IMG/VR virus record: IMGVR_UViG_2690316068_000002 | Origin: a virus | Lineage: Duplodnaviria; Heunggongvirae; Uroviricota; Caudoviricetes | DNA length: 64,000 nucleotides | Strand: one strand, 5' to 3' | Shown: piece by piece, positions 1 to 64,000 of the stretch | How the letters are laid out: the number at the start of each line of letters is the position of its first letter | How positions within the stretch are numbered: the stretch's first letter is position 1 | Program-made: the position numbers and the translations under genes | Notes under the pieces: generated by a model | Database searches by the model: none | Seen by the model: the letters and a program-made list of their open reading frames with translations, nothing else | What the model was told of the DNA's origin: nothing

Positions 1-56
1 CTAACATCCTGTCAGCGCCACAATGATAGTAAATTAGTACTTACTTATCCAGATAC

Positions 57-392
57 TTAAGCCTCAAATACTTGTCTGAATGTAGCAGTTAAGACACAGT
101 ACCCCTGATATCGCTTGACCGTATGACTGTCACATACAACTACAATCTGCTTGCCTCTTGGATTAACCCAATAGAACGATTCAACGCCTGATCGCTCAGT
201 CAGGAAGTCATCGATTGCATTAATTTCGTTGTATGATCTTGTAAAGGTTAACGACCATTCTTCTTTAATACGATTAAGACCTTGAGCCTGTCGCTGCTCG
301 TAGTCATCACCAAAATTAAGTACCGTTACATTCGGTTTTACGCTTTTTTCAGATTCGTAATCTGGATACCAATTAAACGTTTGTCTTTCCAT
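57..392 (-). CDS. Minor tail protein, lambda gpM-like
   Basis: 111 aa; spaced similarity to lambda gpM (F.W...GDGY.QR...GLN ... F.W..P ... V.C); sits directly downstream of the tape measure gene as in lambda (H then M). Confidence 0.6.
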   Translation of the reverse strand: MERQTFNWYPDYESEKSVKPNVTVLNFGDDYEQRQAQGLNRIKEEWSLTFTRSYNEINAIDDFLTERSGVESFYWVNPRGKQIVVVCDSHTVKRYQGYCVLTATFRQVFEA

Positions 393-434
393 CTCACATC
401 CTTGTGAGACTGCCCCGACCGGGGCAGTCGATAG

Positions 435-3400
435 TTAGTTACGTTGAGTGTTTGGGTTGAGTGATCCGCCAGGGCGTTTCTCTTGAGCGATAGTCTCAAG
501 CGCGATTGCTTTCATCCGTTGAGCGGCATTGTTCCATATGCTTTCTGTATCGCCGGATTCAGTTGTGCTACCGTCACTATGGACGTTGATCTCAATTGAT
601 ACCGGAGAAAGAACATTTCCTCCTCCACTCATACCATCGGTACTGAGCGTTACAGGGATTGTTCGACCATCAGGCAATGGAACATACGCCTCATTCATAT
701 CGCCTTCCCCAAACAACGCCAATTGAGGTGAGTTGGCGATACCGCCTTTCTGGTATGCCCGGAGCGGGATCACGCCGTCTTTTCCGAATATGCCACCATT
801 TGCAAACTTCGGAATTGCAGGAATACCATTCGTGCCATCGGCAGCAGAACTGGTCAGATTGTTGAACCCGGAAGTTGAGCCAGAAGAACCGGACATCAAT
901 CCATCGAATCCACCACCAGCCCATACTGAAACCAAACCAGATGCAACTGTCGCGCCGAAATTCAACCACTTATTACCAGAGCCGGAAGCATTAGCTCCAA
1001 GCATTGCAAACGCGGCAGACAGAGCGCCGGTAACAGAGCTGAGGTTCTGCATCGAGAAGATGGAGTCCTTCACTGCTTTTGTCTCAGCATCTTTGGCTTC
1101 GGTGCTATTAAATAGCCCTGATACCCAGCTACCAATCGCATTTGTTGCTGTGCCAATTGCGCTGGTGGTCTGCTGTGTCGTTTGCCCCAATCCAGTTACC
1201 GAACTGGACGTCTCCTTCGTGGCTTCTCCTACCGACTTGTCGCCATTAACAGTGTTGCTTATGCGCACACCTTGATTGGCAACTGCGGAAGCAACCCCGG
1301 TGAGCAAATTACCACTCTGTGAACTACCAGCTGCGGTGGTTCCCATCCCCAACATGTTCATTAGAGGCAGCGTGATCTGCGACTTCACGACCATATTGGT
1401 GATATCTTTCAAAATGGACTGAGATAGGCTGGAGAAGCTCATCTTCCCGTTAATAACGAAATCAGTCAGGACATCAGTTAAGCCACTAAACAAATCAGTC
1501 CAGGTGCTTTCGATCTGCTCTGCCAGATTTTCGTATTCCAGTGCCAACTTCTGCGTCGCAGTCCCCGTCTCTTTAATAAGCGCGGTATTGCCAGCAGCAA
1601 TCAGTTGATTGATTTTCTTTGTATAAAGCGCCACAACTTTAGGATCAGACGCCTTATCACGAAGTTCTATCAACGCTTTGAGATTGCGGTTGTAGGTGTC
1701 TTCGAAATCAGCAACTTTCTCTTCGCGAGACGGCGTATAGCCAGCACTAATAATGGAATCCGCCTCCGGTGCCCAAGTGGAGATCATCTGCTCAACATTG
1801 CGGCGATTAAACATCTCGCGATATTCAGGTGTCGCATTTTTGAGGTCTTCAAGACGTTTTTTCGCCTTGTCGATCATCTCTTGAGTGATGAACTCGTTAG
1901 GTACCGCATTAGCCAAATCTGTCAGCGATTTCGTTGTATCGCGAAGAGACTGATCAAACGATACCGTAGCCTTAGAGCTTTCACCCATTTGCCCCATAAG
2001 CTGATCAGCTTTGTCCAGAGCCTTCTGGTATCCGGCTGCCAGTTTCTGTTGCGCTGCCTGTTCCTTCTTGGCCGCACGCTGCGAGGCGTTAGCTGATCGT
2101 TGGGCTGCTTTCTCGGCAGCTGCTGCATCCTGTTCACGAGCTTTAGTAAGTGCGGCAATGGCTGCGGCACGCTCTTCATCGCTCATTTTCTCCAGAGAGC
2201 TGGCACTGGATGCTTTCTGCAAATTAAGCTGCGTCTTGAGTTGTTTAGGCCCAATAATCGGCTTACCTTCGAAGTCCATCATCGGAGTGCCGTCAGGCAA
2301 AGTACGCTGATAAGTCGCAGAATCCATCTGGTTTCGCATATATTGCGCCAACGCCTTCTGAGCAGCTTTATCAGTTGTACCTAACCCAAGAACAGTCCCC
2401 TGGTTTGACATTACGCCCTTACCAGTTTTGGCCGCGTTATCTCTCTCGAACTCTGCCTGAGTAAGTTCCTGAGCAACGGCTTCCAAATGCTCCTGATAAC
2501 CACGAATACTGCCTTGCAGTTTCTGGATTTGCTCGGTATTGCCATCCTTTTTGGCTTTTTCAAGCTGATCATTAAGAGTCGCGATTTGCTTCTCGGTCGC
2601 ATTCTTACGAGAAGAAAGTGAATCAACCAGTTTTTGCGCAGGCTCCAGATAGCTTTTGTTTACCGTTTCACGTAACGGTGCCAATAGCTTGTTCTTTTCG
2701 TCATCTGAAAGTGAACCGTCATCATTGATTTTCTGGATCTTATCCAGAGCCTCCTGCCGGGCTTTCACGAATGTTGCCGCGAAAATCTGGTTTTCCGCTC
2801 GAATTTTCTCAATCTGAGATTCGGCAGCCTCTTTAGCCAAACGCTTTGCTACAGCGCCGTCACCAAGAGCTATCGTGCCGGTTATCTTTTGATACTCTTC
2901 CTGATTTTTTTTCAGGCGTGCTTCGATGTCAGCCTTCGACTCTTTGTGAGTAATAACACCGGCAGAGTTAGATACGTAATTAACACCATCACCAGTTTTT
3001 AATGCTCGTTGATCAGCAAGAATCTGCTTTTCGAGCTTTTCTGCGCGGTCGGCCATTTGTGCACGTTTGGCCGCCGTCATCGCCTCTGGTATTTTCCTAA
3101 TCTCGTCAACGACCTTTGAAGTTTCGCTGCGGAGCATGGTCATGTACGTGATTAGGCCAGCAACAGCTACAGTGGCAACTGTAAATGCTGCCCCTATAGG
3201 GTTTGCTGCAATGAACGCCGTTAATCCAGCAAAAGCGCCTTTAAGCCCCGTAATCGCCCCACGGATGGCGAAAATAAGAGAGGGGATCGGAGCCAGCCCC
3301 ATACGTGCCGCACGATTGAATCGGGTTACTGCTGTAGCGCCGAGGTTAAATGGAGTCTGTATGGCGGTCGCCATCGTGGCAAAGGTGCTAACCATCTGGC

Positions 3401-5027
3401 TGCCTGCGCCAACTACCCCCATGATCCCTGCTCGCATCAGTTTGAACGCAACCATCGCGGCCACGACCTTACCGAGATTAATTACCAGCTCTTGGTTCTT
3501 TGCTAACCATTGAGCAAGCTGACGCAACCCATCGATTGCCGTCGTTAACCCCGAACCTAAAGAATTGGCAAACGAAATCCCTTCGGCGCTATTCATGATT
3601 GAAGCCAGTTCTTTCATCCCCTTCGATAGAGAATCCAGATATCCGGCCTGACCAACCCGATCAGCAAATAACGTGAATGACGTCTGAAGTTGCGCCAGCG
3701 CACCTGTGTAGGTTTGCATCATGTCTTTCGCTGCGTTCTCATTCTCCGCACGCAGACCAACAAACATCAGAGACAACGCCTGTTTTGCCTCAACCGTACC
3801 GCTGGCAACGGCTTTAGTCAGTTCCCCCATAGTGATGCCTGCGGCGTCTGCCATTGCCTGCATCGCGTTAGGAACGGCTTCACCTAATTGCTGACGTAGC
3901 TCTTCCATTGACACAACGCCCTTACCGGACATCTGCTGAACGGCCACAGCCGCACGTTTCAACAGCTCACTATCACCACCAAAACGAGCAACGGAGTCCA
4001 CCAGCGCCTTCAGAGAACCATCGGTTGGATCTAAGCCAGCAGAACGAAACTTCACGAAGGAGTCTGTTAACGCCTGCATCGCGAACGGCGCATTTTGAGC
4101 CATGTCTACGATGTACTTCATATCATCAGCGGCAGCCTGGCCCGGGTTGGACTTCTCCTTATTCAACCCTCGAAGCATCACCCGCATACGTTCCATTTCG
4201 GCCGCAGCTTCAACAATAGGCTTCTGCCACCCAAACATGATGTCAGTAACCGTTCTGGCTGCATCTCCGATCTCGCCAAGCAGAAAAATGTTGCCACGAA
4301 GGCCAGAGAACATACCTCCTTCGTTACTTTTACCGCTATGGCCAGAAGCGCCGCTACGCCGCCCGCTACCACCATCGCCACTTCCAGATGTACGAACGCG
4401 TACCGGCTTGCTAATCAGTTGCTGACGTCCGATAACTTCGTCCATCTGCTCACGAACCTTTTTCAGTCCCTCGGCAGCCTGACTCGTTGTGACACCCCAA
4501 TTACTGAGTCGCTTCGTCGTGGTATTAAGGCGCGTATTCATGCCACTCACGGACACAGAGGCTTCTTTGACCTCCGTACCAAAGCGGCTTGCGCTTTTGC
4601 TTGCATAGGTCGCCCAATCAGAGAAATCATTTAGCTCTGATTGCACTTTACGTAATGACGCGGTGAGTTTATCTACTGAAGAAGTTGTCGTATCGACGCG
4701 CTCAATCAGGGCTTTAAGACCAGAATTGAGGCTGGTGATGTTGCCACGCATTTTACGCGTAGCATCTGAAGCAAGCTCAAAACCGGCAGCTACATCCTGT
4801 AGTTTATCTGCCGTAGAATCGAGCTTGCTTTCCAGAACGCCAATGATACGGGCGACCGAACCCAAAGAGCGTTCAAAGGTTTGGATTTTTTGAGCAGGCT
4901 TTGTTACCTGCTCACCAAATCGAGTAAGCAGTTTCCCCGCACGATCGATTGACGCTGTAAACTGTTTGTCTTCCAGCGACAGGATAAACTCTACGTTTTG
5001 TGACATTCCCTTGTCATCCTCTGCCAA
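435..5027 (-). CDS. Tail tape measure protein
   Basis: 1530 aa; long coiled-coil-rich N-terminal half, hydrophobic Gly/Ala-rich membrane-like segment, Gly/Ser-rich C-terminus; sits between chaperone pair and gpM-like gene. Confidence 0.85.
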   Translation of the reverse strand: MAEDDKGMSQNVEFILSLEDKQFTASIDRAGKLLTRFGEQVTKPAQKIQTFERSLGSVARIIGVLESKLDSTADKLQDVAAGFELASDATRKMRGNITSLNSGLKALIERVDTTTSSVDKLTASLRKVQSELNDFSDWATYASKSASRFGTEVKEASVSVSGMNTRLNTTTKRLSNWGVTTSQAAEGLKKVREQMDEVIGRQQLISKPVRVRTSGSGDGGSGRRSGASGHSGKSNEGGMFSGLRGNIFLLGEIGDAARTVTDIMFGWQKPIVEAAAEMERMRVMLRGLNKEKSNPGQAAADDMKYIVDMAQNAPFAMQALTDSFVKFRSAGLDPTDGSLKALVDSVARFGGDSELLKRAAVAVQQMSGKGVVSMEELRQQLGEAVPNAMQAMADAAGITMGELTKAVASGTVEAKQALSLMFVGLRAENENAAKDMMQTYTGALAQLQTSFTLFADRVGQAGYLDSLSKGMKELASIMNSAEGISFANSLGSGLTTAIDGLRQLAQWLAKNQELVINLGKVVAAMVAFKLMRAGIMGVVGAGSQMVSTFATMATAIQTPFNLGATAVTRFNRAARMGLAPIPSLIFAIRGAITGLKGAFAGLTAFIAANPIGAAFTVATVAVAGLITYMTMLRSETSKVVDEIRKIPEAMTAAKRAQMADRAEKLEKQILADQRALKTGDGVNYVSNSAGVITHKESKADIEARLKKNQEEYQKITGTIALGDGAVAKRLAKEAAESQIEKIRAENQIFAATFVKARQEALDKIQKINDDGSLSDDEKNKLLAPLRETVNKSYLEPAQKLVDSLSSRKNATEKQIATLNDQLEKAKKDGNTEQIQKLQGSIRGYQEHLEAVAQELTQAEFERDNAAKTGKGVMSNQGTVLGLGTTDKAAQKALAQYMRNQMDSATYQRTLPDGTPMMDFEGKPIIGPKQLKTQLNLQKASSASSLEKMSDEERAAAIAALTKAREQDAAAAEKAAQRSANASQRAAKKEQAAQQKLAAGYQKALDKADQLMGQMGESSKATVSFDQSLRDTTKSLTDLANAVPNEFITQEMIDKAKKRLEDLKNATPEYREMFNRRNVEQMISTWAPEADSIISAGYTPSREEKVADFEDTYNRNLKALIELRDKASDPKVVALYTKKINQLIAAGNTALIKETGTATQKLALEYENLAEQIESTWTDLFSGLTDVLTDFVINGKMSFSSLSQSILKDITNMVVKSQITLPLMNMLGMGTTAAGSSQSGNLLTGVASAVANQGVRISNTVNGDKSVGEATKETSSSVTGLGQTTQQTTSAIGTATNAIGSWVSGLFNSTEAKDAETKAVKDSIFSMQNLSSVTGALSAAFAMLGANASGSGNKWLNFGATVASGLVSVWAGGGFDGLMSGSSGSTSGFNNLTSSAADGTNGIPAIPKFANGGIFGKDGVIPLRAYQKGGIANSPQLALFGEGDMNEAYVPLPDGRTIPVTLSTDGMSGGGNVLSPVSIEINVHSDGSTTESGDTESIWNNAAQRMKAIALETIAQEKRPGGSLNPNTQRN

Positions 5028-5283
5028 ATATTTGCATCAGTTGCTCTTTGGCGTCAGGGTCTGCCTTATCCTGGCTTGGATCGTAGACTTTATCTGTTAC
5101 GACTGGTCTTCCAATCCTGAGTTGCAAACCCTCCATGAACGCCTTCACAGCCTCGCCATCCGCCTGGGACGCACGAGCGACTTGTAAGTTGCGGACATCC
5201 TCTTCCGCACGCAGACGGTCTATATTGCGACTGAGCATCCAGAACATCGTGAGAGGAACGTTCAGTAGCTCTAATGGCGACAC
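5014..5283 (-). CDS. Tail assembly chaperone, gpT-like frameshift extension
   Basis: ORF in the -1 frame relative to the upstream G-like ORF; this frame is open from about 5400, overlapping the 3' end of the G-like gene, the classic G/G-T arrangement before the tape measure. Confidence 0.45.
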   Translation of the reverse strand: MSPLELLNVPLTMFWMLSRNIDRLRAEEDVRNLQVARASQADGEAVKAFMEGLQLRIGRPVVTDKVYDPSQDKADPDAKEQLMQIFGRG

Positions 5284-5363
5284 GGCGTAGTGAGCAACTA
5301 CACGACTGAAATAGAATCCGAGATCTATTGAGACGGTCCTTGTCCCGGATTCATCGCGGGAAA

Positions 5364-5681
5364 TTACTTTGCCCCTTCGCCAGCCGCTTTTTCGTTTTCT
5401 TCATCAATCACTTCCATAGCGAAGGTGAAGATCTGCTGGAGTTGCGGAACAGTCAGTTTTTCAAGAACTTCATCAGGCACTGAAGGGATAACCTTACGAA
5501 CCAGATCTGCATAAGCTGTCACTTGCTCAACAGGAGACATGTTCATGAGATCTTTGCCTTCCATCTGCTTGATGGAAACGAACAAACCTACCGTCATTTC
5601 AACGATGGGATATTCCTGACCGCCAAATTTGATGCTTTTCTTCGGAGGCAGAATGGAATCGAGATCGAGTAATTTGGTCAT
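5364..5681 (-). CDS. Tail assembly chaperone, gpG-like
   Basis: 105 aa acidic protein between tail tube and tape measure; -1 frame ORF overlaps its 3' end. Confidence 0.55.
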   Translation of the reverse strand: MTKLLDLDSILPPKKSIKFGGQEYPIVEMTVGLFVSIKQMEGKDLMNMSPVEQVTAYADLVRKVIPSVPDEVLEKLTVPQLQQIFTFAMEVIDEENEKAAGEGAK

Positions 5682-5736
5682 TGGTTAAAATCCTTTTAAA
5701 AGAGAGGCCCATCCTGAGCCTCTGCTTAATTACTGA

Positions 5737-6519
5737 TTAATCTGCGGGGTTAATCGTTACTGACTTAGTTGTCTTCTTACCACCGCTATTGCTGGTGAAG
5801 GAGATATTTGTAGAACCCTGCGCCACACCACGTACCAGACCCGTTTGATCTACCGTGGCCTTTTCCTGGTCTTCGGATTCCCAAACACCGGTTTTGTCTG
5901 CGGCATCAGCTGGAGTGATTTCGGCTGTCAGTTGCACAGTTTCTCCAGCTTTTACGGTTGGAGATTCCGGTGAGATCGACACAGTTTTTACCGGTTTAGG
6001 ACCGCTCATTTTGCCCAGAACGCCTTCATCATCCGGGTATGCGCTGAACTGAACAGAGAACACACGAACATCATCAGACTGGTAGGTCATAGTGAAGTTG
6101 CCCGCGGTTGCCGCTTTCGGGATGGTCAACACATAGTCGGTGGTGTCCTGCGGAGTCAGAACCAGCTCCTTCGCCACATCAATCAGGTTAACGCCCTGTG
6201 CAGATGTGATCGTGACAGAGTTGTCATCTTCGCTCAGAGTAGAACCAGGCATCAGGTCAACCATGTTTTGGAGTACAGACTCAGCCAGAGGCGCGGTGAT
6301 GGTAATGTTGCGCCCCTGAACTAATTCGGAAATTACGGTCTGCCCCAACTGATCGACGGTGACTTTCAGCGTTTCAGTGGCTACTTCAACCTGAACACCA
6401 CCTTTGGTGTAACCCAAATCCACACCACCAAACGACACCTTACAGGCACCAAGTTTGATGTTTTTTACATGGGTATTAGACATTGATGGAAAACTCCTTT
6501 TTCCGTTAATTCTACGCAT
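5737..6519 (-). CDS. Major tail tube protein with C-terminal Ig-like (Big_2-type) domain
   Basis: Position upstream of chaperone pair; C-terminal ~80 aa is Thr/Val-rich Ig-like repeat (TVKAGETVQLTAEITPADAADKTGVWESEDQEKATVDQTGLV...). True start probably the internal Met near 6483 (MSNTHVKNIKLG). Confidence 0.7.
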   Translation of the reverse strand: MRRINGKRSFPSMSNTHVKNIKLGACKVSFGGVDLGYTKGGVQVEVATETLKVTVDQLGQTVISELVQGRNITITAPLAESVLQNMVDLMPGSTLSEDDNSVTITSAQGVNLIDVAKELVLTPQDTTDYVLTIPKAATAGNFTMTYQSDDVRVFSVQFSAYPDDEGVLGKMSGPKPVKTVSISPESPTVKAGETVQLTAEITPADAADKTGVWESEDQEKATVDQTGLVRGVAQGSTNISFTSNSGGKKTTKSVTINPAD

Positions 6520-6557
6520 TCATTGCGCTAATAGTAAGTATATACTTACTAATTGAG

Positions 6558-7064
6558 TTAATTCAATAAATAGCCAGCAAATTCAACAGGAATGCCTGCT
6601 TCTATTAATGCCCCATCATTTTTGGGATAAATGATTGGCATCGCCATCGGTCGTACAAGTCGAAAATAAACACCACCAGATTCCGTTTCCTCTACTGGAA
6701 ACATCTCAATGATTTTATTGGCTTTCTCAACCGTCGTAGTAATTGACGAACCACGCACAATGATTGTGAATGATTCGAGATAAAAGCCCTGTAGCTCATG
6801 ATCGATGCTGATACCGGTATTTGGGTTAATAAGCAGGACGCCAGATTTCACATTGGCAGGCAAGTAGTGACAGAAAATGTCAGTCCCGACCGTGCCAATC
6901 TTTGCCTTCTGCATCAAACTTGCAAACGCTTCAATAAACACATTAACCTCTCGTAAATCCGGCTTTTCTGGCAGCCTCAAGAATCGCTTCTGAGAACTGC
7001 TTCTCGCTAATTTCCACCGCTCTTTCCAGAAAGTGTGGCCCAACACGAGGTTTAACACCGGCAA
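6558..7064 (-). CDS. Putative tail completion/terminator protein
   Basis: Position only (between head-tail genes and tail tube); ORF-track start may be too far upstream. Confidence 0.35.
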   Translation of the reverse strand: MPVLNLVLGHTFWKERWKLARSSSQKRFLRLPEKPDLREVNVFIEAFASLMQKAKIGTVGTDIFCHYLPANVKSGVLLINPNTGISIDHELQGFYLESFTIIVRGSSITTTVEKANKIIEMFPVEETESGGVYFRLVRPMAMPIIYPKNDGALIEAGIPVEFAGYLLN

Positions 7065-7416
7065 TTGGTGGGTTTGTCACGTTCTTCATTCGAGAAAGAT
7101 AACCGAGTCGGTATTTACCCAGCTCCATGTACTTAGCATAGTCACCGACTTCTACGCCAGGATGCCCCTGACGTGGTTTTGCTCCAGACACAGAAAGCTC
7201 AATGCGCAGCCCTGAATAACCTTCTTTAATCACCCTGGCAAAGATAGCTGTCTCCAGAGATCCGGTTTCCAGCGGGGCCATTGCACGGCTAAGGCGCTCA
7301 ACCAAACGCGCCAGCTTTTCCATGTCCCGAATAAGATATCGCTTAAATGCTTTCTGGCTGTTGTTGAGTCGATTCCCCGCACGTTTGAACTGATGCGCAT
7401 CGTATTTCAGACCCAT
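6943..7416 (-). CDS. Putative head-tail joining protein (HK97 gp10-like by position)
   Basis: 157 aa basic protein in head-tail connector region; assignment is positional. Confidence 0.35.
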   Translation of the reverse strand: MGLKYDAHQFKRAGNRLNNSQKAFKRYLIRDMEKLARLVERLSRAMAPLETGSLETAIFARVIKEGYSGLRIELSVSGAKPRQGHPGVEVGDYAKYMELGKYRLGYLSRMKNVTNPPIAGVKPRVGPHFLERAVEISEKQFSEAILEAARKAGFTRG

Positions 7417-7847
7417 ATATTCGCCCCTACTTCAAGATGCCCAGGTCTTCCTCGTAGCCCCCAGCGGCGATGAACACTGGACACCTTTAATTTTTGACCT
7501 TCAAGGATCAGTACATCATCAAGTTGTACAGCCGCTTCTAAAGGGACAACTAACACAGCATCAAACAGCTCCAGACTCGCCTTACCACGACTACCAGAGC
7601 TATCAGCACGAACTGACGATTTCTCATTACTCTGTTCGAACTTAACCACGCCGACATTCGTCTTCCTGACGAATTGTAATTGCGCCTCGCCGTAAACGTT
7701 CTTTGCGCCAAAGCGGTAGATCGCAATTTCTGTTTGCCACGAAATATTCATGCTCTCTCTCTGTTGTTGCCGGTCGCTCTCATTACTGGCCAAAAACCCT
7801 TTCGACCAAAAGTAAATAATGCGACTGGCGTTACGCACGGCGAACAA
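7407..7847 (-). CDS. Putative head-tail adaptor/head closure protein
   Basis: 146 aa, overlapping start/stop with neighbours, structural-module position. Confidence 0.35.
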   Translation of the reverse strand: MFAVRNASRIIYFWSKGFLASNESDRQQQRESMNISWQTEIAIYRFGAKNVYGEAQLQFVRKTNVGVVKFEQSNEKSSVRADSSGSRGKASLELFDAVLVVPLEAAVQLDDVLILEGQKLKVSSVHRRWGLRGRPGHLEVGANIWV

Positions 7848-8664
7848 TCATACGGTTGTTGATGTAACTGACCAGCAAGCGCCAGGTACTGCGAGCCACA
7901 TGCACGTTTGCAGCTTTACCGGTACGGTACATGTTGGTTGTTTCACCGATTGACTCTGACAAAATGCCATCCTCTCGTGCTGCGGCAACATCATTGCCAT
8001 TTGCGATCTCACACGCTTCGTTGACAACGGCAAGCATCAACGCTTCTTTGAAGTAGTCAGGGAACTCTTCAAACTTCTCTTGCGTCATCTTTTCCCAATC
8101 GACTAAATCATGCCGGTACGCTCCATCTGCTCCCCACGGAATGTCATACACATTCAGCATATTTTGAGGGCGATCGTATCGGTCAAAGTCGATACGTAGA
8201 ATTTTGCGGATTGAGAACGGTAAAGTTTTAATTCGTCTGGTAGCCTCAATGAGACGCTTGCGCATTAAGCCTTCACCATCCGACAGCAAAGTGTCCCCAT
8301 TCAGCATATCGATCGCCTGCATTTGAGCATCAGCGACAGTTGCAAACGACTGTTCTGGTATCGACAGTTCAAAACTATTCAGCAGAACATACATTTGCCG
8401 CTCTTCATGCGTCAGACCCGATGCAACAGCCTTCACAATGACGTACCGCAGATCGCGTTCTTTCTCAGAGAGCTGGTTATATTCAGCCGACACGACAACC
8501 GGAATCGACATTTGACCGCTGGTAATTTCTAGCGGCTCGCCATCAACGAGAATAGCCCCGGTGCTGTCCTTTACTGTGTAGGTGGCAGATTCGATATCCA
8601 GCACGTTGAAGGCAAATGAAAGAGAAACAGCTTCACCGCTACGATACGAGTCGATCTGCGCCAT
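7831..8664 (-). CDS. Hypothetical structural protein
   Basis: 277 aa ORF in structural module; no recognisable motif. Confidence 0.4.
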   Translation of the reverse strand: MAQIDSYRSGEAVSLSFAFNVLDIESATYTVKDSTGAILVDGEPLEITSGQMSIPVVVSAEYNQLSEKERDLRYVIVKAVASGLTHEERQMYVLLNSFELSIPEQSFATVADAQMQAIDMLNGDTLLSDGEGLMRKRLIEATRRIKTLPFSIRKILRIDFDRYDRPQNMLNVYDIPWGADGAYRHDLVDWEKMTQEKFEEFPDYFKEALMLAVVNEACEIANGNDVAAAREDGILSESIGETTNMYRTGKAANVHVARSTWRLLVSYINNRMIVRRA

Positions 8665-9098
8665 TACTCACCGCCTTGTGCTTTCAGGATGCCTTCAATC
8701 ATCTCGACAATTCCTTTCGCTTTGACACCAACCTGATTACCAATCACACGTAGACCGGCAATGCCTTCATTGTCTGCAATTGACTCCAACTCTTCTCGTG
8801 TGAAAGTCTGGATCTGTTTGGCCGGTTCATCTGGTGTCCCACGTTTCATTGGCACAATGTCAGGTGCTGCTGGCTCGGTAATCAGGTCTGCGGTCAACTC
8901 GCCACGATCACTGTATGCGGCAGACGGAGAAACATTTTTGCCCTCGACTGTTGATGCTCGCATTGAGGCACAAATCCTTTGCTGATCGATAAAAGGCAAC
9001 TCCGCTACGGACACCCCGTTCTCGAACTGAACGCCGCACAACATTCCCGAATAACCGGAAAATTGCGGTTCTAATAAAACAATTTTTGCTGGTTTCAT
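8664..9098 (-). CDS. Hypothetical structural protein
   Basis: 144 aa ORF abutting neighbouring genes, between decoration and head-tail genes. Confidence 0.4.
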   Translation of the reverse strand: MKPAKIVLLEPQFSGYSGMLCGVQFENGVSVAELPFIDQQRICASMRASTVEGKNVSPSAAYSDRGELTADLITEPAAPDIVPMKRGTPDEPAKQIQTFTREELESIADNEGIAGLRVIGNQVGVKAKGIVEMIEGILKAQGGE

Positions 9099-9142
9099 AA
9101 CGCATTCTCTCTACATGGGCGGCTTTCGCCGCCCAATATTGA

Positions 9143-10063
9143 TTATTCCTGTGCAGCAGTGACTTCTATGGTCGCTGTCGCTTTGTGGCTACCATCTTGG
9201 GTAGTAACCTCGATTGTGGCAGTACCAGCCGCAACGCCAGTTACAACACCGGTTTCGCTATCCACCGTTGCAAACTCGGTATTTTTGGATTCCCAAGTAA
9301 CGGTTTTATTTGTTGCTCCTGCCGGCTCGACATTTGCGGTCAGCTGAACAGTTTTGTTTGCCTCAACGGTTGTGCTATTTGGGTCGATTTCGACGCCGGT
9401 AACAGCCACAACAGGCGCAGTTACTTCCACCGTTGCAGTTCCCTTTTTGCTGCCATCTTGGGAAACGATCTCAATCGTCGCAGTGCCAACTTCTACACCA
9501 GTAACGTTCCCGCTCTGGTCTACCGTTGCCTTATCTTCATTTTTGGAAGACCAGGTAACAGCCTTATTCGTCGCATTTGACGGCTGAACATTCGCTTTCA
9601 GACTGACTGATTTCCCTTTCTCAACAGACGTTGATTCTGGCGTTACCGTTACGGATTGAACGGCTACCGGATTTACGGTGACTTCCACTGAAGCGGAAAG
9701 CTGGGTTTCCTGATCAGTTGCAGTAATTTTTACTTTGCCTGGTGCTACGCCAGTTACTAATCCAGTGCCGTTAACGGTTGCAATTTGGTCATTTGCTGAC
9801 TTCCAGGTGAATGAACTAGCACTCTTACCCATACTAATACCTGCACTAAGTTGAACAGTTTTCCCAACCAAAACTGACGGTGAAGCCGGGGTTATGTTTA
9901 CGGATTGGGAGAGGGGAACCGCCTGCAAACAAGCAGATAGCTGACTTTGTTGCCGCTCGGTTAAAGGTTCATCGGAGATAGAATTGGTAAATCCGGCACG
10001 GCACATATGCCCCGTAAAATCCGAAAATGCCTCTTCCGTAATCTTCATCTTTTGTTCTGGCAT
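9143..10063 (-). CDS. Ig-like (Big_2) repeat protein, probable capsid decoration protein
   Basis: Three tandem ~85-aa Ig-like repeats (KTVQLTANVEPAGATNKTVTWESKN...ATVD..GVVTGV..GTATIEV); immediately downstream of capsid gene. Confidence 0.6.
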   Translation of the reverse strand: MPEQKMKITEEAFSDFTGHMCRAGFTNSISDEPLTERQQSQLSACLQAVPLSQSVNITPASPSVLVGKTVQLSAGISMGKSASSFTWKSANDQIATVNGTGLVTGVAPGKVKITATDQETQLSASVEVTVNPVAVQSVTVTPESTSVEKGKSVSLKANVQPSNATNKAVTWSSKNEDKATVDQSGNVTGVEVGTATIEIVSQDGSKKGTATVEVTAPVVAVTGVEIDPNSTTVEANKTVQLTANVEPAGATNKTVTWESKNTEFATVDSETGVVTGVAAGTATIEVTTQDGSHKATATIEVTAAQE

Positions 10064-10136
10064 TTCTTGCTCCTACAAAAAGGGTGGGCGTATAGCCCAC
10101 CCTTAAACATAGATAATTACTTATCTACCACACTGA

Positions 10137-11012
10137 TTAAATTTTTACATTGGTCAGTGCAGCGATAGCCTTATCGTGCTTATTCGCCAGAGAGCAGTAC
10201 CACTTCACACGGGTACGTACTGCGTCTTTGTTCTGTACAGTACCAATGTTTTCAACAACGATACCTGCGTTATCGCCGCCATACAGACCAGTAACGCCGT
10301 TCTCTTCTGACAGATGCAAGCAGTAGATGCTTGCTTTGCCAGCATCGGTCGGGATGAAGTCGTTGATGATGAACGGAACGCCGTTATGACACAGCATCGG
10401 ACGACCGAAGTTCTCCATCATGATTTCAGACGGACCTACATTTACTGTACGCAGCAGCGCACGGTAAGCACGAAGGTGCTCTGAACGCATCATGATGCAG
10501 TCAGCACCAAGATCTTTCACCGCATCGACCAGTTCGTCGAACATAGAGAAAGTCATAGATGCACCGGCGATATCGATCTTCTGATCTGCGTGCATCAGGC
10601 GTGGAATACCGTCGAACGCTTTGTTGTTGGAGCTGGAGTCACCCAAAATCAGGTTGCGGCGGAACGCACGAGCCAGACCTTTAACTTTCTGACGAACCTG
10701 AATAGCCAACTGGTTATTGGTGTCGGCCATAGTGGTTGCCAGGAATTTATCAACGTCTACGTCACCAGCCAGAATACGCAGTTTCGCAACGCATTCTTCG
10801 AAGGTTGCTGCACCTTCAGGGATGGTGTCGTTAACGTCGATGAAGGTAGCTTCACTCAGCGTTTTTTCACGGTTGTACAGATATGCCTTTGAATTAATTT
10901 TCATAAAAGGCAGGATGGCAAACAGGTCATCGCGATCGATGATAGTTTCGATCACACCCTGTTCAAGTTCGTTGTTAGATAGCTTTTCAGCTTCTTCACG
11001 CAGTAATGGCAT
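10137..11012 (-). CDS. Major capsid protein (positional)
   Basis: 291 aa, strong codon usage, between scaffold-like and decoration genes; no motif-level proof of fold. Confidence 0.6.
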   Translation of the reverse strand: MPLLREEAEKLSNNELEQGVIETIIDRDDLFAILPFMKINSKAYLYNREKTLSEATFIDVNDTIPEGAATFEECVAKLRILAGDVDVDKFLATTMADTNNQLAIQVRQKVKGLARAFRRNLILGDSSSNNKAFDGIPRLMHADQKIDIAGASMTFSMFDELVDAVKDLGADCIMMRSEHLRAYRALLRTVNVGPSEIMMENFGRPMLCHNGVPFIINDFIPTDAGKASIYCLHLSEENGVTGLYGGDNAGIVVENIGTVQNKDAVRTRVKWYCSLANKHDKAIAALTNVKI

Positions 11013-11037
11013 CTATCAATTCCCTTTGATTTAGATG

Positions 11038-11925
11038 TTACTTAAGTCCAATTTTCCCCAGACCGGAGGCCAACTTATCCATAGTCGACTTGTTCTTCGG
11101 TTGGGATATTGTGTAGGTCGATTTGGAATGTGAGCCTACACCCTGCTTGGCTTCGCTACGCATCAATGCGTCAGCTTCCGGATCTGCCCGCACAATGCGT
11201 TCAATCGCGGATTCAAACGGCAACGGCTTACCTTCACCGTCAACCAGAACAGCTCGTTCTTTGTGACCTGCCGGTTTGTCATAACCCACTACGCTACCGT
11301 CTTCACCCACTTCAAAATGAGAACCGTAGATCACGCGGGCTTTTGCCGGGGTCATCAGAACTTTGTCACGTAGGAAGAGAGAGTTACTGAAGGAAGCGCC
11401 CACGGTCATCTCGACTAATTGAGATTTCAGTGATGCGTTTTCACTTTCCAGTGCTGCATAACGTTCGTCACGCTGTGCCAGCTCTGCCTGGTGTGCTTCG
11501 ATCATCTGTTTTTTAACAGCATCGAACTCACCACGACGCTCCAGTTCAGCTTGCTCCGCCTCACGACGTGCGTTTTCTGCGGCCTGTTCAGCTTCTAAAA
11601 GCTGGCGAGCACGAGCCGGATCGATATCACCGTACTGAGCAAGCTGATCGGCCAATGTGCGCTCTTTCTCTTTGCGCTTCATGTTCTCCTTCAGCAGTTC
11701 AGCACCAGCTTTCTTGGTTTTACGAAGTTCGGCCAGTAACTCTTCCTGAGTCATGCCAGCGTATTCGTCATCGCCCTTCGGCTGCTCTTTTTGTTCACCC
11801 TGTTTGTCAGGATCTTGTGTACTCTGCTCATTATCAGCAGCTACACCGCCAGCGCCTCCACGCTCATGCGCTTCAGCGACATCCATCAGACCACGACGGG
11901 CCAAAAGCATTTGCCACAGATTCAT
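11038..11925 (-). CDS. Scaffolding protein
   Basis: 295 aa, highly charged coiled-coil-type composition (EAEQAAENARREAEQAELERR...), between portal and capsid genes. Confidence 0.6.
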   Translation of the reverse strand: MNLWQMLLARRGLMDVAEAHERGGAGGVAADNEQSTQDPDKQGEQKEQPKGDDEYAGMTQEELLAELRKTKKAGAELLKENMKRKEKERTLADQLAQYGDIDPARARQLLEAEQAAENARREAEQAELERRGEFDAVKKQMIEAHQAELAQRDERYAALESENASLKSQLVEMTVGASFSNSLFLRDKVLMTPAKARVIYGSHFEVGEDGSVVGYDKPAGHKERAVLVDGEGKPLPFESAIERIVRADPEADALMRSEAKQGVGSHSKSTYTISQPKNKSTMDKLASGLGKIGLK

Positions 11926-11946
11926 AAAAATTCCTTTTGTTACTTA

Positions 11947-13521
11947 TCACTCGTTCTCTTGAGTAGATGAGTCCCCATTCCCTCGGGGTTGATCTTGCCC
12001 GCTTTCTTGGGCTGCACCACGATCATAAGTAAGTACTGACTTATTTTCAAGGGTATTTAGATCATTTTTTGGAGGAAAATTCAAGAGATCTTTATCAAAT
12101 TCCTTTTTCATCGCCTCAGTAATGTTCGGGAAAATCTTCTCAATAAGCATTTCCATCTGGTGACGACGTACAGAGTCCGGTGCCTGAAGTAATGACAGTT
12201 TCTCGGCAACAGAAAATTCATCAGTAAGGCCACGAATATCGAAACTTTCTGGATACGCAATTAAAGAGTGGTCTTCGTCCAGATCTACCCCCATCCATTT
12301 CGCAACCAGTAGCATGATTTGGCGTTCAGCCCTTTCCAGACGCTCTGCTTTTGTGACAAGCAAGCTATTTACACGCTGGAAGTCATACATTTTTGCGGCA
12401 CCAGATGAATTATCGATTCCCTGTGCGTTGTCCTGCTTCGTTCGCTCACCAGCTACACCAACTGAATGGTAGATTTCGTTAATCACCGTCTTAATCGTAG
12501 TGATGATCATCTGAGCTTGTTTCGGGTCTGGTGACAGATAAAACGGCTGGTTTCCACCTTCAGAATCGTAGGTGAAGACTCGCTTTGTGCCCATTTCAAG
12601 CACTTTAGTGTGGTTTTCATCACCAGGTAAAAGCGACTGTACCGGTATAGCCAACTGGCTAAATGTCTGATCCTGAATAATGGCATCAAGGTTTGACAGA
12701 TAGTTTGCAACCGCACGATCAAGATAAGCGATATCATCGATCAACGATGGGCTGAAATACGGTGATTCACTTTCTCCAATACAATCAACAGGAAACACAG
12801 GAACTACGCCGAGATTATGCGCGCCGCTGTCCTCTAAAATAACTTTTGCCTGACGACGACCTGCTCCACCAGCCCCCTTCTTCACTTCCTCACGGAACAG
12901 ATACCACTCGTTTTGTGTCCACAGACGATAACGTTGGTATTCCTGACCTGTAGAAGTAAAAGGATCTGCGTCATCGCGAGCGACTTCCACAATTAACGCC
13001 CATAACATATTCCCGTCGTCGTCCCATGCCACATCCAGCATTTGCTGAGGTGAAATCCAGTAGGCGTAGGCGCGAGCATCTTTCTTTTTCTCGTCAGCTA
13101 CTGACTCAACATCACCACTCATCGTGCTATCGACAACAACCCATATGCGACCGTAAATAGACGACTGCAAATCAATAGCGGCCATAAATGAGTCAATAGA
13201 GGCATTCTGGCGAGTCGCACGTTTCCAGAAATTGCGGATCTGCTCTGGTGCCTCTTCGATATTTCTATGAATGTCTTCTTTAAAGAGATATTTGTTGATG
13301 AGGTTTACCACCTCACGAGTGTGGTTGAAGCGATAAGCACGCTCAACTCGCTCCTTAAACTCCTGATCTCCCTCTTTAAAGTAACGAAAGATATTGTCTG
13401 TAAACCAACCACGCCCGCCAGCGTAAGTGCTGGCGAGGAAGTCCCAATGTTCTTTTTTCTTTTCGTATTCCGGGTGGCGTCGCGCCACCAGATCCTTAAT
13501 TTGTTTGTCGTTCAATTCCAT
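11947..13521 (-). CDS. Portal protein
   Basis: 524 aa, immediately downstream of large terminase and upstream of scaffold; acidic C-terminus. Confidence 0.7.
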   Translation of the reverse strand: MELNDKQIKDLVARRHPEYEKKKEHWDFLASTYAGGRGWFTDNIFRYFKEGDQEFKERVERAYRFNHTREVVNLINKYLFKEDIHRNIEEAPEQIRNFWKRATRQNASIDSFMAAIDLQSSIYGRIWVVVDSTMSGDVESVADEKKKDARAYAYWISPQQMLDVAWDDDGNMLWALIVEVARDDADPFTSTGQEYQRYRLWTQNEWYLFREEVKKGAGGAGRRQAKVILEDSGAHNLGVVPVFPVDCIGESESPYFSPSLIDDIAYLDRAVANYLSNLDAIIQDQTFSQLAIPVQSLLPGDENHTKVLEMGTKRVFTYDSEGGNQPFYLSPDPKQAQMIITTIKTVINEIYHSVGVAGERTKQDNAQGIDNSSGAAKMYDFQRVNSLLVTKAERLERAERQIMLLVAKWMGVDLDEDHSLIAYPESFDIRGLTDEFSVAEKLSLLQAPDSVRRHQMEMLIEKIFPNITEAMKKEFDKDLLNFPPKNDLNTLENKSVLTYDRGAAQESGQDQPRGNGDSSTQENE

Positions 13522-13547
13522 TTGAATAACCTTAGATAATTACTTAC

Positions 13548-14804
13548 CTATCTAGAACCACCAAGAATAACACGGTTTTTGACTGGATACCTACGATGTA
13601 CTGGATAGCCCAATGCGTCTGCACTATGCTCAATGCCACCTGTCTTATCCATATCTCGTGTTCCAGGCTTGTAGATGACTTTTTCCAATGAATCAATCAA
13701 ATGCTTGCACTTCGGATCGATATACAGCCGGATATCTCCAGATGCGGTCATCAGCATTCGGTTAACAGCATTAACACGATCCGCAATTGGCGGGTGCTTT
13801 TTCGAATAATCGACACGTAAGAATCCCTTCTCTTTGAATATGTCGACGTCAGACTCCCCGCGAGCATGTTGGCGATAAGCACCTGCCGGATCTGGAAATA
13901 CCGTTATCTGTGATTTCCAGCGCCAGAAGCGTCTCTCAAGCTCATCACAAACCTCTGCCGTGTTAGAGGAAAAGAGCACCAATTCATCAATTGCCCATAG
14001 CTCACCATTTGGCTGAGGTTGCAAAATTACTGAAGACATCGGGTCAATGTTGAAGTCCTGCCCTACCCATATAGGCAACCGAGGGTTGAACTGAAGCGGT
14101 TTTACATGCACGTTACGATCGAACGGGTAGTAAACGCGCCCGGACATGTTCTCAAAGCTCGCCAGGTACTCCTGAGCGAACGATTTCGGGTCCATATCGT
14201 TCTTAGCAGCTTCAATTTCCGCCGTAGGCACAAACGGAGAATCAGCAGTTACAAACTGCCAGCTCTTCCACTGTCCCTTTCTTTGCAGCTCTACGTTCTG
14301 GCCTATAGTCCACAGTTTGTGAAATTCCGAGAAGCCTTTTGGCGTACCAATGATCAGTGCACCGCCGCGTGTCGATGAAAGAGTAGGTCGTAACACCTTG
14401 TACCAAGTGTCAGCCTTCATATCCTGAAATTCATCAAGCACTACAAAATGCAACGCTACGCCGCGCAGAGTGTCAGGCTTATCAGCACCTTTGAGGGCGA
14501 TCTCCGAACCGTTCTTCAACACGATTGTCATCGTGGTGTCGTTCTTTTTCCTAACCCACTTACGAGGCAGAACTTCCTGTAGATCGTCCCACAAAATCTG
14601 GCGAGCCATCTGGTAAGTAGGAGCGACATACCAGACCCTTTGCTTTTTTTCCTTTGCCGCCGCACGAATAATAGTGGAGATCGACAACCGGGATTTTCCC
14701 CAGCGTCGACCAGCACAAACAACTTTAAATCGATGCGGAGACTGGAAGACTTTCATCTGTCCAGAATGCAGTTGCACAAGACTGAGCGAGGACGGGATTG
14801 CCAT
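13548..14804 (-). CDS. Terminase large subunit
   Basis: 418 aa; Walker A (CAGRRWGKS), Walker B (HFVVLDEFQD), C-terminal nuclease-type acidic motifs (WVGQDFNIDP). Confidence 0.85.
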   Translation of the reverse strand: MAIPSSLSLVQLHSGQMKVFQSPHRFKVVCAGRRWGKSRLSISTIIRAAAKEKKQRVWYVAPTYQMARQILWDDLQEVLPRKWVRKKNDTTMTIVLKNGSEIALKGADKPDTLRGVALHFVVLDEFQDMKADTWYKVLRPTLSSTRGGALIIGTPKGFSEFHKLWTIGQNVELQRKGQWKSWQFVTADSPFVPTAEIEAAKNDMDPKSFAQEYLASFENMSGRVYYPFDRNVHVKPLQFNPRLPIWVGQDFNIDPMSSVILQPQPNGELWAIDELVLFSSNTAEVCDELERRFWRWKSQITVFPDPAGAYRQHARGESDVDIFKEKGFLRVDYSKKHPPIADRVNAVNRMLMTASGDIRLYIDPKCKHLIDSLEKVIYKPGTRDMDKTGGIEHSADALGYPVHRRYPVKNRVILGGSR

Positions 14805-15436
14805 TATTCGTCCTCCCCTTCACTTCCATCATCTGTCGCGTCAAATTCGCTTAGAGCTTCTTCTTCCAACGTCTCAAGCAATTCGTCATCGATGATTTCA
14901 GGCTCGTCGTCTTCCTGACGTAATTTCGCCACCTGGGAAGGCGTAAGCTCACCAAATACCAGGTTCGGAATTTCTTCCTCGTCATTTTCCGCATGATCCA
15001 TGCCCAATGCTTTGGACGAAACTTCAAAGCATTTTGCAAGGGTATTACTGGCTCTCTGTAAGCTCTTGAGAGAATCCTCAATCGCCCCTAAAGGCTTACC
15101 CTCACGTTTGGCCGTAGTGACTTCGACCATCACCATCTGCCCCAACGCATACGCCCAGCCGTCATAACGTGTACGACGTTCTTCTATCTTTTCCGCACGG
15201 GCTTTAGCGCGAAGCTCTGCGTCAGATTTAAGAGACTCACGAACCATCTTCCCAACAGAGTCCGCGCCTTTCTCTAATCCTCGCTTTTTGAAATGTCTGG
15301 AGAGTGTTTCACGACGAATGCCGTACTCTTCCTCCAGCTTTGAGAGTGTATATTCGCCTGACGTCCATTTGGCTTCAGCTTCGGCCCACTCCGCTGGTGT
15401 CAGGCGAGTTTTTACCTCGTCTTTTTCGACCGTCAT
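14804..15436 (-). CDS. Terminase small subunit (putative)
   Basis: 210 aa immediately upstream of and abutting terL; N-terminal HTH-like region, acidic C-terminal tail. Confidence 0.5.
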   Translation of the reverse strand: MTVEKDEVKTRLTPAEWAEAEAKWTSGEYTLSKLEEEYGIRRETLSRHFKKRGLEKGADSVGKMVRESLKSDAELRAKARAEKIEERRTRYDGWAYALGQMVMVEVTTAKREGKPLGAIEDSLKSLQRASNTLAKCFEVSSKALGMDHAENDEEEIPNLVFGELTPSQVAKLRQEDDEPEIIDDELLETLEEEALSEFDATDDGSEGEDE

Positions 15437-15550
15437 AGATCCCTCTAAAACACACAGAGCGCGTCCATGCGCTCTAAAACAACTTGTTTACTGCATCTGC
15501 TAACCAACTTGTTTTCTGGGTTGTTTAATTAGGTCTGGCATGTCTTACGA

Positions 15551-15609
15551 AGCCTGCTTCCGTATATATTTAATAAGTTACTTATTATTTATATATACAG
15601 AAGCAGGTC
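15551..15609. repeat. 59-bp AT-rich palindromic element, copy 1
   Basis: agcctgcttccgtatatat...atatatacagaagcaggtct; 19-bp stem around an AT-rich centre; a second near-identical copy lies at 47941-47999. Confidence 0.8.
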
Positions 15610-15631
15610 TTTAAATAAGCTCCCAGACCGA

Positions 15632-15898
15632 TTACATCACCAGTAACTTCGCTTTGGCTCGACCTAAAGTGGTTAACCCAAGAGTTCGGCGGTGATAGCG
15701 ATTGTCACTGCGTTGGCGCGTATGCCCTTTCTCCACCAGCCCCTTTTTTATCAGAGCGCGAATTGAGAACTGGATACTTTGCTTGGTTGTCTTGTACGGC
15801 AAAACTTCAAGCAATTCGTCCAGGTCAAGTAGATGACCTCGCTCATAACCGAGATTGAGCGTTTTGATGATGTCCTTTTGTTTATCGGTTAACGTCAT
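15632..15898 (-). CDS. Small winged-helix-type DNA-binding protein (putative)
   Basis: 88 aa, basic C-terminus; weak HTH resemblance. Confidence 0.35.
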   Translation of the reverse strand: MTLTDKQKDIIKTLNLGYERGHLLDLDELLEVLPYKTTKQSIQFSIRALIKKGLVEKGHTRQRSDNRYHRRTLGLTTLGRAKAKLLVM

Positions 15899-15907
15899 GG
15901 CAAATCC

Positions 15908-16798
15908 TTATGCCGGTAAAGCAATTTCTAACGGTTTATCCAAAGGTTGTTTGTCGAATGCCAGCAGTGGCAGCGTGTCAGGCAGTCGACGGCCAAAGTC
16001 AGGGTTTCGGTACACACCATACAACGGAGACGTAAAGCTCAGGTTGTGAATGTCCTTGAGCAGCTTCACAATGCTGGCCTCGTCCACCAGACTGTCGGCA
16101 ATGTCCTGAATCGTCGTGCCACGATTCCGCCCAGCTTTTGCCAGGGAACTGTTCTTGTGGTAGTCCGCTACCAGATCACGCAGTGCACGGCGACGACGAG
16201 ACTCGCTCATTGCGAACAACTCTTTGACGATCGCCTCGTTATCACCCGGGTCGGAACGGAAATGGCGCTGGAATACACGCAGTGCACTTTCATAGCTCTT
16301 CGGTCGCTCAGGGCGGATGAACTTAAACCCTGCTTTCATGGCGAAGGGATTGTATTTGCTCATCGAGGACTGGATCTCAATGATTGGCCGGTCATGCATC
16401 CTGCTAACCAGGTTAATCATTCGATAAGAGACGCCTACGCCACGATACTGAGTATCCACAACTGAGCGACTGATCACCGCAAAGTTGTTATTCACGTACC
16501 GACCCCAGTACTGGTTAGCCACGGTGGTATTAGTGGTTGGTTTCAACTTAGGAAACATGCGGTGGCGAGGTGCCAGCAGTAGTTTCGGGTAAGCCATAAC
16601 CACGACGCCCACCAGACGGTCATCAAGTTCGCAGCGATAGTAAGTTGGCGCGAAAGGTTTGCCGTCTGTTTTGTAGTGAAGCGACTTAAGAGCGTGCCAG
16701 TCCTCTACAGTTCCCTTTGTGACAGTCATTCGCTCCAGAAAGTCCAGATGACGCGGAAACTCTTCAGGGCGGTAGCGTTTAATGATGATGTCCGTCAT
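15908..16798 (-). CDS. GNAT-fold acetyltransferase-like protein (tentative)
   Basis: 296 aa; candidate acetyl-CoA motif R-x-x-G-x-G (YRGVGVSYRMINLV) in a beta-strand-rich context; stop overlaps start of downstream ABC ATPase gene. Confidence 0.4.
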   Translation of the reverse strand: MTDIIIKRYRPEEFPRHLDFLERMTVTKGTVEDWHALKSLHYKTDGKPFAPTYYRCELDDRLVGVVVMAYPKLLLAPRHRMFPKLKPTTNTTVANQYWGRYVNNNFAVISRSVVDTQYRGVGVSYRMINLVSRMHDRPIIEIQSSMSKYNPFAMKAGFKFIRPERPKSYESALRVFQRHFRSDPGDNEAIVKELFAMSESRRRRALRDLVADYHKNSSLAKAGRNRGTTIQDIADSLVDEASIVKLLKDIHNLSFTSPLYGVYRNPDFGRRLPDTLPLLAFDKQPLDKPLEIALPA

Positions 16799-17460
16799 AA
16801 ATGAACCTCATCATGACTACCATTGTGATATTCCACCTTCACGCGTTCTTTGTAGTGCTTGGTGATCTGCATATCCGGGCGCAGCGCGTTCTTCAGGTCT
16901 TCGTGAGTCGTCGCCACCATTACCGTCGCACCAACCTTTCGAGCGGCACGCTGGAGGTTAGATGCCACAACCTGAGCGGTTACACGGTCTAGAACAGCAC
17001 CGAACTCGTCAGCAGCCCACACTTTAGCGCCTGACTCAATCAGTTTGGCAATCTTGAGACGATATTTCTGACCGTCTGACATTTCAGAAGGCTTGCGAAC
17101 AAACAGATATGCATCGTTCAGACCAGCCATAGATAACAACCCAAGCGCATCGCTGGTCGTTTTGCCCAACTGATCGATGACGTTAACCTCATTATCGAAG
17201 GTAAAATCATCGATGGAGGCTACAGACAGCCCTTCATCCTTCATCTGTCGTTGCAACTCGCGCAGCACAACGGATTTGCCGGAACCGGATTGGCCGGTGA
17301 TGTACACCACATCGCCCTGCTTCACTTCCAGCTCCAGATTGTCGTAAAGCGTCCACTCTTTTTCGTCCAGGCCAAGCCCGAACGACTCAGCGATTTCCAA
17401 CGTGCGCGTGGTTTTATTTACGCGTGTCTGAAACGATACGTTGATGATGTATTTGCTCAT
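16795..17460 (-). CDS. Stand-alone ABC-type ATPase
   Basis: 221 aa; Walker A GQSGSGKS, ABC signature-like SDGQKYRL, Walker B VWAADEF, H-loop TTHED. Confidence 0.7.
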   Translation of the reverse strand: MSKYIINVSFQTRVNKTTRTLEIAESFGLGLDEKEWTLYDNLELEVKQGDVVYITGQSGSGKSVVLRELQRQMKDEGLSVASIDDFTFDNEVNVIDQLGKTTSDALGLLSMAGLNDAYLFVRKPSEMSDGQKYRLKIAKLIESGAKVWAADEFGAVLDRVTAQVVASNLQRAARKVGATVMVATTHEDLKNALRPDMQITKHYKERVKVEYHNGSHDEVHL

Positions 17461-18158
17461 GCAGCCATCTCCCCGGAAGAGATCTTCTCCGCATATGCCA
17501 CAAATGCGTCTACCCCGCTTTCTCCCGTCATTTCTTCCATGTGGGCAAGCAAATCACCAACAACAATGGCAGAGCCAGCAGGAAGCGTTTTAAAGCCCAA
17601 TACGTCGACAACACGTACTTCTTCCGCTGCAACTTCACGACTGATCTCGGTGTGTTCATCCTTCTGTCGTTTAGTTTCTTCGCCAAGATCGATAACTAGC
17701 GAGTCGGTGTCCATTTCTTCTGTCATGCTGCCAACGAGAACATTCAACTCACGCTCTTCAAAGCCGAAAACCTCGATATCGTCCAGAACAAGCGACTCAA
17801 GCTCTTTCTGTAGCTTAATTGCATCGTAATCAATGCTGGCAAGTCGGTTATCTTCAAGGCGCTTCGCACGAACCTCGTCATCACTGAGATCATCGCGAAC
17901 AATAACCGGTACGCGCTCAAGTCCAGCAAAAATTGCAGCCTCACGGCGGCCGTGGCCAGTAATAATTACGTCGTTCTTATCGACCGTAATTGGCTGGTCA
18001 AATCCGCGCTTTTTAATGGCTGCGGCTAGATCTCGGATCTGCTGTTCATCATGCTTTTTGGCATTCATCTCATAGGGAATAAGATCTGCCGGGTCGCGAT
18101 ATACGATTTCAAACTTTTTGGTCATTACATACGCTCCTTGTAGTAGTCGACCAGCCAC
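17457..18158 (-). CDS. ParB N-terminal domain (ParB/Srx-like) protein
   Basis: 233 aa; ParB-type motif ITGHGRREAA; acidic C-terminal half. Confidence 0.6.
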   Translation of the reverse strand: MAGRLLQGAYVMTKKFEIVYRDPADLIPYEMNAKKHDEQQIRDLAAAIKKRGFDQPITVDKNDVIITGHGRREAAIFAGLERVPVIVRDDLSDDEVRAKRLEDNRLASIDYDAIKLQKELESLVLDDIEVFGFEERELNVLVGSMTEEMDTDSLVIDLGEETKRQKDEHTEISREVAAEEVRVVDVLGFKTLPAGSAIVVGDLLAHMEEMTGESGVDAFVAYAEKISSGEMAA

Positions 18159-18823
18159 ACCAGAGCCTCACCAGCGTTCTCCATTTCATTACCGGTGTTA
18201 ATAGCCTGCTCTTTGATGATGTTTTTTATGGTTTCTGCAACACGATCTGACGCATCGAAAGTTACTTTGAAGCGCATGGTCTGATGTTCCGCCCCCACAC
18301 GTTCGGTTTTCTCTCGTTTGTCGGTATCGACAGGCTCATCACTACCACGAGACAACGCCTCCAGTGCTTCAAGGTCGATTGCCGCCTCTTTTGCTAAAAC
18401 CATCGAGATTTCGTCGTCATACGGGGCGATTTCAGACAGTTGATAGTCAAGTTCTGACTGAATTTCTTCAATGAAGCGTTGCAATGCGATTTGGTCGTCT
18501 TCACCGTATCGCTCGTTGTCCACCAGTGACATCTGTTTAGCTACGACATCGCTAATTTTGCCCACAGAAAGCACCGGAACCGTTGAAATTCCTTGCTCAA
18601 TAGCAGCACGCCAGCGATGTTCGCCGCCGAGGATTTCAAAAAATCCATCTTCAAGTTCACGAGCCAAAATTGGCTTAAAAAAGCCCAATTTTTCGATAGA
18701 ACCTTTCAGTTTTTCAAAATTCTGCGCACCAACCGAATTGGTGTTCCAGGTATTCGGGCGAAGGTTGGCAACATCAACCTGCAAAATCGTGATTTTTACA
18801 TCCATTTTATTGCTACAATCCAC
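18125..18823 (-). CDS. ParB-like nuclease domain protein
   Basis: 232 aa; ParB-box-like ILGGEHRWRAA. Confidence 0.55.
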   Translation of the reverse strand: MDCSNKMDVKITILQVDVANLRPNTWNTNSVGAQNFEKLKGSIEKLGFFKPILARELEDGFFEILGGEHRWRAAIEQGISTVPVLSVGKISDVVAKQMSLVDNERYGEDDQIALQRFIEEIQSELDYQLSEIAPYDDEISMVLAKEAAIDLEALEALSRGSDEPVDTDKREKTERVGAEHQTMRFKVTFDASDRVAETIKNIIKEQAINTGNEMENAGEALVWLVDYYKERM

Positions 18824-18887
18824 TAAGTAATCACTTACTTATTATAATAGCCAAATAACATACAAAAGGCACTAAGGAAAGAGGTTT

Positions 18888-20447
18888 ATGACTGTTCGGA
18901 TTGTATCTAACGCAGTAAATGCGCTTATTTCTGGCGCAGATGACAAGGTAAAGCAACTGGTGCAGCAAATGTTGAGCTACGAAGTCGAGACTGGCGACTG
19001 GAAGGGCACAAGCACGATGTTCAACTGGAGTAAAAACTCGTTCCCTGCTGGCTTTGCCAAGCCTGTAGCGGCGAACTTGAACAAGGCGGGCATCAAATGT
19101 GTTCATATCCGCAAAGACAAAGCCCCGGCGCTTGGTAAACCAAATCCGGCGGTTAACCCATTCCCATACAATCCTGATTATGCGTATCAGGATCAGACTG
19201 TGGAAACACTGGTTCGAGAGGGAATGATGATTGCGCAGATCGCTACTGGTGGCGGGAAATCTAATGTTGCCTGCAAAGCAGCTGCACGTATCGGTCGAAT
19301 GACATTATTTTTAACAACCCGCTCTGTTCTGATGTTTCAAATGGCCGAAAACTTCCAGAGATCCATCGACTACCGCGCCGAAAATGGCGAACCGTGGTTA
19401 AAGGGCCAAAAGGTTGGAGTCATTGGCTCGGGTGAGTTCCAGGTATCACGACATATCAACGTCGCTACAGTTCAAACTCTGGCAAGTTTCCTTGAAGAAC
19501 CACCACGCGATGCAACACCAGATAAAAAGAGCTACCACCTCAAACGTCGGGAGCTAGTGAAACGCTTCCTTTCAAGTGTGTCTCTGCTTATTCTGGAAGA
19601 AGCGCATGAGTCTTCAGGCTCTAATTTCTATGACATTGCCAGATTATGTGTGAACGCAGACTATCGTCTGGCGCTTACGGCCACGCCGTTCATGAAGGAT
19701 TCTACAGAAGCCAACATGCGTCTGATGGCTGTGGCCGGTCGAATTGAAATTAAAGTCACAGAAAAGTACCTGATTGATCGAGGCATTCTGGCAAAACCGT
19801 ACTTCCTTTATCATAAAGTTGCTTACAAGCCAGACGAGGTCAGAATCAAGGCGGAACTTGCCAACAAACACCTTAATTTTAGAGTAGGTATGAGCACAGC
19901 CTACCAAAAGGCTTATCAGTTGGGGATCGTGTATAATTTGGGACGTAACGAGGCCATTGTGCGCGAAGCATTGCTCTATAAGCAACATTCTCTCAATTGC
20001 ATGACTCTGGTTCGTCTTAAACGCCACGGGCAAATCCTGATGGAGATGATGAAAGAGTCCGGCCTTAGAGTTGACTTCATCTATGGGGAATCGAACCAGG
20101 CGACAAGGCAAGCAAAGCTGAACAGTTTAGCGTCTGGAGAAATAGATGTTTTAATAGGCTCGACTATTCTGGATGTCGGTGTTGATGTGCCAAGCGTGGG
20201 CGCGGTCATTCTTGCTGGTGGTGGGAAAGCAGAAGTTGAAATGAGGCAGCGTGTCGGTCGAGGCTTACGAGCCAAGAAGAATCAGGCAAACGTGTGTTTT
20301 ATCACTGATTTCATTGACATTAGCAACAAATACCTGTTGTCTCACTCTTATGAGCGAAAACACATCATCGACACCACACCTGGCTTTGCAGAAGGTGTAT
20401 TGCCTATTGATGGCGCATTCGATTTTGGAGTTCTGAAACGAGATTAG
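18888..20447 (+). CDS. SF2 (DEAD/DEAH-like) helicase
   Basis: 519 aa; Walker A TGGGKS, motif II LEEAH, motif III TATP, motif VI QRVGRGLR. Confidence 0.8.
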   Translation: MTVRIVSNAVNALISGADDKVKQLVQQMLSYEVETGDWKGTSTMFNWSKNSFPAGFAKPVAANLNKAGIKCVHIRKDKAPALGKPNPAVNPFPYNPDYAYQDQTVETLVREGMMIAQIATGGGKSNVACKAAARIGRMTLFLTTRSVLMFQMAENFQRSIDYRAENGEPWLKGQKVGVIGSGEFQVSRHINVATVQTLASFLEEPPRDATPDKKSYHLKRRELVKRFLSSVSLLILEEAHESSGSNFYDIARLCVNADYRLALTATPFMKDSTEANMRLMAVAGRIEIKVTEKYLIDRGILAKPYFLYHKVAYKPDEVRIKAELANKHLNFRVGMSTAYQKAYQLGIVYNLGRNEAIVREALLYKQHSLNCMTLVRLKRHGQILMEMMKESGLRVDFIYGESNQATRQAKLNSLASGEIDVLIGSTILDVGVDVPSVGAVILAGGGKAEVEMRQRVGRGLRAKKNQANVCFITDFIDISNKYLLSHSYERKHIIDTTPGFAEGVLPIDGAFDFGVLKRD

Positions 20448-20449
20448 TT

Positions 20450-20728
20450 ATGAGCGAAAAGAAAACAACTTATTGCCAGGTGGCATTGTCCGATAAGGCC
20501 AATGACAAACTTGGAAAGTTTCAAATGAAACTAAAAGAAAAAAACATCAAAATGTCTAAGGCTGAAGTTATCAATACCATTCTGGAAGCGATGACAATGG
20601 CTGAATTTGACAAAGTTTCATCTGCCGTTGGAGTCTCTGCTAAGGCTCGTGAGAAAATCATGCGCATCTATGAGAACTCTAATATGACAAAGGAAGATTT
20701 AGAGCAAATTCTAAGCAAACTGCCATAA
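20450..20728 (+). CDS. Hypothetical protein
   Basis: 92 aa ORF starting 3 nt after helicase stop. Confidence 0.45.
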   Translation: MSEKKTTYCQVALSDKANDKLGKFQMKLKEKNIKMSKAEVINTILEAMTMAEFDKVSSAVGVSAKAREKIMRIYENSNMTKEDLEQILSKLP

Positions 20729-20982
20729 CATTTCACATTGCCTCCATCCGCCAATTCCAAGATGTGCTTACTTGTAAAAGGAGCACATCAATTGATGTGG
20801 CCTAAAGAATGAATTTAATCAAGACAAACATTGAATGATTAATAGACTACGATAGTGTCCAACAGGGCATTCTCATGTGACATTTGTCACATTTTTAACC
20901 GCATAAGTCTCCGGCTGAAAAAAGTTCTTGATTGGCTGAATGATATTTGTAGGCTTATCAATGTTTAGAGCCGGAGGTGTGA

Positions 20983-21525
20983 ATGGGTGTACTTGACATT
21001 GATAGTAATTACTTAAGTGCAAGGCGAATAAAGGAATGTGTTCATATCTATTGTAAATCAAAGCAGTCTTGTTTAGAAAAGCAGGCGTACCTAACATCGT
21101 CTCAAAAAGGAGAGCACAAACTCATCAAATATAAACTAAAGGCTTCGCGCAAAGATCGTTATGAGCACTATATATACGTAAAGGATATTGAAGGTACCAA
21201 GACAAATTGCGGTATTATCTTTTATCCCTATGATATATCAAGACTGTTCTCCATTATGAAATCCTGTGTCGGCGTAGCTCCAGGTAAATTAGAGTTGCAT
21301 TCAAACTTATACGATTACCCAAATGCTCAAAAACAGATAAACGATAGTACTTCGCCCTATGGATTTTCGTTTCTCTTCAAGAATCATCTCGCATTGAAAG
21401 ATTTCATCGAAAAATACAATGAAGGAATAATATCAGGCGAATTAAATTTCAACAAAATCTGCGGAGATATAAAGAGGGACGACCTTTTAATAGATATTTA
21501 CAATAGAACCCAAGTTAACGTGTAA
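20983..21525 (+). CDS. Hypothetical protein (AT-rich cargo)
   Basis: 180 aa ORF in strongly AT-rich DNA, first of a four-gene plus-strand cassette. Confidence 0.5.
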   Translation: MGVLDIDSNYLSARRIKECVHIYCKSKQSCLEKQAYLTSSQKGEHKLIKYKLKASRKDRYEHYIYVKDIEGTKTNCGIIFYPYDISRLFSIMKSCVGVAPGKLELHSNLYDYPNAQKQINDSTSPYGFSFLFKNHLALKDFIEKYNEGIISGELNFNKICGDIKRDDLLIDIYNRTQVNV

Positions 21526-21552
21526 CCATCCATTAATCATAGCCAGACAAAT

Positions 21553-21972
21553 ATGAAAGTAACAAACCTATTTATTCTAACACTAGCCACATCACTAATT
21601 GGGTGTTCATCTTCATCTATATCTGTTTCAAAGGCAAAGTATGCACCTCAAAGCAGAATATTTAAATATCAAACACCACATGAGTCTAGTCTAACAATAG
21701 TTAGAGACAAAGGCCTGGTTGGTTCTGGATGTAACGCTTCCATATTCATCAATGGAGAAACGGCAGCAAAATTGGAACCTGGTGAAAAAGCAACTTTCTA
21801 TCTTAATGAAGGAGATTGGATCGTTGGGGCATCAATTGAAAGTTCAGGTCTTTGCGCATTTAACCCCTCTAGGATGGAGCGAGAAATAAAACTAAAGCAA
21901 GGCGACGCGAAAACATATCGGGTTTTCACTACCTGGGATGGTACAATGGATATATTGCCAACCACTTTATAA
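21553..21972 (+). CDS. Putative lipoprotein
   Basis: 139 aa; signal peptide with lipobox (LIGC) at residues 15-18. Confidence 0.6.
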   Translation: MKVTNLFILTLATSLIGCSSSSISVSKAKYAPQSRIFKYQTPHESSLTIVRDKGLVGSGCNASIFINGETAAKLEPGEKATFYLNEGDWIVGASIESSGLCAFNPSRMEREIKLKQGDAKTYRVFTTWDGTMDILPTTL

Positions 21973-21979
21973 TGATATG

Positions 21980-22501
21980 ACGACGAAAGACATCACCTAC
22001 GGTGTGCCAGCAGAAGTCTGGCCGCGAGATTACACTAACGTTGAAAAACTACTGATGTTCTGGCGCAGAGAACAAATTCCTGTAAGGGTCACTCTCGAAG
22101 ATGGCCAGGCGTTTTGCATGTACGTTTATGGCCTCATGCCATCTCGTAACAAAGTTGACCTTTGCCCAGCCCCTTTTGACAAAGAAAATCGTATAAGGCT
22201 CCCACTTGAACGCATTAGTACAATTGAATCAGGTGTGGTTGACAGTATCGCTCACGATTTCAAAGGTCGACTAACAGTTCACCCTGATTATGTCGATAAT
22301 CGGCCATCACGCCGCGATTTTTTTGCAATTTGCAACCAAGCCTACAAAGCAAACAAATCTATAAGGGTGTACATGGCGGATGGCCGTGAAATTGAGGGGG
22401 TGTCAGCAGGCGCAGATGCTTGTCAGGTTACACTACGTGTCGAGAACGGTAGAAAAATAGTTGTTTTGTTCGATTGGGTTGAACGAATTTTGCCTTTTTG
22501 A
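21980..22501 (+). CDS. Hypothetical protein
   Basis: ORF-track 21938-22501 overlaps the lipoprotein gene; an internal Met (MTTKDITYG) just after its stop is the likelier start. Confidence 0.45.
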   Translation, partial: TTKDITYGVPAEVWPRDYTNVEKLLMFWRREQIPVRVTLEDGQAFCMYVYGLMPSRNKVDLCPAPFDKENRIRLPLERISTIESGVVDSIAHDFKGRLTVHPDYVDNRPSRRDFFAICNQAYKANKSIRVYMADGREIEGVSAGADACQVTLRVENGRKIVVLFDWVERILPF

Positions 22502-22504
22502 GTT

Positions 22505-22813
22505 ATGAAATCGATATTGTTACCACCATTATTTTTACTTTGCTCAGTTGCGGCAAATGCAATGGACTATAAGCCTGTCATTCAGTCGCTGATGAATGAC
22601 GTGTGCTCAACGTCTCAGAATGTATCAGTTTGCATGTATCAATTTTCGGCAGCCGTAAAAGCAGGAAAAGCGATAGGTGAGAATGTGGAACTGTGTAAGA
22701 AAGTGGCAAATGAAGAACGGGCAATGTTGGATTGCGAATCTAGCGAGTCATCGGCACAGTTCGTTGATGCGCTATTTGACACCAATCGTAAGGCTGTAGA
22801 GTCTGTTCAATAA
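22505..22813 (+). CDS. Putative secreted/periplasmic protein
   Basis: 102 aa; N-terminal signal peptide (MKSILLPPLFLLCSVAANA) and several Cys. Confidence 0.55.
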   Translation: MKSILLPPLFLLCSVAANAMDYKPVIQSLMNDVCSTSQNVSVCMYQFSAAVKAGKAIGENVELCKKVANEERAMLDCESSESSAQFVDALFDTNRKAVESVQ

Positions 22814-23096
22814 ATCTATAAGGTTAATAACCGGCTAAGTCCGGTTATTATTTTTCACATCACTTCTTTATATCTACAAATCAAATAACCTAAATATATA
22901 TAAGGTCTAAAGCCGCAATCGATTATTTATTTAGGGAACACCTTCGACGATCTCGCTTTTATTTCTAGGACTTTCATCCCTGCAAAAAATTTAAAAAAAA
23001 CACTTGCAATCTTTTTTCGCGTATCGATAATTGAACTCGTCGAAAGCGAAGACGCTAACGACAATAAATTTTAAATTTACATAAGGAAAAATTATC

Positions 23097-23747
23097 ATGG
23101 CTAACATTATCATTTCTAAAAAGTCCATCATTGAAGCTGCATCTATTGTATCCGACGAGCTGCGCGAAAAAGCAGATCTGGCAACTCAAACATATAACGA
23201 ACATTATAAAAATGGTACGCACACTAAAGCAGACAAAGCAAATATGCAAGCTGCGACCACTAAACTTGCTTACTTCATCAACAACGTTGTAAACGCTGTA
23301 GAAGACGAAAAATTATGCTCTGTTTTCTACTATGCGATTAAAGCAAGCAAACAAGCGCCAGAAGTATTTTTCCGTGATGCAATGACTAATAGTTATTCTC
23401 TGGAAAAACTGGTTTATCTGGTTAAATCCATTAAAGCTGGTAAATGCGTTTATTCCGTCGCTGATATGTCTGGATCTCGTGTATTCGCTTTAATCGATAT
23501 GATTAACGACGAGATCGACACGTTCACTAATGGCGCTGTTTTCGATTTAATGAATGAAGCTAAAAAAGCGTGCGAAATTAAATTGGACGCTGGCTATACT
23601 CAAGCCAACCAGTTGATCAATCTTTGCGAACGTCTTGGACTTGTTGAAAAAGTCAAAGGAGCTGGGAGCGCGAAAGCTGGTACTCAGCAATATCGCTTCG
23701 TTAAAAATGATTTCTACAATTATTTAGCTGATGCTTTTAAAGCGTAA
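23097..23747 (+). CDS. Hypothetical protein
   Basis: 216 aa ORF after an AT-rich promoter-like region. Confidence 0.5.
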   Translation: MANIIISKKSIIEAASIVSDELREKADLATQTYNEHYKNGTHTKADKANMQAATTKLAYFINNVVNAVEDEKLCSVFYYAIKASKQAPEVFFRDAMTNSYSLEKLVYLVKSIKAGKCVYSVADMSGSRVFALIDMINDEIDTFTNGAVFDLMNEAKKACEIKLDAGYTQANQLINLCERLGLVEKVKGAGSAKAGTQQYRFVKNDFYNYLADAFKA

Positions 23748-23795
23748 TTAATGGAATCAAGCGCCCACAATGGGCGCTTTAAAGGAGCTTTAAAA

Positions 23796-23999
23796 ATGGT
23801 CAGCTATGACAAGATCCGCGCGGAATATCGCGCAAAGTATCGCGCTTATAAACTGGAATTAATCGATGTTTTGATCGCGCAACGCGACCAATTAAATTTT
23901 ACGTTTTCTGATTTGCTTAACAGTAAACGAGATTGTAAGCGTAAACGTGAATATTTACGTTTAAGCGCATTAATCGGAAAACTGCAAAATTCTATTTAA
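23796..23999 (+). CDS. Hypothetical small basic protein
   Basis: ORF-track start at 23751 would place a terminator-type hairpin (agcgcccacaatgggcgct) inside the coding region; internal Met (MVSYDKIR) is more plausible. Confidence 0.35.
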   Translation: MVSYDKIRAEYRAKYRAYKLELIDVLIAQRDQLNFTFSDLLNSKRDCKRKREYLRLSALIGKLQNSI

Positions 24000-24019
24000 T
24001 TTTTTTAAGGAGCTTAATC

Positions 24020-24250
24020 ATGTTTGTTCTTATCGCTGACGTTAACGTCCACAATGAATATTATGTTAATCGCATCGCTGGGATCGCTGGTTACGCTGGG
24101 CGCGCAGTCGAGCTTATAGATGAAACGACGCGCAAAATTGACTTATTGAGCGACCAGGAGCGAAAAAAAGCAGACGTGAACGACGCTGATATTTTTTTAA
24201 TGTTAAAAGCGTTTGTAGAAATGGGATTTAAAATCAGTTTACACAAATAA
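24020..24250 (+). CDS. Hypothetical protein
   Basis: 76 aa ORF followed directly by a hairpin plus T-run. Confidence 0.45.
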   Translation: MFVLIADVNVHNEYYVNRIAGIAGYAGRAVELIDETTRKIDLLSDQERKKADVNDADIFLMLKAFVEMGFKISLHK

Positions 24251-24254
24251 AATC

Positions 24255-24280
24255 GAGCGCCCACTATGGGCGCTTTTTTC
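24255..24280 (+). terminator. Rho-independent terminator (hairpin + T-run)
   Basis: agcgccca-cta-tgggcgct followed by tttttt. Confidence 0.6.
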
Positions 24281-24699
24281 GTTTCCAATACTCCCACCAT
24301 AACGCGCCAATGATGGCGCGTTTTTATTGTCTTTAACTCACTCCAACAACATAAAAATAAGCGCCAAAATAACGCCATAGACGCGCTTTTACATCCTTAC
24401 CAGTACATACCCATTACTTAACACATTAACGCGCTTAAAACGCGTTATATTGCGTTATGGTGTATGGTTAATCATTGGCTTTTATTCTTGCTATGTGATC
24501 CGCGTTTATTTGTCGGTGCGGATCGGCATTTTGTTTTGTTCTGTATCCGCTCGCGTATTATGTGCGCGTGATTTTTCACATAATCACACCACTTAATCAC
24601 GTATGTGATTATGCTACGAAAGAAATCTGGATGTCTCAGGTGACGAAAGTCATCATAATTTTCCCCGCTCACCTGTCCGACAACCGCTGGTTGGATTCC

Positions 24700-24860
24700 A
24701 CCAGCTTCCCGATGTTTTTTCTACATAAAGGCGAATGCAGCCGTTTCCCGAAAAAATCCTGGCCGTTTCCCGTCGGCTCATGAATACGTTCCTCGCCGTT
24801 TCTGAAAATTTCCCTGCGGCAGCTGGTGGCTATAGAGAAAGGGCCGTTTCTGGCCCTCTT
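24700..24860. repeat. Iteron-like direct repeat cluster 1 (GCCGTTTCCCGAAA-type)
   Basis: Five to six imperfect direct copies of ccgtttccc/ccgtttctg spaced ~20-35 bp, plus ccctgcggc...tatagagaaa shared with 27126-27146. Confidence 0.6.
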
Positions 24861-24865
24861 CTCAG

Positions 24866-25348
24866 TTACACGCCATCAAGGATGTGGATGCGGTTGCTTG
24901 CGTATACATTCAGCATAAAGTTAGCGCAAAACAGTTTCCATGTATCAACGCCAGCGGTATACGTAATGTTTTTGCATTTAATCGCATTGTTGGCGATCCG
25001 CATCCCCTGCGATACTGCTTCATCGTCGGAAAATTTGAACGACGATTGAGTTTTAATCCAGACAGAAATCTGCGTAGCGAACTCAATCAGCTTGGACTGG
25101 CAGAATCGCCCGGAGCGTACCGGGAAGACGAACGTTCCGAATCCAGAATTTACCACATATGCTTTCTCAAATACCCGCGAGTAACGACGATTGCCAATGA
25201 TGTCGCGTGCAATAATGCATTTTTCTTGTGCTGACAGTTCTACCGTCTCATTGTCGCGCCATGCACCAAGTACTCGTTTTTCAATGTCAGAGAACGTTAC
25301 AGCGATATTGCCATGTGCGGGTGCGTTTACAGTAGCGATAAAATTCAT
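24866..25348 (-). CDS. Hypothetical protein
   Basis: 160 aa ORF; palindromic motif-1 immediately upstream (25366-25402). Confidence 0.5.
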   Translation of the reverse strand: MNFIATVNAPAHGNIAVTFSDIEKRVLGAWRDNETVELSAQEKCIIARDIIGNRRYSRVFEKAYVVNSGFGTFVFPVRSGRFCQSKLIEFATQISVWIKTQSSFKFSDDEAVSQGMRIANNAIKCKNITYTAGVDTWKLFCANFMLNVYASNRIHILDGV

Positions 25349-25698
25349 GATTGATTCCTTATCGTAAATAACAAATTGTTTTCTTGTTGGTGTTAATTAT
25401 CGTTGTACGAATAAGGCGTCAAAGTGGAAAGTTGCGGTAGCCGGACGGGAACAGGTGGGTTTGTCGGTTGCCTGGAGGTAAGAGGTTGGTGTTTTTAGCC
25501 TGCGGGAAACAGGATGGTCATTTAAGGCCACCAATGCTGATGGCCTTAATAATTATCGACCTATTACGCTAAGGATCTTTTCCTCAACTGATTTGTTGTT
25601 GCGACTAAACTGCCTTGCGTATCTGATGACAGAAGAGGCGTTTTGCTTTCTGACCATCTCGGCTCTTTCCTTCAGGCGTTTCTTGAAATCGCCCATAT

Positions 25699-26115
25699 TT
25701 ACCACCAGGCGCAGAAGGTCAGTCTGTTATTGTGAAAGTCGTGGTTCCTGATCAGGTCTTCCACAAGTTTTTTCAGCTTATCCACGTCATGCCAGTAACC
25801 TTCATCGTACTCCTGACTGCCGAAGAAAAAACCTTCCCGGGTAGGCAAGTACTCTTCGCAATTACTTTCGTTTATGTGCATCAAATGAGCCTTCAGAAAA
25901 CAAATGTCATTCATCGTTAATTCTAAAAGCTCACAATTTTCGACTTCACCTACGTTGCGCTCCATCCACCCAACGAGCGCATTGAACTTACGGAAGTAAG
26001 CAACCTGCTTTCTGGATGCCTCGTTATTCAGATCGTTTTTAGGCTGCGTCTCGATATAGATATCAAGTCCCATGATGGTTTCCTTATTAAGTTGCTTCAG
26101 TGAAATCATTTTCAC
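25699..26115 (-). CDS. Hypothetical protein
   Basis: 138 aa ORF (true start may be internal MGLDIY); motif-1 copy upstream (26128-26150). Confidence 0.45.
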   Translation of the reverse strand: MKMISLKQLNKETIMGLDIYIETQPKNDLNNEASRKQVAYFRKFNALVGWMERNVGEVENCELLELTMNDICFLKAHLMHINESNCEEYLPTREGFFFGSQEYDEGYWHDVDKLKKLVEDLIRNHDFHNNRLTFCAWW

Positions 26116-26190
26116 AAATCAGATAAGGCAGAAAACAAATTGTTATCGGGCATAAGAAAATGGCGCGGTTTACGCGCCATTCAAAGAGGA

Positions 26191-26652
26191 TTAAGCGAAT
26201 ACGCTTTCAGGGATTAAGGTGTCGGCAGGAATGCCAGAGGTAATGCGCAGACCGTACTGGCCAATCCAGGTGGTGCTGGTGTTCAGGCTGGAGGCGAATA
26301 CGGTGTTAACCATATTCATCATGGTTTCAAACACCTCTTCGTCAACCTGGCGGAAGTAGTTCTCGATTTTCAGCAGCAGCGGGTCAGTTGCATCGAGAAT
26401 GGACTGGTATTGAGTCGCGTACTCGCCGCCGGAGGCATCACCTTTACGCACGATCGTACTGGCCTGGACTTCGGCACCAGTTTCGGTGTTGTACGTAACA
26501 ACGGTGATTTTTGCCACATTCTTACCTTCGGCGGTTTCAGAGGCATAGTAAACATCAACTGTCAGTTTTTCGCGTTTAACGGTCATTTCACTCTCCGTAG
26601 TGTATTGGTTATTTTTATATTCTATGATCGTAAGTATGTACTTACAATACAA
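26191..26652 (-). CDS. Hypothetical protein
   Basis: 153 aa ORF-track call; likely start is the internal Met (MTVKREKL, ~26586) since the extension runs into a terminator hairpin. Confidence 0.45.
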   Translation of the reverse strand: MYCKYILTIIEYKNNQYTTESEMTVKREKLTVDVYYASETAEGKNVAKITVVTYNTETGAEVQASTIVRKGDASGGEYATQYQSILDATDPLLLKIENYFRQVDEEVFETMMNMVNTVFASSLNTSTTWIGQYGLRITSGIPADTLIPESVFA

Positions 26653-26678
26653 AAAAGCCCCGTAAGGATGGCGGGGCT
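26650..26678 (-). terminator. Rho-independent terminator
   Basis: agccccg-taaggatgg-cggggct hairpin with T-run on the minus strand, downstream of the gene ending at 26713. Confidence 0.55.
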
Positions 26679-26712
26679 GTCGTACTGTCGACTAATTACC
26701 ACTTGCACATTA

Positions 26713-27054
26713 TCAGGCTATTGCCATCACTGATGCTCTCTGAATTTCTTGCTGGGCCACGCGGTTAACTTCCATCAAGGCCAGTTCGAGCTGATGTTCC
26801 GGCCACATTCTTTGAAATGCCACCCATCCTTTTCCACGCTGGCGACGAACATTCATTACATAACGAGTAAAGGTGTTTTTATCGAAAGACACCGCTGTTT
26901 CACGGAACAGACGAATAGAGGTTCCATTGGCAACGATGTCCAGCAAAGTTAATTGAGCAACCAGCGCAGGCTTCTCTTTTCTCTTCTGGTCTTTGTCCAG
27001 ACCAAGAACCAATGATTTTTTCATTACAACTCCGTAAACAACTTGTTTTCTCAA
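26713..27054 (-). CDS. Hypothetical basic protein
   Basis: 113 aa ORF-track call; probable start at the internal MKKSLVLG; motif-1 upstream (27045-27068). Confidence 0.45.
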   Translation of the reverse strand: MRKQVVYGVVMKKSLVLGLDKDQKRKEKPALVAQLTLLDIVANGTSIRLFRETAVSFDKNTFTRYVMNVRRQRGKGWVAFQRMWPEHQLELALMEVNRVAQQEIQRASVMAIA

Positions 27055-27177
27055 TGGCGTAAATAATACCAGTAAGAAAACGGCTACAAAGCATATTGAT
27101 CAGGTGCATGAGCGATATGCAGGTTCTTCCCTGCGGCTATAGAGAAATTAAGCCAGCAATGCTGGCTTTGGTTGAGG

Positions 27178-27525
27178 TTACGCGAATACCTCAAGAAATT
27201 CCTGAACGTCCCAATGCTGGACAAGGTGAAGATAGACCTTAGAAATCACGTCATTCTCGCTATCGCATGTGAAGTAGTACTTCTGGCTGCGGTTGTATGT
27301 GTCTACACAAAATTCGCTCATATCCATAAAGTCAGCATCTTCACCCATGTCGCAAATCATCAAAGCAGGTGCGTCATCACGAGTCATCAGCTCAAGCACC
27401 CACCGCGAATTGATCAGAGTGGAAGACCAACCTTCTAACTCATAAAACTGATCAAACTCTTTTTGAGTTAATTTCTTGATTTGGTTGATGTCGATATTTG
27501 CAAACATAAAGCAATCCTTAAACAA
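27178..27525 (-). CDS. Hypothetical acidic protein
   Basis: 115 aa ORF; motif-1 immediately upstream (27527-27565). Confidence 0.5.
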   Translation of the reverse strand: MFKDCFMFANIDINQIKKLTQKEFDQFYELEGWSSTLINSRWVLELMTRDDAPALMICDMGEDADFMDMSEFCVDTYNRSQKYYFTCDSENDVISKVYLHLVQHWDVQEFLEVFA

Positions 27526-27864
27526 GATGTTTTCTTAATGGTGTTATTATCGCAATAACGCACAGGCGAAAAAGGATTTTATTCCGGTGAATGTGGTTTT
27601 GGCAGTGAGTTTTCAGGTTCAGTACCGAGTACACTTTTTACATTATTCTGATTTAGTGGCCGAAGGTGGCTGGTGGGCAGAATAATCCTCTCCCCGAAAA
27701 CCTACTGAAATCGATTGTGACCCGTTGGCTGTCTGGCACAATTACGCTGTAGCTGGGCATTCAGAGGGAGTCCAACGGTAAGTTAGTCCGCCTGCACGTG
27801 AGCGCCTCTCTTCTTCCCGCACATTACAGGTGTGTAGCCGCAACTCTCCCTCTCGCTATACCGG

Positions 27865-28010
27865 TACGCCGCCGTTCCTGAACCGGCATCGATCCTTTTC
27901 CCGAAATCCATACAGGCAACTCGACCGTTTCCCTGAAAATCCCCAGCCGTTCCCCGAAGGCAACCCAGCCATTTCTGTAGCGGGATGCAACCTTTTCCCT
28001 GTATGGACCG
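27865..28010. repeat. Iteron-like direct repeat cluster 2 (CCGTTTCCCTGAAA-type)
   Basis: Six imperfect direct copies (gccgttcctgaa, ccttttcccgaaa, accgtttccctgaaaa, gccgttccccgaa, gccatttctg, accttttccctg) at ~24-30 bp spacing; same repeat family as 24700-24860. Confidence 0.65.
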
Positions 28011-28039
28011 AAGGCTGACCGTAGGGGTGTTACGGGGGA

Positions 28040-28920
28040 TAAAATCAGGAGTTGAATAAATACGAAAAAGGAGGCGACACCCCTCCTTCCCTCCCCACTT
28101 ATACATACCTGGCTTCTTCGCTATACATGTTGTGTTTTCTTCGTGTTTTATCTGTCTCAACCTCTCTATAGGCGTTAATGCTCACTCCTTCCAGAACGTT
28201 CTATACGGCGACTATTTCTGTTGGTGAATTGGGTGTGTTGTTTTCTCTGTCGGTGTATGTGGTTTCGTTCGTTTTGCGGTGGTTCTTCTAGGGGGTGTTC
28301 TCGTCGTTTTGGTGATTGTTCTTCTCCATGTATGGAGTAATGGCAGGTGGGCGATTCCTTTCGTTATTGTGTTTGAGTTGTTTGTCTGGAGTGTGTGAAA
28401 GGCTTTTGTAGTTATTCGTGTATTGGGTAATGGCGTTTCCCGTGATTGTTATGCTTCGAGTCTTTTGGGATTGAGAGAATCCTTGCGGTTACAGGCTTCG
28501 TTGGGGTTTCAGTGATTCTGGTGTTTCTTCGCTGTTTGGGGAATGGCGTGTCGTGGGTATCGCGCGTATGAATGTTTTCGGATTGCCTGTGAAAGTTAGG
28601 TTGGTTGTCCGGTAGCCTGGGAAGAAGAGGTGGGTCTTTTCGGTAGCCTGCCATAAAGAGGTTGGTTGTTTTGGGTAATGGCATATGTGTTATTTAGTTG
28701 TTTTGTTATGCCTGAAAATAAGTTGTTTATATGGTTGTGTAACGCAACGGGAGCGATTTTGAGCGTGTGTTTTTGTTGGTAGTGTGTTGGGTCGTCTGTG
28801 GTGAAAATTGGACGCTGTGGCGCTGTCTGCTGCGTAGAATTACGGGTATAAGAAGTGATGTGTGAATACGTCAATTTTTTAGACCAAATCGGGTGAAAGC
28901 GTTGACGTTTCGTTGATCTG
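28040..28920. other. ORF-free, strongly GT-skewed region with loose ~100-bp periodic motifs
   Basis: About 75% G+T on the plus strand over ~0.9 kb; recurring GG(G/A)TAATGGC and GGTAGCCTG...AGAGGTnGGT motifs; no credible ORF on either strand. Confidence 0.6.
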
Positions 28921-29081
28921 TTATTTAGTTGTTTTCTTATTGGTATAAACAACGTTAACCTATTGATATTTAAAGGTGTGATTGCAGGTATGGAAGAAGA
29001 GTAGTGGCGATCAACGGATTCTTATAGAAAAGAATCAAATTGTGACCGCCATTATCAACTGATTGATTAAGCTAATTACAC

Positions 29082-30311
29082 TCAAACATCCCCGTTCTTA
29101 ATCCACTGCCTGACTTGCTCGTCTTGTGCGACTTCTTTCTCATGTTTGGCAATATACAAGTCTGGCAATAGGGGTGGAGCGAATTCAGGCTCTGTCGCAC
29201 GCCACTTTTCATATGCGTCACGCATGGATTTCTCAACATTCCAATGCTCCAACTCTTGGTATTCAATCGGCCAGTTATCCTGCAATCTCTTCACTGCATT
29301 AGCCAGGTCGTATCGGAAGTAAGGATTAAGACCAATGAAATTACCAGCCAGCATGTCATCAACCTCCTTCACTCTGGCAATCTTAGAAAACTTACCAATA
29401 GCAATGTTGAGGTCCCAATCTGACACGAACAACAAAAGTGCTGCAAATGCCAGAAACTTAGCTTCCCCGTATGCTCTGTCGCTAACCGTTTTTGTCTGAA
29501 ACTCAATGTAATTGCCCATCACAAAACTAGTAAGCTTATAGGTCTTACTTATCTCGTCCTCCAAATGCGATGGATCGAGAATTGTGCGGTCACGATTATT
29601 GTTTATGTGTTCTAAGATTACAGCAATGTCTCTATGTGAGACTGAAATTTCACGCAATTGCTGGAGAGTCTTGATGTGAACTCTTAGCACCTCTTTGTCA
29701 ATCGCACGCTTCCAAGAAAAACCAGGCACAGTAACCTGAATGGGCGCGAAAGGTAGAATATCAGGAGTTGTCCATGCTAGATATGCATCACGTAACCCAC
29801 TAATATAATAAAGCCAGTCTAAATGCTCGCTTTCTAACCATATTTCAAATGTGGAATCCTTTCGCTTATTGAAGAACCATTCCCTCATCTGCCACATTTT
29901 TTCTTGAGTAAATATCCCTTCCTGTATGCCGGCACAGACCAGCTTTCGTATTACCTGCGAATACTTTGTTCGATCTTTTGTGAATGAGACAAGGTGCTGC
30001 TTCACCTCAGATGTTAGTCTATCTCCATAGAAATCACATGATGGATGATGGCCTTGACCATCTTCACCGGTAAATCTGAAATGCGCCTTCTTGTGATAGC
30101 CACCATTCCTAGTGGCTCTAACGAACGAACCACCTCCAACTTTGCAAATGGGGCAGATGATATCGTCACGGGCAATAGCATGAACCGAGCTGTCATCTAA
30201 ATTCTTTAGCGCCAAGTACTGCTCAGGATCGACTTCTTTTTGTAACGATTTTGAAAAAGCGGTATCAGTCATTCCAAGCTCCGAGCAAGGGGTTATTTGT
30301 TCAATTATCAT
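29082..30311 (-). CDS. Hypothetical protein with N-terminal Cys/His zinc-ribbon-like motif
   Basis: 409 aa; CPICK...(28 aa)...HHPSCDF cluster near N-terminus; no other recognisable domain. Confidence 0.55.
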   Translation of the reverse strand: MIIEQITPCSELGMTDTAFSKSLQKEVDPEQYLALKNLDDSSVHAIARDDIICPICKVGGGSFVRATRNGGYHKKAHFRFTGEDGQGHHPSCDFYGDRLTSEVKQHLVSFTKDRTKYSQVIRKLVCAGIQEGIFTQEKMWQMREWFFNKRKDSTFEIWLESEHLDWLYYISGLRDAYLAWTTPDILPFAPIQVTVPGFSWKRAIDKEVLRVHIKTLQQLREISVSHRDIAVILEHINNNRDRTILDPSHLEDEISKTYKLTSFVMGNYIEFQTKTVSDRAYGEAKFLAFAALLLFVSDWDLNIAIGKFSKIARVKEVDDMLAGNFIGLNPYFRYDLANAVKRLQDNWPIEYQELEHWNVEKSMRDAYEKWRATEPEFAPPLLPDLYIAKHEKEVAQDEQVRQWIKNGDV

Positions 30312-30442
30312 TCGGAATTATTTACTGTCTCGCCCAGTTTCACGTCATTTTATTCCCTAGTCTAGCTTTTCTAGGGTATACAGCTTATTACAAGCTCCTC
30401 ATTATTAACTGTTTCCGTAACTCATTGATCCGCTTATACACT

Positions 30443-30751
30443 CTACCAACACCAGCACTCAAGCCCTTCAACGATCGGCGCACCACAATCAAAATGTACA
30501 GAGTCAAAGCCTACATCAAGTACTTTCTGAATGTTAGCAATCGCGCCTTCGGATATACCATATCGACGCAAGTTGTCTTTCCAGACATCATCCTGTAACC
30601 CGGCGTGGACAATACAACCGCCGTCAATTTGTGAAACCCAATCCAGCTCATTGCTTGCGATCATGAACCGGCGAGCATCTTCCTCTGATGTATGAGATGA
30701 ACTGATCAATGCCACCTGGTAGGCTTGGGTAATGTTCAACATTTCAACCAC
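30443..30751 (-). CDS. Hypothetical protein
   Basis: 102 aa ORF; motif-1 copies in both orientations immediately upstream (30754-30825). Confidence 0.5.
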   Translation of the reverse strand: MVEMLNITQAYQVALISSSHTSEEDARRFMIASNELDWVSQIDGGCIVHAGLQDDVWKDNLRRYGISEGAIANIQKVLDVGFDSVHFDCGAPIVEGLECWCW

Positions 30752-30903
30752 TCCGAAACAATTTGTTTTCTTATGTGGCTTATTATCTCAATCAACAAAA
30801 GGTAGAAAACAAATTATTTTAGGGCTTGTGTAAATCAGGAGGGATTGTGTCTATATGAAAATGCCCAGCGTGTTGCCGGGCATTGTGAAGAATGGTTGTT
30901 TAG

Positions 30904-32937
30904 TTACTTAACTTGGTGGCCTGGTTTAGCACCAGCATCCGGGCTTAACAGGAAGATATCTTTTCCGCCAGGGCCAGCAGCCATCACCATGCCTTCAGAG
31001 ATACCGAAGCGCATTTTACGCGGAGCCAGGTTAGCCACCATAATTGTGTGACGACCAATCAGTGCCTGTGGGTCTGGATAAGCAGAACGGATGCCTGAGA
31101 AGACATTACGCTTTTCACCACCGAGATCCAGTGTCAGGCGCAACAGTTTGTCAGAACCTTCAACAAACTCCGCGTTTTCAATCAGCGCCACACGCAGGTC
31201 AACTTTGGCGAAGTCGTCAAAGGTGATGGTTTCCTGAATCGGGTCGTCAGCCAGTGGGCCAGTTACCGGTGCGGCTGTGGCTTTCACTTCTTCTTTGGAT
31301 GCTTCCACCAGTGCTTCCACCTGTTTCATATCGATACGGTTATACAGTGCCTTGAACGGATTCACTTTATGGCCCAGCAGCGGTTGCTGGATACCATCCC
31401 AGGTCAGTTCTGTATTCAGGAATGCTTCTGCACGTTCAGTCAGTTTCGGCAGTACCGGTTTCAGGTACGTCATCAGCACGCGGAACAGGTTAATGCCCAT
31501 AGAGCAAATCGCCTGCAGATCGGCATCGCGCCCTTCCTGCTTCGCCACCACCCACGGAGCCTGTTCATCGACATAGCGGTTAGCCAGGTCAGCCAATGCC
31601 ATGATTTCACGGATAGCTTTACCAAATTCGCGGCTTTCCCATGCTTCGCCAATCACTTCAGCGGCATCAGTAAAGGTTTTGTACAGTTGCGGGTCAGCCA
31701 GTTCGCTTGCCAGCACGCCGTCAAAACGCTTGTTGATAAAGCCTGCATTACGGGAGGCCAGGTTAACCACTTTGTTCACGATATCGGCATTCACGCGCTG
31801 AACGAAATCCTCCAGGTTGAGATCGATATCATCAATGCGCGAAGAGAGTTTCGCAGTGTAGTAGTAACGCAGGCTGTCGGCGTCAAAATGATTCAGCCAG
31901 GTGCTGGCTTTAATAAAGGTGCCGCGAGACTTGGACATCTTCGCGCCGTTCACCGTCACATAGCCATGAACAAACAGGTTGGTCGGCTTGCGGAAGTTGC
32001 TGCCTTCCAGCATGGCAGGCCAGAACAGGCTGTGGAAGTAAACAATATCTTTACCGATGAAGTGGTACAGCTCGGCGGTGGAGTCTTTCTTCCAGTATTC
32101 ATCGAAGCTGGTGGTATCGCCGCGCTTGTCGCACAGATTCTTGAAGGAACCCATGTAGCCAATCGGCGCGTCCAGCCAGACGTAGAAATATTTGCCCGGC
32201 GCGTTCGGAATTTCAAAACCGAAGTAAGGCGCATCTCGGGAGATATCCCACTGTTGCAGGCCGGATTCAAACCATTCCTGCATTTTGTTCGCCACCTGCT
32301 CCTGCAACGCGCCGCTGCGGGTCCATGCCTGCAACATTTCGCTGAAAGAAGGCAGATCAAAGAAGAAGTGTTCGGAATCACGCATTACCGGGGTAGCGCC
32401 AGAAACCACCGATTTCGGCTCGATCAATTCAGTCGGGCTATATGTTGCGCCGCAGACTTCACAGTTATCGCCGTATTGATCTGGCGCTTTACATTTCGGG
32501 CAGGTGCCTTTTACAAAACGATCCGGCAGGAACATGCCTTTTTCCGGGTCGTACAACTGAGAGATAGTGCGGTTTTTAATAAAACCGTTCTCTTTCAGGC
32601 GAGTATAGATAAGCTCAGACAACTGACGGTTCTCTTCGCTGTGCGTCGAGTGATAGTTGTCATAGCTGATGTTAAAGCCTGCGAAATCAGTCTGGTGTTC
32701 CTGACTCATTTCGCCAATCATCTGCTCCGGTGTGATACCAAGCTGCTGTGCTTTCAGCATGATCGGCGTACCGTGGGCATCGTCGGCACAGATGAAATTA
32801 ACCTCGTGGCCGCGCATTCGCTGGTAACGAACCCAGACATCAGCCTGGATGTGCTCCAGCATATGGCCGAGGTGGATTGAGCCGTTAGCGTACGGCAGCG
32901 CGCACGTCACCAGAATTTTCTTCGCGACTTGGGTCAT
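30904..32937 (-). CDS. metG: Methionyl-tRNA synthetase
   Basis: 677-aa product from [29 protein letters not shown] (HIGH motif), KMSKS motif, C-terminal tRNA-binding domain; near-identical to enterobacterial MetG from memory. ORF-track upstream extension (to 33066) rejected. Confidence 0.95.
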
Positions 32938-33094
32938 AGTAGGCATTACTTCTTTGTAGTGAAAAGGGGCTTGATAGTAACAAAATGGCCTTATGTCTGC
33001 CATGTGATAACAGCATTTCTCATAAATGATTAAATGTCGTAGCTGGAGTACACTACAAGGCGACAATTGCGCAAATTAAAATAAAGGAGACGGG

Positions 33095-34195
33095 ATGAGC
33101 GAGTCCAAATCGCCGGATGCCCTGAGAGCAATGGTAGCCGGTACGCTGGCTAATTTTCAGCACCCAACCCTGAAACACAACCTGACTACGCTTAAAGCGT
33201 TACACCATGTTGCGTTGATGGATGACACACTGCATGTCGAACTAATCATGCCTTTCGTGTGGAATAAGCCTTTTGAAGACCTGAAAGAGCAATGTAATGG
33301 TGATCTGCTCCGTATCACTGGCGCAAAGGCTATTGACTGGAAGCTGTCGTACAACATTGCCACGCTTAAGCGCGTCAAAAACCAACCAGGTATTAATGGC
33401 GTTAAGAACATTATCGCCGTCAGCTCAGGCAAGGGCGGCGTGGGTAAATCCTCCACGGCGGTAAACCTGGCACTGGCGTTGGCTGCTGAAGGTGCGAAAG
33501 TTGGTATTTTGGATGCCGATATCTATGGTCCATCAATTCCAACCATGCTGGGCGCGGAAAACCAACGTCCAACCTCACCTGACGGTACTCACATGGCACC
33601 TATCATGTCTCATGGCCTGGCAACCAACTCTATTGGTTATCTGGTCACCGACGACAATGCAATGGTGTGGCGTGGACCGATGGCCAGCAAGGCGCTGATG
33701 CAGATGTTGCAGGAAACTCTATGGCCTGATCTGGACTATCTCGTTCTCGATATGCCGCCGGGCACTGGTGATATTCAGTTGACGCTGGCGCAGAACATTC
33801 CTGTAACTGGTGCGGTTGTGGTAACTACGCCGCAAGACATCGCGCTGATCGATGCGAAGAAAGGCATTGTGATGTTCGAAAAAGTCGAAGTGCCGGTACT
33901 GGGTATCGTCGAAAACATGAGTGTGCATATTTGCAGTAACTGCGGTCATCACGAGCCAATTTTTGGCACCGGTGGCGCACAGAAACTGGCCGAGAAATAC
34001 AACACGCAGTTGTTAGGCCAAATGCCACTTCATATCTCTCTTCGTGAAGATCTGGATAACGGAACACCAACCGTTATTAGTCGTCCAGATAGCGAATTTA
34101 CGGCTATTTATCGTGACCTCGCAGATCGCGTTGCTGCCCAAATGTATTGGCAAGGTGAAGTAATACCTGGCGAAATCGCATTCCGCGCAGTGTGA
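33095..34195 (+). CDS. apbC: Fe-S cluster carrier ATPase ApbC/Mrp
   Basis: 366 aa; P-loop SSGKGGVGKSS, CxxC motif (CSNCGHH), divergent from metG as in enterobacterial chromosomes. Confidence 0.9.
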   Translation: MSESKSPDALRAMVAGTLANFQHPTLKHNLTTLKALHHVALMDDTLHVELIMPFVWNKPFEDLKEQCNGDLLRITGAKAIDWKLSYNIATLKRVKNQPGINGVKNIIAVSSGKGGVGKSSTAVNLALALAAEGAKVGILDADIYGPSIPTMLGAENQRPTSPDGTHMAPIMSHGLATNSIGYLVTDDNAMVWRGPMASKALMQMLQETLWPDLDYLVLDMPPGTGDIQLTLAQNIPVTGAVVVTTPQDIALIDAKKGIVMFEKVEVPVLGIVENMSVHICSNCGHHEPIFGTGGAQKLAEKYNTQLLGQMPLHISLREDLDNGTPTVISRPDSEFTAIYRDLADRVAAQMYWQGEVIPGEIAFRAV

Positions 34196-34232
34196 TAAAA
34201 AGGCGGTGCATTGCACCGCCTAATCAGTTCTC

Positions 34233-34622
34233 CTACATCACGGGACAATCATCAAACTCGCCACTTCTTGCGTCGTTGATAATGTGAGTGATCACACCAA
34301 ACACGGCATTGCTGCCCGTGCATCCATCGTCATCCTTTGGCAATGCTTCCTTCTTACCGGTTCTTAAATCCTCCAGATGCTGACGTGGATACTTCCGGTA
34401 TCTTTTTACGCGATATTCCCCATCCAGAGCGCATACAAGCAGAGAACCATCAACCGGGGTAAGTGAGGAATCGACCACCAGCAATGCACCCTGTAATATT
34501 CCCTCACGATGATGACTATCAGCTGCCCTCATGAAGTAGGTCGCTGAAGGATGTCTAATTATCTGCTGATCAAGAGAAATACGGCTCTCAGCATAATCCG
34601 CCGCAGGAGAAGGGAAGCCCAT
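34233..34622 (-). CDS. UmuD'-like S24 peptidase-family protein (N-terminally short relative to UmuD)
   Basis: 129 aa; begins MGFPSPAADY, i.e. at the position equivalent to the RecA-facilitated Cys24-Gly25 cleavage site of UmuD; Ser (ADSH) and Lys (RVKRY) positions conserved; C-terminal insertion relative to UmuD. Confidence 0.7.
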   Translation of the reverse strand: MGFPSPAADYAESRISLDQQIIRHPSATYFMRAADSHHREGILQGALLVVDSSLTPVDGSLLVCALDGEYRVKRYRKYPRQHLEDLRTGKKEALPKDDDGCTGSNAVFGVITHIINDARSGEFDDCPVM

Positions 34623-34638
34623 AATACTCGCCTCTTAA

Positions 34639-34658
34639 TACTGTATATACATACAGTA
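34639..34658. promoter_or_regulatory. LexA (SOS) box
   Basis: taCTGTatatacatACAGta, a perfect CTGT-N8-ACAG palindrome, 17 bp upstream of the UmuD'-like start codon and its AAGAGG Shine-Dalgarno. Confidence 0.75.
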
Positions 34659-35284
34659 TATGTTGAAGCTATATATTTTTGAACTCTATCTCTTAAAAAA
34701 GATGTTAATAAGATGCTAACTATTGAAAGGCATAAATATATACAATTCCAACAAACGTTATTTTTAACAAATTTTTTCTCTCTGTTGACTTTTGCGAAAG
34801 CCTTGTCTGGCCTAAATTGCGCGGAAGCTACTTTTTCCTTCCTGAGTTATCCACAGAGTTATGCACTTGCATGCATAACCTATACACACTATCTTAATTC
34901 GCAAGACACTGATGTTGCGGTATTGAAGGTTCATTGGGTTAAAAATAGACATTAAAAAGCCCAGTTGACTAGGCTGGGCTTTTTAAAAGGAAACAGAGTT
35001 TGCGGCTCTGTTCCTGAGCCATAAGTATCTGGCGACTGAATTAAGATTAACCGAATGTACTGGATTCATCAAGAAACGTTGAGTGGTCATACCAGGTAAT
35101 AATGACCATTTACTAAACATCGTTGTTCTCAAAGAAGATTTAAGTCCAGGTTTTTGGTGACTCTAAAACCTTACCTTAACTCGAAATCGTGCCGTAAGTA
35201 TCTGGCGACTACAGATATTGCAACTGCAAAGGCAAGCCCAAAGGTATTTGCAGCTAGGCGCGATAAAACTAAGTGAGGCCTGTT

Positions 35285-35368
35285 ATGGTTAACTTACTGT
35301 TCAAAATCGTGCCGCCGATGTTCGCGATTATCAAAGCGATCATTGAGTACGTAAACCAGCGTCCATAA
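35285..35368 (+). CDS. Candidate 27-aa hydrophobic peptide (MVNLLFKIVPPMFAIIKAIIEYVNQRP)
   Basis: Short ORF followed by a hairpin (ggccccatcaagagcatggggcc); lies in an intergenic block with 16-bp perfect direct repeats (taagtatctggcgact at 35023 and 35205). Confidence 0.25.
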   Translation: MVNLLFKIVPPMFAIIKAIIEYVNQRP

Positions 35369-35423
35369 CGCTAGTTGCTACAGGCCCCATCAAGAGCATG
35401 GGGCCTCTTTATCGTACTATTGC

Positions 35424-36050
35424 TTATTTTTTACGGACTGAGTTGTTCACTGCTCTGGCAATCTTCTCCCGCAATTGCTGCGTTCCGTGGTACTGAACCG
35501 CAATATCTCTCAACTCGTTCACCAGTTCTCGAATCTGGTGATCTTTAAGCTCATTATTTGGGTGATTGGTAACAACTCTGGTTAATTCACCCTTGTCTTT
35601 TGCTCTTACGTATGCAGCTCTTGTGCATTCGACCCATGTATTACCGCCTACATTAACTTCGTAGATTAGGCTGGACTTATCTGTCAATTCGGAACAAATA
35701 CGGGCCGTGGTCTGGCAACTAGAGCATTCGCAGTTATCGCGGAAACCGTGATCTACCGGTCGAGAAAGAGGTTTAACTTTTTCATCCAACTTCATCACAG
35801 CATCGTGATAAGCGTTCCAGCCGTCATCTTTACCAAGTTGATAAATCTCTGAAGGCTCCATGTAGTCTATATCGCAACCTTCTTCATCCGATCTATCTGG
35901 TCGCTTCCCTGGTAATCGCTCATAAAAACAATTTCTGTCTCGACGTTCGGCTCTCAGTGCTAACGCAAGAAGTTGCTCAAGCGAGGTATTTGCACCAGCA
36001 ATAATTTCATTGAGAATATCTTCTGTGAGATCTTTCGCTACCGTGCTCAT
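35424..36050 (-). CDS. Hypothetical protein
   Basis: 208 aa ORF, Cys-containing, no recognisable motif. Confidence 0.5.
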   Translation of the reverse strand: MSTVAKDLTEDILNEIIAGANTSLEQLLALALRAERRDRNCFYERLPGKRPDRSDEEGCDIDYMEPSEIYQLGKDDGWNAYHDAVMKLDEKVKPLSRPVDHGFRDNCECSSCQTTARICSELTDKSSLIYEVNVGGNTWVECTRAAYVRAKDKGELTRVVTNHPNNELKDHQIRELVNELRDIAVQYHGTQQLREKIARAVNNSVRKK

Positions 36051-36430
36051 TTATCTCTCTCAGTATGTTGCGATGGCGTAAATTTGACGACATCAAATAT
36101 TTTGGATGGCATCAACTTTATCCGCGAGCTTAGTTCGGCTCTTCTCTGTAATGCGGTTAATAATGTTTTCGTTCTGACGCCTTCGTGTATCCTCATCCCT
36201 GGCACAAGAACTACATCGCAGGGGAGATGCTCAGGTGACAAATCATTTTGGGCATCGCTAATCAGTCGTGTAATCTCTCTTTCAAGCCGACCGCCTAGCT
36301 CTGTTTTAGTGCAATGTTCTGACCAATCGCCAGCCTCAAGCAGCGCGAGAATGCTTAAAATATCGTCCAATAGATCAGTGGTATTATCGACTTCCTTCTG
36401 AAACTCACCGGCTACTGATTTATGCATCAT
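36047..36430 (-). CDS. Hypothetical protein
   Basis: 127 aa ORF with overlapping start/stop with neighbours. Confidence 0.45.
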   Translation of the reverse strand: MMHKSVAGEFQKEVDNTTDLLDDILSILALLEAGDWSEHCTKTELGGRLEREITRLISDAQNDLSPEHLPCDVVLVPGMRIHEGVRTKTLLTALQRRAELSSRIKLMPSKIFDVVKFTPSQHTERDK

Positions 36431-37080
36431 TCGTCATCCTCATCCGAGTCATCCTCATCAAAGGATGAGAGTAGTGGGTTAGTCATTCGCCCTACTTGAG
36501 TGGCGTAGCCACGCCGACAGAGATTGCGCAGCACACTGTATATTTCGAACATCTCGGTTCGTTCATCGCCAACATCAAGCTCAGATGCTATAGCGTGGCA
36601 TTCAGTCGCGAGAGCCGATATTTTCTGAAATAACTCTGCATTATTCACTGTTCGACTCCTGCGGCGTTCTGGTAGTGGCATCCAGTGTGTGACATTGCTA
36701 ATCAGACCATATTCATTAGTTTGAGGATGGTTGCCGTTATCGTCTCCGTATTTAAGACTCTCCATAAAGCCATAATGCCTATCACCATTAACGCTCACAA
36801 AGCCGTAATAAGCAGGTATAACGCCGATCTCACACGTAACCAGTAAAGGAAAACTAGTTCTCCAATTTAGCTCGCCAATTACAGGCATTCGCTCACTACA
36901 GCTTATCCAACCATCCTTAGATGCGGCTGTATTGGCATAGGCCTTACGGTGCTTCTGTAGCTCTGCTGCAATCGCTCTCACGACTTCAACTGGTGCCCTT
37001 GCAGCAAACTCAATGTTGGTGATCAGCTCATTAAGATATTTCTCGCTTGGGTAGCATTTCTTATTGTTAACGGTGGTCAT
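36427..37080 (-). CDS. Hypothetical protein, DUF551-like motif
   Basis: 217 aa; W..C.ERMP / HWMPLPE pattern typical of a phage domain of unknown function; acidic C-terminus. Confidence 0.45.
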   Translation of the reverse strand: MTTVNNKKCYPSEKYLNELITNIEFAARAPVEVVRAIAAELQKHRKAYANTAASKDGWISCSERMPVIGELNWRTSFPLLVTCEIGVIPAYYGFVSVNGDRHYGFMESLKYGDDNGNHPQTNEYGLISNVTHWMPLPERRRSRTVNNAELFQKISALATECHAIASELDVGDERTEMFEIYSVLRNLCRRGYATQVGRMTNPLLSSFDEDDSDEDDE

Positions 37081-37265
37081 TAGGCAGCTCTCTCAACAAC
37101 AAGCAATTCGTCGTAGTCATAATCAGTTTCGGAACCATCCGTACCGAACAGAGTCACTTTGTCATTTTCCATCCAAAAAGATTTAACCGCACATTGTTGA
37201 CCTTTAGATGTTATGAGCACATCACCAGGGATTACGTCTTCAGCGCGAACCTCTAGTGTTCTCAT
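37080..37265 (-). CDS. Hypothetical small protein
   Basis: 61 aa ORF tightly packed between neighbours. Confidence 0.35.
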   Translation of the reverse strand: MRTLEVRAEDVIPGDVLITSKGQQCAVKSFWMENDKVTLFGTDGSETDYDYDELLVVERAA

Positions 37266-37921
37266 CGTGCTGCCCCCTCTTTGGTGAAAATGCCTGCTGC
37301 AATGCTGTTTATGATGCTGTCAGTGCATGGAGTAGAAAGCTGGGCATCTCCAGCAATTTTCATGACCTCAACATCCGCATATCGAATACCGAGGTGTATC
37401 AGACCGGCTATACCTGACTTAAGTCGAACATTTTCCATAAACAGATCTTTTTCCCGCTGTTTAGCGGCTTCCAACTCCATCGACAATTTTTCCAACTGCT
37501 CTTTATGCTTCTTGTATTCCTGATACGCGTGCCAAGACTGACCTTTGCGCACACTATCAGCGATATCAGCAACCTGCTCTGGTGTTAGCGTGGTCAGTGG
37601 CTGTGATGGAAAAATCATCACTTGCCCGGCATCCCAATCAAAACCCGCCTGAATTGACTGAACCTCAACTGATGGTGTTGAACCGATGCGACCAGGCGAA
37701 TGAACAACGATCGTTACATCCATATCGCGACGATGGCTGTGGTTGTTGGACAAAATACGATTCACCAACTCAGAAAATTTGGATAATTTCATGCTGATCT
37801 CTCTTTCTCTCCCCGGATAATTCTGTTGCACACATCCACACACTCGTCGCAGATGAAAACGGCGTCCCCAGCAATTAACTTTTTGACGGCGTACTGGGAT
37901 TTGTTGCAGAAGCTGCAACAA
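37262..37921 (-). CDS. Hypothetical protein
   Basis: 219 aa ORF; C-terminal coiled-coil-like segment. Confidence 0.45.
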
Positions 37922-38112
37922 AGTGTTCGCCTGACTGATAAGGATGGAGCGCCAGATGTCAGCCGCTCCATATCGTTCTTGCGACGCAATATCACACGGC
38001 TGAACTCAACCAGTTTCTCCGGGGATATCTCCTCCTCCGTAGCGAGCGTCTCTAGTCGTTCGAGTATGTTGAAGGCTTTTTCTTGGGTAATAGCAGAGTG
38101 CGATGTGGTCAT
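37789..38112 (-). CDS. Small protein with ClpX-type C4 zinc-binding domain
   Basis: C-terminal [38 protein letters not shown] closely parallels the ClpX N-terminal zinc-binding domain ([37 protein letters not shown]); no AAA+ module. Confidence 0.6.
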
Positions 38113-38510
38113 TTTCTTTCACCTTCAATGTTCGTGGCGCTGGCAAGATTGTCCTTGCGAAGAAGAGCGGCTATGCGCTTACTTCCATCCGAGATAACGC
38201 CCTCGTAATACTCACGCTGCTCGTTGAGTTTTGATTTTGCCAACTCCAGTTGTTTTGTTAGTTCCGCAATACGGCAAACATCGTTGATACGCGTTTCCTC
38301 TAATGCGTTGATCTCATCCAGTAGTGCCAGCACGGTTTCTGGTCCGGCCAGAAATTTGAAGGCGTTGAGGGCATCAATATCAACACCGCTATCTTTAAGT
38401 TCCTGTTCGCATATCAGATCATCATCAACTGGCAACATTAACAGGCGTTCCATTGCCGGAATTGCACGCTCTGCCGCCTCACGCAGTGCCTGATAGTCAA
38501 TCTTGCTCAC
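38109..38510 (-). CDS. Hypothetical protein
   Basis: 133 aa acidic ORF. Confidence 0.45.
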
Positions 38511-39007
38511 TGGATGACTCCTTTACGAAGCTGTTCAGCAATACTTACGCATATCTCTGCGCCTCTAATCAGCCCCGGAACGTTCTTGTTTGGCCCAACT
38601 TCACCATCAACAAAATCAATCATCGCGTTACGAGCCATATCCACGCCCTGCGCACGTACTTCAGCCAGAAAAGCATCGGTGGCTGGAGTCTCCGTTAATT
38701 CGCTAACCCAATTATCTCCGTGTTCCTCGGCACACATCGCATCGAATGCTCGCTCAGATTCTTTCAGGGCTGCATTCTCCGCCGCTAATGCGTCTCTCTG
38801 CGCTCGCAACTTCTCAATTTCGGCAGCCATGTAGTAACCAACCATAGCGAAAGTGGCGAAAGGGTAGTCAGAATCATCAGGAGATACGGAGGCCATTAGC
38901 AGACCATCGTGCATGTTCTGGCTTCCATCAGTGATGGATACCGCATAAGAATCGCTGGTTTCCCGTTTATACAATACGACGACCGGGTTCTTGATTTTCT
39001 CTCTCAT
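38507..39007 (-). CDS. Hypothetical protein
   Basis: 166 aa ORF. Confidence 0.45.
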   Translation of the reverse strand: MREKIKNPVVVLYKRETSDSYAVSITDGSQNMHDGLLMASVSPDDSDYPFATFAMVGYYMAAEIEKLRAQRDALAAENAALKESERAFDAMCAEEHGDNWVSELTETPATDAFLAEVRAQGVDMARNAMIDFVDGEVGPNKNVPGLIRGAEICVSIAEQLRKGVIQ

Positions 39008-39561
39008 TACGATGCCTCTAACTTATCTAACTCTTTCAGCCCTTCACGTACCGCGTTCACAATGCGTTCCAGATACTGGTATTTCGGGTTTGGTACCGTT
39101 GGCCAGTCGGCATACCACGGATCATCACCAAAGAGATTCAGCAGTTTGTTACCGACGCCGAAACAACAGCAGCTTTCTTTTACGTCATCGGTGTTTTCCG
39201 CCTCGTCCCACATTTCACGAGCCAGTACGGCGTCGATTTCTCTCTCTCTTCGTAACTTTATGATTTCTGACTTCACGAAAAGCAGATTTGCATCGTTGTC
39301 ATCGTCGACCGTGCTTCGCAGTTGAGAGTCGAAATAGCCGATTAGATACTCGTTGCTGACCCGCTTAATGAACGTCTGCACATCATCACCGCCCATAGCA
39401 AACCAAGCCGCAGTCCACGCTTTTCCGTAGCAGATGATGGTGATTCTTCCCTTACCAGGTTCGTAGTTTTCAATCATCACTCGAACCGGATCGAGGCGTT
39501 CCAGATCCGTCAGCACAAAGGAAAGAACATCTATTTTTTCGACCTTCATGCAGCCTCCCAC
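39007..39561 (-). CDS. Hypothetical protein
   Basis: 184 aa ORF. Confidence 0.45.
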   Translation of the reverse strand: MGGCMKVEKIDVLSFVLTDLERLDPVRVMIENYEPGKGRITIICYGKAWTAAWFAMGGDDVQTFIKRVSNEYLIGYFDSQLRSTVDDDNDANLLFVKSEIIKLRREREIDAVLAREMWDEAENTDDVKESCCCFGVGNKLLNLFGDDPWYADWPTVPNPKYQYLERIVNAVREGLKELDKLEAS

Positions 39562-40187
39562 GCGCTCCAGATCAGCGATTTGTGTTTTTCATAACGTTTG
39601 ATGTGTACCGGTTTCAGAAGCGCAATACCTTCAGTGACTTTCGCCATTGCGCTTAATAGCAACGGGTGTTCTATACCTATCCTCTCCATGTACTCGACAA
39701 CATCAGCGTTGGCACCAATCTCTTTGCCGTGAAAGAGTACGTCCAGCATCAGTTCTTTCTCTGCGAGGTAGACAGCTGAAAACTCGGGATCGCGACTCAC
39801 GATAGAAGAGGTATTGTCGAGCAGGTCAGCCAGCTTGATCATGCGCGTCTGCATGTCGAGATTTTGCTCCAGCTCCCGGACATTGATGATGAAACGCTGT
39901 ATTCGATTGCCGTCTTCTGGCCTTGCAATGTTGGTCAGAGCCTGAACCATTTCAGCTACGCGCTCACCGAAGTGATCACGAACCATCTCTATGGTTACAT
40001 GGGTGTCTTCGACCACATCATGCAGAAGCGCCGCGATTTGCATCTCCACGGTTCCGTCATGCAATGCAACAATCTCTCGGACAGCAACCGGGTGGTTGAT
40101 GTAGTCTTCGCCGGTATATTTTCTTTTCTGACCAACGCCACCATGAGCGCCAGCGGCGAACATATGAGCTTCGGAAATACTAGACAT
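39546..40187 (-). CDS. HD-domain phosphohydrolase, SpoT/Mesh1-type small alarmone hydrolase-like
   Basis: 213 aa; INHPVAVREIV...AALLHDVVEDT matches the (p)ppGpp-hydrolase HD motif of SpoT/RelA; no synthetase domain. Confidence 0.7.
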   Translation of the reverse strand: MSSISEAHMFAAGAHGGVGQKRKYTGEDYINHPVAVREIVALHDGTVEMQIAALLHDVVEDTHVTIEMVRDHFGERVAEMVQALTNIARPEDGNRIQRFIINVRELEQNLDMQTRMIKLADLLDNTSSIVSRDPEFSAVYLAEKELMLDVLFHGKEIGANADVVEYMERIGIEHPLLLSAMAKVTEGIALLKPVHIKRYEKHKSLIWSAWEAA

Positions 40188-40306
40188 TCTTAACTCCGTT
40201 GTTTTCTAGTTGTGGTTATTTTCACAAATAAGAAAAGGTAGAAAACAATTTATTTAAGGCCACAACTTATGGCCTTTATTTATTCATGCCGAAGGATTTG
40301 TAGCGT

Positions 40307-40687
40307 CTAATTGCCGGATAAAATGGGGTGAGGTGCTTGCCAGTAGGCTCCACCGGTCCATGTGAACCCCATGCGAATAAGAGTGTTTATTGCGGCTTTG
40401 GTAGACTCCGATTCGACACTGGCTTTTCGAAACTCTTGAACCTCTTTCGCCAACTTGTATGTAATTGTGCAGGGGACGATTGCAGCCCAGCCTTTCTCAT
40501 GACTGTTAATGACCATCTGGATGTGACCATCCAGAATAGGTTGATTAGGCATGTTATTGAAAATGTCTGCCTGTTTTTGAATGTGAAGAAAAAGCCTTGC
40601 CAGCTCCATTTGCTCACTACGAGACAAGGGATTATCAAGAGGGCTTTTTGCAAAAGCGGCTATACGCTGTGCGTCAATGCCAAACAT
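40307..40687 (-). CDS. Hypothetical protein
   Basis: 126 aa ORF. Confidence 0.4.
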   Translation of the reverse strand: MFGIDAQRIAAFAKSPLDNPLSRSEQMELARLFLHIQKQADIFNNMPNQPILDGHIQMVINSHEKGWAAIVPCTITYKLAKEVQEFRKASVESESTKAAINTLIRMGFTWTGGAYWQAPHPILSGN

Positions 40688-41391
40688 CAGCGCACCTCAC
40701 CATCTTTATGGCTGGAGTTAACTTCCGCCATTAAATGTCTGACGTAATCGACAAGAGAGCCACCTGGTGGAATCTGGCATTCCTCAACTAACTGGAAGTA
40801 GATATCCGCTGCATTACGTGTATTGCTACCCGCACATATTCTTTCTTCCCGAAGTGCATGAAGCTCGTTGATCAAACGGTCACACTCTCCGTTACGCTGA
40901 TCCACAACGGCCTCAAGCTCTGCGACGCGTTCACCTGGCGTCTTACCTTCTTTGCGTTGGATGGTAACGACGAAATCGCCAATTGCAGGGACGTTGTAAT
41001 CCAGCTCAAGGTAGTTTTTGGCACCGCTGCGGACGAACTCACCCGCGAACATGGTGGCGAACATCGCAGAGGCCACTTCGCCGTTGAAAAGTGACTCCAG
41101 ATCTAACGGAGTCCCGGCATCAAGAGCCTCTTTTGCTGTATCCATTGCATCCATGAACCGATCAAACTCATTGGCGCGCTTTTCCAGGTTTTTCCATTGC
41201 TCGCTCCAACGTTTGGCAACGAAGTCTATGAATGTTTTCGCGGATTCATCAAAATCCCCCTCAAACTTAACGATGCCTTTATCAATAATGATCTGGCCTA
41301 CCGCATCCTCTGCATAACCTTTCAATGTAAACTTGAAAGGAAAATCAGAATGGCCTGTGACGTTAAAATGCTCTAACTGGAGGTTGTTCAT
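40687..41391 (-). CDS. Hypothetical protein
   Basis: 234 aa ORF. Confidence 0.45.
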   Translation of the reverse strand: MNNLQLEHFNVTGHSDFPFKFTLKGYAEDAVGQIIIDKGIVKFEGDFDESAKTFIDFVAKRWSEQWKNLEKRANEFDRFMDAMDTAKEALDAGTPLDLESLFNGEVASAMFATMFAGEFVRSGAKNYLELDYNVPAIGDFVVTIQRKEGKTPGERVAELEAVVDQRNGECDRLINELHALREERICAGSNTRNAADIYFQLVEECQIPPGGSLVDYVRHLMAEVNSSHKDGEVR

Positions 41392-41452
41392 GTGTTTTTC
41401 TCTTATCGTTTAGTAACTACATTCTTACACAAATTAGGTAAGTATTTACCTA

Positions 41453-43138
41453 TCATTTAACGCGTTTGAAAACGTATACGCTGACTGTGATCCCTGTGTC
41501 TTCAAACTCGTTGGTAAACGACTTCCCTCTGGCATAAACGTAATTATCCATCGTCATCCAGTCCAGTATTGGCGCAGTGCCCGGCAATACTGCTACAAGA
41601 CGCCCGCCGACTTTCAGATGCCCCAGCGCAGCCAGCGTGTGCTCTCTATGACGACCAAGCGAGTACGGCGGGTTCATAACGATTTTGTCGAACTGATAAC
41701 CTACGTTGTCCTCAGACCACTTTATGAAGTCGCAGCAAATCGTGTTCGTATACCCTTTTCCGCGCAGGATATCAGCGAAGAGAGGTGCGATTTCTATGCA
41801 GGTAACATCTTCCAGATCGGCGTTGATATAGGCCAGAAGATCCCCACGTCCGGCTTGAGGCTCCAGCAGCTTCTCACCAGACTTCAATTCAGTGGCTCTG
41901 GCAACGTACTCAGCAATCAAGCGTGGGGTAGGGTAGAACTGGTGTGATTTTGTATCCGGTATTAATCCGGTAGCCACAATCGTATTTAGCGTATGGCCGA
42001 TCTCATACGGGAACTGCCAGTGCTTTTTCTCCTGCACGCCGCCAATGAAGCTCAGTGTGCGCTCAAGCTCTTCCACCTGCGACTTCTGGAGAGCTGAATC
42101 AGAGAAGTACCATACGCCTTTGTCTTTGCTTAATCGCCCGTCACGAAGCGCAGTGCGAACCGGCACGGAGATCGTCTTCTGGATTAACCCGAACTGCTTT
42201 GGTGCCCGTGTTTTTGGCGCGGTGCGACATGGCGCGGGGATTGCAGCAGGCATACTGTAAGCCAGCACCTCATTCAACTTCCAGGCCACGTCAGGATGTA
42301 TTTCAAAGTGAACGTTGCCGTTCTTGAACATCTTCACGCGCATTAGATTTCCATCGACGTTCATCCAGTCACCGGTCTGGCAGTCGTTTGCCCGATACGC
42401 AGCTGATAGCACCTCAGCAGTGCGGTTGATGGTAATAAATTCTTTGTGCGCGAAGAAATGAAGCAAGACACGCAGATCGTCGATATAGTCCTCTTTGCGA
42501 TAGTTCACACTAACGCTGTCCCGCCAGAAATCAGAAATGCAGTCAGCGATTATCAGACGTTCGCTGAAACCGTTTGTCTTATTTGTCTTGTGCGCAGGAC
42601 TCAGCGCCTTAAACAAGCCATACACGCGCTCAGAGAGATATTTGTGCCTGTCATTCAGCAAATTAAGCATCGTGGGTATGACCGTTTCTGCTTTGAACTC
42701 CGGTACACCAACGAACTCTTTAACCTTCATCTGGTAGCCGGTTCTGTCAGTTTTGATGACTTCCTGTTTGCCCTCTATAAACTGCTCGCGCCACTCATCT
42801 CGACGGGAAGCTGGCATGATCAGCAAAACGTTAGTCATGTCCGTGACCTTCCTCCAGTACTCGGCCCAAATATTCTGTTTCACCCATTCCAGATCGACTT
42901 TATCCAACCAACCTCGATTTAAACGCGAGCGATCTTCATCTGGTCGATGGTTTAGTCTCAGCAGGCGATTAATCATGTTGTGGCGTTCGTCGCCATAAAC
43001 GAAGTCGTGTACCTGATACATGAAGGCGATCTCTTTCTCGCACTCGGCCACAATTTCGTGGATGACGTTCATTTCCTGCCGATAGTCGATAGCAGTGTTT
43101 GAGTTGGCATCGTCGATGATGGAAAGGGCTGTATTCAT
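41453..43138 (-). CDS. DNA methyltransferase (amino-MTase, NPPY motif) with large N-terminal domain
   Basis: 561 aa; C-terminal AdoMet-binding-like EPQAGRGDL followed by catalytic NPPY. Confidence 0.65.
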   Translation of the reverse strand: MNTALSIIDDANSNTAIDYRQEMNVIHEIVAECEKEIAFMYQVHDFVYGDERHNMINRLLRLNHRPDEDRSRLNRGWLDKVDLEWVKQNIWAEYWRKVTDMTNVLLIMPASRRDEWREQFIEGKQEVIKTDRTGYQMKVKEFVGVPEFKAETVIPTMLNLLNDRHKYLSERVYGLFKALSPAHKTNKTNGFSERLIIADCISDFWRDSVSVNYRKEDYIDDLRVLLHFFAHKEFITINRTAEVLSAAYRANDCQTGDWMNVDGNLMRVKMFKNGNVHFEIHPDVAWKLNEVLAYSMPAAIPAPCRTAPKTRAPKQFGLIQKTISVPVRTALRDGRLSKDKGVWYFSDSALQKSQVEELERTLSFIGGVQEKKHWQFPYEIGHTLNTIVATGLIPDTKSHQFYPTPRLIAEYVARATELKSGEKLLEPQAGRGDLLAYINADLEDVTCIEIAPLFADILRGKGYTNTICCDFIKWSEDNVGYQFDKIVMNPPYSLGRHREHTLAALGHLKVGGRLVAVLPGTAPILDWMTMDNYVYARGKSFTNEFEDTGITVSVYVFKRVK

Positions 43139-43241
43139 AATTGCACCATTAAGAAGTGATTTGTTTAATGGTGCAATTATTTCAAAAATGAAAAGGTACT
43201 AAATAGAAATAAACAGGCAATCCTTCAAATAAAGGCATTGG

Positions 43242-43913
43242 CTAATCATACTTGGAGGTATTTATCACCAGAATTTTGTTTGTATAAATCTTCTTAATAT
43301 CCCATGTGACATTACCGGAATACCATTGACCGTTATATACTTGGTTTCCAGTTGCACCTGTCATTGTTACATAGACAGGTCTGTCGTAATCGGTTCGTCT
43401 ATAGTTATATACCCCAACCATAGCAGGCATTACCGCACATGGATACCCCATATCTATTGTAAATTGAGGGTCAGAAATAGTGATAAGTTTCGCATCAAGG
43501 GGCATCATCTCACCGTGATACACCATTGCGCCTGCGCTGTTATACATGGCAATGCCATAGCCAGAATGTGGTAACACCATATCAGAAAAAGCATAAACTG
43601 TTATTGTTCCGGGGCTACCATTTACCTGATGCAATCTGAGAGCATTGTATCCGTTACTATGCTCATGAATAAACATCATGTTCGCCTTATTACTGCTTTT
43701 TATGAAGAAAAAGCATGATTTGTTTGATGGGATTGATGTTTGAAAAACAGAACCTTTAGATGTAGACATTGTCCCTTTATTAATCAGATTTTGCGGAGTA
43801 AATTCTGGACTCATCCACAAACTTCCATCTGATTGAGTAATTGACATCCCGAACATAATTATCCCCAGTATGTGTATATGTAAGAACCAAGCCCCGTATA
43901 TAAATTTGACCAA
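43242..43913 (-). CDS. Hypothetical protein (AT-rich island)
   Basis: 223 aa ORF in low-GC DNA; overlaps the next ORF in another frame. Confidence 0.4.
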   Translation of the reverse strand: MVKFIYGAWFLHIHILGIIMFGMSITQSDGSLWMSPEFTPQNLINKGTMSTSKGSVFQTSIPSNKSCFFFIKSSNKANMMFIHEHSNGYNALRLHQVNGSPGTITVYAFSDMVLPHSGYGIAMYNSAGAMVYHGEMMPLDAKLITISDPQFTIDMGYPCAVMPAMVGVYNYRRTDYDRPVYVTMTGATGNQVYNGQWYSGNVTWDIKKIYTNKILVINTSKYD

Positions 43914-44140
43914 CTAACCGTATTTCCATTAATAGTAACTGTTGGAACAGGTAAATTAATGTAGTTGTCGTTGTTAAGAGGCATCAATGACCACACGGCA
44001 TGTAGCGATTTACCCGGTGGCGGATTGGAGTACGTCTTAGAGCCTGATGACGCAGTAAATCGATCAAGAAAAAAAATAGGAGTAAGGAAGCCAGTAACGT
44101 TAATTCCTTTATTGTTGTAAATCCCTGTACCGTATGCCAT
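43859..44140 (-). CDS. Hypothetical protein (AT-rich island)
   Basis: 93 aa ORF; 55-nt out-of-frame overlap with 43242-43913. Confidence 0.35.
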   Translation of the reverse strand: MAYGTGIYNNKGINVTGFLTPIFFLDRFTASSGSKTYSNPPPGKSLHAVWSLMPLNNDNYINLPVPTVTINGNTVSWSNLYTGLGSYIYTYWG

Positions 44141-44195
44141 TTTTCATCCTTGTTTTTTATCAACACAATATGGCCGATCATGCGGCCATATCAGA

Positions 44196-44765
44196 TCAAT
44201 TAGAGCTTTGAAAGGCTTTGTGTGGCTGTGTTGCGAGGTTATGTCGATGGCTTAACTCACGCATCATGTCTTCAAGCCGACTCTTTGTGTCGTCGAGTTG
44301 GTCGGCCATTGCTCCCAAAAGCTGACGAACGGCCATCGGATCATCGCTGTTTAGTGATGGCATTTTATAACCCGCCTGAGAAGACATAAGATTGAACGCA
44401 GACATCAACATCGTTAGAGAGGATGTAAGCCCAGCAATTTCACGATCTTTGCTGGCAATAATCGCCTCACTCTTGTTAGTGTCATCAGTTCGTTGAGTCT
44501 CGCTCACCATATCCAAAGTCGCCTGCAACTTATCAGCGCGCTCTTTTTCAGCAAGATAATGAACACCGAAATGATGTGCTAAAGCTACAACCTGAGTTGG
44601 CTCTTCAAAGGTGGACTCAAAATTAAGTGCTGTAACCACTCTCTCAAATATGGAAACGTCTTCTATTCCTCGAAGAATGGCTAACATTTTGACCAGTTCA
44701 TTAGCATCCATTTCTTCGAATAAGGCGTTTTGTTCATCAGCTATCGCTTTGCATTTCTTGCACAT
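44196..44765 (-). CDS. Hypothetical protein
   Basis: 189 aa ORF; motif-1 upstream (44781-44820). Confidence 0.5.
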   Translation of the reverse strand: MCKKCKAIADEQNALFEEMDANELVKMLAILRGIEDVSIFERVVTALNFESTFEEPTQVVALAHHFGVHYLAEKERADKLQATLDMVSETQRTDDTNKSEAIIASKDREIAGLTSSLTMLMSAFNLMSSQAGYKMPSLNSDDPMAVRQLLGAMADQLDDTKSRLEDMMRELSHRHNLATQPHKAFQSSN

Positions 44766-44780
44766 GTGTTTTTCCTAATG

Positions 44781-44820
44781 CTTAAACAAGTTGTTTTCTT
44801 ATTGGCTTTATTGTGATGTG
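44781..44820. promoter_or_regulatory. Palindromic upstream motif family 1, representative copy
   Basis: cttAAACAAgTTGTTTtcttattggctttattgtgatg; AAACAA-N-TTGTTT inverted repeat about 20-45 bp upstream of the start codon. Confidence 0.5.
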
Positions 44821-45062
44821 GCATAAAAGGGGAGCAAGCTAAACGTAAAGGTGCAAACTCTCTATTTCGGTCAACGAAACACAAGGGCCATTTGGCCCTT
44901 GTCATTAACACGTTGCTTTACGGACTAGCGGATAAGCGAAGTAGATCGCCAGACCAATGAGGACGCCATCAGAAATGACAGACATCATCTTTCCCGTAAA
45001 ATCCACCAACACCGCCATCACCAGAAGAGCAATGACGGTCACAAGCCGGAATCTCTCAAGCA

Positions 45063-45488
45063 TTAGAGATAAGCATCCAGTGACAACTGAAGCGCCTGTG
45101 CGATCTTTTTCAGGGCCAGCTCTTCTTGTTCGCCAATACCGTCTTGGTCGGCAATATCAAGGCACAGACACAGTACATCTACTGCATCATTAGTCCCGGC
45201 CACATCAGCCAGCTCACGTAAAGCCTGGGCATTAGCGCGGCGCGGTGAGGCTTCGTATTGAGCACGGATATTGGCGCTCATTTGGGCAATCTCACCAGCA
45301 AACGGAGAAAACGCAGGCAGAGCTGCAATTGTTTTCTCAAGAATGGAAATTTCCTTTGCGTCGCATGTGCCATCGGCATAGGAGATCATGTACGCGCCCC
45401 ACACGGTGGCTTCAACCGCATCTCGGTTCTCCATTTTTTTGACCTCGATAACAGCTTTACGAGTTTTCTTTTTGAATAAACCTAACAT
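45063..45488 (-). CDS. TerB-like domain protein
   Basis: 141 aa; helical pattern and acidic motifs resembling tellurite-resistance TerB-family proteins; motif-1 upstream (45511-45535). Confidence 0.55.
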   Translation of the reverse strand: MLGLFKKKTRKAVIEVKKMENRDAVEATVWGAYMISYADGTCDAKEISILEKTIAALPAFSPFAGEIAQMSANIRAQYEASPRRANAQALRELADVAGTNDAVDVLCLCLDIADQDGIGEQEELALKKIAQALQLSLDAYL

Positions 45489-45581
45489 GTGCTTTCCTTT
45501 TGTTATTTGTTAAAACAAGTTGTTTTCTAGTTACATGAATTGCTTACGAAAAGACGGTCAATGCATATGCACTAACAACCG

Positions 45582-45779
45582 TCAGAAATAACCAAGTACC
45601 GAACCGACTGGAAAAACAAAAATCCCAACAACACGAGCCAAGGTCATACCAGCCTGAAACTGGAGATCACCAGAGCAAACGAGTTTTACAATGTTCGATA
45701 CCCAACCGGCGGCCATGAGAGCTATGAAAGCCAGAATCGCCAGCCAAGTTTTTCCAAAGTGATTTGAAAACCAGTTCAT
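45582..45779 (-). CDS. Small membrane protein (two predicted TM helices)
   Basis: 65 aa with two hydrophobic stretches. Confidence 0.5.
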   Translation of the reverse strand: MNWFSNHFGKTWLAILAFIALMAAGWVSNIVKLVCSGDLQFQAGMTLARVVGIFVFPVGSVLGYF

Positions 45780-46027
45780 ACAACCGCCTTAGTCACAGCA
45801 TGATCCTGAGTAACTGGATGAACTTGAGGTATCGCATCCACCGTCATCCCATCCAGAGTGACAGGACGCTCTACTGGAGTGGTGGTAATTGTCGTCGACG
45901 GAGGTGTGGTGATGGATGAACCCGGCATCAAAAGGCTCTGGCCGGCTGGAACGGCTACCGTCGCCAGTGAAACTATAATGAGAACGTAGGCCATTGGTTT
46001 CAGCCTCTTTCTTTGAAAATTTTCCAT
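45776..46027 (-). CDS. Membrane-anchored Pro/Thr-rich protein
   Basis: 83 aa; N-terminal TM segment then PPSTTITTTP linker. Confidence 0.4.
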   Translation of the reverse strand: MENFQRKRLKPMAYVLIIVSLATVAVPAGQSLLMPGSSITTPPSTTITTTPVERPVTLDGMTVDAIPQVHPVTQDHAVTKAVV

Positions 46028-46283
46028 TCGAACTGTCCTTGTTGTTTTTCTCCTTCACTAAAGGCCGTGTACTTTTCGCTTCGCGTGAAGAACCAGAGGT
46101 AACAATCGCCCCCACGTTCGCAACAACTGACGCTTGCTTATCTAAACGTTCATTCAGCAACCGAACGGCAGTCTCTAGTTCATCAAGACGTGACAGAACA
46201 CGACCGCTAAATAATTCGGCCAAAATTTGACGTAGTGAACGAGGACGTTTAGTTGCAGAAGTGAAATAGGTTTGACGTGCCAT
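45789..46283 (-). CDS. Hypothetical protein (boundaries uncertain)
   Basis: 164 aa ORF whose N-terminal ~85 aa look protein-like; C-terminal part is low-complexity and overlaps 45776-46027 out of frame. Confidence 0.3.
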   Translation of the reverse strand: MARQTYFTSATKRPRSLRQILAELFSGRVLSRLDELETAVRLLNERLDKQASVVANVGAIVTSGSSREAKSTRPLVKEKNNKDSSNGKFSKKEAETNGLRSHYSFTGDGSRSSRPEPFDAGFIHHHTSVDDNYHHSSRASCHSGWDDGGCDTSSSSSYSGSCCD

Positions 46284-46428
46284 GTGGACTCCATCCAGTG
46301 TCAGAAAGAGTTGCGGCTGGCGATTGCCAGCCGCCTTTCTCGTTCCATCCTGGAACTGTGTCTTACCGACACATTGTCATCCTGACGCCGATAAGATACA
46401 TGATTTAAAATGATAGGTAAACACTTAC

Positions 46429-47022
46429 TTACTGCTTGTTGTAAACAAAACCAATATCTTTCTTGTGAGGCATATCTGCTGCGGAAAAAGCTGCGATCTT
46501 CGCGAGTCGATCACATATTTCATTTTCACGATGCCCGGCGTGACCTTTAACCCACTTCCAGCGAACATTATGTCGACTTGCAGCCTCATCCAGACGCTTC
46601 CACAGATCAACATTCTTTACCGGTTTTTTATCAGAAGTCATCCATCCATTACGTTTCCACCATTTCATCCACTGTGTCATGCCGTTTTTCAGATACTGGC
46701 TATCAGAGTACAAAATAACGTTGCATGGATATTTCAAACGCTCCAGCCCGATAAGTGCGCCCATCATCTCCATGCGGTTATTGGTGGTGCTATGAAAACC
46801 ATCTGAGAACTCGCGTTCCTCACCACGATACTGGAGAACGATACCGTAACCGCCCGGGCCACCCGGATTTTTAAGGCAAGAGCCATCACTAAAGATTTTC
46901 ACGGTTTTGAGCTGGGGATTGAACTCTACGACAGGCGTTGTGGGATTGGTGCGGGGAGATTTTTTGTTTTTGGCTTTTTTGCGAGTTTTTGCTTGCGATC
47001 GGGCTGGTGTCTTCGTCGTCAT
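46429..47022 (-). CDS. Ribonuclease H (RNase HI-like) with basic N-terminal extension
   Basis: Core IFSDGSC...GYG..L..R....S.TTNNRMEM...Y.DS.Y matches RNase HI active-site architecture; start placed at the Met preceded by GGAG. Confidence 0.75.
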
Positions 47023-47074
47023 ATAAACTCCTGAATCAAGCGCCGCGCCGATTTTTTCCTCGCGCGTGCGCACA

Positions 47075-47604
47075 CGCGTGCGTGTTAATAATTATTAAAA
47101 TAAACAAATTACTTCCCAGAACAGGTTTTTATAAACCTGAACTGAACGAACGAAGTGAGTGAAGTTCACCTCGAACGAAGTGAGAGGTTGTCTTTTCAGG
47201 TAATACTCTCCCAGGGAGGTGAGTATAAAATTCCTCACCAACCTGGTCGTTTCATAACCTGAAAAGCTATGGTCTAAGTCTACTGCCAGCTTAGACTTGG
47301 GAAGTTATGGATGACAGCACCCCAGAACCGAGATCTTCCCACACTTTATGAAGGGGAGTACTGGATTCAACCTCTCGAAACACCCCAGACTCGACAATCA
47401 TAAAGTGACCCTTGTCTCTGCTCACTTTGGTTCCCCCTTCCCCGACACCTAAACGGCACCGGTTCTACGCTGGTAGTGAGCTTTTTTAAACCTGACGCCA
47501 GTGACGCTTACCCCCACCCATCAGGTCGAGTCTCCAGTCTACGACTGGAAACTATCAGATCTTAGCACTTACAATTCACTTTATAAATAGTTTGTACTTA
47601 TCTA
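47075..47604. other. 530-bp intergenic region without ORFs
   Basis: Direct repeats (cgaacgaagtgag x2), hairpins (ggtgag...ctcacc), C-rich tracts; no ORF of 60 aa or more on either strand. Confidence 0.5.
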
Positions 47605-47859
47605 TCATTGTGATTGATTATTTTCTCGACCATGTAGTTGAACATTCAAGGCAAACACCTCATTGATCAACTCACCTAAAAGCTGTTCAACAAGTTCGCG
47701 ATGCTCGCCAAGATGCAAGCACTTAATTGCCCACTCGTACAAGTTGAAAGCCTGCTCACGATCTTTCATCATTTCACGAGCCTGGGCCAGAAAATCGCTC
47801 TCTACGAGCGCAACGACATTAGTCGGGTATGACATGTTGGTTTCCTTAAAGTGGTTCAT
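47605..47859 (-). CDS. Hypothetical protein
   Basis: 84 aa ORF. Confidence 0.45.
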   Translation of the reverse strand: MNHFKETNMSYPTNVVALVESDFLAQAREMMKDREQAFNLYEWAIKCLHLGEHRELVEQLLGELINEVFALNVQLHGRENNQSQ

Positions 47860-47940
47860 AAAATCGATTTTAAAGCGTCTGGGAAGGGGTTCTAGTGGAT
47901 TCTGTAGTGATGTTCAGGTCTGGAGTCTCTGATACAAAAC

Positions 47941-47999
47941 AGCCTGCTTCCGTATATTAATAATTAATATGTAGTTATTTATATATACAGAAGCAGGCT
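47941..47999. repeat. 59-bp AT-rich palindromic element, copy 2
   Basis: agcctgcttccgtatat...atatatacagaagcaggct; same arms as the copy at 15551-15609. Confidence 0.8.
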
Positions 48000-48020
48000 A
48001 ATTACAGACGCCAGAACAAA

Positions 48021-48614
48021 CTAAGCAGCCTTCTTTGATGGTCTTTTTTTCCTGATCACATTCGCAGGATCATACCCTCCCAGACTTTTCATGACGTCCA
48101 AAGGGATCTTGCTTATAGAGTGCCCAGCGTCCTGACAGAATCCTCGAAAAACAACGAGCATACTGCCACCGGGGTTGATGTTTACTTCTACCTGACCCAA
48201 ATTGACGTCAGGCTCGACAAACGCTACGCGGCCACCAGACAGAATAATCGTCTCATTCGCATACTCTGTTGCACGCTCATACCACTTTGTATCGAGGGAT
48301 TGAGGAATTAGCATCACTGTTGTAACTCCGCGAGCCTGCTCACGTATAGCAGCATCAATCCAGGGGGAGATTTTGGAGTAGGGTGGATTGAGGAAGGCAA
48401 TTGTACCTGGCTGTCCCCATTCAGATTTCAAAGCATCACGCTCAATGCCTATGAAATTAGGCAGCTTTGCGTTGTCCTTGTTGCAGGCAACGTCAACATC
48501 AAATGTCACTCCAAGATAACGTTGAATGGCAGAAAACAGCCAATCAGGTGTTCTCCAGAGGTCACGAAGAGAGTTGTCGCGCTTTCGCTGTTTGATTTTT
48601 TCGGCTGCAATCAT
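48021..48614 (-). CDS. DNA N6-adenine methyltransferase, phage Dam-like
   Basis: 197 aa; catalytic NPPYS motif in a small phage-type MTase scaffold. Confidence 0.7.
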   Translation of the reverse strand: MIAAEKIKQRKRDNSLRDLWRTPDWLFSAIQRYLGVTFDVDVACNKDNAKLPNFIGIERDALKSEWGQPGTIAFLNPPYSKISPWIDAAIREQARGVTTVMLIPQSLDTKWYERATEYANETIILSGGRVAFVEPDVNLGQVEVNINPGGSMLVVFRGFCQDAGHSISKIPLDVMKSLGGYDPANVIRKKRPSKKAA

Positions 48615-48623
48615 CTTCTTTCT

Positions 48624-48652
48624 CGATAGGTAAGTGATTACCTATTTTTGCA
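48624..48652. promoter_or_regulatory. Palindromic intergenic motif family 2, representative copy
   Basis: tcgATAGGTAAGTgatTACCTATtttt; about 14 related copies in intergenic positions across the window. Confidence 0.5.
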
Positions 48653-48675
48653 TTTGATTTTATGTCTGGCAATCA

Positions 48676-48724
48676 AATAAAACGCGCCAGAAATGCAAAC
48701 GAGAAGCTCTCTGGCGCGTTTTTG
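48676..48724. terminator. Bidirectional rho-independent terminator
   Basis: aacgcgccag...ctggcgcgtt hairpin flanked by A- and T-runs. Confidence 0.55.
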
Positions 48725-48797
48725 TGGTGCTGGATATGTGATTGGCTTACCCAGCACTATAAAGCTCTCTATGGGCTTTATTTTCAGTAGGGGGACG

Positions 48798-49607
48798 TCA
48801 TCCAATAGTGTACTCCGCTACAAACTTCTTAACGATCGGTGATTCTTCGTTCAATGTTAGATTTCCACCGTCTCTAACGGCAACTCCTGTCGCTGGAAAT
48901 ACAGCCATCATTTGCCCAGCCTGAGTTGACGCAGTGTTAAGCGGATACGGTTTTTCTGGATTGCTCATTAAAGCAATCTTAATACTATTACTTGTAGCCT
49001 TCTTTTCTGTGAGAAGGTGTCTCATGGAAATTACCGTGTAAACACTAATATCTGGACCTCCGCTAAACCAATTAAGAAGGTTTAATATCTTATCCTTTGC
49101 TTTGACAGGCGCGTTTTCGTAAGCGTCTAAGAAAATATCTGTTTCTAATCCTGCTTTATTGAAAAACGAATCATCTTTATCACTTAAAGTAAAACGAGGA
49201 CCTCTTGCAGTACGCGCTTTTTTATTTGTGTTGCTATCATTTGACTGTTGAACTTTTAATTCATCATTAACATCAACACACTCTTCAACCTCAATCAATC
49301 CCAATTGTTCTGGCTCGTTTTCGGCAGATTCAACACTTTCAGCGTTAATTACGTTTATAGGCTCATGCGCTAACTCCAACTCATTTAAAGCAGAGCTGAA
49401 ATCACCTGCTTTTTCTTCATTGAACAGTTCTTCGGCAACATCATCAGAACTCATGGCTACGCCAGCATCGAGGCCGAGCAGCAGATCGTCAATATCATCA
49501 GTATTTTCAACCTGTGCGGCTTTTTTTACTGGTTCATCAAGTGATTGCAACATGGCTGTCAGCTCGTCCAGATCATCATTTGTCATTACATTTTCAACCG
49601 AACTCAT
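48798..49607 (-). CDS. Highly acidic protein
   Basis: 269 aa; N-terminal ~120 aa are Asp/Glu-rich (DDLDELTAMLQSLDE...ENTDDIDDLLLGLD...), less acidic C-terminal half. Confidence 0.5.
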   Translation of the reverse strand: MSSVENVMTNDDLDELTAMLQSLDEPVKKAAQVENTDDIDDLLLGLDAGVAMSSDDVAEELFNEEKAGDFSSALNELELAHEPINVINAESVESAENEPEQLGLIEVEECVDVNDELKVQQSNDSNTNKKARTARGPRFTLSDKDDSFFNKAGLETDIFLDAYENAPVKAKDKILNLLNWFSGGPDISVYTVISMRHLLTEKKATSNSIKIALMSNPEKPYPLNTASTQAGQMMAVFPATGVAVRDGGNLTLNEESPIVKKFVAEYTIG

Positions 49608-49767
49608 GTAAGTCTCCTTCTGCTTGGTTACATTTGCGTTTCGATAGCTACATTTTGACTAAACCTATCAGGCGGAAAAGTATTAAATACAGGCAGGAAA
49701 TGATTGAAAGGCGGCTGTTCTTTAAAAGAAAGCCTGCTTTAAACTCTCTTTAAAGCAGGCTTTTGTT

Positions 49768-50322
49768 TTACACAATTTCAGAGGGTAATTTAAAAAATCC
49801 GTACTTATTACGTGCCTTAAAGAAGCATTGCATCATTAAGTTTGTGTCATATAAGGCACTATGTGCTTTAGTATGATCGTACATAAAGCCAAGAGAGAAG
49901 GCCAACTCTTCAAGGCGGGGACGTTTACCGTCTTCTGTGGCCCACAGGGAAAATATAGTGTCAATCAATGGGATGTCTGGAAGCGAAAAACCGTAACTTT
50001 TCAGCTCATGCCTAATAAACGGAATATCGAACGCTTCGCCGTTGTGGGCTATCCAAATATCGGAAGAAGAGAGATACGAAGCGACAGATGAAGCGTGATC
50101 GGCTAGTAACGGCTCGGCGGCTAAATCTTCAAGACTGATGCCGTGTACCGCTTGCGCTTTCGGATCGATACTGCGACGCGGGTTGAACCGCATTACAAAA
50201 CTATCAACCATTGTCTGTGTCTCCAGTTCATAGCGGGTAATTGCGATTTCAATAATTTTATGACCAGCAAGGAAATCCAGTCCCGTAGACTCGATATCGA
50301 TGCCTGCAACAATCGTTGTCAT
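49768..50322 (-). CDS. DnaQ-like 3'-5' exonuclease (DEDDh family)
   Basis: 184 aa; Exo I GIDIESTGL, Exo II HNGEAFDIPF, Exo III HSALYD. Confidence 0.8.
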   Translation of the reverse strand: MTTIVAGIDIESTGLDFLAGHKIIEIAITRYELETQTMVDSFVMRFNPRRSIDPKAQAVHGISLEDLAAEPLLADHASSVASYLSSSDIWIAHNGEAFDIPFIRHELKSYGFSLPDIPLIDTIFSLWATEDGKRPRLEELAFSLGFMYDHTKAHSALYDTNLMMQCFFKARNKYGFFKLPSEIV

Positions 50323-50331
50323 CAGAACTCC

Positions 50332-50751
50332 TTACAACTTCTTAGCGCCCTTAAGTAGTGCGCTACGTACAAATTGAGCCGCTTTTTTCAAAGTTTCTTC
50401 ACTGGTTTCACAGACAATCGGATCTTTCCACTTACCTGACGCAGTGTTGAGAATATTGATTTGGTTGCTATCCAGACAAACAGAGATATAAAGCACCGTG
50501 CCACCAGCCAGCATCAAATGCATAGGAAACAGAGGCTTTTTACTGTCTTCACTGAACTGAGACATGGCGATGTTAATGGCTTCACCTACTTGTGCGCCAA
50601 CAAGCCCTTGCGCAATTTCGAATACGGTACGAATAGCCAGACGAGCCTCTCGATCGCTCATAAGCGACCGGGAATGTTCGTCCGCTACACGAATCAAAGC
50701 CTCTGTTGTTTTCCGATCCAGTTCATCTTCAAGTAACATTTCACTAAACAT
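50332..50751 (-). CDS. Hypothetical protein
   Basis: 139 aa ORF. Confidence 0.45.
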   Translation of the reverse strand: MFSEMLLEDELDRKTTEALIRVADEHSRSLMSDREARLAIRTVFEIAQGLVGAQVGEAINIAMSQFSEDSKKPLFPMHLMLAGGTVLYISVCLDSNQINILNTASGKWKDPIVCETSEETLKKAAQFVRSALLKGAKKL

Positions 50752-50812
50752 TTTTTATCCTTAACCCATTTTGAGAGTTTTATTGTCGCAATGTCGAAGA
50801 GGCGAACAATTT

Positions 50813-51457
50813 CTAATGAACGGTTACTCGGCCACAGAACCGGTTTTCTATCTTTTCTACAGCGTTATCTAGCATTCTCATCACTGATCTGGCTCTTGCT
50901 TCAACCGTGCGATATCGGTTGGAAACGACGAAGGTTTGCAGATCTCCCCTTTGCGGATGCAGGTGAATTTTTGTCAGTTCCCCGCACATCAACGCATCAA
51001 TACGAGCGACATACAGACGGTCTAATGATGCTCGTTGTGATCGCAAGTAATCTCGCTCTGAGAGAGCGACCCCCGGGCGTAGGCCAGCAATGGCGTTAAA
51101 GTTTGAAATAGCAGTTTTGTGGCAAAACTTTTCGATATCGAGGGCTAACTCAATACACCGATCTTCATTTGTATGGCCAACCAAATCCAACGTGTAGGCC
51201 ATAACATCAGCAGGTGTGCGATCGATAACAAAGCCTTCAACACCACGTGTAAGTAGCTCTATATGCTTTGCTATTTCCATTTGAATCTGAAGCCGCTCAT
51301 ATAGAGGCATAGACTCACCTACTCGAACACCGAGGCGGCTCATCAAACTTCCGACACCAGCATCCACGTAAGGGATTCCGTAATGTTTGTCGATATATTT
51401 AGCCAGGGTTGTTTTCCCACTGCCCTGAGCACCAGTGATCCCAATCCGGTAATCCAT
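50813..51457 (-). CDS. P-loop nucleotide kinase (dNMP/nucleoside kinase-like)
   Basis: 214 aa; Walker A GAQGSGKTT at N-terminus; sits in the nucleotide-metabolism cluster. Confidence 0.55.
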   Translation of the reverse strand: MDYRIGITGAQGSGKTTLAKYIDKHYGIPYVDAGVGSLMSRLGVRVGESMPLYERLQIQMEIAKHIELLTRGVEGFVIDRTPADVMAYTLDLVGHTNEDRCIELALDIEKFCHKTAISNFNAIAGLRPGVALSERDYLRSQRASLDRLYVARIDALMCGELTKIHLHPQRGDLQTFVVSNRYRTVEARARSVMRMLDNAVEKIENRFCGRVTVH

Positions 51458-51933
51458 TACGACCTTCTGTATACGATCTGCGAAAAGCCAGGCTCTTCCT
51501 CGCTGGCTCGTTGGGTATAAGCTGTTTCAACAGGCACAAAGCCTAAGTTACGCATCATGCTTGCCGGGAAGAATGCATCGGCGTTTGGTACATCAACGCC
51601 GATGTGGGAGAGCCAAATCTCTTCAACATGCGGCATGAATAGCGAGTAAATTTGTTCCCCGCCAATCACCCACACAGGCTCTGGTAATCGCAACACATCA
51701 TCCACACCAGCAGGGTAGAATCCATTTGGTACAAAGCCATGAGAGCGCGTCAAAACGAGGTTATGACGCTCTGGAAGAGGGCGTTTGAGACTTTCCATCG
51801 TTTTACGCCCCATAACGACAGTGGCGTTTTTGGTGAGTCTCTTAAATAGCTTCAGATCGGTAGAACAACGCCAGGGCAGTTCGTTCGCTATGCCGATCTC
51901 ATAGTTACGGCCAACAGCAGCGATCATCTTCAT
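51457..51933 (-). CDS. Dihydrofolate reductase
   Basis: 158 aa; colinear with FolA (IAAVGRN..IG....PW, VVMGRKT, WVIGG..IY). Confidence 0.8.
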   Translation of the reverse strand: MKMIAAVGRNYEIGIANELPWRCSTDLKLFKRLTKNATVVMGRKTMESLKRPLPERHNLVLTRSHGFVPNGFYPAGVDDVLRLPEPVWVIGGEQIYSLFMPHVEEIWLSHIGVDVPNADAFFPASMMRNLGFVPVETAYTQRASEEEPGFSQIVYRRS

Positions 51934-52343
51934 TTGCTCACCTCATAGATGACCGGTCGATGGTGAGAGTCGGCTAAAGCGGCACGGAGTCGAGGATCGT
52001 GCACCAGCGCAGCGATAAGCAGATCGCCTTTATGCTCCGCTAATGTGCGCTTAATATGCTTCTCATAACTGGTGCCATTCGGTACGAGATGAAGCCAGTC
52101 ATAATCAACGCCAAAATCTTTCAGCCATCGTTTAGTTGGCGCTTCAAGAGTTTCAGAGCGGCTACTGATAAGCACCACTTCAGCCCCTGAGCGAGCAAAA
52201 CCACGCAACATACGGCTGGTGGGGAAAATGAGTTCATCACCGGCAATGAGCTGGCCTGCATCCGCGTCAGATACTGATTTACGATGGCTGGCATTTGCCA
52301 GCACACCTTCAATTTCGCATAAGACATACATACCTCTTGCCAT
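51930..52343 (-). CDS. Hypothetical protein
   Basis: ORF-track start (52391) overlaps thymidylate synthase by 47 nt; internal Met (MARGMYVLC) is used here. Confidence 0.4.
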   Translation of the reverse strand: MARGMYVLCEIEGVLANASHRKSVSDADAGQLIAGDELIFPTSRMLRGFARSGAEVVLISSRSETLEAPTKRWLKDFGVDYDWLHLVPNGTSYEKHIKRTLAEHKGDLLIAALVHDPRLRAALADSHHRPVIYEVSK

Positions 52344-52344
52344 A

Positions 52345-53448
52345 TCACACCGCCACTGGAACCTTGATCCACGGTAGAGGGTCATAGCCAAGAATTAAAA
52401 CCTCGTCCCATTTGAAATCATCCAACTCTGACCATTCATGAGGGAAAATAACGACCGGATCTGAATGCTCTGGAGCCTGTCGTTTCATTAGCTCACACAC
52501 ACCTTCCATGTGGTTGTTGTACAAATGCACGTCAAAGCCAAAATGCACAAATGCACCGGCCATGTGACCCGTAATCTTCGCGAGAAAATGAGTGAGAATG
52601 CCATAGCCAGCAATATTGAATGGCATACCAACAAAAGTGTCTACGCTACGCTGTACGAGGCAGGAGTTGAGGATGCGTTTGGGGATTCCAAGTTCATCCA
52701 GTTCAGCTTCAGTAACACTGCCGTCCATCTCCAGATCGTATAGCATCTTGGTGTAGATAGACTCGTAACCGAGGCGACTGTGTTGAAGACCAATGTCAGT
52801 TGCCATCGTTAAACGGGTTTCAAAATCCAGCTCACGACTCCACAAAGAGAAGACAAAGTGGCAAGGTGGCAGTTTCATATCCTCAAGCTCGCCTACGTTC
52901 CATGCGTTAAGCATGATGCGACGATCGGTAGGGTTCGTGCGCAGTGTATCGACAATACGCTGTAGCTGATCGATTTCACGGGACAGCACTACGCGATCTT
53001 CACTGATACCCAGGTATCCCTCGACTTTGTACCCGCGTTCACGGAAAGTAGCGATCTTGCTCAGATATTCACTATGGCTCACGATGCGGGTATCTTCCCA
53101 TCGACGCCACTGCTTACCGTAAACCGGCCCCAAATCGCCATTCTCATCGGCCCATGCATCCCAAATCTTAACGCCGTTATCCTTGAGAAATTGGATGTTG
53201 CCCGTGCCTTTCAGATACCACTCAAGTTCGACAAGTAGTGGCTTAAGATTTACCGCCTTTCCAGAAATAAGCGGCACAGTCCCACCAGTAAGCATGTAGT
53301 AAGAGGGAACGTAGCAGGTGCTTAAAGTGCCAGTGCCTGTGCGATCATCAGCCTGCACGCCGCTTTTAAGCACCGTCTCAATAACTTTTGCATACGATGC
53401 GTTTGTTACCTGACCGTTCGTATGCTCTCGATTCAAAAGGAGTGACAC
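52345..53448 (-). CDS. Thymidylate synthase family protein (ThyA-like, with insertions)
   Basis: DRTGTGT, YGKQWRRW, catalytic LPPCH, and QRS.D...G.PFNIA.Y motifs; larger than canonical ThyA, so a pyrimidine hydroxymethylase cannot be excluded. Confidence 0.75.
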   Translation of the reverse strand: MSLLLNREHTNGQVTNASYAKVIETVLKSGVQADDRTGTGTLSTCYVPSYYMLTGGTVPLISGKAVNLKPLLVELEWYLKGTGNIQFLKDNGVKIWDAWADENGDLGPVYGKQWRRWEDTRIVSHSEYLSKIATFRERGYKVEGYLGISEDRVVLSREIDQLQRIVDTLRTNPTDRRIMLNAWNVGELEDMKLPPCHFVFSLWSRELDFETRLTMATDIGLQHSRLGYESIYTKMLYDLEMDGSVTEAELDELGIPKRILNSCLVQRSVDTFVGMPFNIAGYGILTHFLAKITGHMAGAFVHFGFDVHLYNNHMEGVCELMKRQAPEHSDPVVIFPHEWSELDDFKWDEVLILGYDPLPWIKVPVAV

Positions 53449-53618
53449 AAAAACCTCACAAAGATAAGTAATTACTTATTCATCGTGTGAGTTTACATTC
53501 ATTGAGAGAACAAGACCAGACAGATAAAAAAATGGTGGCCATAGGCCACCAAAACGAATAGTCATTCCAGAGTTTTATTACGCATGTTAAATATACACAG
53601 ATAGATAACTACCTACAA

Positions 53619-54488
53619 TTATTTTTTGATCATTCCGTACATTGCTGAGGCTTTAGCTTGCTCAACAAAGGAGGATAAATCGACATCACTATAGGTTGGA
53701 GACTTCAGAATCTTTCCATCGGAAATTCGAAAACCGATCATCTTATCGGTGCCATCAGCATGGCGGAATCCCAGATCTGAAGAGTCGTATTTGCAGTTGG
53801 CCACAGCCTGGCGACGTTCCTCAACATCAGCAGGCCATAATTTTGTCATGTTAGACCGATGAATTTCGCCAACCAGCTCGACGACATTGATACCGAGGAA
53901 ATCAGCCAGTCGATAAGTCATCATGCACGCCACATAGATTTTGTTCATTACACGGCGCAGTTCCTGAATCAGCTCAGAATCCTTAACAGTCTTCTTCTCA
54001 AGTTTATCTGCCAGCTCTTCGAGCATACATGACGCCTCACGAGCTTCCTGAAATGGCATTGCCATATCATCGAAAACAGTGTTACCGGGCACAAAAATTG
54101 TCTGCATAAAGCGATCAATGCTCTGTTCCTGCGTGTAATAGGTCATGCCGGTAGAAATACCACCTTTGATGGAGACCATCGTACCAACACCAACGTATAA
54201 AAAGTCGGCCATTGCATCCAGCAGTTGCTCAATATCCCCATTCATTGCGGCTGGAATACCTTCCACTACAGCTTCTTCATGAATCAGGCTTGCACGGAGA
54301 CGAAGCAGCTCTGGTGTCGGCATAACGCGTCTCGGATGCTGGAAGAGTTCATGAAACTGATCGACCATCTTGTAAATACTTTCAGTGGCTACACCATGGC
54401 CTTCATGCAACTCATATGGTTCTGGCTTAAATCCAATGAGTCGATCGGTGGCAAGTTTCAGGTGGTCAGTCAGTTTGGTAAAGTTCAT
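53619..54488 (-). CDS. Putative nucleotide pyrophosphohydrolase (MazG-like), tentative
   Basis: Helical protein with EE..E...D acidic pattern (ASLIHEEAVVEGIPAAMNGDIEQLLDAMAD); start set at the Met preceded by an RBS, not the longer ORF-track start at 54686. Confidence 0.35.
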   Translation of the reverse strand: MNFTKLTDHLKLATDRLIGFKPEPYELHEGHGVATESIYKMVDQFHELFQHPRRVMPTPELLRLRASLIHEEAVVEGIPAAMNGDIEQLLDAMADFLYVGVGTMVSIKGGISTGMTYYTQEQSIDRFMQTIFVPGNTVFDDMAMPFQEAREASCMLEELADKLEKKTVKDSELIQELRRVMNKIYVACMMTYRLADFLGINVVELVGEIHRSNMTKLWPADVEERRQAVANCKYDSSDLGFRHADGTDKMIGFRISDGKILKSPTYSDVDLSSFVEQAKASAMYGMIKK

Positions 54489-54565
54489 GCTAGTTTTGTT
54501 CCTTCTTAATTCTTGTGATCCATTGTGGCCCAGCGTTGCCAGGCCACATAATGCTTTGTATCGGT

Positions 54566-55708
54566 TTACAGGTCTGCAAACTGGCTTAGAGAAGCCTTGT
54601 CCACGGTAGAATCGATCTGACCTACCAGATATGTGCTTTGCTCTGCCTCTTGTGGTGCAATTTGCAGTGTGTCGGTTAACAACCACTTGTTCATCCAGAC
54701 CAGCGGATCAGTGGTAACTTCTGGAAATAAAGCCTTCAGGCCAAGACGATTCATAGCCAGATTGGTTCGGTATTTTACATAGGTCTTCAGAATATCCGCG
54801 TTTAAACCAATCATCGAACCGTCTTTGAAGAGATAGTCTGCCCAGTTCATTTCTTGTTCGGCGACTGATTTCATGGTGTCGTAAATGACGTTTTCTTCAT
54901 CAGCAGCAATCTCTTTCCACAATAAACCTTCGCGACCGGTACGCATGAAGCGGATCATGCGTTCAGTTCCTTCGCAATGCAGAGCTTCATCACGGGCAAT
55001 AAAGCGCATAATTTTGGTGTTACCCTCAAGCAACTTCCGTTCGCCAAAGGCAAACGTACATGCAAAACTTACATAGAAACGGATCGCCTCAAGCGCATTA
55101 ATGGACACTAACGTGCGGAAAAGCTGACGGTGCAAAGGATATGGCTCCCAGCCATATTCATTTACGTACAGACGCTCAAATTCCTTCTCGCCTAACGACT
55201 GGCGATCGCAGGTCATCCCATAAAGCCTGTCATATTCAGCAGAGATACTGATGGCTCGGTTGATGATTTCTTCATCCGTAACAATACCGTCAAAAACAAT
55301 ACTCGGATCGTCCACCATGCCACGAATAATGTGGGTGTAGCTGCGGCTATGGATAGTCTCAGAGAAAGACCACGTTTCAACCCACGTTTCCAGTTCAGGA
55401 ATAGAGATAAGCGGCAGCAGAGTTGCGTTTGGGCTACGTCCCTGAACTGAATCGAGCAACGTTTGATAACGGAGATTACTCAGGAAAATGTGGCGTTCGT
55501 GGTCCCGCAGCTTCGTATTGAAGTCGATGCGATCGCTCGAAATATCAACTTCTTCCGGCCGCCAGAAGAAAGACAATTGACGTTCAATCAACTTTTCAAA
55601 ATCACGGTATTTTTGTTGATCGTAACGAGCCACGTTGACAGATTGTCCGAGGAACATAGGCTCTTTGGTTGCATCATTAGCACCCAAACGGAACGTTGAA
55701 TATGACAT
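54566..55708 (-). CDS. nrdB: Ribonucleotide reductase class Ia small subunit
   Basis: 380 aa, colinear with E. coli NrdB ([29 protein letters not shown], di-iron ligand region [12 protein letters not shown]); motif-1 upstream (55736-55760). Confidence 0.9.
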
Positions 55709-55808
55709 GTGTTTTTCCTTTTTTGATGTGTTTAAACAAGTTGTTATCTTATGTGTTTAAACAAGGCTTACAAATCAAAGATAAGGTGGGGATATACCCC
55801 ACCATATG

Positions 55809-58124
55809 TCAGATTTTGCAGGCTCCGTCGCACTCATCTTCTGGCTCGACGGCTACAGCTTGCGTAAGTGGATTCTGCGCTTCGTCGTCATCACGCTTTC
55901 CTGCACCATCTCTGGTGTTGTGGTAGTAAAGCGTTTTAACTCCCATCTTGTAGGCGAGAAGCAAATCTGACAGTAGCGTCATCATTGGGACTTTATCGCC
56001 TTCAAAGCGAGAAGGGTCATAGTTGGTATTAGCTGAAATAGCCTGGTCAAAGAACTTCTGGATGATCGCCACCTTTGTCAGATAGCCGCGGTTGTCCGGC
56101 ATATCCCACAGGTATTCATACTGTTCCTTCAGTTTTTCAAACTCAGGCACGACCATCTTAACGATGCCGTCCTTAGAAGATTTCACCGACACCGGGCCAC
56201 GAGGCGGTTCGATGCCGTTGGTGGAATTAGTGATCTGGCTGGAAGTCTCGCATGGCATTTGTGCCGTCAGAGTGGAGTTGCGAAGGCCGTATTTTGCAAT
56301 ACGTTCACGCAGTTCTTCCCACGGCATCTTTAACTCAAAGTTGGTTTCGCCGCTTTCGTCTAATGAAGAACGGTAATGGTCGATCGGCAACTGACCAATT
56401 GCGTATTTGGTCTGCTCAAACCAGTCACACTCACCTTTTGCTTCAGCAAGTCGGCAGCTGGCGTCAAGAAGGTAATACTGGATAGCTTCGAACGTTTCAT
56501 GCACCAGTTTATTGCCAGCGGTATCAGAATAACGAACGCCATTCTTTGCCAGGTAATAAGCAAAGTTGGTTACACCAATTCCCAGGCTACGACGAGCTTT
56601 GGCAGGCACTTCGGCTGCCTCCATCGGATAGTCTTGATAATCCAGTAACGAATCCAGTGCAGCAACGGCATAGAACGCCACCTCTTTAAGAGACTCCAGT
56701 GAACGGATGGCTCCGAGGTTAAAAGCGGATAAAGTGCATAGCGCGATCTCACCGTTCGGGTCGTCGGTAAATGCCAGTGGACGGGTGGGTAGAGTGATCT
56801 CCATGCACAGGTTTGACTGGCGAACAGGTGCAAGAGCAGGAATGAAAGCGCCATGCTCGTTAATATGATCGACGTTCGCAATATAAATTCGGCCCGTGGA
56901 CGCTCGTTCCTGCATCAGAGATGAGAACAGCTCAATGGCAGGTACTGACTTCTTGCGAATTGAATCATCGGCTTCGTATTTATGGTACAGCTTTTCAAAC
57001 AGATCCTGGTCTGTGAAGAAGGCTTCGTACATATCAGGCACATCATGCGGGCTGAACAGAGTGATGTTCTCGCTTCTGACGAGTCGACGGTACATTAGAC
57101 GGTTACTCATGACGCCGTAATCAAGATGGCGAACGCGGTTTTCATCAATACCACGGTTATTTTTCACCACCAGCAGACTTTCAACCTCAAGATGCCAAAT
57201 CGGGTAAAACGCTGTTGCTGCGCCACCACGAACACCACCTTGCGAACAAGATTTAACAGCCGTCTGGAAATGCTTCAGGAATGGAATAACTCCGGTATGG
57301 GTGGCTTCACCATTGCGGATCTCGCTGCCCAGCGCACGGATACGGCCAAAACCAATACCAATTCCAGCACGACGTGAAACGTAGTCGATAATTGCGGCTG
57401 AAGCTGCACTAATCCCTTTCAGACTATCGCCAGACTCAATCAGCACACAACTGGAGAACTGACGGGTTGGAGTACGGACGCCGGCCATGATTGGTGTGGG
57501 CAGAGACAGTTTGAACGTACTTGTAACGTCATAGAAACCTTTGACCATCTCCATACGTGTTTTGCCAGCGCAGTCGTCTTCCCAATTCTGGAACAGACAC
57601 ATGCCTACCAGCATATAGATATGTTGCGGCCCCTCATGAATCTCACCAGTAACACGGTTTTGAACGAGGTATTTGCTTTGCAACTGCACCGTAGCTGCAT
57701 AGCCAAAAAGATCGTCACGTTTCGGCTTAATGTAATTGCCGAGTTCTTCGATCTCTTCAAACGAATAATGTGTCAGCAAATCCTTGTCATAAACGCCCTT
57801 GTTAACGTTCTTGACAATGTGTTGGTAGAAGTTCGGATAGTCGTAACGACCGAAGGCATCTTTGCGGATTTTAAAAATGTTCAGGCGGGCAGCCACCTGT
57901 GAGTAATTTGGTGCTTCTGGTGAGATCAAATCAGCGGCAGATTTAACCAAAGCCTCATGCAACTGGCTGGTGGTAATCCCATCAAAAATGCTGGCCGCAG
58001 CTCCCATTGCTACAGCGGATGCGCTTACACCACGAATGCCTTCTACGCCATACATTACGACGCGGTTGTATTTTTCTTCGGATAACGGCTCTGTTTGGCC
58101 GTTACGTTTTACGATGCTTATCAT
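55809..58124 (-). CDS. nrdA: Ribonucleotide reductase class Ia large subunit
   Basis: 771 aa, colinear with E. coli NrdA (PTPIM.GVRTPTRQFSSCVLIE, KSCSQGGVRGGAAT, NLC.EI.LPT, C-terminal CxxxxC). Confidence 0.9.
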   Translation of the reverse strand: MISIVKRNGQTEPLSEEKYNRVVMYGVEGIRGVSASAVAMGAAASIFDGITTSQLHEALVKSAADLISPEAPNYSQVAARLNIFKIRKDAFGRYDYPNFYQHIVKNVNKGVYDKDLLTHYSFEEIEELGNYIKPKRDDLFGYAATVQLQSKYLVQNRVTGEIHEGPQHIYMLVGMCLFQNWEDDCAGKTRMEMVKGFYDVTSTFKLSLPTPIMAGVRTPTRQFSSCVLIESGDSLKGISAASAAIIDYVSRRAGIGIGFGRIRALGSEIRNGEATHTGVIPFLKHFQTAVKSCSQGGVRGGAATAFYPIWHLEVESLLVVKNNRGIDENRVRHLDYGVMSNRLMYRRLVRSENITLFSPHDVPDMYEAFFTDQDLFEKLYHKYEADDSIRKKSVPAIELFSSLMQERASTGRIYIANVDHINEHGAFIPALAPVRQSNLCMEITLPTRPLAFTDDPNGEIALCTLSAFNLGAIRSLESLKEVAFYAVAALDSLLDYQDYPMEAAEVPAKARRSLGIGVTNFAYYLAKNGVRYSDTAGNKLVHETFEAIQYYLLDASCRLAEAKGECDWFEQTKYAIGQLPIDHYRSSLDESGETNFELKMPWEELRERIAKYGLRNSTLTAQMPCETSSQITNSTNGIEPPRGPVSVKSSKDGIVKMVVPEFEKLKEQYEYLWDMPDNRGYLTKVAIIQKFFDQAISANTNYDPSRFEGDKVPMMTLLSDLLLAYKMGVKTLYYHNTRDGAGKRDDDEAQNPLTQAVAVEPEDECDGACKI

Positions 58125-58197
58125 GTATCACCAAATAAAGAGGGCCACTAAATATAGTGGCCCATGTTAATAGATAAGCACTTACCTATCAATGAAA

Positions 58198-58767
58198 TCA
58201 AATGAGAGACTTAAGAACATCGCGCACCTGGCGGAACTGATCTGTTTGCATACCGGTATGGATGGCAGCCACCGCATCAGCCAAATGTTCGTTTTTGTTC
58301 ACGAGAACATCCTGTCCAGATTGCTTACGACGCAGCCACGGTGCTTTAGGGTGTTTTTTCGTAGCCCACTGGATAATCTCTTCTTTCGATGTAGTAAGTT
58401 TATTGCCGACAAAATGCTTGATTTCGTTTGGAGTAACCTGGATCAATGGCTTATCCACACACGCAAGTACACCGATACAAATACCGTAAGACGTCTGCGA
58501 ACGAGAGTTTTGGCTCCCAACCGGTAGCTCACAAAAAACCATATTTGCCTTATCAATGATTGGCTTCGCAACACGCCATATTTCACTGGCGCGGCGCAGA
58601 TCGTCACTGTTCACACGAACGGTCTTTTTGTTACTCCCCGCTTTAGTCTCAACAAGAGTAAGGCCGTGAATCTCAAGTTCGTCCGTCTCAAGGTCTAAAG
58701 TGCCCACAGCAAGCCCAAAGTTGCTCATTGAGGGATCAACACCAACTACGCTGATTTTTTTACTCAT
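58198..58767 (-). CDS. RuvC-like Holliday junction resolvase (putative)
   Basis: 189 aa; N-terminal VVGVDPSMSNFGLAV resembles the RuvC/YqgF first catalytic-Asp strand. Confidence 0.55.
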   Translation of the reverse strand: MSKKISVVGVDPSMSNFGLAVGTLDLETDELEIHGLTLVETKAGSNKKTVRVNSDDLRRASEIWRVAKPIIDKANMVFCELPVGSQNSRSQTSYGICIGVLACVDKPLIQVTPNEIKHFVGNKLTTSKEEIIQWATKKHPKAPWLRRKQSGQDVLVNKNEHLADAVAAIHTGMQTDQFRQVRDVLKSLI

Positions 58768-58776
58768 ATAGTCTCC

Positions 58777-59520
58777 TTACCATGTTCCCCATATAGGGTT
58801 TTCCAATAATCTCGCCTCCAACGAATTGGCTACTATTGCCGTTTGCAACGTTGGTTGGGGATAGTTTGCAAAGTCTGAATACTCATTTTCCTGCGTGACA
58901 CGTTTATCTGCGGCATGTTTAACACCACTTGCTATGAAATGACGCATGATGCCCAATAGCCTCCGACTGTCTGCACTATCGTTTGCTAAAACATGAGGGA
59001 GCTGAAGTTCGATTTCTACCATTTCTCCATACTTACCAACAAACTGTAGTTTGTCCGCACTGTACTTTTTATCCCTCCTTTGGATAAGGAAACCAGTAAA
59101 AGCATCACCTGGCGATGCCAAACTATCCACCCGCTTATTGGCAAGTCGAATAAGGTTCGTGAAAGCCATACAGTGATGCGCACCCATTCCCCCAAAGAAC
59201 CCTTCGCTATTAATGTTAAGATCTTCAGTTTCATGGGATGCAATAAACCCAGGCCCGACGTTGGGAAGATATCCCCCCTCAACAAAAGGATTAATCAGGA
59301 TCGGCGCAATACATCCAGGTGGTAGTGATTTCAAACTTTGCATCAATGGCGTCTCGGATATTAGACCAAGCAACGCGGCGAATTGTACTCCGTCAATATT
59401 GTTGCTGCCCCACAGAATACGTGGAGCCGCACCATTGGAAGTATGCCCATTGATCAGTTTTATCGACTGCATCACTGCAAATACCTGCAAAAACTGCGAG
59501 CGGCTTAATTTAAACGACAT
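58777..59520 (-). CDS. Hypothetical protein
   Basis: 247 aa ORF between resolvase-like and SbcC-like genes. Confidence 0.45.
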   Translation of the reverse strand: MSFKLSRSQFLQVFAVMQSIKLINGHTSNGAAPRILWGSNNIDGVQFAALLGLISETPLMQSLKSLPPGCIAPILINPFVEGGYLPNVGPGFIASHETEDLNINSEGFFGGMGAHHCMAFTNLIRLANKRVDSLASPGDAFTGFLIQRRDKKYSADKLQFVGKYGEMVEIELQLPHVLANDSADSRRLLGIMRHFIASGVKHAADKRVTQENEYSDFANYPQPTLQTAIVANSLEARLLENPIWGTW

Positions 59521-61426
59521 AGCTGCGCCCCTCTTTAACTTCCAGCGTAATAGTTTCCCGGAACCATGACTTCATCTCTTTATGGGAGATAATCAGCACA
59601 GTACCTCGCTCGCGAGCTTTGGACTCCAGAATACCCATGAGACGTTCAAGACCGGCTGTATCGAGTGCATCGTCAATTTCGTCGCCGATAAACAAATCGA
59701 TGTTTTTACTCGCCCGGTTACTAACCAGATCCTGCAATGCCAAAGAACACGCAATGCGAACCTTCCGCTTCTCACCACCAGAGAGGGTTTGGAACGACTT
59801 ACTTGAACCTTTCTTCTGCACACTAATGTTGAATTTGTCGCGATACTCACCTTTTTTAGTGACATCCATCGTCGACCACTCAGCAGTAATATTCCCGTCA
59901 GACAACGTATTGAGATACTCGGCAGTGCGTGTATTCAGGAAAGGCGTAACAGACGTCAAAATATGAGAACGCACCCCGGCAGGAGAGTAGACCTGACGAG
60001 CTTTTTCCAATAGCAACGTTTGTTCCTGAATAGCCTTTAACTCATCTTTTAAGGACTTGAAGGTAGACTTACTGGATACCAAGTTATCTTCGTGTCTGGC
60101 GATAAGAGCAATAAACGGATTAATCTCTTTTGATATACGATCGACCTCAGTACGAGCACGAGTCACAAGAGACTCAATAGCAACAACCTCCTTCTCACGA
60201 TGACGCAAAGATGAGAGTTGTTTCGTAAGCTCTTCAATCCGGGCAATGATAGCCGTTACATCAGGTGTCGTTTTAACAAGGGCAGACTCAATGCTTAACG
60301 CTTTCTCAAGATTCGTTTTGTGTTTAGCCATTGCCTCTGCAAGTGTCTTCGCCTGACCAATTTCCTGACGTGCTTGTTCAATGAAATTCTCCTTCACCGT
60401 TGATAGATCTTCTTCGCAGTAGGCTTTGCCACAAGTAGGGCATGGTGATCCCACTTTAGTACCAACCTCTTCTGCTTTGGTCTTAAAATTACGCGCGCGG
60501 TTCATTGCATCAGCCTGACTATTTTCTGTAGCTTTGATGCTTGCCCGAATATCAGTTATCGCACCACGAACTTTGAGCAACTTGGCGTCATGTTCTTCTT
60601 TTGAGGCTAACTTTTTGCGCTCACTTTCGATTGCCTTCTCGGTATCACGTATCTGTTCGGGAAGAGTGCGGATCTCAAGTTCAACTTCCGTTAACTCAAC
60701 TTCGGCACTGGCCAGCCCAGCCAGGGCATCGTCATAACGTTTAGAACGCTCTTGCTCCCATGATTCAGAGGAGGCTTTCGCTGACTCAATTTCTGACTGT
60801 GTTGCCTCAATGGTCGAGATTGTCGACTCCAATTTGGTTTTAACCACATCCATACGTGCGGCAGCTGCATTAGCTCGCTCACGAGCAATAGCGTAGGCGC
60901 GTGTCAGTCTGTCAACGCCAGCGGCTTCTTCTACGATGGTTTTGAGGTTTTTGTCGGACATTCCAGGTAAATCTGGCATAGCTTCTTGGCTCGCATAGAT
61001 GGAAGCCATGAAAACCTCTTTAGATGCACCGATCAGACGCTCGACGAACTCCTGCGTCAGCGCATCTTTGCCTTTCGTCATATCGCCATCTTCACCACGA
61101 ACGATAAGACGATTTTTGAACTCTTTGTGTTTACGGTGACGAATGATTGCGTATCTCTTGCCTTCATCCTCGATGGTTACTGCAACACGACAGTTCTTTT
61201 CATGGTCGGTAGACAACACATCGTCACCCTTCACACCATGAGCTGTTTCGCCATAAAGACACCACATCAGGCTATTCATTAGAGTTGACTTTCCAGAGCC
61301 ATTACTTGATGCGGAACTATCATCACTATTAACACCCTGAATGAGCACTAAACCACGCTGATCTAACTCGACCTCCGCGCTGGCGATAGCCATAAAATTC
61401 TCAACCTGGAGTTTTAAAAACTTCAT
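59510..61426 (-). CDS. SbcC/Rad50-like recombination ATPase
   Basis: 638 aa; N-terminal Walker A (NGSGKST), long coiled-coil with central CxxC hook (CPTCGKAYC), C-terminal signature LSGGEKRK and Walker B DLFIGDEID. Confidence 0.8.
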   Translation of the reverse strand: MKFLKLQVENFMAIASAEVELDQRGLVLIQGVNSDDSSASSNGSGKSTLMNSLMWCLYGETAHGVKGDDVLSTDHEKNCRVAVTIEDEGKRYAIIRHRKHKEFKNRLIVRGEDGDMTKGKDALTQEFVERLIGASKEVFMASIYASQEAMPDLPGMSDKNLKTIVEEAAGVDRLTRAYAIARERANAAAARMDVVKTKLESTISTIEATQSEIESAKASSESWEQERSKRYDDALAGLASAEVELTEVELEIRTLPEQIRDTEKAIESERKKLASKEEHDAKLLKVRGAITDIRASIKATENSQADAMNRARNFKTKAEEVGTKVGSPCPTCGKAYCEEDLSTVKENFIEQARQEIGQAKTLAEAMAKHKTNLEKALSIESALVKTTPDVTAIIARIEELTKQLSSLRHREKEVVAIESLVTRARTEVDRISKEINPFIALIARHEDNLVSSKSTFKSLKDELKAIQEQTLLLEKARQVYSPAGVRSHILTSVTPFLNTRTAEYLNTLSDGNITAEWSTMDVTKKGEYRDKFNISVQKKGSSKSFQTLSGGEKRKVRIACSLALQDLVSNRASKNIDLFIGDEIDDALDTAGLERLMGILESKARERGTVLIISHKEMKSWFRETITLEVKEGRSYVV

Positions 61427-61701
61427 ATAACACCTCTGATACCGTGTGTTAGTTTTTGGCCTTCTTTCAATCTGAACTCCGTATGCGCCGGGAAGGATCT
61501 GCGCCTCAATACGCCTTTTCTGGTTAACCTTCCAAGATAAAACGCTACGGGATTTCCTTGTGGCGGGTAGGGCTTGTGAAACATCACCGTCTGGCCTCGT
61601 TCAAGTCTTTTCATCGTGATGGCAAAGTCTCGAAAGCTCCCATAACGACTTTGCCTCACACAGCCTCCGAACTCTCCGCTTCGGTGAGGATTTCCTGACA
61701 C
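61423..61701 (-). CDS. Small ORF in SbcD-SbcC spacer (doubtful)
   Basis: 92 aa ORF filling the ~230-bp gap between the two genes; basic, Arg-rich. Confidence 0.2.
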   Translation of the reverse strand: MSGNPHRSGEFGGCVRQSRYGSFRDFAITMKRLERGQTVMFHKPYPPQGNPVAFYLGRLTRKGVLRRRSFPAHTEFRLKEGQKLTHGIRGVI

Positions 61702-62741
61702 AAAATATCCAACTTGCTCAGATCAAATCCGCCGTCAGTATCGTGGACAATCTTGCAATAAGCAGATACCGACTCTCCCAGGCTATCGATTTTGCTGGTT
61801 TCCGTTGTGCTTGCTGTCCCTTCCATCATTGATGACTTACGGATGAAGTTGCACACAACACCTTTTGCACCCATTGTTTTGAGGATGTTCTGGTACTTAA
61901 TGCCTTCTTCGTCGTTCTCGATTACGGCGCGGAAACGCACGTAGTTGCCGCGAATTTGGTCATCAGCAACATAATCTTCCAGGTTAATGAATTTAGGCGC
62001 ACTAGTTTCGTAGTGACTAAAACTGCCGTCCGGGTTTACGATCATGTAACCAGCCAGAGAGCCAACATCCCCCCAATTTTGATGGGTCAGTGCACCGACA
62101 CTGATAACTCCAGGAATGACCTCTTTGTGGTTGTGGTAATGCCCACTAAGCACGAGACGAAAGCCGATATCCTTTAACTCCTGCGCATCAATACCGACGT
62201 CAGGCATTGTTGGAATGGCTTTGTTGATGGATGTATGGATAACAACGTCATGGTTATCACCTTCTACGCTCTTACGTAACGTTTTCAGATCGCTGATAAG
62301 CTCCGCATGATTGTTACGCCAGCTAATCAGGTGGACAGTGACATCACCAATTTTTATTGAGTGTGGGCGTTTTCCACATACGATTACCACGCCGATAGAA
62401 CTCAGCGATGCTGCTGCGTTGGCGCTATATACTGAATCGTTGGTTTCAAGATCGTGATTACCGGCCAGCATTACTACTGTCAGATCAAGCTCGTTGATAA
62501 TCCACTTGTACGTTTCAGTTACGTAATGCAGAACAGAAGGGGACACAGTTCCTCGGACGTGAAATGTATCACCGGCAACCAACATGTACTTACAACCAGC
62601 CTTCTTCATGGCGATGGCGGCTTCTTTCGTTGCTTCCAACTGTATTTCAAGTCTGGAGTTAAGCCCCTCAGCGTTCGTCGTGGAGAACGCATCCCATTTG
62701 TGGTAGTGGCAGTCAGAAATGACGCCGTATGGCAAAGTCAT
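61656..62741 (-). CDS. SbcD/Mre11-like nuclease
   Basis: Calcineurin-type phosphoesterase motifs (GVISDCHYH, VAGDTFH, GNHD, GHYH); start placed at MTLPYGV rather than the longer ORF-track extension to 62837. Confidence 0.8.
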   Translation of the reverse strand: MTLPYGVISDCHYHKWDAFSTTNAEGLNSRLEIQLEATKEAAIAMKKAGCKYMLVAGDTFHVRGTVSPSVLHYVTETYKWIINELDLTVVMLAGNHDLETNDSVYSANAAASLSSIGVVIVCGKRPHSIKIGDVTVHLISWRNNHAELISDLKTLRKSVEGDNHDVVIHTSINKAIPTMPDVGIDAQELKDIGFRLVLSGHYHNHKEVIPGVISVGALTHQNWGDVGSLAGYMIVNPDGSFSHYETSAPKFINLEDYVADDQIRGNYVRFRAVIENDEEGIKYQNILKTMGAKGVVCNFIRKSSMMEGTASTTETSKIDSLGESVSAYCKIVHDTDGGFDLSKLDILCQEILTEAESSEAV

Positions 62742-62967
62742 GTGTTTTTCCTTTGTGGTTATTTTGATACAGATATTAAGTGTGTTTGAGAGGCGAACAA
62801 TCCAGATAACACGGCCATTAAGAATGTTCACAGACACATGATTATGGCAAATTCATAGGTAAGTGAATACCTATTTTTATGGGCAGCAAAGATTTCTAGA
62901 TGTTACAAGCCACTCTATAATCGCAGTCACTTAATGATGACAACCAAACGAAAAAGGAGAACTGACG

Positions 62968-63471
62968 GTGAAACGCGTAATTATAGGGACGATGGCCATT
63001 GCTCTGATCGGATGCGTACCAAAACCACCTCAAGATGAAAAGTCAGCTGGCGGGTACGTTGATATTTACTCCACTTCAAGCGTAGCAATTGCCCAAGACA
63101 GAGCCGACAAATTGTGTGGAAGCCATGCCTATTATGTCTCTAACGACAATGATTTAACCAAAGTCATGGGTAGATACGCGCCTTCATTCCCAAAAATCAG
63201 GTTCAACTGTGATCTTGAAATGGCCGCTTATCTGGGCAGCAAAGAGGCAAAGGAGATCAAAATGAAACGCATAGAGGAAGCCTACAAGGAGATGTACAAG
63301 GCCCAATATGAGCTGAAAGAAGTGCGCCGTAAGAACGCTGATCCGAAGAAGCTGGAGTCTTACACAGAACGCGATCCGGACGGTACTATTCGCAGCTACA
63401 GCTTCTTGAATGGCAAGTCGTGCGAATCAATCGTGTACCCAGACGGCACGGGCAAAACGACTTGTGATTAA
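62968..63471 (+). CDS. Putative lipoprotein
   Basis: 167 aa; signal peptide with lipobox (LIGC); plus strand among minus-strand genes; followed by hairpin + T-run. Confidence 0.55.
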   Translation: MKRVIIGTMAIALIGCVPKPPQDEKSAGGYVDIYSTSSVAIAQDRADKLCGSHAYYVSNDNDLTKVMGRYAPSFPKIRFNCDLEMAAYLGSKEAKEIKMKRIEEAYKEMYKAQYELKEVRRKNADPKKLESYTERDPDGTIRSYSFLNGKSCESIVYPDGTGKTTCD

Positions 63472-63485
63472 TTCTTCAGGAGCAC

Positions 63486-63950
63486 CTCGTATGGGGTGCT
63501 TTTTATTTTGGGTCGCGAAACAGCATGTCGGCCATTTGCGAGGATTTGACGTAGCACTTTGCCATCATCGGCTGACTAGGGTTTGATGCGATCATGTCGG
63601 ACACCAGCATTGACCCATAGCCTTTTCCGCGAAGCTCTTTGACAATACTGACGGCACGGAGTTCAAGTCAAGGTGCGCCAGTCGGATCGAGTGCGGCACA
63701 GAACCAGATTAGTCCTACTTTTTGTCATCAGAACGATGCAGCAGGATGTAGATAAAATGCCCGGAGTATTGGCCCCGCTCGTTCGTCTTGATTGCCAGTC
63801 TGGTCTGCTGCTCAAAGGTTTTACCCCCCCTTTGATGTGAGGATCTCTTCGTAGAAGTGACCTTTGCGTGCGCCGTCCTCGAACTCAGCCATGATAAAAG
63901 GCATGTCTGTCACAGTTGCTGCCCTTGAATAAAATTCACTCATGTATTAA
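63486..63950 (-). pseudogene. Disrupted GNAT-family acetyltransferase gene
   Basis: Minus-strand reading gives MSEFYSRAATVTDMPFIMAEFEDGARKGHFYEEILTSKGG then frame changes; downstream frames encode ...LRGKGYGSMLVSDMIASN... (GNAT motif); a C7 homopolymer (63823-63829) sits at the first frame break. Confidence 0.45.
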
Positions 63951-64000
63951 TCCTAAAAGCCCTCAGTGTCTTTCTAATGCACCATATTTTATGCCTCGGT

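Follow-up and report, generated by a model that had tools for sequence, protein, structure and literature searches.

A host-derived metG-apbC pair as probable long-held cargo of Escherichia SSU5-like phage-plasmids

The window analysed here, a 64,000-nucleotide stretch of viral DNA, belongs to an SSU5-like phage-plasmid and contains an intact, divergent pair of host-type genes, metG and apbC. We consider it probable that the pair is genuine, anciently acquired and selectively maintained host-derived cargo (a moron or auxiliary cassette) of Escherichia-associated SSU5-like phage-plasmids. The original prediction had placed an embedded host-type metG/apbC pair at 30830-34230, within ~10 nt of the slot that we derived by comparison with a relative (Table 1), and both ORFs are indeed intact. 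Among the three origins that it had offered, the first, capture of housekeeping genes by a phage-plasmid, proved to be correct.

Table 1. Features of the metG-apbC cassette and its neighbours (window coordinates)
Feature	Coordinates	Strand	Basis
DUF5983 gene, left backbone neighbour	30443-30742 (region 30443..30819)	-	Pfam PF19419
Cargo slot with metG-apbC cassette	30820..34232	.	boundaries by comparison with relative pTB212
Intrinsic terminator of metG, 10-bp GC-rich hairpin then UUUUCAU	30853..30884	-	fold -16.9 kcal/mol, z = -6.2
metG, methionyl-tRNA synthetase, 677 aa, intact	30904..32937	-	translation, Pfam, motifs
Divergent intergenic region, 157 nt, presumed promoters of both genes	32938..33094	.	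alignment with K-12
apbC (mrp), P-loop Fe-S cluster carrier, 366 aa, intact	33095..34195	+	translation, Pfam, motifs
GC-rich hairpin between apbC stop and humD stop	34201..34221	-	-18.6 kcal/mol on minus strand
humD/UmuD-like S24 peptidase gene, right backbone neighbour	34233..34622	-	Pfam PF00717

The element carrying the pair

The window is 99.96% identical to the E. coli plasmid pRHB31-C19_2, and pLF82/phage Cyrano and pECOH89 belong to the same family; in the region examined, window and Cyrano share 98-99% identity. Placement of the window in the SSU5_pHCM2 group takes its relatedness to SSU5 and pHCM2 from the literature, via Cyrano and pECOH89: Cyrano is 81% identical to SSU5 over 65% coverage (PMC9928086), and pECOH89 is homologous to both SSU5 and pHCM2 (PMC3999498). 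Cyrano/pLF82 is classed as a phage-plasmid, with virions reported and a copy number of 5.5 per cell (PMC9928086).

By the annotation of a near-identical record, tape measure, tail, major capsid, portal and terminase genes occupy window positions 57-14804, forming a complete siphovirus structural and packaging set; ParB-domain genes lie at 17457-18805, and PLSDB replicon typing returns rep_cluster_488 or IncFIB. In 5426 complete E. coli genomes, all 245 matches to the portal and terminase genes are on plasmids (~105-115 kb) and none is chromosomal, so stable integration is rare at best. The element also carries other housekeeping enzymes (DnaE, primase, ligase, NrdAB, GrxA, ThyA and DHFR) and tRNAs. 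A tRNA scan and an Rfam scan at gathering thresholds returned nothing in the window, and a permissive Rfam scan of 30700-35500 gave sub-threshold chance matches only.

The pair occupies a variable slot between backbone genes

Both flanks of the pair consist of phage-plasmid DNA, with tail, capsid, terminase and ParB genes on the left and humD, Ea22-like, rnhA, dam and nrdAB genes on the right. Homology to the relative pTB212 (L085) runs through window position 30819 and resumes at 34233; between these points pTB212 has a 933-bp segment with a DUF4145 gene. In both pTB212 and pHNAH968 the flanks are collinear with the window and the slot holds this DUF4145 gene (weak PD-T7-4 match). The pair is thus a dispensable, variably present insert between conserved backbone genes. 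To its left the slot adjoins the promoter/operator region of the DUF5983 gene, and to its right it meets the humD stop codon.

Alignment to E. coli chromosomes, suggested earlier as a way to locate the breakpoints, confined the homology to the stretch from the metG stop to the apbC stop (30904 to ~34191), with nothing outside. GC content drops from 0.50-0.52 within the pair to 0.43-0.46 on either side. The 84-nt and 37-nt spacers beside the coding regions have no match in 80 enterobacterial metG loci, so they are either diverged donor DNA or element DNA. The 84-nt spacer, which contains the metG terminator, is non-homologous to every chromosomal metG downstream region examined; spacer and hairpin are common to the window and a divergent lineage, type 2, described below.

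Just upstream of the DUF5983 start, a motif search located two inverted copies of the operator-like AAACAANNTGTTTTCT (30756-30771 and 30804-30819), and the whole DUF5983/operator-like region is conserved in pTB212 and type 2. With 21 occurrences in the window where 1.0 would be expected, and copies to the left as well as to the right of the pair, this motif bears out the claim that the flanks share a motif family. The parallel claim of shared iteron-type repeats fails: a 36-nt repeat family is found on the left only (25461-28672), and the right has a different 20-nt pair (35018/35191). Tandem Repeats Finder returned nothing for 20-45 kb. A look for att-like direct repeats at the breakpoints had also been suggested, and inspection of the junction sequences revealed no direct repeat flanking the two.

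On the right, the hairpin between the apbC and humD stops is followed by a U-run on the minus strand and by none on the plus strand, and we read it as the humD terminator. humD is 84-89% identical to humD of P1, P7 and SJ46; a perfect LexA box, TACTGTATATACATACAGTA (0 mismatches), lies at 34639-34658.

Both genes are intact and keep their catalytic motifs

MetRS contains its domains at full length: PF09334 (residues 8-397, E=4.6e-166), the anticodon-binding domain PF19303 (416-540) and the C-terminal tRNA_bind dimerisation domain PF01588 (581-674), as in the full-length E. coli enzyme. HLGH is located at residue 22, KMSKS at 333, and the zinc knuckles CPKC and CEVC at 146 and 159. Compared to K-12, the protein is equal in length (677 aa) and differs at 8 conservative positions (99% identity), while the genes share 93.8% nucleotide identity with a dN/dS of 0.019. 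Plasmid metG is therefore predicted to encode an essentially wild-type MetRS.

ApbC contains the Mrp/NUBPL ParA domain PF10609 (E=2.4e-102), with the deviant Walker A motif GKGGVGKS at 112 and the CXXC motif CSNC at 280; both motifs are present in type 1 and type 2 alleles, and they mark the protein as a predicted Fe-S carrier. This apbC allele is specific to the plasmids and lacks 3 codons in its N-terminal part. It is 82% identical to E. coli apbC at the nucleotide level and ~94.5% at the amino acid level (dN/dS 0.023), and a protein search found no chromosomal protein nearer than ~95%.

One old capture followed by opposite routes

In the type 2 lineage (L087-L090), the flanks are just 74-82% identical to those of the window. 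It nevertheless shares the left junction, with the 84-nt spacer and the metG terminator, and its apbC shares the 3-codon deletion together with the derived residues S4, L41, K58, P59, N303 and M350, which mark a plasmid-specific clade. Because so diverged a backbone carries the same spacer, terminator, deletion and derived residues, we conclude that the capture is old and happened once. Type 2 metG is 96.9% and type 2 apbC 72.9% identical to K-12; type 2 ApbC differs at 70 of 366 residues and retains the Walker A and CXXC motifs.

The two genes have since diverged from the host to different extents. Between window and K-12, dS is 0.31 for metG and 1.56 for apbC; between K-12 and Escherichia sp. 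E1V33 it is 0.28 and 0.58, respectively. Synonymous sites of apbC are saturated against every chromosome. GC3 of apbC is 0.52 in type 1 and 0.43 in type 2, with the chromosome at 0.62 and the backbone at 0.49; for metG the values are 0.61 versus 0.625. Counted as differences within type 1, apbC alleles vary at no more than 40 nt and 0-2 aa, and metG alleles at no more than 113 nt and 5 aa. As judged from these comparisons, apbC is a diverged resident of the element whose composition has shifted to that of the plasmid under strong purifying selection.

Different from apbC, metG has remained Escherichia-like (~94%), and its alleles are mosaic. Over its first 1122 nt, the metG of pTLYA2 has 4 differences from that of the window, followed by 50 over the next 612 nt; its nt 1225-1530 are nearer to K-12, with 7 differences versus 25 for the window. 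The likeness and the mosaicism together point to recombination with host alleles, and we read them as showing that homologous exchange with alleles of host type, taking place repeatedly, has preserved the Escherichia-like character of metG. The low dN/dS of metG could partly reflect selection on the chromosomal donor alleles instead of the plasmid copy. The donor comparison was made outside the chromosomes of E. albertii, E. fergusonii, E. marmotae and E. ruysiae; among the species-representative genomes listed, the genus matches were Escherichia sp. E1V33 and a genome that resembles E. coli but bears the label Enterobacter hormaechei B56.

Distribution of the pair

The metG-apbC arrangement is found in ~190 closed PLSDB plasmids. 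At an amino acid identity of at least 99%, 192 PLSDB records match MetRS and 189 match ApbC; in the rows sampled, all MetRS matches but one are unbroken and full-length, and for ApbC a query coverage of at least 80% is reached in 216 of 219 records. Plasmid metG, in every case at least 95% identical to the window, is present in 219 of 5426 complete E. coli genomes (~4%). Chromosomal metG was located at 5423 places in the 5426 genomes, always 93.0-94.0% identical to the window; at least 216 of the 219 carriers therefore hold both copies, and a second, chromosomal metG, which had been asked about, does exist in these carriers. The phage-plasmid portal or terminase is present in 237 genomes, 219 of which have plasmid metG, leaving ~8% of related elements without the pair. 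Taken together, some 190-220 independent plasmids carry intact copies of the two genes. Hosts of the pair are E. coli, Shigella, E. albertii, E. fergusonii and E. marmotae. A candidate for independent capture in Klebsiella was rejected, as the K. pneumoniae 'plasmid' OW969824.1 has an ordinary chromosomal neighbourhood (yehUT, yehWXYZ).

Intergenic region and expression

Alignment with K-12 revealed that ~50 nt beside metG are conserved with the chromosome, including TGTTACTAT; this conserved TGnTACTAT, read by eye, is a candidate extended -10. For the rest of the intergenic region, the best chromosomal similarity is to Citrobacter (77-79% over 130 nt). Among 8 type 1 plasmids the region is invariant except for 1 SNP. 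A consensus scan of it found no strong sigma-70 site, so the promoter positions are presumptive.

The one available transcriptome is from an overnight LB culture of the LF82 lysogen (PMC9928086). CYRAN_99, the ApbC homologue, was ~9-fold above the prophage background, and the MetRS signal was weak, at 16 versus a background of ~10 (~1.6x); apbC is listed as a moron and metG is not (PMC9928086, Table 1 and S1).

Comparison with known systems

The same cassette is present at the same place, with no structural difference, in the E. coli SSU5_pHCM2 members pLF82/Cyrano, pECOH89, p09EL50, PhiR41_1 and CMS-2020a; the identity of Cyrano CYRAN_100 (MetRS) and CYRAN_99 to their window counterparts is 98-99%. 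In Cyrano, ApbC carries the label 'septum site-determining protein MinD', and it figures among the morons with no further remark (PMC9928086). The pair is thus already annotated in public records. Our search of the literature on SSU5, pHCM2 and phage-plasmids with metG or apbC found no paper discussing, or analysing, the captured pair.

Like the chromosomal metG-mrp(apbC) locus of Enterobacteriaceae, the plasmid pair has the same genes in divergent orientation, the metG 5' leader, and the same domains and catalytic motifs. Different from it, the plasmid pair lacks the chromosomal flanks (no yehE or DUF4132 neighbours) and has its own terminators; its intergenic region is 157 nt instead of 131 nt and mostly unrelated to that of E. 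coli; and its apbC has lost 3 codons, diverged by 18% in nucleotides and dropped in GC3 to the plasmid level. With phage morons and auxiliary metabolic genes it shares host derivation, a terminator beyond metG, a region presumed to contain promoters of its own, deviant composition, expression of apbC in the lysogen and variable presence.

Virus-encoded aminoacyl-tRNA synthetases are known from giant viruses (Mimivirus MetRS) and huge phages. Here, the carrier is a temperate, low-copy phage-plasmid of ~110 kb, not a giant or jumbo virus, and the MetRS is 99% identical to the host protein, recombines with the host gene and is paired with an Fe-S carrier. Mobile second synthetase genes also serve inhibitor resistance or producer immunity, as in mupA/ileS2, S. 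pneumoniae metS2 and agnB2. Like these, plasmid metG is an extra essential synthetase gene on a mobile element beside a chromosomal copy; however, those enzymes owe resistance to their strong divergence from the housekeeping enzyme, whereas the plasmid MetRS is just 8 conservative residues away from K-12. Specialised transducing phages such as lambda gal/bio likewise hold host genes within a phage genome, but the phage-plasmid has no integrated state, the pair does not originate beside an att site, phage genes have not been lost, near-identity to the host is lacking, and the insert is fixed in a clade instead of belonging to a single aberrant particle.

Discussion

The pair is most likely a self-promoted moron supplying extra MetRS and an Fe-S carrier, with a benefit that we presume. 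One chromosomal metG-apbC unit, with its own divergent control region, entered the variable slot between the DUF5983 gene and humD, and its own promoters would drive expression whether or not the lytic programme is running. Present at ~5 plasmid copies per cell, the cassette may add MetRS, and with it Met-tRNA charging capacity for initiation and elongation, as well as an element-adapted Fe-S carrier, ApbC; such a cassette would fit the general habit of the element to bring its own housekeeping enzymes. Against this explanation, the metG transcript at ~1.6x background leaves a MetRS dosage effect unproven, and a MetRS 99% identical to the host enzyme would add nothing qualitatively new. The ~8% of related elements that manage without the pair, the possible share of chromosomal selection in the low dN/dS of metG and the negative promoter scan also count against it. 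A doubtful but more specific version makes the pair a translation and cofactor insurance module, in which MetRS and the Fe-S carrier would keep Met-tRNA charging above a slow-growth or persister threshold; lowered metG expression is reported to raise persistence (PMC11004401). On a multicopy replicon, with metG continually re-matched to the host by recombination, this may ensure that the plasmid replicates and can be induced productively even when the host is stressed or dormant, as in the case of LF82 inside macrophages. As a corollary, metG might also serve as a bridge for recombination, through which its alleles pass from one Escherichia species to another.

That the pair is instead a neutral passenger appears unlikely. 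One illegitimate recombination would have introduced it, and its low cost would let it persist; conversion by the essential chromosomal gene would suffice to keep metG intact, with apbC hitch-hiking. A MetRS functionally indistinguishable in sequence from the host enzyme, a metG transcript near background in LF82, mosaic tracts proving that conversion occurs, and relatives without the pair all agree with this. However, apbC at 82% identity is too diverged for chromosomal repair, yet its alleles show 0-2 aa changes against up to 40 nt differences; it keeps Walker A and CXXC even in type 2 and is actively transcribed. Both genes have outlasted the divergence of two backbone lineages, and a useless 3.4 kb should be lost from a packaged genome of constrained size. 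The mosaic alleles, which prove plasmid-chromosome (or plasmid-plasmid) exchange within metG, and host-like GC3 in metG but not in adjacent apbC would also suit a homology anchor, 2 kb of ~94-97% host-identical metG used for recombination with the chromosome (reversible cointegration, mobilisation or allele shuttling), the enzyme being secondary. We regard this as improbable: portal and terminase genes are never chromosomal in the 5426 genomes, no E. coli chromosome has a plasmid-type metG allele (all at or below 94.0%), and the metG frame is preserved in full-length tblastn matches of at least 99% in ~190 plasmid records, which an anchor does not need.

Still less probable is an immunity or counter-toxin module, in which extra MetRS buffers an attack on Met-tRNA charging by an external MetRS inhibitor or by the AtaT-like GNAT toxin that the element itself encodes. 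A DUF1778-GNAT pair is indeed present in the parent plasmid and in Cyrano; its toxin matches the AtaT/KacT structures 6GTS, 6AJM and 5XUN (E ~1e-75 to 1e-79), and mobile elements are known to confer resistance through a second synthetase gene (mupA and others). An AtaT-like toxin would acetylate aminoacyl-tRNAs including Met-tRNAfMet; added MetRS would not clear acetylated Met-tRNA. Besides, pTB212 has the GNAT toxin-antitoxin pair without metG-apbC, which weakens the link between metG and the toxin; MetRS changes that are conservative only speak against target-site resistance, and apbC is given no role. The two other origins raised in the original prediction, an assembly chimera or two adjacent prophage junctions, and likewise a one-off specialised transducing particle (the 'transducing derivative' mentioned there beside the phage-plasmid), have the compositional jump and the host-like gene order as their sole support and are refuted. 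Identical junctions recur in the ~190 closed plasmids, assembled independently in many laboratories, and also in phage genomes on deposit; relatives that lack the pair have both flanks in collinear order within a single element; and one junction is shared with the lineage of 74-82% identical backbone. The pair itself, fixed across the whole clade, is 6% (metG) and 18% (apbC) diverged from any E. coli chromosome.

Through this host-derived cargo, ~4% of E. coli with complete genome sequences (219 of 5426) have another copy of their essential metG, together with a diverged apbC, on a phage-plasmid. The family of this element spreads CTX-M-15 and is present in the Crohn's-associated strain LF82. 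Because carriers hold this plasmid paralogue, metG-based typing or SNP calling can be confounded in such strains. If extra MetRS and an Fe-S carrier do alter growth resumption, persistence or stress survival, the cassette would represent an unexamined lysogenic-conversion trait. The locus is also a clean natural case of adjacent captured genes on opposite routes, with apbC assimilating to the element and metG evolving in concert with the host by recombination.

Carrier element and the metG–apbC pair

The window is collinear with the E. coli plasmid pRHB31-C19_2 (CP057251.1, 110,652 bp) at 99.96% identity (18 mismatches over 49,333 nt); identity reaches 100% in the 5.2 kb surrounding the metG–apbC pair. 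Its near kin are pLF82 (phage Cyrano), CMS-2020a, PhiR41_1 and pECOH89, which are SSU5-like phage-plasmids in the literature (PMC9928086, PMC3999498, PMC7969092); the copy number of Cyrano is ∼5.5 per cell (PMC9928086). The window contains tail, capsid, portal and terminase genes as well as ParB genes, together with humD, Ea22-like genes, rnhA, dam, dhfr, thyA and nrdAB. The portal/terminase segment was found in 237 of 5426 complete E. coli genomes, plasmid-borne every time.

According to the ORF listing, metG and apbC are divergent, with 157 nt between them. The encoded methionyl-tRNA synthetase (MetRS) is complete by Pfam (PF09334, E=5e-166, followed by the anticodon domain and the C-terminal tRNA_bind domain); the HLGH and KMSKS motifs and two CXXC knuckles are all present. 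ApbC belongs to the Mrp/NUBPL type of P-loop Fe-S carriers (PF10609, E=2e-102) and has the GKGGVGKS and CSNC motifs. The GC content of the pair is 0.50-0.52 vs 0.43-0.46 in each flank. Among eight window-like (type 1) plasmids, the intergenic region is near-constant, with one SNP. Only the ∼50 nt adjoining metG are conserved with the chromosome; the remainder is most similar to Citrobacter (77-79%).

Features of the metG–apbC locus and example sites of the dispersed 16-mer (window coordinates)
Feature	Position	Strand	Description
metG	30904-32937	minus	677 aa, intact (ORF listing and translation)
apbC	33095-34195	plus	366 aa, intact (ORF listing and translation)
metG terminator	30853-30884		hairpin and U-run, -16.9 kcal/mol, z = -6.2
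humD terminator hairpin	34201-34221		shared with humD, downstream of apbC
AAACAANNTGTTTTCT sites, examples	15474-15517, 25366-25384, 26130-26148, 27033-27051, 27520-27535, 30756-30771
AAACAANNTGTTTTCT sites, further examples	30804-30819, 40240-40255, 44784-44799, 45510-45528, 55734-55749

The pair occupies one exchangeable slot

Homology to the E. coli chromosome spans the region from the metG stop codon to the apbC stop codon; the chromosomal flanks (yehE and the DUF4132 gene) are absent beside the pair. The flanks of pTB212, a related phage-plasmid, are ∼90% identical to the window. Since this homology ends after 30819 and restarts at 34233, we defined the slot as 30820-34232; the original prediction had placed the pair at 30830-34230, within 10 nt of these borders. 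At the same place pTB212 holds a DUF4145 gene instead of metG–apbC (L085, NZ_CP033252.1, 3377-4309), and the content of pHNAH968 differs again (L086, 3522-4789). The slot is discrete and its occupancy varies; because relatives hold a DUF4145 protein there, it is an exchangeable cargo site. In pTB212 and pHNAH968, this DUF4145 protein is a weak match to PD-T7-4, a system of anti-phage defence (E=3e-5). The terminator lies directly 3′ of metG, and apbC is followed by a hairpin that it has in common with humD. A check for att-like direct repeats had been suggested in the original prediction; when the junction sequences were inspected, no direct repeat was seen around the two breakpoints.

A second variable slot (29082-30272) is located directly left of the DUF5983 gene. 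It contains one 396-aa ORF without Pfam domain that matches phrog_12525 ("unknown function"). The ORF is missing from pTB212, where the corresponding homology blocks are separated by one 186-nt annotated gene; in Cyrano the ORF differs.

Prevalence of the pair

In the 5426 complete E. coli genomes, 219 metG copies are of the plasmid type, with at least 95% identity to the window, and all of them are plasmid-borne; chromosomal metG (93.0-94.0% identical to the window) is present 5423 times. An artefact origin, raised in the original prediction as an assembly chimera, is refuted. The second, chromosomal copy asked about there is present for metG: with 5423 chromosomal copies in this set, both copies occur together in at least 216 of the 219 carrier genomes. 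In PLSDB, MetRS with at least 99% aa identity is found in 192 records and ApbC at that level in 189; the MetRS matches are single full-length pieces in all sampled rows except one, and ApbC reaches at least 80% query coverage in 216 of 219 records. The hosts in PLSDB are E. coli, Shigella, E. albertii, E. fergusonii and E. marmotae.

The few Klebsiella/Salmonella "plasmid" matches (90-96%) look like pieces of chromosome; in the one inspected, OW969824.1 from K. pneumoniae, the surroundings are the usual chromosomal ones, yehUT–metG–apbC. The metG of CP170191.1, labelled Enterobacter hormaechei B56, has the same pairwise distances to the window as that of K-12, from which it differs by zero substitutions (NG86 calculation). 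In OV696614.1, the label of CYRAN_99 (the Cyrano ApbC) reads 'Septum site-determining protein MinD'. OW969824.1, CP170191.1 and OV696614.1 thus have annotation or labelling problems.

apbC behaves as an old resident, metG is probably exchanged

A diverged phage-plasmid lineage (type 2, loci L087-L090, all E. coli TPA assemblies) also carries the pair. Its flanks are only 74-82% identical to the window, but it has the same left junction, the same 84-nt spacer and the same metG terminator. Type 2 ApbC shares the 3-codon N-terminal deletion of window ApbC and the derived residues S4, L41, K58, P59, N303 and M350, none of which was found in eight chromosomal ApbC orthologues. These shared features indicate that the pair was captured once and long ago. 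To the right of the type 2 pair are one BOF-domain gene, one hok-family toxin and one CCP_MauG cytochrome c peroxidase, with cytochrome b562 and hsdS further right; these genes replace humD. An IS605-family OrfB and one Rpn (Transposase_31) gene are located on the left.

Against each of the enterobacterial genera examined, the nucleotide identity of the apbC gene is 80-83% and dS is ∼1.4-1.6 or higher; between types 1 and 2 the difference is 24% (nt) and 19% (aa). Its GC3 has dropped from the chromosomal 0.62 to 0.52 (type 1) and 0.43 (type 2), values on either side of the 0.49 of the backbone. In comparison with chromosomal apbC, dN/dS is 0.02, and between the two types it is 0.065; type 1 alleles have at most 40 nt differences and 0-2 aa changes. 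apbC thus looks like a long-term resident of the element that is still strongly constrained.

The metG gene is 93.8% identical to that of K-12 (dS 0.31), about the same distance as between E. coli and cryptic Escherichia sp. E1V33 (dS 0.28), and its GC3 is host-like (0.61). In type 2, metG is 96.9% identical to K-12 vs 72.9% for the adjoining apbC. The metG alleles are mosaic: up to nt 1122, pTLYA2 and the window differ at 4 positions, and the following 612 nt contain 50 differences; between nt 1225 and 1530, K-12 differs from pTLYA2 at 7 nt and from the window at 25. Patches similar to those of pTLYA2 are also present in PhiR41_1 and type 2 metG. In the simplest reading of these alignments, plasmid metG has been recurrently exchanged with Escherichia chromosomal alleles by homologous recombination, and the divergence of apbC is too great for it to join the exchange.

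Expression and other features of the element

In the LF82 transcriptome (overnight LB), CYRAN_99, the ApbC homologue, reaches 91.7 normalised counts, 9-fold over the Cyrano background (PMC9928086), and is listed as a moron (PMC9928086 Table 1 and S1). The MetRS gene CYRAN_100 has 16.1 normalised counts vs ∼7-10 for structural genes (PMC9928086 Table 1 and S1). By these published counts, apbC is transcribed in the lysogen. humD is strongly induced in macrophages (LF82, PMC9928086); in the window, one perfect LexA box, TACTGTATATACATACAGTA, is located at 34639-34658, 17 nt 5′ of the humD-like S24 peptidase gene.

The partly palindromic 16-mer AAACAANNTGTTTTCT occurs in 21 copies window-wide (1.0 expected). 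Where its sites were compared with annotation, it lies ∼10-50 nt 5′ of the start codon of a leftward gene, often in overlapping inverted copies. It looks like a candidate operator or promoter element dispersed through the phage-plasmid, and its layout is similar to that of the C1 operators scattered over P1.

No gene is annotated in region 27540-29080 (∼1.5 kb) of the near-identical record, and the identity of this region to pTB212 is only 72%. It contains 36-nt repeats at 28606 and 28637 (related copies at 25461 and 25489) and three copies of TGTATTGGGTAATGGC; strand asymmetry is extreme at 28001-29000 (GC skew +0.33, AT skew -0.33). It may be an origin, an RNA region or low-complexity minus-strand ORFs. 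Region 34960-35410 is gene-poor, with two 20-nt direct repeats GCC[A/G]TAAGTATCTGGCGACT at 35018 and 35191 and one short hydrophobic ORF, MVNLLFKIVPPMFAIIKAIIEYVNQRP, at 35285-35368, followed by one strong terminator hairpin (35382-35406). Its layout resembles that of a type I toxin locus; none of the Rfam matches reached threshold.

Outside the window, the parent plasmid CP057251.1 carries DUF1778 antitoxin and GNAT toxin genes at 32253-33051 (L097), as does Cyrano (CYRAN_26/27, L096 13191-14025). The GNAT toxin matches the AtaT/KacT crystal structures (6GTS, 6AJM, 5XUN) with E of ∼1e-75 to 1e-79. This family of toxins modifies aminoacyl-tRNAs by acetylation.

Possible function of the pair

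Both genes are intact, under purifying selection and long retained, and recombination has taken place in metG. That the pair is a neutral passenger is unlikely, as apbC is constrained and the pair is kept in two lineages. It is highly improbable that metG serves as a homology anchor, since neither integrated copies of the element nor a plasmid-type metG allele on any chromosome was found in the 5426 complete E. coli genomes. A counter-toxin module tied to the AtaT-like GNAT toxin of the element is scarcely credible, because pTB212 retains the GNAT toxin pair without metG–apbC.

The existence of the pair is not new, because it is annotated in public records of the plasmid family and PHROGs contains phrog_8598 ("unknown function"), a full-length family matching MetRS; virus-encoded aaRS genes are also known elsewhere. 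We found no paper in the searchable literature that notes or analyses captured metG–apbC in SSU5-like elements, and the discordant evolution of metG vs apbC appears to be undescribed so far.

The pair most likely belongs among the morons or auxiliary gene cassettes of host origin. Its expression would start from the divergent control region native to the two genes, apart from the lytic programme, and the pair may provide extra MetRS capacity as well as an Fe-S carrier adapted to the element; such an addition would fit the self-encoded set of the element (DnaE, primase, ligase, NrdAB, GrxA, ThyA and DHFR). Because antibiotic persistence in E. coli rises as metG expression falls (PMC11004401), an anti-dormancy or translation-insurance benefit of the pair can be proposed as a testable hypothesis rather than a result.

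Follow-up and report, generated by a model that had tools for sequence, protein, structure and literature searches.

The 64,000-nucleotide stretch of viral DNA analysed here, which we refer to as the window, carries a short gene for an S24-family protein that resembles the activated form of UmuD, UmuD′, and that is preceded by a LexA-type palindrome. The question this locus raises is whether the gene is a working SOS mutagenesis factor and, if so, with which polymerase its product would act. An earlier note, made from the sequence alone, had proposed a LexA-controlled, pre-truncated UmuD′-like protein of a mobile element that lacks its cognate umuC. This proposal was borne out: the product belongs to a curated HumD equivalog family, shares 91.5% amino acid identity with HumD of phage P1 and has UmuD′ as its best PDB match. 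The gene is an orthologue of P1 humD, already named, characterised and annotated in public databases. Very probably, it is a LexA-repressed copy of humD on an SSU5-like phage-plasmid that supplies ready-made UmuD′ to act with the UmuC of the host.

The product begins at the UmuD cleavage site

Translation of the humD open reading frame (Table 1) gives a protein that begins MGFPSPAADYAESRISLDQQ (over a longer stretch, MGFPSPAADYAESRISLDQQIIRHPSATYFMRAADSHHREGILQG). In HMMER alignments, residue 2 of this protein falls opposite position 25 of PDB 8gmt_B, a full-length UmuD, and opposite the first residue of UmuD′ (1umu_A). A MAFFT alignment with MG1655 UmuD gave the same register, with Gly2 corresponding to UmuD Gly25, in agreement with the start at the G25 equivalent that had been proposed in the note. 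Five codons 5′ of the ATG there is an in-frame TAA (the upstream translation reads ...YIQY-stop-EASI-M), and therefore a longer form of the product is impossible. The DNA in which an N-terminal arm would need to be encoded is filled by the LexA box. Because of the stop, the arm with its Cys/Ala-Gly cleavage site, the mark of an autoproteolytic UmuD, cannot be encoded at this locus. The predicted product is Met followed by the UmuD′ equivalent from Gly25, with the N-terminal arm absent.

Table 1 Features of the humD locus (positions in the window)
Feature	Position	Strand	Details and basis
humD coding sequence	34233..34622	minus	129 aa + stop, ATG start; open reading frame, family profile, P1 homology
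C-terminal tail	34233-34262	minus	last 10 codons of humD; family alignment
Catalytic motif region, AADSHHR	34506-34526	minus	humD codons 33-39; motif here A-DSHH
Shine-Dalgarno-like AAGAGG	34631..34636	minus	8 nt upstream of ATG; read from sequence
LexA operator (SOS box) TACTGTATATACATACAGTA	34639..34658	none	palindromic, 1 mismatch to consensus; predicted
Promoter-like site	34655..34683	minus	-35 TTCAAA, 17-nt spacer, -10 TATACT; consensus scan
GC-rich hairpin + T-run	34201..34221	minus	9 pairs, 7 GC; terminator scan

The protein belongs to the HumD family

Profile searches, which the note had suggested as a check, placed the protein within the S24 peptidases (Pfam PF00717, Peptidase_S24, 1.6e-9) and, more narrowly, in an NCBIfam equivalog, "HumD family translesion DNA polymerase" (NF051876; 219.8 bits, with the cutoff at 120; residues 1–129 on profile positions 1–129 of 129). 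The NCBIfam UmuD subfamily model NF007621 scored 87 bits, below its cutoff of 110. PHROG 811, "UmuD-like protein", matched at 2.7e-54, and the best PDB sequence match was UmuD′ 1umu (E 6.7e-23). The LexA model TIGR00498 gave 27.2 bits against a cutoff of 110.95 in a match limited to the C-terminal domain. An assignment as LexA or as a CI-type phage repressor was rejected, as the protein has only 129 residues and no N-terminal winged-helix or HTH domain.

Phage homologues were sought by tblastn against phage genomes. The protein is 100% identical to one from Escherichia phage Cyrano, 91.5–92.2% identical to HumD of P1 and P7 (with P1 at 91.5%), 90.7% to the phage D6 homologue, 71% to phiKO2 gp23, 68% to N15 gp26 and 64–66% to the HK140, HK639 and Enterobacter phage homologues. 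A protein database search returned 561 clusters at E<=1e-5; 106 of the best 120 of these start MGFPSP, and most are 126–130 residues long. Some longer homologues start "MYIQYL...", which looks like gene callers having started inside the LexA box. Copies at >=99% identity are present in 149 PLSDB plasmids. PGAP labels copies of the gene either HumD family or "S24 family peptidase", and RefSeq WP_001404347.1, which differs by one residue, carries the PGAP name "HumD family translesion DNA polymerase". The P1 RefSeq record notes that humD "functionally complements E. coli UmuD'". McLenigan et al. 1999 (J Bacteriol 181:7005) call P1 HumD, in their title, a homologue of UmuD′ that is functional and facilitates SOS mutagenesis.

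Structure prediction, a second check put forward in the note, pointed the same way. The AF2 model, built from a shallow alignment of 46 sequences, is of moderate quality (mean pLDDT 66, pTM 0.54), with a core at pLDDT 74–81 and values <50 for the N-terminal 25 residues and for the last 9 residues, that is, the C-terminal tail. Foldseek searches with this moderate model found the best PDB fold matches for its core in 1umu, 8gmt, 1ay9 and 1i4v (UmuD′/UmuD; E 2e-6 to 9e-6), with a probability of 1.00 and target-normalised TM scores of 0.65–0.70 for 1umu, 8gmt and 1ay9. UmuD′/UmuD ranked ahead of the C-domains of LexA and lambda CI. The model was good enough to rank UmuD′ first and is uninformative on the tail.

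Comparison with known systems

The closest counterpart is HumD of P1 (humD, P1_gp103). Both proteins have 129 residues, the same start (MGFPSPAADY) and an identical end region; both genes have a LexA operator just upstream (19 nt from the start in P1, 16 nt here) and no cognate umuC, and both are carried by phages that live as plasmids. The carriers differ, being P1-like in one case and SSU5-like in the other, as do the neighbours: lxr and hot, upstream of humD in P1, and phd-doc, downstream of it, are absent here, where humD is instead convergent with a captured apbC-metG segment. The operator spacer sequences also differ (TATGTATA here and TATAAATGA in P1).

E. coli UmuD′ (UmuD 25–139; 1UMU, 1AY9, 1I4V) shares the fold and the N-terminal boundary of the protein, the Ser and Lys equivalents and the SOS regulation, which here is predicted. 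Whereas UmuD′ arises by RecA-stimulated self-cleavage, the form encoded here would be made directly, without the N-terminal 24 residues. The two are only about 37–39% identical, and HumD differs by a short insertion ahead of the final strand, a 10-residue C-terminal extension and a degenerate GDSM motif. In addition, umuD lies in an operon with umuC, while the gene here stands alone. MucA, ImpA, SamA and RumA, encoded on plasmids or ICEs, are likewise S24 mutagenesis subunits of mobile elements and are 38–44% identical over residues 2–120. Unlike the protein studied here, they are full-length, must self-cleave and are encoded in operons with a UmuC homologue. They also lack the HumD tail, as the alignments end at query residue 119–120.

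N15 gp26, phiKO2 gp23, HK639 UmuD and HK140 gp28 are members of the same family at 64–71% identity, with a MGFPSP or VGFPSP start. These genes have a LexA box upstream, as here, but their neighbours differ; the phiKO2 operator is common to a divergent dinI, and in HK140 an ORF of 79 residues lies between operator and gene. This ORF of the lambdoid phage HK140 (gp27, locus coordinates 1262-1501) ends at the start codon of the pre-truncated UmuD′-like gene, overlapping it. In the IncX3 plasmid pMTC948 there is also a 79-residue ORF (locus coordinates 2759-2998), which ends 2 nt before the start of a pre-truncated UmuD′-like gene. Neither ORF has a Pfam match. An identity of 36% between the two (E 5e-15) points to a two-gene module that has been conserved. 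The window does not contain this ORF.

A near-consensus LexA box precedes the gene

Upstream of humD, the 20-mer TACTGTATATACATACAGTA agrees with the LexA consensus TACTGTATATATATACAGTA at 19/20 positions. It is the sole match to this consensus in the 64-kb window at <=3 mismatches, and no such match arose in 100 shuffles. The CTGT-N8-ACAG box that the note had placed 17 bp upstream of the gene was confirmed as the 16-mer core of this operator (34641-34656). The distance required correction: the ATG lies 18 nt from the 16-mer and 16 nt from the 20-mer. By itself, the bare CTGT-N8-ACAG pattern is not significantly enriched, with 3 occurrences in the window against 1.02 expected. The other two (26895 and 29922) have GC-rich spacers, are far from the 20-mer consensus and were taken as chance matches.

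The remaining signals around the gene are listed in Table 1. The -10 element of the putative promoter overlaps the edge of the LexA operator. The promoter scan across the window was by itself indistinguishable from chance, with 2 sites found against 2.3 expected in shuffles, and the meaning of the putative promoter lies in its position relative to the operator and humD. The GC-rich hairpin is located just past the humD stop codon, between the convergent humD and apbC genes.

LexA boxes also precede the gene in other phages. In P1, the RefSeq record marks a LexA binding site at the matching position, TACTGTATAAATGAACAGTA, 19 nt before the humD start. LexA boxes were also found 14 nt upstream of the homologue in N15, 17 nt upstream in both HK639 and Enterobacter phage vB_Ecl_MII_003, 44 nt upstream in phiKO2, where the site is annotated as a LexA site common to the divergent dinI, and 262 nt upstream in HK140, before the 79-residue ORF that overlaps the humD start. 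Near-consensus boxes are therefore present at 7/7 loci examined (the window and six other phages), in flanks that are otherwise unrelated. These data provide comparative support for a predicted SOS regulation of the humD family.

The upstream region contains further features. An AT-rich stretch of 800 bp (window 34660-35423) has no annotated gene, and Rfam models, run over the entire window with gathering thresholds, matched no RNA family in this stretch or elsewhere. Positions 34748-34871 are 75% identical to the upfN/upfO/late-promoter LPhot region of P1, which is annotated in P1 with DnaA boxes, and a perfect DnaA box, TTATCCACA, is located at 34847-34855. A hairpin terminator lies in the same stretch, at 34958-34975. 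In P1, hot and lxr are situated between the LPhot-region segment and humD; here they are missing.

The carrier is an SSU5-like phage-plasmid without umuC

The window is collinear, at 96–99% identity, with E. coli plasmids of 108–112 kb, for example the complete NZ_CP115378.1. The annotation of these plasmids by PGAP lists tail, capsid, portal and terminase genes as well as RepB and ParB, and they also encode dnaE, a 3′-5′ exonuclease, recA, a primase, a helicase, nrdAB, thyA and dfrA51. Among phages, these plasmids match Cyrano and CMS-2020a, and SSU5 of Salmonella in part. Because the related plasmids combine phage and plasmid genes and match these phages, the window belongs to the SSU5-like phage-plasmids of E. 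coli, and humD is an accessory gene on the element. In 89 complete E. coli genomes, a single place covers >=80% of window positions 30000–38000, the segment that includes humD.

Next to the gene lie the convergent apbC and small ORFs for which no domain match was obtained, and, as the note had stated, no umuC is adjacent. Its suggestion that a partner be sought elsewhere on the element also gave a negative result. A tblastn search with E. coli UmuC yielded no homologue, its best E values being 9.9 for the window and 1.6 for the related plasmid NZ_CP115378.1. Neither the PGAP annotation of NZ_CP115378.1 over its full length nor Pfam scans of ten ORFs of the window, of which seven exceed 350 residues, include a Y-family polymerase; the remaining large ORFs of the window fall in the collinear part annotated by PGAP. 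The host, by contrast with the element, almost always supplies the gene: umuC is present in 5423/5426 complete E. coli genomes, and a partner would therefore be available in essentially every case, as for P1. The likely partner of HumD, by analogy, is host UmuC.

Other searches of the locus and its surroundings gave the following results. The P1 neighbours Lxr and Hot were absent from the window by tblastn, and PADLOC defence-system profiles had no match for HumD or for the two upstream ORFs. The divergent genes metG (methionine-tRNA ligase) and apbC (Fe-S cluster carrier), at 30904-34195, are arranged as on enterobacterial chromosomes. The metG-apbC segment was probably captured from another enterobacterium, since the 8-kb query reaches no more than 80–90% identity with the majority of E. 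coli records. A nucleotide-metabolism cluster on the minus strand (51457-58124), recognised by way of the annotated collinear plasmid, comprises dfrA51, which encodes a trimethoprim-resistant dihydrofolate reductase, a thymidylate synthase gene, nrdB and nrdA; the occurrence of dfrA51 in phage-plasmids is already published. An ORF of 409 residues (29082-30311, minus strand) has no Pfam domain and is annotated as hypothetical in the related plasmid. Positions 37478-40212 and 43204-44216 are not common to NZ_CP115378.1 and form a variable region of small ORFs, and related phages annotate Ea22-like, Eae-like and DUF551 proteins in the matching variable regions. A preprint on phage-plasmids in clinical Enterobacteriaceae, SSU5-like elements included, makes no mention of UmuD, HumD, LexA, SOS, methionine or apbC.

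A conserved tail and a degenerate catalytic motif set the family apart

The features of the family were counted in 101 aligned HumD-family members. All of them extend beyond the UmuD C-terminus by a 10-residue tail, [SNT]-G-E-F-D-D-C-P-V-M, of which seven positions (E, F, D, D, C, P and V) are >92% conserved. Alignments to UmuD, ImpA and SamA end before this tail, which is better conserved in the family than the catalytic serine. We take the tail to resemble the acidic-hydrophobic C-terminal tip of SSB, DFDDDIPF. HumD proteins might then be more than simple UmuD′ mimics and might be brought by the tail to a partner in the replisome or among SSB clients, for which the DnaE or RecA encoded by the phage-plasmid would be candidates; we consider this unlikely. 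If true, docking by the tail would give phages a damage-inducible, UmuC-independent way to redirect replication. The function of the conserved tail is the only possibly unexplored point on the HumD family.

A broader form of this idea is that HumD is chiefly a modulator of replication and the SOS response, acting on host Pol III, as the umuD products of the host reportedly do, or on the DnaE-type polymerase of the element, and slowing or re-routing element replication once damage has occurred, with the tail as its dock. The gene content of the relatives, which encode their own dnaE, 3′-5′ exonuclease, recA, nrdAB and thyA, is in line with such a role, as is the proximity of P1 humD to hot, a homologue of Pol III theta. 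A paper on P1 Ref cites work on umuD products that disrupt the Pol III alpha-beta complex. The tail, with its seven conserved positions and its absence from UmuD, is of low confidence in the AF2 model, as expected for a partner-dependent motif. Nevertheless, the sole activity of the family with experimental support, according to the P1 record note and the paper title, is complementation of UmuD′. A modulating role would also be compatible with cooperation with host UmuC and not exclusive of it; as the chief function of HumD we regard it as decidedly improbable.

Of the catalytic residues, this copy keeps the equivalents of UmuD Ser60 (S36) and Lys97 (K73). Across the 101 aligned sequences, Lys is 98% conserved at the Lys97 position, and the Ser60 position is Ser in 55%, Thr in 43% and Ala in 2%. 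The GDSM of UmuD gives way in the family to x-[ST]-H-[FYH]-R-E-G, which is shorter by one residue; the position before the Ser is hypervariable, and an invariant Arg follows the degenerate motif. Because the nucleophile varies, GDSM is degenerate and the pre-Ser position is hypervariable, the alignment suggests relaxed selection on catalysis, with proteolysis no longer selected in the HumD family. This pattern bears on the possibility that HumD is an active Ser-Lys protease in trans, with host UmuD, LexA or a phage repressor as conceivable substrates, and that this activity replaces or accompanies its mimicry of UmuD′. The retention of S36 and K73 here and of the Lys across the family would suit such an enzyme, but the exchange of its nucleophile, the loss of GDSM with a one-residue deletion and the hypervariable pre-Ser position are what relaxed constraint on catalysis would produce, and make a trans protease very improbable indeed.

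The gene is under purifying selection

This copy and P1 humD are 85.6% identical in nucleotides and 91.5% in amino acids, with dS 0.77, dN 0.042 and dN/dS 0.055. The stretch homologous to P1 at the nucleotide level (84%; window 34234-34658) starts with the LexA box and goes no further than the stop codon. Given a dN/dS of 0.055, the gene is not a remnant, and the fallback reading of the note, an S24 remnant, was abandoned. A decaying, 5′-truncated umuD with a chance palindrome before it, as might be imagined from the isolation of the gene from any umuC and its position beside the captured chromosomal genes metG and apbC, within an accessory region that differs from one relative to the next, is scarcely credible in view of this ratio over a dS of 0.77, the like length and start of most of the best 120 homologues, the match to a curated equivalog family, an operator with a chance expectation of zero that is kept in seven phages, and the presence of both a ribosome-binding site and a terminator.

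Discussion

The data presented here favour a humD orthologue that would act as a ready-made UmuD′. P1 HumD reportedly dimerises and binds UmuC and RecA filaments. By analogy with P1 HumD and with the biology of UmuD′ and Pol V, repression by LexA in vivo, dimerisation and binding to UmuC and RecA would be expected of the protein encoded here, and the following model can be proposed.

In the absence of damage, a host LexA dimer on the operator would keep humD off, because the operator overlaps the -10 element and sits 16 nt from the ATG. Upon DNA damage, RecA filaments would trigger the self-cleavage of LexA, and humD would be transcribed. Its product would be made directly in the activated form, as Met, the equivalent of UmuD 25–139 and the family-specific 10-residue tail. 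As the product would already be in the UmuD′ form, the slow RecA-dependent self-cleavage would be skipped, and HumD would be an active cofactor once translated. HumD would then dimerise and pair with chromosomal UmuC and RecA to form a polymerase V-like translesion complex, and this complex would raise damage tolerance and mutagenesis for the cell and for the resident phage-plasmid. The relatives of the element encode their own RecA and DnaE, so that HumD might here have other partners in vivo than it has in P1. To our knowledge, the benefit of HumD to a phage has never been established.

The model requires no new concept. Its implication is that SSU5-like phage-plasmids, which in relatives of the element studied here spread resistance genes such as CTX-M-15 and dfrA51, also carry a pre-activated accessory subunit of Pol V under predicted LexA control. 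With umuC present in nearly all E. coli hosts, practically any of them could have its SOS mutagenesis increased by this subunit, a point that bears on antibiotic-induced mutagenesis.

What the first reader, a model, noticed from the sequence alone, without database searches (positions are those of the whole stretch)
34990..35420. Direct-repeat-containing intergenic block with a 27-codon hydrophobic ORF
There are two perfect 16-bp direct repeats (taagtatctggcgact, about 182 bp apart) and related aaatcgtgccg repeats, then a short ORF for a hydrophobic peptide ending in a hairpin. The layout resembles type I toxin-antitoxin or sRNA loci, where repeats are shared by the toxin mRNA leader and the antisense RNA. 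Alternatively the repeats are junction scars.
Basis: inference. Interest (0 to 1): 0.4.

Follow-up and report, generated by a model that had tools for sequence, protein, structure and literature searches.

The report
Unannotated antisense-RNA toxin–antitoxin module
The repeats belong to a small, self-contained gene pair on a phage-plasmid, in which an ~86-nt antisense RNA base-pairs with the leader of an mRNA for a 27-residue membrane peptide; it looks like a plasmid "addiction" module of a known type, but from a family that current annotation pipelines do not recognise.

Summary
There are two 20-nt direct repeats (19/20 identical, with a 16-nt perfect core), two identical 'aaatcgtgccg' 11-mers, and a 27-codon hydrophobic ORF followed by a terminator.

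Repeat copy 1 is the 5' end of a divergently transcribed ~86-nt sRNA on the minus strand, with a conserved promoter, an internal hairpin and a terminator. Copy 2 lies in the 5' UTR of the peptide mRNA.

Across 12 distinct relatives from plasmids, phage-plasmids and prophages, the two copies change together. All differences between them are G·U-compatible only in that strand assignment. Peptide-found relatives, collected independently, show the same.

The leader folds into a covariation-supported three-helix domain that presents the target in a hairpin loop. The second 11-mer is an alternative partner of one helix strand and would close the ribosome-binding site. This matches the DinQ/AgrB logic.

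The DinQ/DqlB protein models and the Rfam AgrB model do not accept this locus. It is therefore a new family of a known kind. Toxicity and the mode of repression are inferred, not shown.

The parts
34952..35037 (-). Predicted antitoxin sRNA, about 86 nt. It has a single-stranded 5' recognition segment, an internal hairpin and a Rho-independent terminator.
   Evidence: Fold energy is -34 kcal/mol, z = -5.6. Covariation occurs in both hairpins across 15 variants. A covariance model built from the family finds it in every relative, including four loci located only through the peptide (55-66 bits).
35018..35037 (-). Repeat copy 1. This is the sRNA's target-recognition sequence, 5'-AGUCGCCAGAUACUUAUGGC.
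   Evidence: It co-varies with copy 2, and the differences are only A/G or C/U in the wobble-compatible direction.
34989..35014 (-). Internal hairpin of the sRNA (GGAACAGAG / CUCUGUUUCC).
34954..34984 (-). sRNA terminator. It is a bidirectional hairpin with A/T runs on both sides.
   Evidence: (I2).
35044..35072 (-). sRNA promoter: -35 TTGATG (35072-35067), a 17-nt spacer, then -10 TAATCT (35049-35044). The predicted start is near 35037.
   Evidence: The hexamers are conserved (TTGAAG/TTGATG/TTGTAG and TAAGCT/TAATCT/TAAGAT) while the spacer varies in 22 variants. The consensus scanner does not report it, because the -10 matches only 3/6.
35084..35108 (.). Inverted repeat TGGTCAT-n11-ATGACCA between the two divergent promoters. 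It may be an operator or a structure; its function is unknown.
   Evidence: Sequence reading. Relatives carry a different inverted repeat at the same place.
35114..35142 (+). Candidate weak promoter of the peptide mRNA (TAAACA-17-GATTTA). The predicted start is about 35148.
   Evidence: This is inferred only. Relatives have better hexamers at the aligned position: TTGACA-17-AATTTT in L062, TTTAGA-17-AATTTT in L023 and TTGAAG-18-AAAAAT in L005.
35148..35171 (+). Hairpin at the predicted 5' end of the mRNA (AGGUUUU...AAAACCU).
   Evidence: By my reading of the alignment (not formally counted), the stem sequence differs between relatives while pairing is kept.
35186..35193 (+). Helix P1, 5' strand (AUCGUGCC), inside the first 'aaatcgtgccg' repeat (35184-35194).
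   Evidence: It pairs with 35257-35264. Five of 8 pairs show double-sided changes across 17 variants.
35191..35210 (+). Repeat copy 2, the sRNA binding site in the 5' UTR. Its end lies 75 nt upstream of the AUG.
   Evidence: The duplex with the sRNA 5' end is -38.5 kcal/mol. This is the strongest target in the window other than the sRNA's own gene.
35197..35219 (+). Helix P2, the target hairpin. The 5' arm and the loop (GGCGACU) belong to the sRNA site, so the loop presents the site to the sRNA 5' end.
   Evidence: Four of 8 pairs have double-sided changes. Recognition-sequence variants change copy 1, copy 2 and the 3' arm of P2 together.
35224..35253 (+). Helix P3 (CUGCAAA...UUUGCAG), the most conserved leader element.
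   Evidence: It was used as the search pattern, so its invariance is partly due to ascertainment. L062, found independently, has the compensatory form CUGUAAA/UUUACAG.
35257..35264 (+). Helix P1, 3' strand (GGCGCGAU), just upstream of the SD. It can pair either with 35186-35193 or with 35304-35311.
35285..35368 (+). 27-codon ORF for the hydrophobic peptide MVNLLFKIVPPMFAIIKAIIEYVNQRP. The SD GAGG lies at 35275-35278.
   Evidence: Ten distinct CDS variants have variable columns by codon position of 9/3/16. Paralogous 25-30-aa peptides occur in all relatives. GRAVY is 0.86.
35304..35314 (+). Second 'aaatcgtgccg' repeat, inside codons 7-10. It is the alternative partner of 35257-35264, and this helix encloses the SD and AUG.
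   Evidence: The helix is predicted in the MFE structures. It has the same duplex energy as P1, -14.3 kcal/mol. It is well formed in the window lineage but weaker or absent in some relatives.
35382..35406 (+). Terminator of the peptide mRNA.
   Evidence: Relatives have a hairpin plus T-run at the same place with a different sequence.

Best explanation
This is a type I toxin-antitoxin module of the 'divergent, non-overlapping sRNA' class, which also contains DinQ/AgrB, TisB/IstR-1, ZorO/OrzO and ShoB/OhsC. It sits on an SSU5/pHCM2-like phage-plasmid. The plus strand makes a ~260-nt mRNA (about 35148-35410) encoding a 27-aa membrane peptide. The minus strand makes a constitutive ~86-nt sRNA (35037 to 34952). 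The sRNA's 5' 20 nt pair with the leader at 35191-35210, including one G·U pair. The target is presented in the loop and 5' arm of hairpin P2, inside a three-helix leader domain (P1-P2-P3). Binding must unfold P2, and it also invades the 5' strand of P1 (4 nt here, up to 7 nt in relatives). The freed 3' strand of P1 (GGCGCGAU) can then pair with the identical sequence copy inside the ORF (35304-35311), closing a helix around the SD and AUG. The long duplex is also a likely RNase III substrate. If the replicon, and therefore the unstable sRNA, is lost, the peptide is made and damages the membrane, giving post-segregational killing or addiction. What is shown computationally: the sRNA gene, the intermolecular pairing, the leader structure, and that the ORF is protein-coding. 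What is inferred: toxicity, the relative RNA stabilities, the switch or RNase III step, and the mRNA start site.
For: (1) Intermolecular covariation. Twelve distinct copy1/copy2 pairs were compared. Columns 7-25 are paired in all of them, 13/27 pairs have double-sided changes, and 0/500 shuffles reach this. Slid controls pair only 29-35% of cells against 88.6% for the real register. At least 7 recognition variants exist. (2) Every copy1/copy2 difference in the core is A->G or C->U. These are wobble-compatible only if copy 1 is read from the minus strand and copy 2 from the plus strand. This argues against DNA-level repeats. (3) The sRNA has conserved promoter hexamers, hairpin and terminator covariation, and z = -5.6. 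(4) Four loci found through the peptide alone (L061-L064) each have the sRNA gene upstream on the opposite strand (55-66 bits). They have their own matched repeats and fully compensated P1/P2/P3 helices, for example P1 UUAGUC:GACUAA and UUACGCC:GGCGUAA. (5) For the leader structure, 94.8% of cells are paired, 10/23 pairs have double-sided changes, and 0/500 shuffles reach this. (6) The ORF shows a third-position bias of 9/3/16. The peptide is hydrophobic with a conserved central Pro and an aromatic/basic C-terminus, the hallmark used by Fozo et al. 2010 (PMC2887945). (7) Distribution: 115/5426 complete E. coli genomes, mostly on 105-120-kb phage-plasmids and also in lambdoid prophages; near rep genes on plasmids of Citrobacter and Kosakonia, and on plasmids of Klebsiella, Enterobacter, Atlantibacter and Cronobacter. 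It is always an unannotated, self-contained block. (8) The organisation and leader logic match DinQ/AgrB and DqlB/AgrB, where the RNA switch, toxicity and post-segregational killing were shown experimentally (PMC5066626; PMC12365149).
Against: There is no expression or toxicity data. The peptide matches no Pfam or NCBIfam toxin model. It is less hydrophobic than DinQ/DqlB (GRAVY 0.86 against 1.8). The mRNA promoter in the window is weak and not pinned down. Equilibrium folding predicts the RBS-closing helix with or without the sRNA site blocked: RBS accessibility is 0.40 in both cases in the window, and only L004 and L008 respond. The ORF-internal partner is not conserved in all relatives; it is weak in L011 and L048 and absent in L062. 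The switch step is therefore the weakest link.
Confidence: 0.72

Rival explanations
1. This is an sRNA-controlled small membrane protein that is not a toxin, for example a superinfection-exclusion, phage-defence or regulatory peptide. The RNA pairing is real, but the module is not an addiction system.
For: The sRNA/leader pairing and the coding signal say nothing about toxicity. The peptide is only moderately hydrophobic and carries charged residues in the putative helix. The module also sits in the early-left 'ea' region of integrated lambdoid prophages, which do not need addiction. No toxin family matches.
Against: The architecture is the signature of type I TA systems: a divergent constitutive sRNA, a long structured leader with a sequestered RBS, and a peptide under 30 aa with an aromatic/basic C-terminus. 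Its placement next to rep genes on several plasmids also fits. The closest architectural relative, DqlB/AgrB, is a proven addiction module.
Confidence: 0.18
2. This is simply a divergent member of the already described DinQ/AgrB-Dql family, for example the 'dqlA' group of Kristiansen et al. 2016, and so is already known.
For: The gene order, sRNA length and shape are the same, and the leader logic matches S2/SL3/SL4. There are reciprocal sub-threshold RNA-model matches. Rfam AgrB scores 27.6 bits on the window sRNA. The model built from this family hits the three AgrB genes of dqlB loci full-length at 30-33 bits, E about 1e-5, while the best unrelated background is about 10 bits. The N-terminus MVNLL resembles the MINLL of DqlB. 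The DqlA sequences could not be read, because they exist only as a figure.
Against: The NCBIfam DinQ (NF041472) and DqlB (NF041473) models give no hit at E<=10 for 7 peptides of this family, while the positive controls score 54-67 bits. Rfam AgrB stays below its gathering score of 40 for the window and gives no match with E <= 1 in 9 relatives, while true Dql-linked AgrB scores 48-58. BLASTN and nhmmer find no significant similarity of the leader or sRNA to dinQ or dqlB loci. Dql genes were defined by 'striking' nucleotide similarity to the dinQ 5' UTR and by shared signature residues. I read that signature as the LELIR motif of DinQ and DqlB seen; it is absent here. PGAP annotates dqlB in thousands of plasmids but never at this locus.
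Confidence: 0.08
3. The repeats are DNA-level elements, such as recombination or junction scars, iterons or protein-binding sites, and the small ORF is fortuitous.
For: They are direct repeats in an intergenic gap next to a module boundary in a mosaic phage genome. In some plasmids the block lies 1-2 kb from a rep gene.
Against: The differences between copies are strand-asymmetric and wobble-compatible. There is three-way covariation with the 3' arm of hairpin P2. Each copy is embedded in a transcription unit with its own promoter-like and terminator elements. The ORF shows a coding substitution pattern. The block is not at a prophage end.
Confidence: 0.02

Closest known systems
DinQ/AgrB of E. 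coli K-12 and the plasmid-borne DqlB/AgrB (pOXA-48)
   Same: The sRNA (~85 nt) is divergent and non-overlapping, and its 5' end pairs with 20-35 nt of the toxin 5' UTR. The toxin is a 27-31-aa helical peptide. The leader has a helix linking the sRNA-target region to a segment just upstream of the SD, with two hairpins in between (S2/SL3/SL4 of +44 dinQ; P1/P2/P3 here). sRNA binding frees that segment to close the RBS. It is plasmid-borne, often near rep genes, and usually unannotated. There are weak reciprocal covariance-model matches.
   Different: There is no significant sequence similarity in the peptide, leader or sRNA. The peptide has a central Pro-Pro/His-Pro and a polar EYVNQRP tail instead of the LELIR motif. 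The duplex is shorter (20-25 bp against 34-35). No LexA box is seen at the toxin promoter. There is a single sRNA copy. In the window lineage the RBS-closing partner lies inside the ORF rather than at the SD. Many relatives carry two tandem toxin ORFs behind one leader.
ZorO/OrzO and TisB/IstR-1 (E. coli)
   Same: The genetic organisation is the same, with the antitoxin sRNA 5' of the toxin gene and not overlapping it (T1TAdb paper). The sRNA target lies far upstream of the RBS in a long structured 5' UTR. The toxins are small peptides of roughly this size: ZorO is 29 aa, and TisB is similar from background knowledge.
   Different: Rfam OrzO-P reaches only 34 bits against its gathering score of 60, and on one relative only. 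No IstR match was found, and there is no peptide similarity. No evidence was found here for a 5'-processing requirement or for SOS control.
Hok/Sok-type plasmid addiction modules
   Same: The presumed biological role is the same: post-segregational killing on low-copy plasmids and phage-plasmids by a membrane peptide that an antisense RNA keeps silent.
   Different: Hok/Sok is cis-overlapping and uses a mok leader ORF and 3'-end processing, and Hok is a peptide of about 50 aa. None of these features is present, and the Rfam sok model does not match this locus.

Membership tests
Type I toxin-antitoxin systems (general) | An antisense RNA that base-pairs with the toxin mRNA | tested here: met
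   A 20-25-nt intermolecular duplex is conserved by covariation in 12 variants plus 4 independently found loci. Thirteen of 27 pairs have double-sided changes, and 0/500 shuffles reach this.
Type I toxin-antitoxin systems (general) | A small (<60 aa) hydrophobic protein-coding ORF | tested here: met
   The ORF is 27 aa with GRAVY 0.86. It shows a coding substitution pattern of 9/3/16, and conserved paralogues occur in relatives.
Type I toxin-antitoxin systems (general) | The peptide is toxic when expressed and is neutralised by the RNA; the RNA is less stable than the mRNA | not testable with these tools
   This needs induction and rescue assays and RNA half-life measurements.
DinQ/AgrB-Dql family | The toxin matches the DinQ or DqlB protein model (NCBIfam NF041472 / NF041473) | tested here: not met
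   There were 0 hits at E<=10 for 7 peptides of this family. DinQ and DqlB controls scored 54 and 67 bits.
DinQ/AgrB-Dql family | The sRNA matches Rfam AgrB (RF02891) at the gathering score (40 bits) | tested here: not met
   The window sRNA scores 27.6 bits. No AgrB match with E <= 1 was found in 9 relatives. AgrB genes of dqlB loci score 48-58 bits in the same run.
DinQ/AgrB-Dql family | Nucleotide similarity of the 5' UTR to dinQ, the criterion used to define dql genes | tested here: not met
   BLASTN with word size 7 gives a best E of 0.13-1.1, confined to the sRNA hairpin. An nhmmer profile of the leader gives no hit on dinQ or dqlB loci.
DinQ/AgrB-Dql family | A divergent non-overlapping sRNA gene upstream of the toxin gene, pairing through its 5' end with the toxin leader | tested here: met
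DinQ/AgrB-Dql family | A leader with mutually exclusive pairings, in which the sRNA target strand pairs with a segment upstream of the SD that can alternatively close the RBS | tested here: inconclusive
   The P1/P2/P3 domain is strongly supported. The alternative helix that closes the RBS is predicted and isoenergetic in the window lineage. It is not conserved in all relatives, and equilibrium accessibility does not respond to blocking the sRNA site.
DinQ/AgrB-Dql family | SOS (LexA-box) control of the toxin promoter (dinQ proper) | tested here: not met
   No CTGT-N8-ACAG box lies between 35040 and 35190. The only LexA box (34640-34659) serves the neighbouring umuD-like gene.
ZorO/OrzO, TisB/IstR-1, ShoB/OhsC, Hok/Sok, Ldr/Rdl, Ibs/Sib | The sRNA matches the family's Rfam model, or the toxin matches the family's protein model | tested here: not met
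   There were no Rfam matches at gathering score in the whole window. The only sub-threshold match to these families is OrzO-P at 34 bits against a gathering score of 60. There were no Pfam or NCBIfam hits.

The most novel reading that the evidence does not exclude
This is an unrecognised, horizontally mobile type I toxin-antitoxin family, perhaps a deep sister branch of DinQ/AgrB. Its sRNA/target 'address' has diversified into at least seven mutually orthogonal recognition sequences, maintained by three-way covariation of the sRNA, the target and the hairpin arm. The module would then act both as an addiction system and as a specificity or exclusion determinant among co-resident phage-plasmids, conjugative plasmids and prophages. 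In many relatives one sRNA controls a two-toxin operon.
Probability: 0.35. Interest if true: 0.6.

Novelty: new member of a known kind. Interest (0 to 1): 0.5.

Why it matters
Phage-plasmids of the SSU5/pHCM2 type are common in clinical Enterobacteriaceae and carry resistance genes, but their maintenance functions are poorly catalogued. This block is present in about 2% of complete E. coli genomes and in plasmids of at least eight genera. It is annotated as a toxin-antitoxin gene or an RNA gene in none of the records examined. If it is an addiction module, it helps explain the stable inheritance of these elements, and it would interfere with plasmid-curing strategies, as shown for DqlB/AgrB on pOXA-48. 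The natural set of recognition variants with matched leader structures is also a ready-made collection of orthogonal RNA regulator/target pairs. It provides a clean comparative case for how sRNA-target specificity evolves.

Tried and rejected
- My first collection-scan pattern was one base short and found nothing, which wasted one genome scan and one viral scan. The corrected pattern worked.
- The search for homologous proteins refuses queries under 40 aa. An exact look-up shows the peptide is only an 'uncharacterized/hypothetical protein' in UniRef and NCBI nr.
- The consensus promoter scan found neither promoter. The sRNA promoter was recovered through conservation. The mRNA promoter remains only a candidate.
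- A LexA/SOS box at the toxin promoter was looked for and is absent.
- I tested whether blocking the sRNA site changes predicted RBS accessibility at equilibrium. It does not, except in L004 and L008. The switch model therefore rests on architecture and analogy only.
- I looked for a dinQ-like 'sequence 1' (a 5' segment that locks the target). The best upstream duplex lies outside the predicted transcript.
- Homology to dinQ/dqlB by BLASTN and nhmmer is not significant.
- Full-text searches for the peptide and RNA sequences, and for type I TA systems on SSU5-like phage-plasmids, found nothing.
- The junction-scar and iteron readings are rejected (see rival explanations).
- A 13/16 match to the repeat at 44517-44532 (-) is treated as chance.

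Full report
**Context**

The window is part of a ~110-kb SSU5/pHCM2-like phage-plasmid. It is 100% identical to E. coli plasmid pRM9131-1 and to Escherichia phage Cyrano over the region. The finding lies in an 800-bp gap (34623-35423) between a umuD-like S24 peptidase gene (34233-34622, minus strand, with a LexA box at 34640-34659) and a block of lambdoid 'ea' genes. No record annotates anything in this gap. The same block also occurs in integrated lambdoid prophages at thrW.

**Observation**

- The 16-nt perfect repeat is at 35022-35037 and 35195-35210, and extends to 20 nt at 19/20 identity.
- It is far beyond chance: 3 matches with up to 3 mismatches against 0.29 expected.
- Start-to-start spacing is 173 nt, not 182.
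- AAATCGTGCCG occurs exactly twice in 64 kb, at 35184 and 35304, against 0.10 expected.
- The ORF is 35285-35368, with a GAGG Shine-Dalgarno 6 nt upstream and a terminator-like hairpin at 35382-35406.

**Relatives**

BLAST found the block in 115 of 5426 complete E. coli genomes (106 plasmid places, 10 chromosomal) and in 98 PLSDB plasmids. These include diverged copies (68-84% identity) in Kosakonia, Citrobacter, Klebsiella and Enterobacter plasmids, in three cases 1-2 kb from the rep gene.

A scan with the most conserved leader hairpin added 2 genome, 29 viral and 17 metagenome loci. A tblastn search with a paralogous peptide then found 19 further plasmids, including Atlantibacter, Leclercia and Cronobacter. 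Four of these were fetched as a test set that is independent of the RNA pattern.

**The repeats are an RNA-RNA interface**

- In every locus there are two copies, 152-179 nt apart. Their sequence differs between loci but matches within a locus. Examples are taagtatctggcgact, aatgtatctggcgact, gttgttaaccggcgac, gtaaaacactggcgac, aatgtatctggcagc, aatgtgtctggctac and, in the independent set, gtatgtgtctgccagc.
- I treated copy 2 as mRNA and the reverse complement of copy 1 as sRNA. With that assignment, 27 intermolecular pairs over 12 distinct variants give 88.6% paired cells.
- Columns 7-25 are paired in all 12 variants, and 13 pairs have double-sided changes.
- No shuffle out of 500 reaches the observed covariation. 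Slid registers pair only 29-35% of cells.
- Every difference between the two copies inside the core is A(copy 1)/G(copy 2) or C/T. That yields G·U pairs only if copy 1 is transcribed from the minus strand and copy 2 from the plus strand. The opposite assignment would give A·C mismatches.
- This asymmetry argues against a DNA-level explanation such as gene conversion, iterons or scars.

**The sRNA**

- Immediately 3' of copy 1 on the plus strand, which is upstream on the minus strand, lies a conserved promoter. It reads TTGATG-17-TAATCT here and TTGAAG-17-TAAGCT in most relatives, with a variable spacer.
- This places the start about 6 nt downstream, at the A of AGUCGCC (35037).
- The transcript runs to the terminator at 34954-34984. 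It has a free 5' recognition segment, an internal hairpin (34989-35014) and the terminator.
- The fold energy is -34 kcal/mol with z = -5.6, and both helices show compensatory changes.
- A covariance model built from 15 variants recovers the gene, on the expected strand and about 230-300 nt upstream of the peptide ORF, in all four independently found loci (55-66 bits).
- Within the window, the leader site is the only strong target of the sRNA 5' end other than the complement of the sRNA's own gene: -38.5 kcal/mol against -28.8 or weaker elsewhere.

**The mRNA leader**

- RNAalifold, and a count on 17 variants, support a three-helix domain.
- P1 pairs 35186-35193 (inside the first AAATCGTGCCG) with 35257-35264 (GGCGCGAU, just upstream of the SD).
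- P2 (35197-35204 with 35212-35219) is a hairpin. Its 5' arm and loop (GGCGACU) are the sRNA site.
- P3 (35224-35230 with 35247-35253) is the conserved CUGCAAA/UUUGCAG hairpin.
- Overall, 94.8% of cells are paired and 10 of 23 pairs have double-sided changes. No shuffle out of 500 reaches this, and slid controls give 28-50%.
- P1 is completely rewritten in some relatives: UUAGUC:GACUAA in L061 and L064, and UUACGCC:GGCGUAA in L062.
- A change in the recognition sequence therefore requires co-ordinated change at three places: the sRNA, the target and the P2 3' arm. This is what is seen.

**The second 11-mer**

- The copy inside the ORF (35304-35314, codons K-I-V-P) is complementary to the same GGCGCGAU strand.
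- In minimum-free-energy folds this helix encloses the SD and AUG. It has the same duplex energy as P1, -14.3 kcal/mol.
- The window lineage uses GTG CCG where sister lineages use the synonymous GTA CCT. This suggests RNA-level selection in this lineage.
- ORF1-type relatives have an analogous CUCGCGCA segment in the ORF.
- The resulting model is that the sRNA unfolds P2 and invades P1, which frees GGCGCGAU to lock the RBS. This matches what Kristiansen et al. demonstrated for +44 dinQ and AgrB (S2, SL3, SL4, sequences 2-3-4; PMC5066626).
- There are caveats. Equilibrium predictions show the RBS-closing helix with or without the sRNA site blocked. The overlap of the sRNA with P1 varies between relatives from about 2 to 7 nt. 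The ORF-internal partner is weak or absent in some relatives.
- RNase III cleavage of the 20-25-bp duplex, which was shown for dinQ/agrB, is an equally plausible repression route.

**The peptide**

- Ten distinct 27-codon variants have variable columns by codon position of 9/3/16, and the AIIEYVNQRP tail is conserved.
- Relatives encode one or two paralogous 25-30-aa peptides behind the same leader. ORF1-type examples are MQMLLLFLKLAHPVTVIIMTLLGFWKNR and similar. ORF2-type examples are MVNLLMKLLPPLVSIIVMVVDYFNKR and similar.
- All share LL-x-K near the N-terminus, a central Pro, a hydrophobic stretch and an aromatic/basic C-terminus. GRAVY is 0.3-1.4. These are the features Fozo et al. used to predict type I toxins.
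- Toxicity itself is not testable here.

**Comparison with known systems**

- Rfam gives no match at gathering score in the window. The best sub-threshold match is AgrB, at 27.6 bits against a gathering score of 40, on the minus strand exactly over the predicted sRNA.
- I fetched the K-12 dinQ-agrAB locus and two dqlB loci for comparison. The gene order, sRNA size and shape, and the repeat logic are the same.
- The DinQ and DqlB NCBIfam models reject all seven peptides tested, while the controls pass.
- Rfam AgrB recognises the Dql-linked sRNAs (48-58 bits) but none of nine relatives of this family.
- BLASTN and nhmmer find no significant similarity.
- The family's own covariance model does hit the three Dql-linked AgrB genes full-length at 30-33 bits. 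A remote common origin is therefore possible but not demonstrated, because OrzO-P and RNAI models give similar weak cross-hits.
- DqlB/AgrB on pOXA-48 was shown in 2025 to be toxic, to be neutralised through base pairing (by compensatory mutants) and to cause post-segregational killing (PMC12365149). This is the best functional analogue.
- Full-text searches for the peptide or RNA sequences, for dql genes and for type I TA systems on SSU5-like phage-plasmids found no description of this family.
- I could not read the DqlA sequences, which exist only as a figure. That leaves a small chance that the family already has a name.

**Verdict**

The locus is best described as a new, unannotated family of a known kind: a type I TA system of the DinQ/AgrB-like divergent-sRNA class.

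- The sRNA gene, the intermolecular pairing, the leader architecture and the coding status rest on strong comparative evidence.
- Toxicity, the addiction role, the mRNA start and the exact repression step are inferences by analogy.

Noticed in passing
window 30904-34195: The phage-plasmid carries its own full-length metG (methionyl-tRNA synthetase) and apbC/mrp (Fe-S carrier) genes, divergently arranged as on the E. coli chromosome. These are second copies of housekeeping genes on a mobile element.
   Followed up: no
window 34233-34683: A umuD-like S24 peptidase gene lies on the minus strand. A near-consensus LexA box (tactgtatatacatacagta, 34640-34659) overlaps its promoter-like site TTCAAA-17-TATACT. 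In the chromosomal prophage copy this gene is truncated.
   Followed up: partly
window 34660-34950: This is a ~300-bp AT-rich unannotated stretch containing an 80-codon ORF (34713-34955, +) that ends at the bidirectional terminator. It is conserved only in the window lineage of the module and is not part of the core found in other genera.
   Followed up: no
window 35084-35108; L003 about 2630-2660: An inverted repeat lies between the divergent sRNA and mRNA promoters (TGGTCAT-n11-ATGACCA). Relatives have a different inverted repeat (AACCGTT...AACGGTT) at the same position. It may be an operator or an RNA structure.
   Followed up: no
L003 2440-2470; also L004-L008, L022, L023: A conserved motif around a palindrome (cccctaTATGTAGtattta / CTACATGTAG) lies just beyond the sRNA terminator in the non-E. 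coli lineages. It is absent from the window.
   Followed up: no
L003, L005, L006, L007, L009, L062: Many relatives carry two tandem small hydrophobic ORFs (paralogues) behind a single leader and sRNA site. The second ORF has its own strong SD (AAGGAGG). The window has only the second type, fused directly to the leader.
   Followed up: partly
L061-L064, about 250-330: A conserved ~60-nt block (aaattaacatcaaaatcaactcttgttctgaaaa..aatccctactagaatc) lies upstream of the module in IncF-type plasmids of four genera. Its function is unknown.
   Followed up: no
L058 (IncI1 plasmid pCSRM-NDM13) 566-1441: A dqlB locus with two tandem AgrB genes sits directly next to a sok antitoxin match (113 bits). Type I modules therefore cluster there. 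In L003 the module lies downstream of a repBA pseudoknot and repA.
   Followed up: no
L010 (JAEWTL010000044.1): A contig labelled 'MAG: Bacillota bacterium' carries the E. coli-type version of the module at about 94% identity. This is probably a binning contaminant from an enterobacterial phage-plasmid.
   Followed up: no
window 44517-44532 (-): This is a 13/16 match to the repeat (TAAGTTGCAGGCGACT). I judged it to be chance and did not examine it as a possible second sRNA target.
   Followed up: no

Follow-up and report, generated by a model that had tools for sequence, protein, structure and literature searches.

The DNA analysed here, a stretch of 64,000 nucleotides from a virus of the Caudoviricetes (hereafter the window), carries on its minus strand, at positions 39546-40187, a gene for a 213-residue protein that is, as judged by alignment, the orthologue of PaSpo, the small alarmone hydrolase (SAH) of Salmonella phage SSU5. 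Taken as a whole, the best explanation of the observations set out below is that this gene encodes an active single-domain SAH with broad-spectrum capacity to neutralise RelA/SpoT-homologue (RSH) synthetase toxins, a reading which, drawing as it does on analogy with the SSU5 enzyme, is considered very probable. The component claims differ in strength. The identity of the predicted enzyme as a small alarmone hydrolase of the RSH superfamily can be proposed from its sequence with great confidence, while the suggestion that it acts as a counter-toxin in nature, which is made by analogy, stands at about an even chance.

Family assignment, active site and predicted fold

The initial annotation had delimited the open reading frame at 39546-40187, without naming a strand, and these coordinates proved to be exact, the interval comprising an ATG start, 213 codons and, at its end, a TGA stop codon on the minus strand. 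The translated protein matches the Pfam HD_4 profile (PF13328) across residues 8-135 with a score of 67.8 bits (E=1.2e-18), compared with a gathering cut-off of 27.2 bits for this family, and is well outside the range of a chance resemblance. Matches were obtained also to the generic Pfam HD profile (E=6e-6), to PHROG 990, described as 'metal-dependent phosphohydrolase' (E=2.9e-55), and to the NCBIfam model TIGR00691, spoT_relA (E=1.4e-24). The last of these extends over model positions 1-123 of 687 only, which correspond to the hydrolase part, and no match to the RelA_SpoT synthetase domain was returned by Pfam at E<=1. Similarly, the NCBIfam long-RSH models were matched over their N-terminal hydrolase part only, indicating that TGS and ACT domains are absent. 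Since only the hydrolase part is matched, and no synthetase domain is present, the earlier description of the protein as a stand-alone hydrolase is correct. In this respect the protein differs from the long RSHs, in which synthetase, TGS and ACT domains regulate the hydrolase, as it is devoid of all three.

The two motifs from which a RelA/SpoT-type hydrolase had originally been recognised are both present in the translation. The first, HPVAV (codons 32-36; 40080-40094, minus strand), provides His32, the first metal ligand, whereas the second, AALLHDVVEDT (codons 52-62; 40002-40034, minus strand), provides the metal ligands His56 and Asp57 together with the catalytic dyad of Glu60 and Asp61. 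A further motif, DLLDN (codons 121-125; 39813-39827, minus strand), contains the last metal ligand, Asp121, and the conserved Asn125. Pairwise alignment with human MESH1 (3nr1) places H32, H56, D57 and D121 opposite H35, H61, D62 and D122 of that protein, and E60, D61, R22 and N125 opposite E65, D66, R24 and N126. It is well established that the equivalent residues of MESH1 and RelSeq comprise the Mn2+ ligands, the catalytic Glu-Asp dyad and residues of the substrate pocket. When 57 homologues were compared, residues R22, H32, H56, E60, D61, D121 and N125 were found to be invariant, as was P33, and D57 was conserved in at least 90% of the sequences. The complete set of predicted metal-binding and catalytic residues is, on the basis of these alignments, present in the SAH protein. 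By extension from the family, Mn2+ would be held by His32, His56, Asp57 and Asp121, and the Glu60/Asp61 dyad would act with the metal ion to activate a water molecule, leading to cleavage of the 3'-pyrophosphate from (p)ppGpp and (p)ppApp. The same cleavage would probably take place at the 3'-CCA end of tRNAs to which toxic small alarmone synthetases (toxSAS) have added a pyrophosphate.

An AlphaFold model of the protein, built on the alignment of 57 homologues and associated with a pLDDT of 97.1 and a pTM of 0.92, is predicted to adopt the all-helical HD fold of MESH1, Rel and SpoT. Foldseek comparison of the model with the PDB returned 43 matches with E<=0.001, every one of which is an RSH-family hydrolase domain or a close homologue (probability 1.00), the best being human MESH1 (3nr1), with a TM-score of 0.83 (normalised to the target) and an rmsd of 2.5 A. 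While MESH1 is the best structural match, its score by sequence is 51 bits versus 52-54 bits for the SpoT and Rel hydrolase domains. No solved structures match the sequence better than the HD domains of SpoT and Rel (7qps, 5xnx, 1vj7 and 6s2t), for which E-values of 1.7e-13 to 5e-11 were obtained over SAH residues 10-139. The leading sequence relatives in the PDB comprise Acinetobacter baumannii SpoT, Mycobacterium tuberculosis Rel, human MESH1, Listeria Lmo0812 and several bacterial SAHs, and E-values to the solved SpoT, Rel, MESH1 and bacterial SAH structures range from 1e-13 to 1e-5. The RelA/SpoT-type hydrolase identity put forward in the initial annotation is thus borne out by the HD_4 profile, the metal ligands, the intact catalytic dyad and the predicted fold, all of which place the protein with the RSH-superfamily hydrolase domain.

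Comparison with individual members of the superfamily reveals both common features and differences. Human and Drosophila MESH1 (3nr1, 5vxa and 3nqw) have the metal ligands and the ED dyad in common with the window protein, but sequence identity is only 26-28%, and MESH1 is a metazoan enzyme that is proposed to act on NADPH. Additionally, the window protein is longer than MESH1 by ∼35 residues at the C-terminus, where extra helices are predicted at residues 161-170, 175-189 and 193-212. The SAH of Pseudomonas aeruginosa (6yvc and 6z3n) and the (p)ppApp hydrolase Aph1 of Bacteroides (7smg) are also single-domain proteins with the same fold; however, both are encoded by chromosomal host genes and their sequence kinship to the window protein is much weaker (E=2.5e-5 and E=2e-6, respectively). 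Membership of an Aph1-type, (p)ppApp-specific group was considered separately and rejected, the 31-bit match to 7smg being well under those to Rel, SpoT and MESH1.

Orthology to PaSpo of Salmonella phage SSU5

The closest characterised relative of the window protein is the product of SSU5_099 (AFL47026.1), with which it shares 186 of 213 residues (87% identity, 93% similarity) in an alignment that contains no gaps. The two proteins are of equal length and every catalytic residue checked is identical between them; of the 27 substitutions that separate them, 18 are located in residues 141-213. The genes occupy equal genomic positions in members of the same phage-plasmid family, and the SSU5 neighbourhood resembles that of the window, having an ATGA-coupled gene downstream, and Eaa-like, Ead-like and DUF4942 methyltransferase genes upstream. 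The hosts differ, being E. coli for the window SAH and Salmonella for the SSU5 protein. Because SSU5_099 is the sole RSH-like place in the SSU5 genome, it is almost certainly the PaSpo SAH that was used by Jimmy et al. (2020), and the label PaSpo, which denotes a subfamily of SAHs (Atkinson 2011; Jimmy 2020), is extended to the window protein because of its 87% identity to SSU5_099, which those authors assigned to PaSpo.

The SSU5 enzyme has been the subject of several experimental studies. Jimmy et al. (2020) reported that it neutralises five of five toxSAS, namely CapRel, PhRel2, FaRel2, PhRel and FaRel (PMC7229694, Table 1), the evidence consisting of rescue upon plasmid co-expression in E. 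coli (PMC7229694). Leaky expression of the protein was reported to suffice for the neutralisation of FaRel2, the authors' explanation being that it removes the tRNA modification (bioRxiv 10.1101/2024.07.05.602228). The protein has been co-used to permit the purification of CapRel (PMC9712102), and is in routine use for taming FaRel2, PhRel2 and CapRel during purification (bioRxiv 10.1101/2024.07.05.602228; PMC9712102; bioRxiv 10.1101/2021.04.30.441581). The SAHs with which aminoacylation of pyrophosphorylated tRNA was restored in vitro were MESH1 and ATfaRel, the assay having been carried out with these two proteins and not with PaSpo (bioRxiv 10.1101/2021.04.30.441581). Given the close sequence relationship between the two proteins, we infer that the window allele shares the anti-toxSAS activity of its SSU5 orthologue, and the proposal made in the initial annotation that the enzyme could blunt alarmone-based toxins is supported by this orthology.

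Neutralisation of toxSAS is associated with other members of the superfamily also. A second phage-encoded stand-alone SAH, from a virulent myophage, likewise neutralises all tested toxSAS (PMC7229694), although it belongs to a different SAH subfamily according to Jimmy et al. and is set beside the window protein by description. The ATfaRel protein of Cellulomonas marina employs the same RSH hydrolase chemistry and is similarly broad in the toxSAS that it neutralises; however, it adjoins its own toxin within a toxin-antitoxin operon, whereas the window SAH is without a toxSAS partner. MESH1, in turn, was shown to rescue cells from FaRel2 and to repair pyrophosphorylated tRNA (bioRxiv 10.1101/2021.04.30.441581).

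The phage-plasmid and the coupled phiTE_072-family gene

The region represented by the window is 100% identical to non-mobilizable E. coli plasmids of ∼110 kb, including CP099286.1, in which the SAH gene is annotated as encoding an 'HD domain-containing protein'. Where alignable, the window shares 96-97% identity with the Escherichia phages Cyrano and CMS-2020a, the value for Salmonella phage SSU5 being 86%. Virion genes, namely those for tail, tape-measure, capsid, portal and terminase proteins, are present on the identical plasmid in addition to ParB and replication functions. The presence of virion genes together with ParB and replication genes, and the relatedness to SSU5, identify the element as an SSU5-like phage-plasmid, and justify the earlier description of the hydrolase as phage-borne. 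The window SAH is, moreover, already known in kind, being the orthologue of an experimentally used protein and having 100% identical copies in public plasmid records. Eaa-like and Ead-like genes and a gene for a DUF4942 DNA methyltransferase are located upstream of the SAH gene, which belongs to an array of genes situated around 35424-43913. No tRNA genes were found in the window, and nor was a Tad2-like anti-defence gene of the type that is present near the SAH gene in one distant relative.

A Shine-Dalgarno sequence, GGAG, is located at 40194-40197, 6 nt 5' of the SAH initiation codon when read from the minus-strand sequence. Further upstream, in the intergenic leader that separates the SAH gene from the Eaa-like gene, is a G+C-rich hairpin, AAGGCC...GGCCTT (40256-40276). 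The hairpin gives a terminator-like match that was scored on the plus strand, the minus-strand leader that includes it has an RNA fold z-score of -3.4, and its sequence is identical in phage Cyrano, which is without the SAH gene. The hairpin could represent a terminator, an attenuator or an RNA-stability element. Promoter scanning beside the SAH gene identified no sigma-70 match on the minus strand, only the hairpin being found there.

Immediately downstream of the SAH gene is a gene of the phiTE_072 family (39007-39549, minus strand), which encodes a protein of 180 residues. Its initiation codon shares bases with the stop codon of the SAH gene (ATGA), implying that translation of the two genes is coupled. 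Alignments to phage Cyrano delineate the pair as an accessory cassette of ∼1.2 kb on the minus strand, with approximate boundaries at ∼39008 and ∼40210. The cassette is present in the window and in SSU5 but is absent as a unit from Cyrano, where the same leader, including the hairpin, runs directly into a homologue of the window ORF at 38507-39007, both cassette genes having been lost with no replacement. The product of the downstream gene matches PHROG 3451 (E=1.5e-88), and PF26211 is matched on its homologues. The gene shares 86% identity with SSU5_100, and in SSU5 the overlap is likewise one of 4 bp. The structural model of the protein is of moderate confidence (pLDDT 72.5), and comparison with the PDB revealed neither a sequence relative nor a significant Foldseek match (best E=0.08).

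Several observations concern the relationship between the two genes. Divergence from SSU5 at synonymous sites is considerably different, with dS values of 0.88 for the phiTE_072-family gene versus 0.32 for the SAH gene, which argues that the two have separate histories. The phiTE_072-family gene is found without SAH at 60 chromosomal places in E. coli, with 96-98% DNA identity, and homologues, often equipped with different N-terminal modules, are encoded also by phiTE/CR3-like myophages, Pseudomonas phage 8P and Vibrio phages; no annotated hydrolase is evident near the homologues in phiTE and phage 8P. Klebsiella SSU5-like plasmids present the other arrangement, in which the SAH gene adjoins the methyltransferase gene and is without the phiTE_072-family partner. 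The coupling therefore looks to be positional, as is typical of a mosaic 'ea' accessory region.

The possibility that the pair constitutes a functional counter-defence or tRNA-repair cassette, in which the partner might, for example, direct the hydrolase to pyrophosphorylated tRNA or block a toxSAS sensor, was also considered and is regarded as very improbable. There are hints in its favour, comprising the joint gain and loss of the two genes in SSU5-like plasmids, the ATGA overlap, and the context in one Vibrio phage, where the phiTE_072-family gene overlaps a gene for a Thg1-like tRNA-His guanylyltransferase and is near a COG0617 (CCA-adding type) gene. Against these stand the partner's occurrence in the absence of SAH, both at the E. 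coli chromosomal places and in many phages, and the Klebsiella SAH genes that have no such partner. A functional link between the SAH and phiTE_072-family proteins was rejected as unsupported.

The translational coupling of the SAH gene to its neighbour bears also on a different arrangement, in which the hydrolase would be the antitoxin of a cis-encoded toxSAS pair, comparable to C. marina ATfaRel, and would contribute to plasmid addiction. SAHs do act as antitoxins in FaRel modules (PMC7229694; bioRxiv 10.1101/2021.04.30.441581). However, the genes that neighbour SAH gave no RelA_SpoT synthetase match with Pfam, PHROG or NCBIfam, and no PADLOC match, and no RelA/SpoT synthetase is annotated within bases 1-106864 of the 110387 bases of CP099286.1. 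The coupled neighbour, moreover, is a gene that occurs independently of SAH on the E. coli chromosome and in many unrelated phages, and Cyrano has dispensed with both genes without acquiring a replacement. With no synthetase gene adjoining SAH or annotated in the inspected part of the plasmid, a toxSAS-SAH toxin-antitoxin module is largely refuted, and an antitoxin role of this kind is scarcely credible.

Distribution, selection and possible role in nature

An intact SAH gene was identified in 36 of 5426 complete E. coli genomes, in every case on a plasmid and never on the chromosome. By comparison, the plasmid-type metG marker of the SSU5-like family is present at ∼219 plasmid places in E. 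coli, and the neighbouring DUF4942 methyltransferase gene in 187-251 genomes. Roughly 16% of E. coli SSU5-like plasmids (36 of ∼219) therefore carry the SAH gene, which is absent from the remaining ∼84%, and the gene is accessory and dispensable. Deleted or chimeric dead alleles are common. Examples in related plasmids include a truncation to 139 residues, a fusion, generated via a large deletion, of the N-terminus of an AAA-ATPase to SAH from E60 onwards, a second fusion, in which the N-terminus derives from the Ead-like neighbour, and an IS1-associated deletion that leaves only 43 nt of the SAH gene. Comparison of the window gene with that of SSU5 yielded a dN/dS of 0.19 overall. The value was lower, at 0.10, across residues 1-140 and higher, at 0.30, across the last 73 residues, at the C-terminus. 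The gene is under purifying selection, which is strong in the catalytic domain.

That dead alleles circulate in related plasmids might be taken to mean that the window gene is itself decaying and inactive, or, alternatively, the protein could be an HD phosphohydrolase whose main substrate is not an alarmone but NADPH or another 3'-phosphorylated nucleotide. MESH1 is reported to be an NADPH phosphatase, according to work cited in bioRxiv 10.1101/2021.04.30.441581, and a bacterial orphan SAH is described as being metabolically promiscuous (PMC9765508). Conversely, the window allele retains every catalytic residue, the dN/dS of 0.10 in the catalytic domain indicates strong purifying selection, and toxSAS products are clearly acted upon in vivo by the SSU5 orthologue, to which the window protein is 87% identical (PMC7229694), such that a non-alarmone or inactive hydrolase is considered quite improbable.

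A more substantial alternative, which is compatible with an active, toxin-neutralising SAH, is that the protein modulates the stringent response, with host (p)ppGpp as the main substrate, thereby keeping the host permissive for growth during lytic replication or plasmid maintenance. The proximity of the SAH sequence to MESH1, and to those domains of SpoT and Rel that hydrolyse (p)ppGpp, is consistent with this idea, as is the location of the gene within a long same-strand array that includes the nucleotide-metabolism genes nrdAB and those for thymidylate synthase and dihydrofolate reductase (DHFR). According to a 2026 preprint, furthermore, phages can be restricted by the stringent response, which their portal proteins counteract (10.64898/2026.01.27.700999). 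On the other hand, the literature search yielded neither a measured rate of (p)ppGpp hydrolysis nor a measured effect on the ppGpp pool for PaSpo-SSU5, and E. coli is already equipped with SpoT. The absence of the gene from ∼84% of E. coli SSU5-like plasmids indicates, in addition, that the basic life cycle can proceed without it. Modulation of the stringent response is accordingly put forward tentatively, as a possible but less likely role.

The hydrolase could feasibly also serve as a moron that protects the lysogen, degrading (p)ppApp delivered by injected type VI toxins (Tas1-like), or produced by toxSAS of competing mobile elements, to the benefit of the host cell as opposed to the element's own infection. 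The SSU5 orthologue neutralises FaRel, which produces (pp)pApp (PMC7229694), and SAHs are reported to provide self-resistance or immunity to toxic alarmone synthetases (PMC9765508). The element is kept as a plasmid, so the fitness of its host counts. However, the promoter scan revealed no recognisable minus-strand promoter beside the SAH gene. A protective function of this type, which would not be exclusive of the others, is regarded as unlikely.

The role that we favour is that of a counter-toxin. Being encoded alone on a phage-plasmid, unaccompanied by a cognate toxin, the SAH would function as a broad neutraliser of those RSH-synthetase toxins that are met in hosts of the Enterobacteriaceae. 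Its targets would include abortive-infection or toxin-antitoxin systems of the CapRel, FaRel and PhRel types, and possibly injected (p)ppApp synthetases. A search of the literature found no paper in which a phage SAH was reported to benefit its phage or phage-plasmid during a real infection, and a DefenseFinder-based survey of phage-plasmids that covers the SSU5 group makes no mention of alarmones, ppGpp, hydrolases or HD domains.

The SSU5 enzyme is a standard laboratory tool for taming toxSAS, and the window adds no new principle to what is known of such proteins. What it does add is a population picture, in which the SAH gene belongs to a patchy and often-deleted accessory cassette. Phage- and plasmid-borne SAHs are plausible broad-spectrum antidotes both to (p)ppApp toxins and to abortive infection by toxSAS, of which CapRel is an example, and the naturally occurring sister plasmids with and without SAH constitute a natural experiment on SAH counter-defence in real infections.

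The hydrolase cassette and its variant alleles

Comparison with phage Cyrano (locus L002, 4480-4800) revealed that the small alarmone hydrolase (SAH) gene (window 39546-40187, minus strand) and the phiTE_072-family gene directly downstream of it are gained or missing together, as a 1.2-kb unit spanning window ∼39008-40210. The leader upstream of SAH, including the hairpin at window 40256-40276, is common to the window and to phage Cyrano, but in the latter the hairpin-bearing leader stands directly ahead of the next gene, with the cassette missing between them.

Shortened or chimeric SAH alleles were found in related plasmids (proteins P0009-P0012; pSLy3, locus L006, 3371-3543; comparison locus L007, 4001-4561). 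The variants comprise a truncation to 139 amino acids, present on 139 contigs, fusions at the catalytic residue E60 to an AAA_28 N-terminus and at residue 76 to an Ead-like N-terminus, an IS1-flanked deletion with 43 nt of the gene remaining, and an allele in which HD is replaced by HG. Most of these variant alleles are catalytically dead.

Other accessory genes of the phage-plasmid

The minus-strand array that carries SAH also encodes two DNA methyltransferases, for which an anti-restriction role is plausible: one is an orphan enzyme that includes a DUF4942 domain (window 41453-43138, minus strand; PHROG 6263), the other a Dam-type N6-adenine methyltransferase (48021-48614, minus strand). A further accessory gene of this array (37789-38112, minus strand) specifies a small protein bearing a ClpX-type C4 zinc finger. 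On a distant SSU5-like contig (L011, 1063-4109), whose SAH is 41% identical, a gene for a Tad2-like (anti-Thoeris) protein lies 2.1 kb upstream of SAH, within one accessory array; the equivalent region of the window yielded no Tad2-like gene.

The phage-plasmid additionally carries a second, full-length copy of metG, encoding a methionine-tRNA ligase of 677 amino acids (window 30904-32937, minus strand) and adjoining apbC (33095-34195, plus strand). Plasmid metG shares only ∼94% DNA identity with the chromosomal E. coli gene, and was located at 219 plasmid places in the complete E. coli genomes searched. Outside the window, at 34190-34988 of the identical plasmid record CP099286.1, is a DUF1778/GNAT-acetyltransferase gene pair organised like a toxin-antitoxin module.

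Modularity of the phiTE_072 family

In Vibrio phage 1.170.O (locus L016, 1780-5083), a phiTE_072-family gene overlaps the end of a gene annotated as a tRNA-His guanylyltransferase (Thg1-like), and a COG0617-tagged gene (CCA-adding enzyme class) lies ∼0.7 kb away. As a lone, anecdotal case, this locus hints that the family may have a tRNA-related context.

The 287 positions of PHROG 3451 are divided over two window genes, the N-terminal part corresponding to residues 13-101 of the Ead-like ORF (40687-41391, minus strand) and the C-terminal part to the phiTE_072-family ORF (39007-39549, minus strand). Homologues of the latter elsewhere bear DUF551 or other N-terminal modules. The division of PHROG 3451 between the Ead-like and phiTE_072-family ORFs shows modular shuffling of proteins of the 'ea' region.
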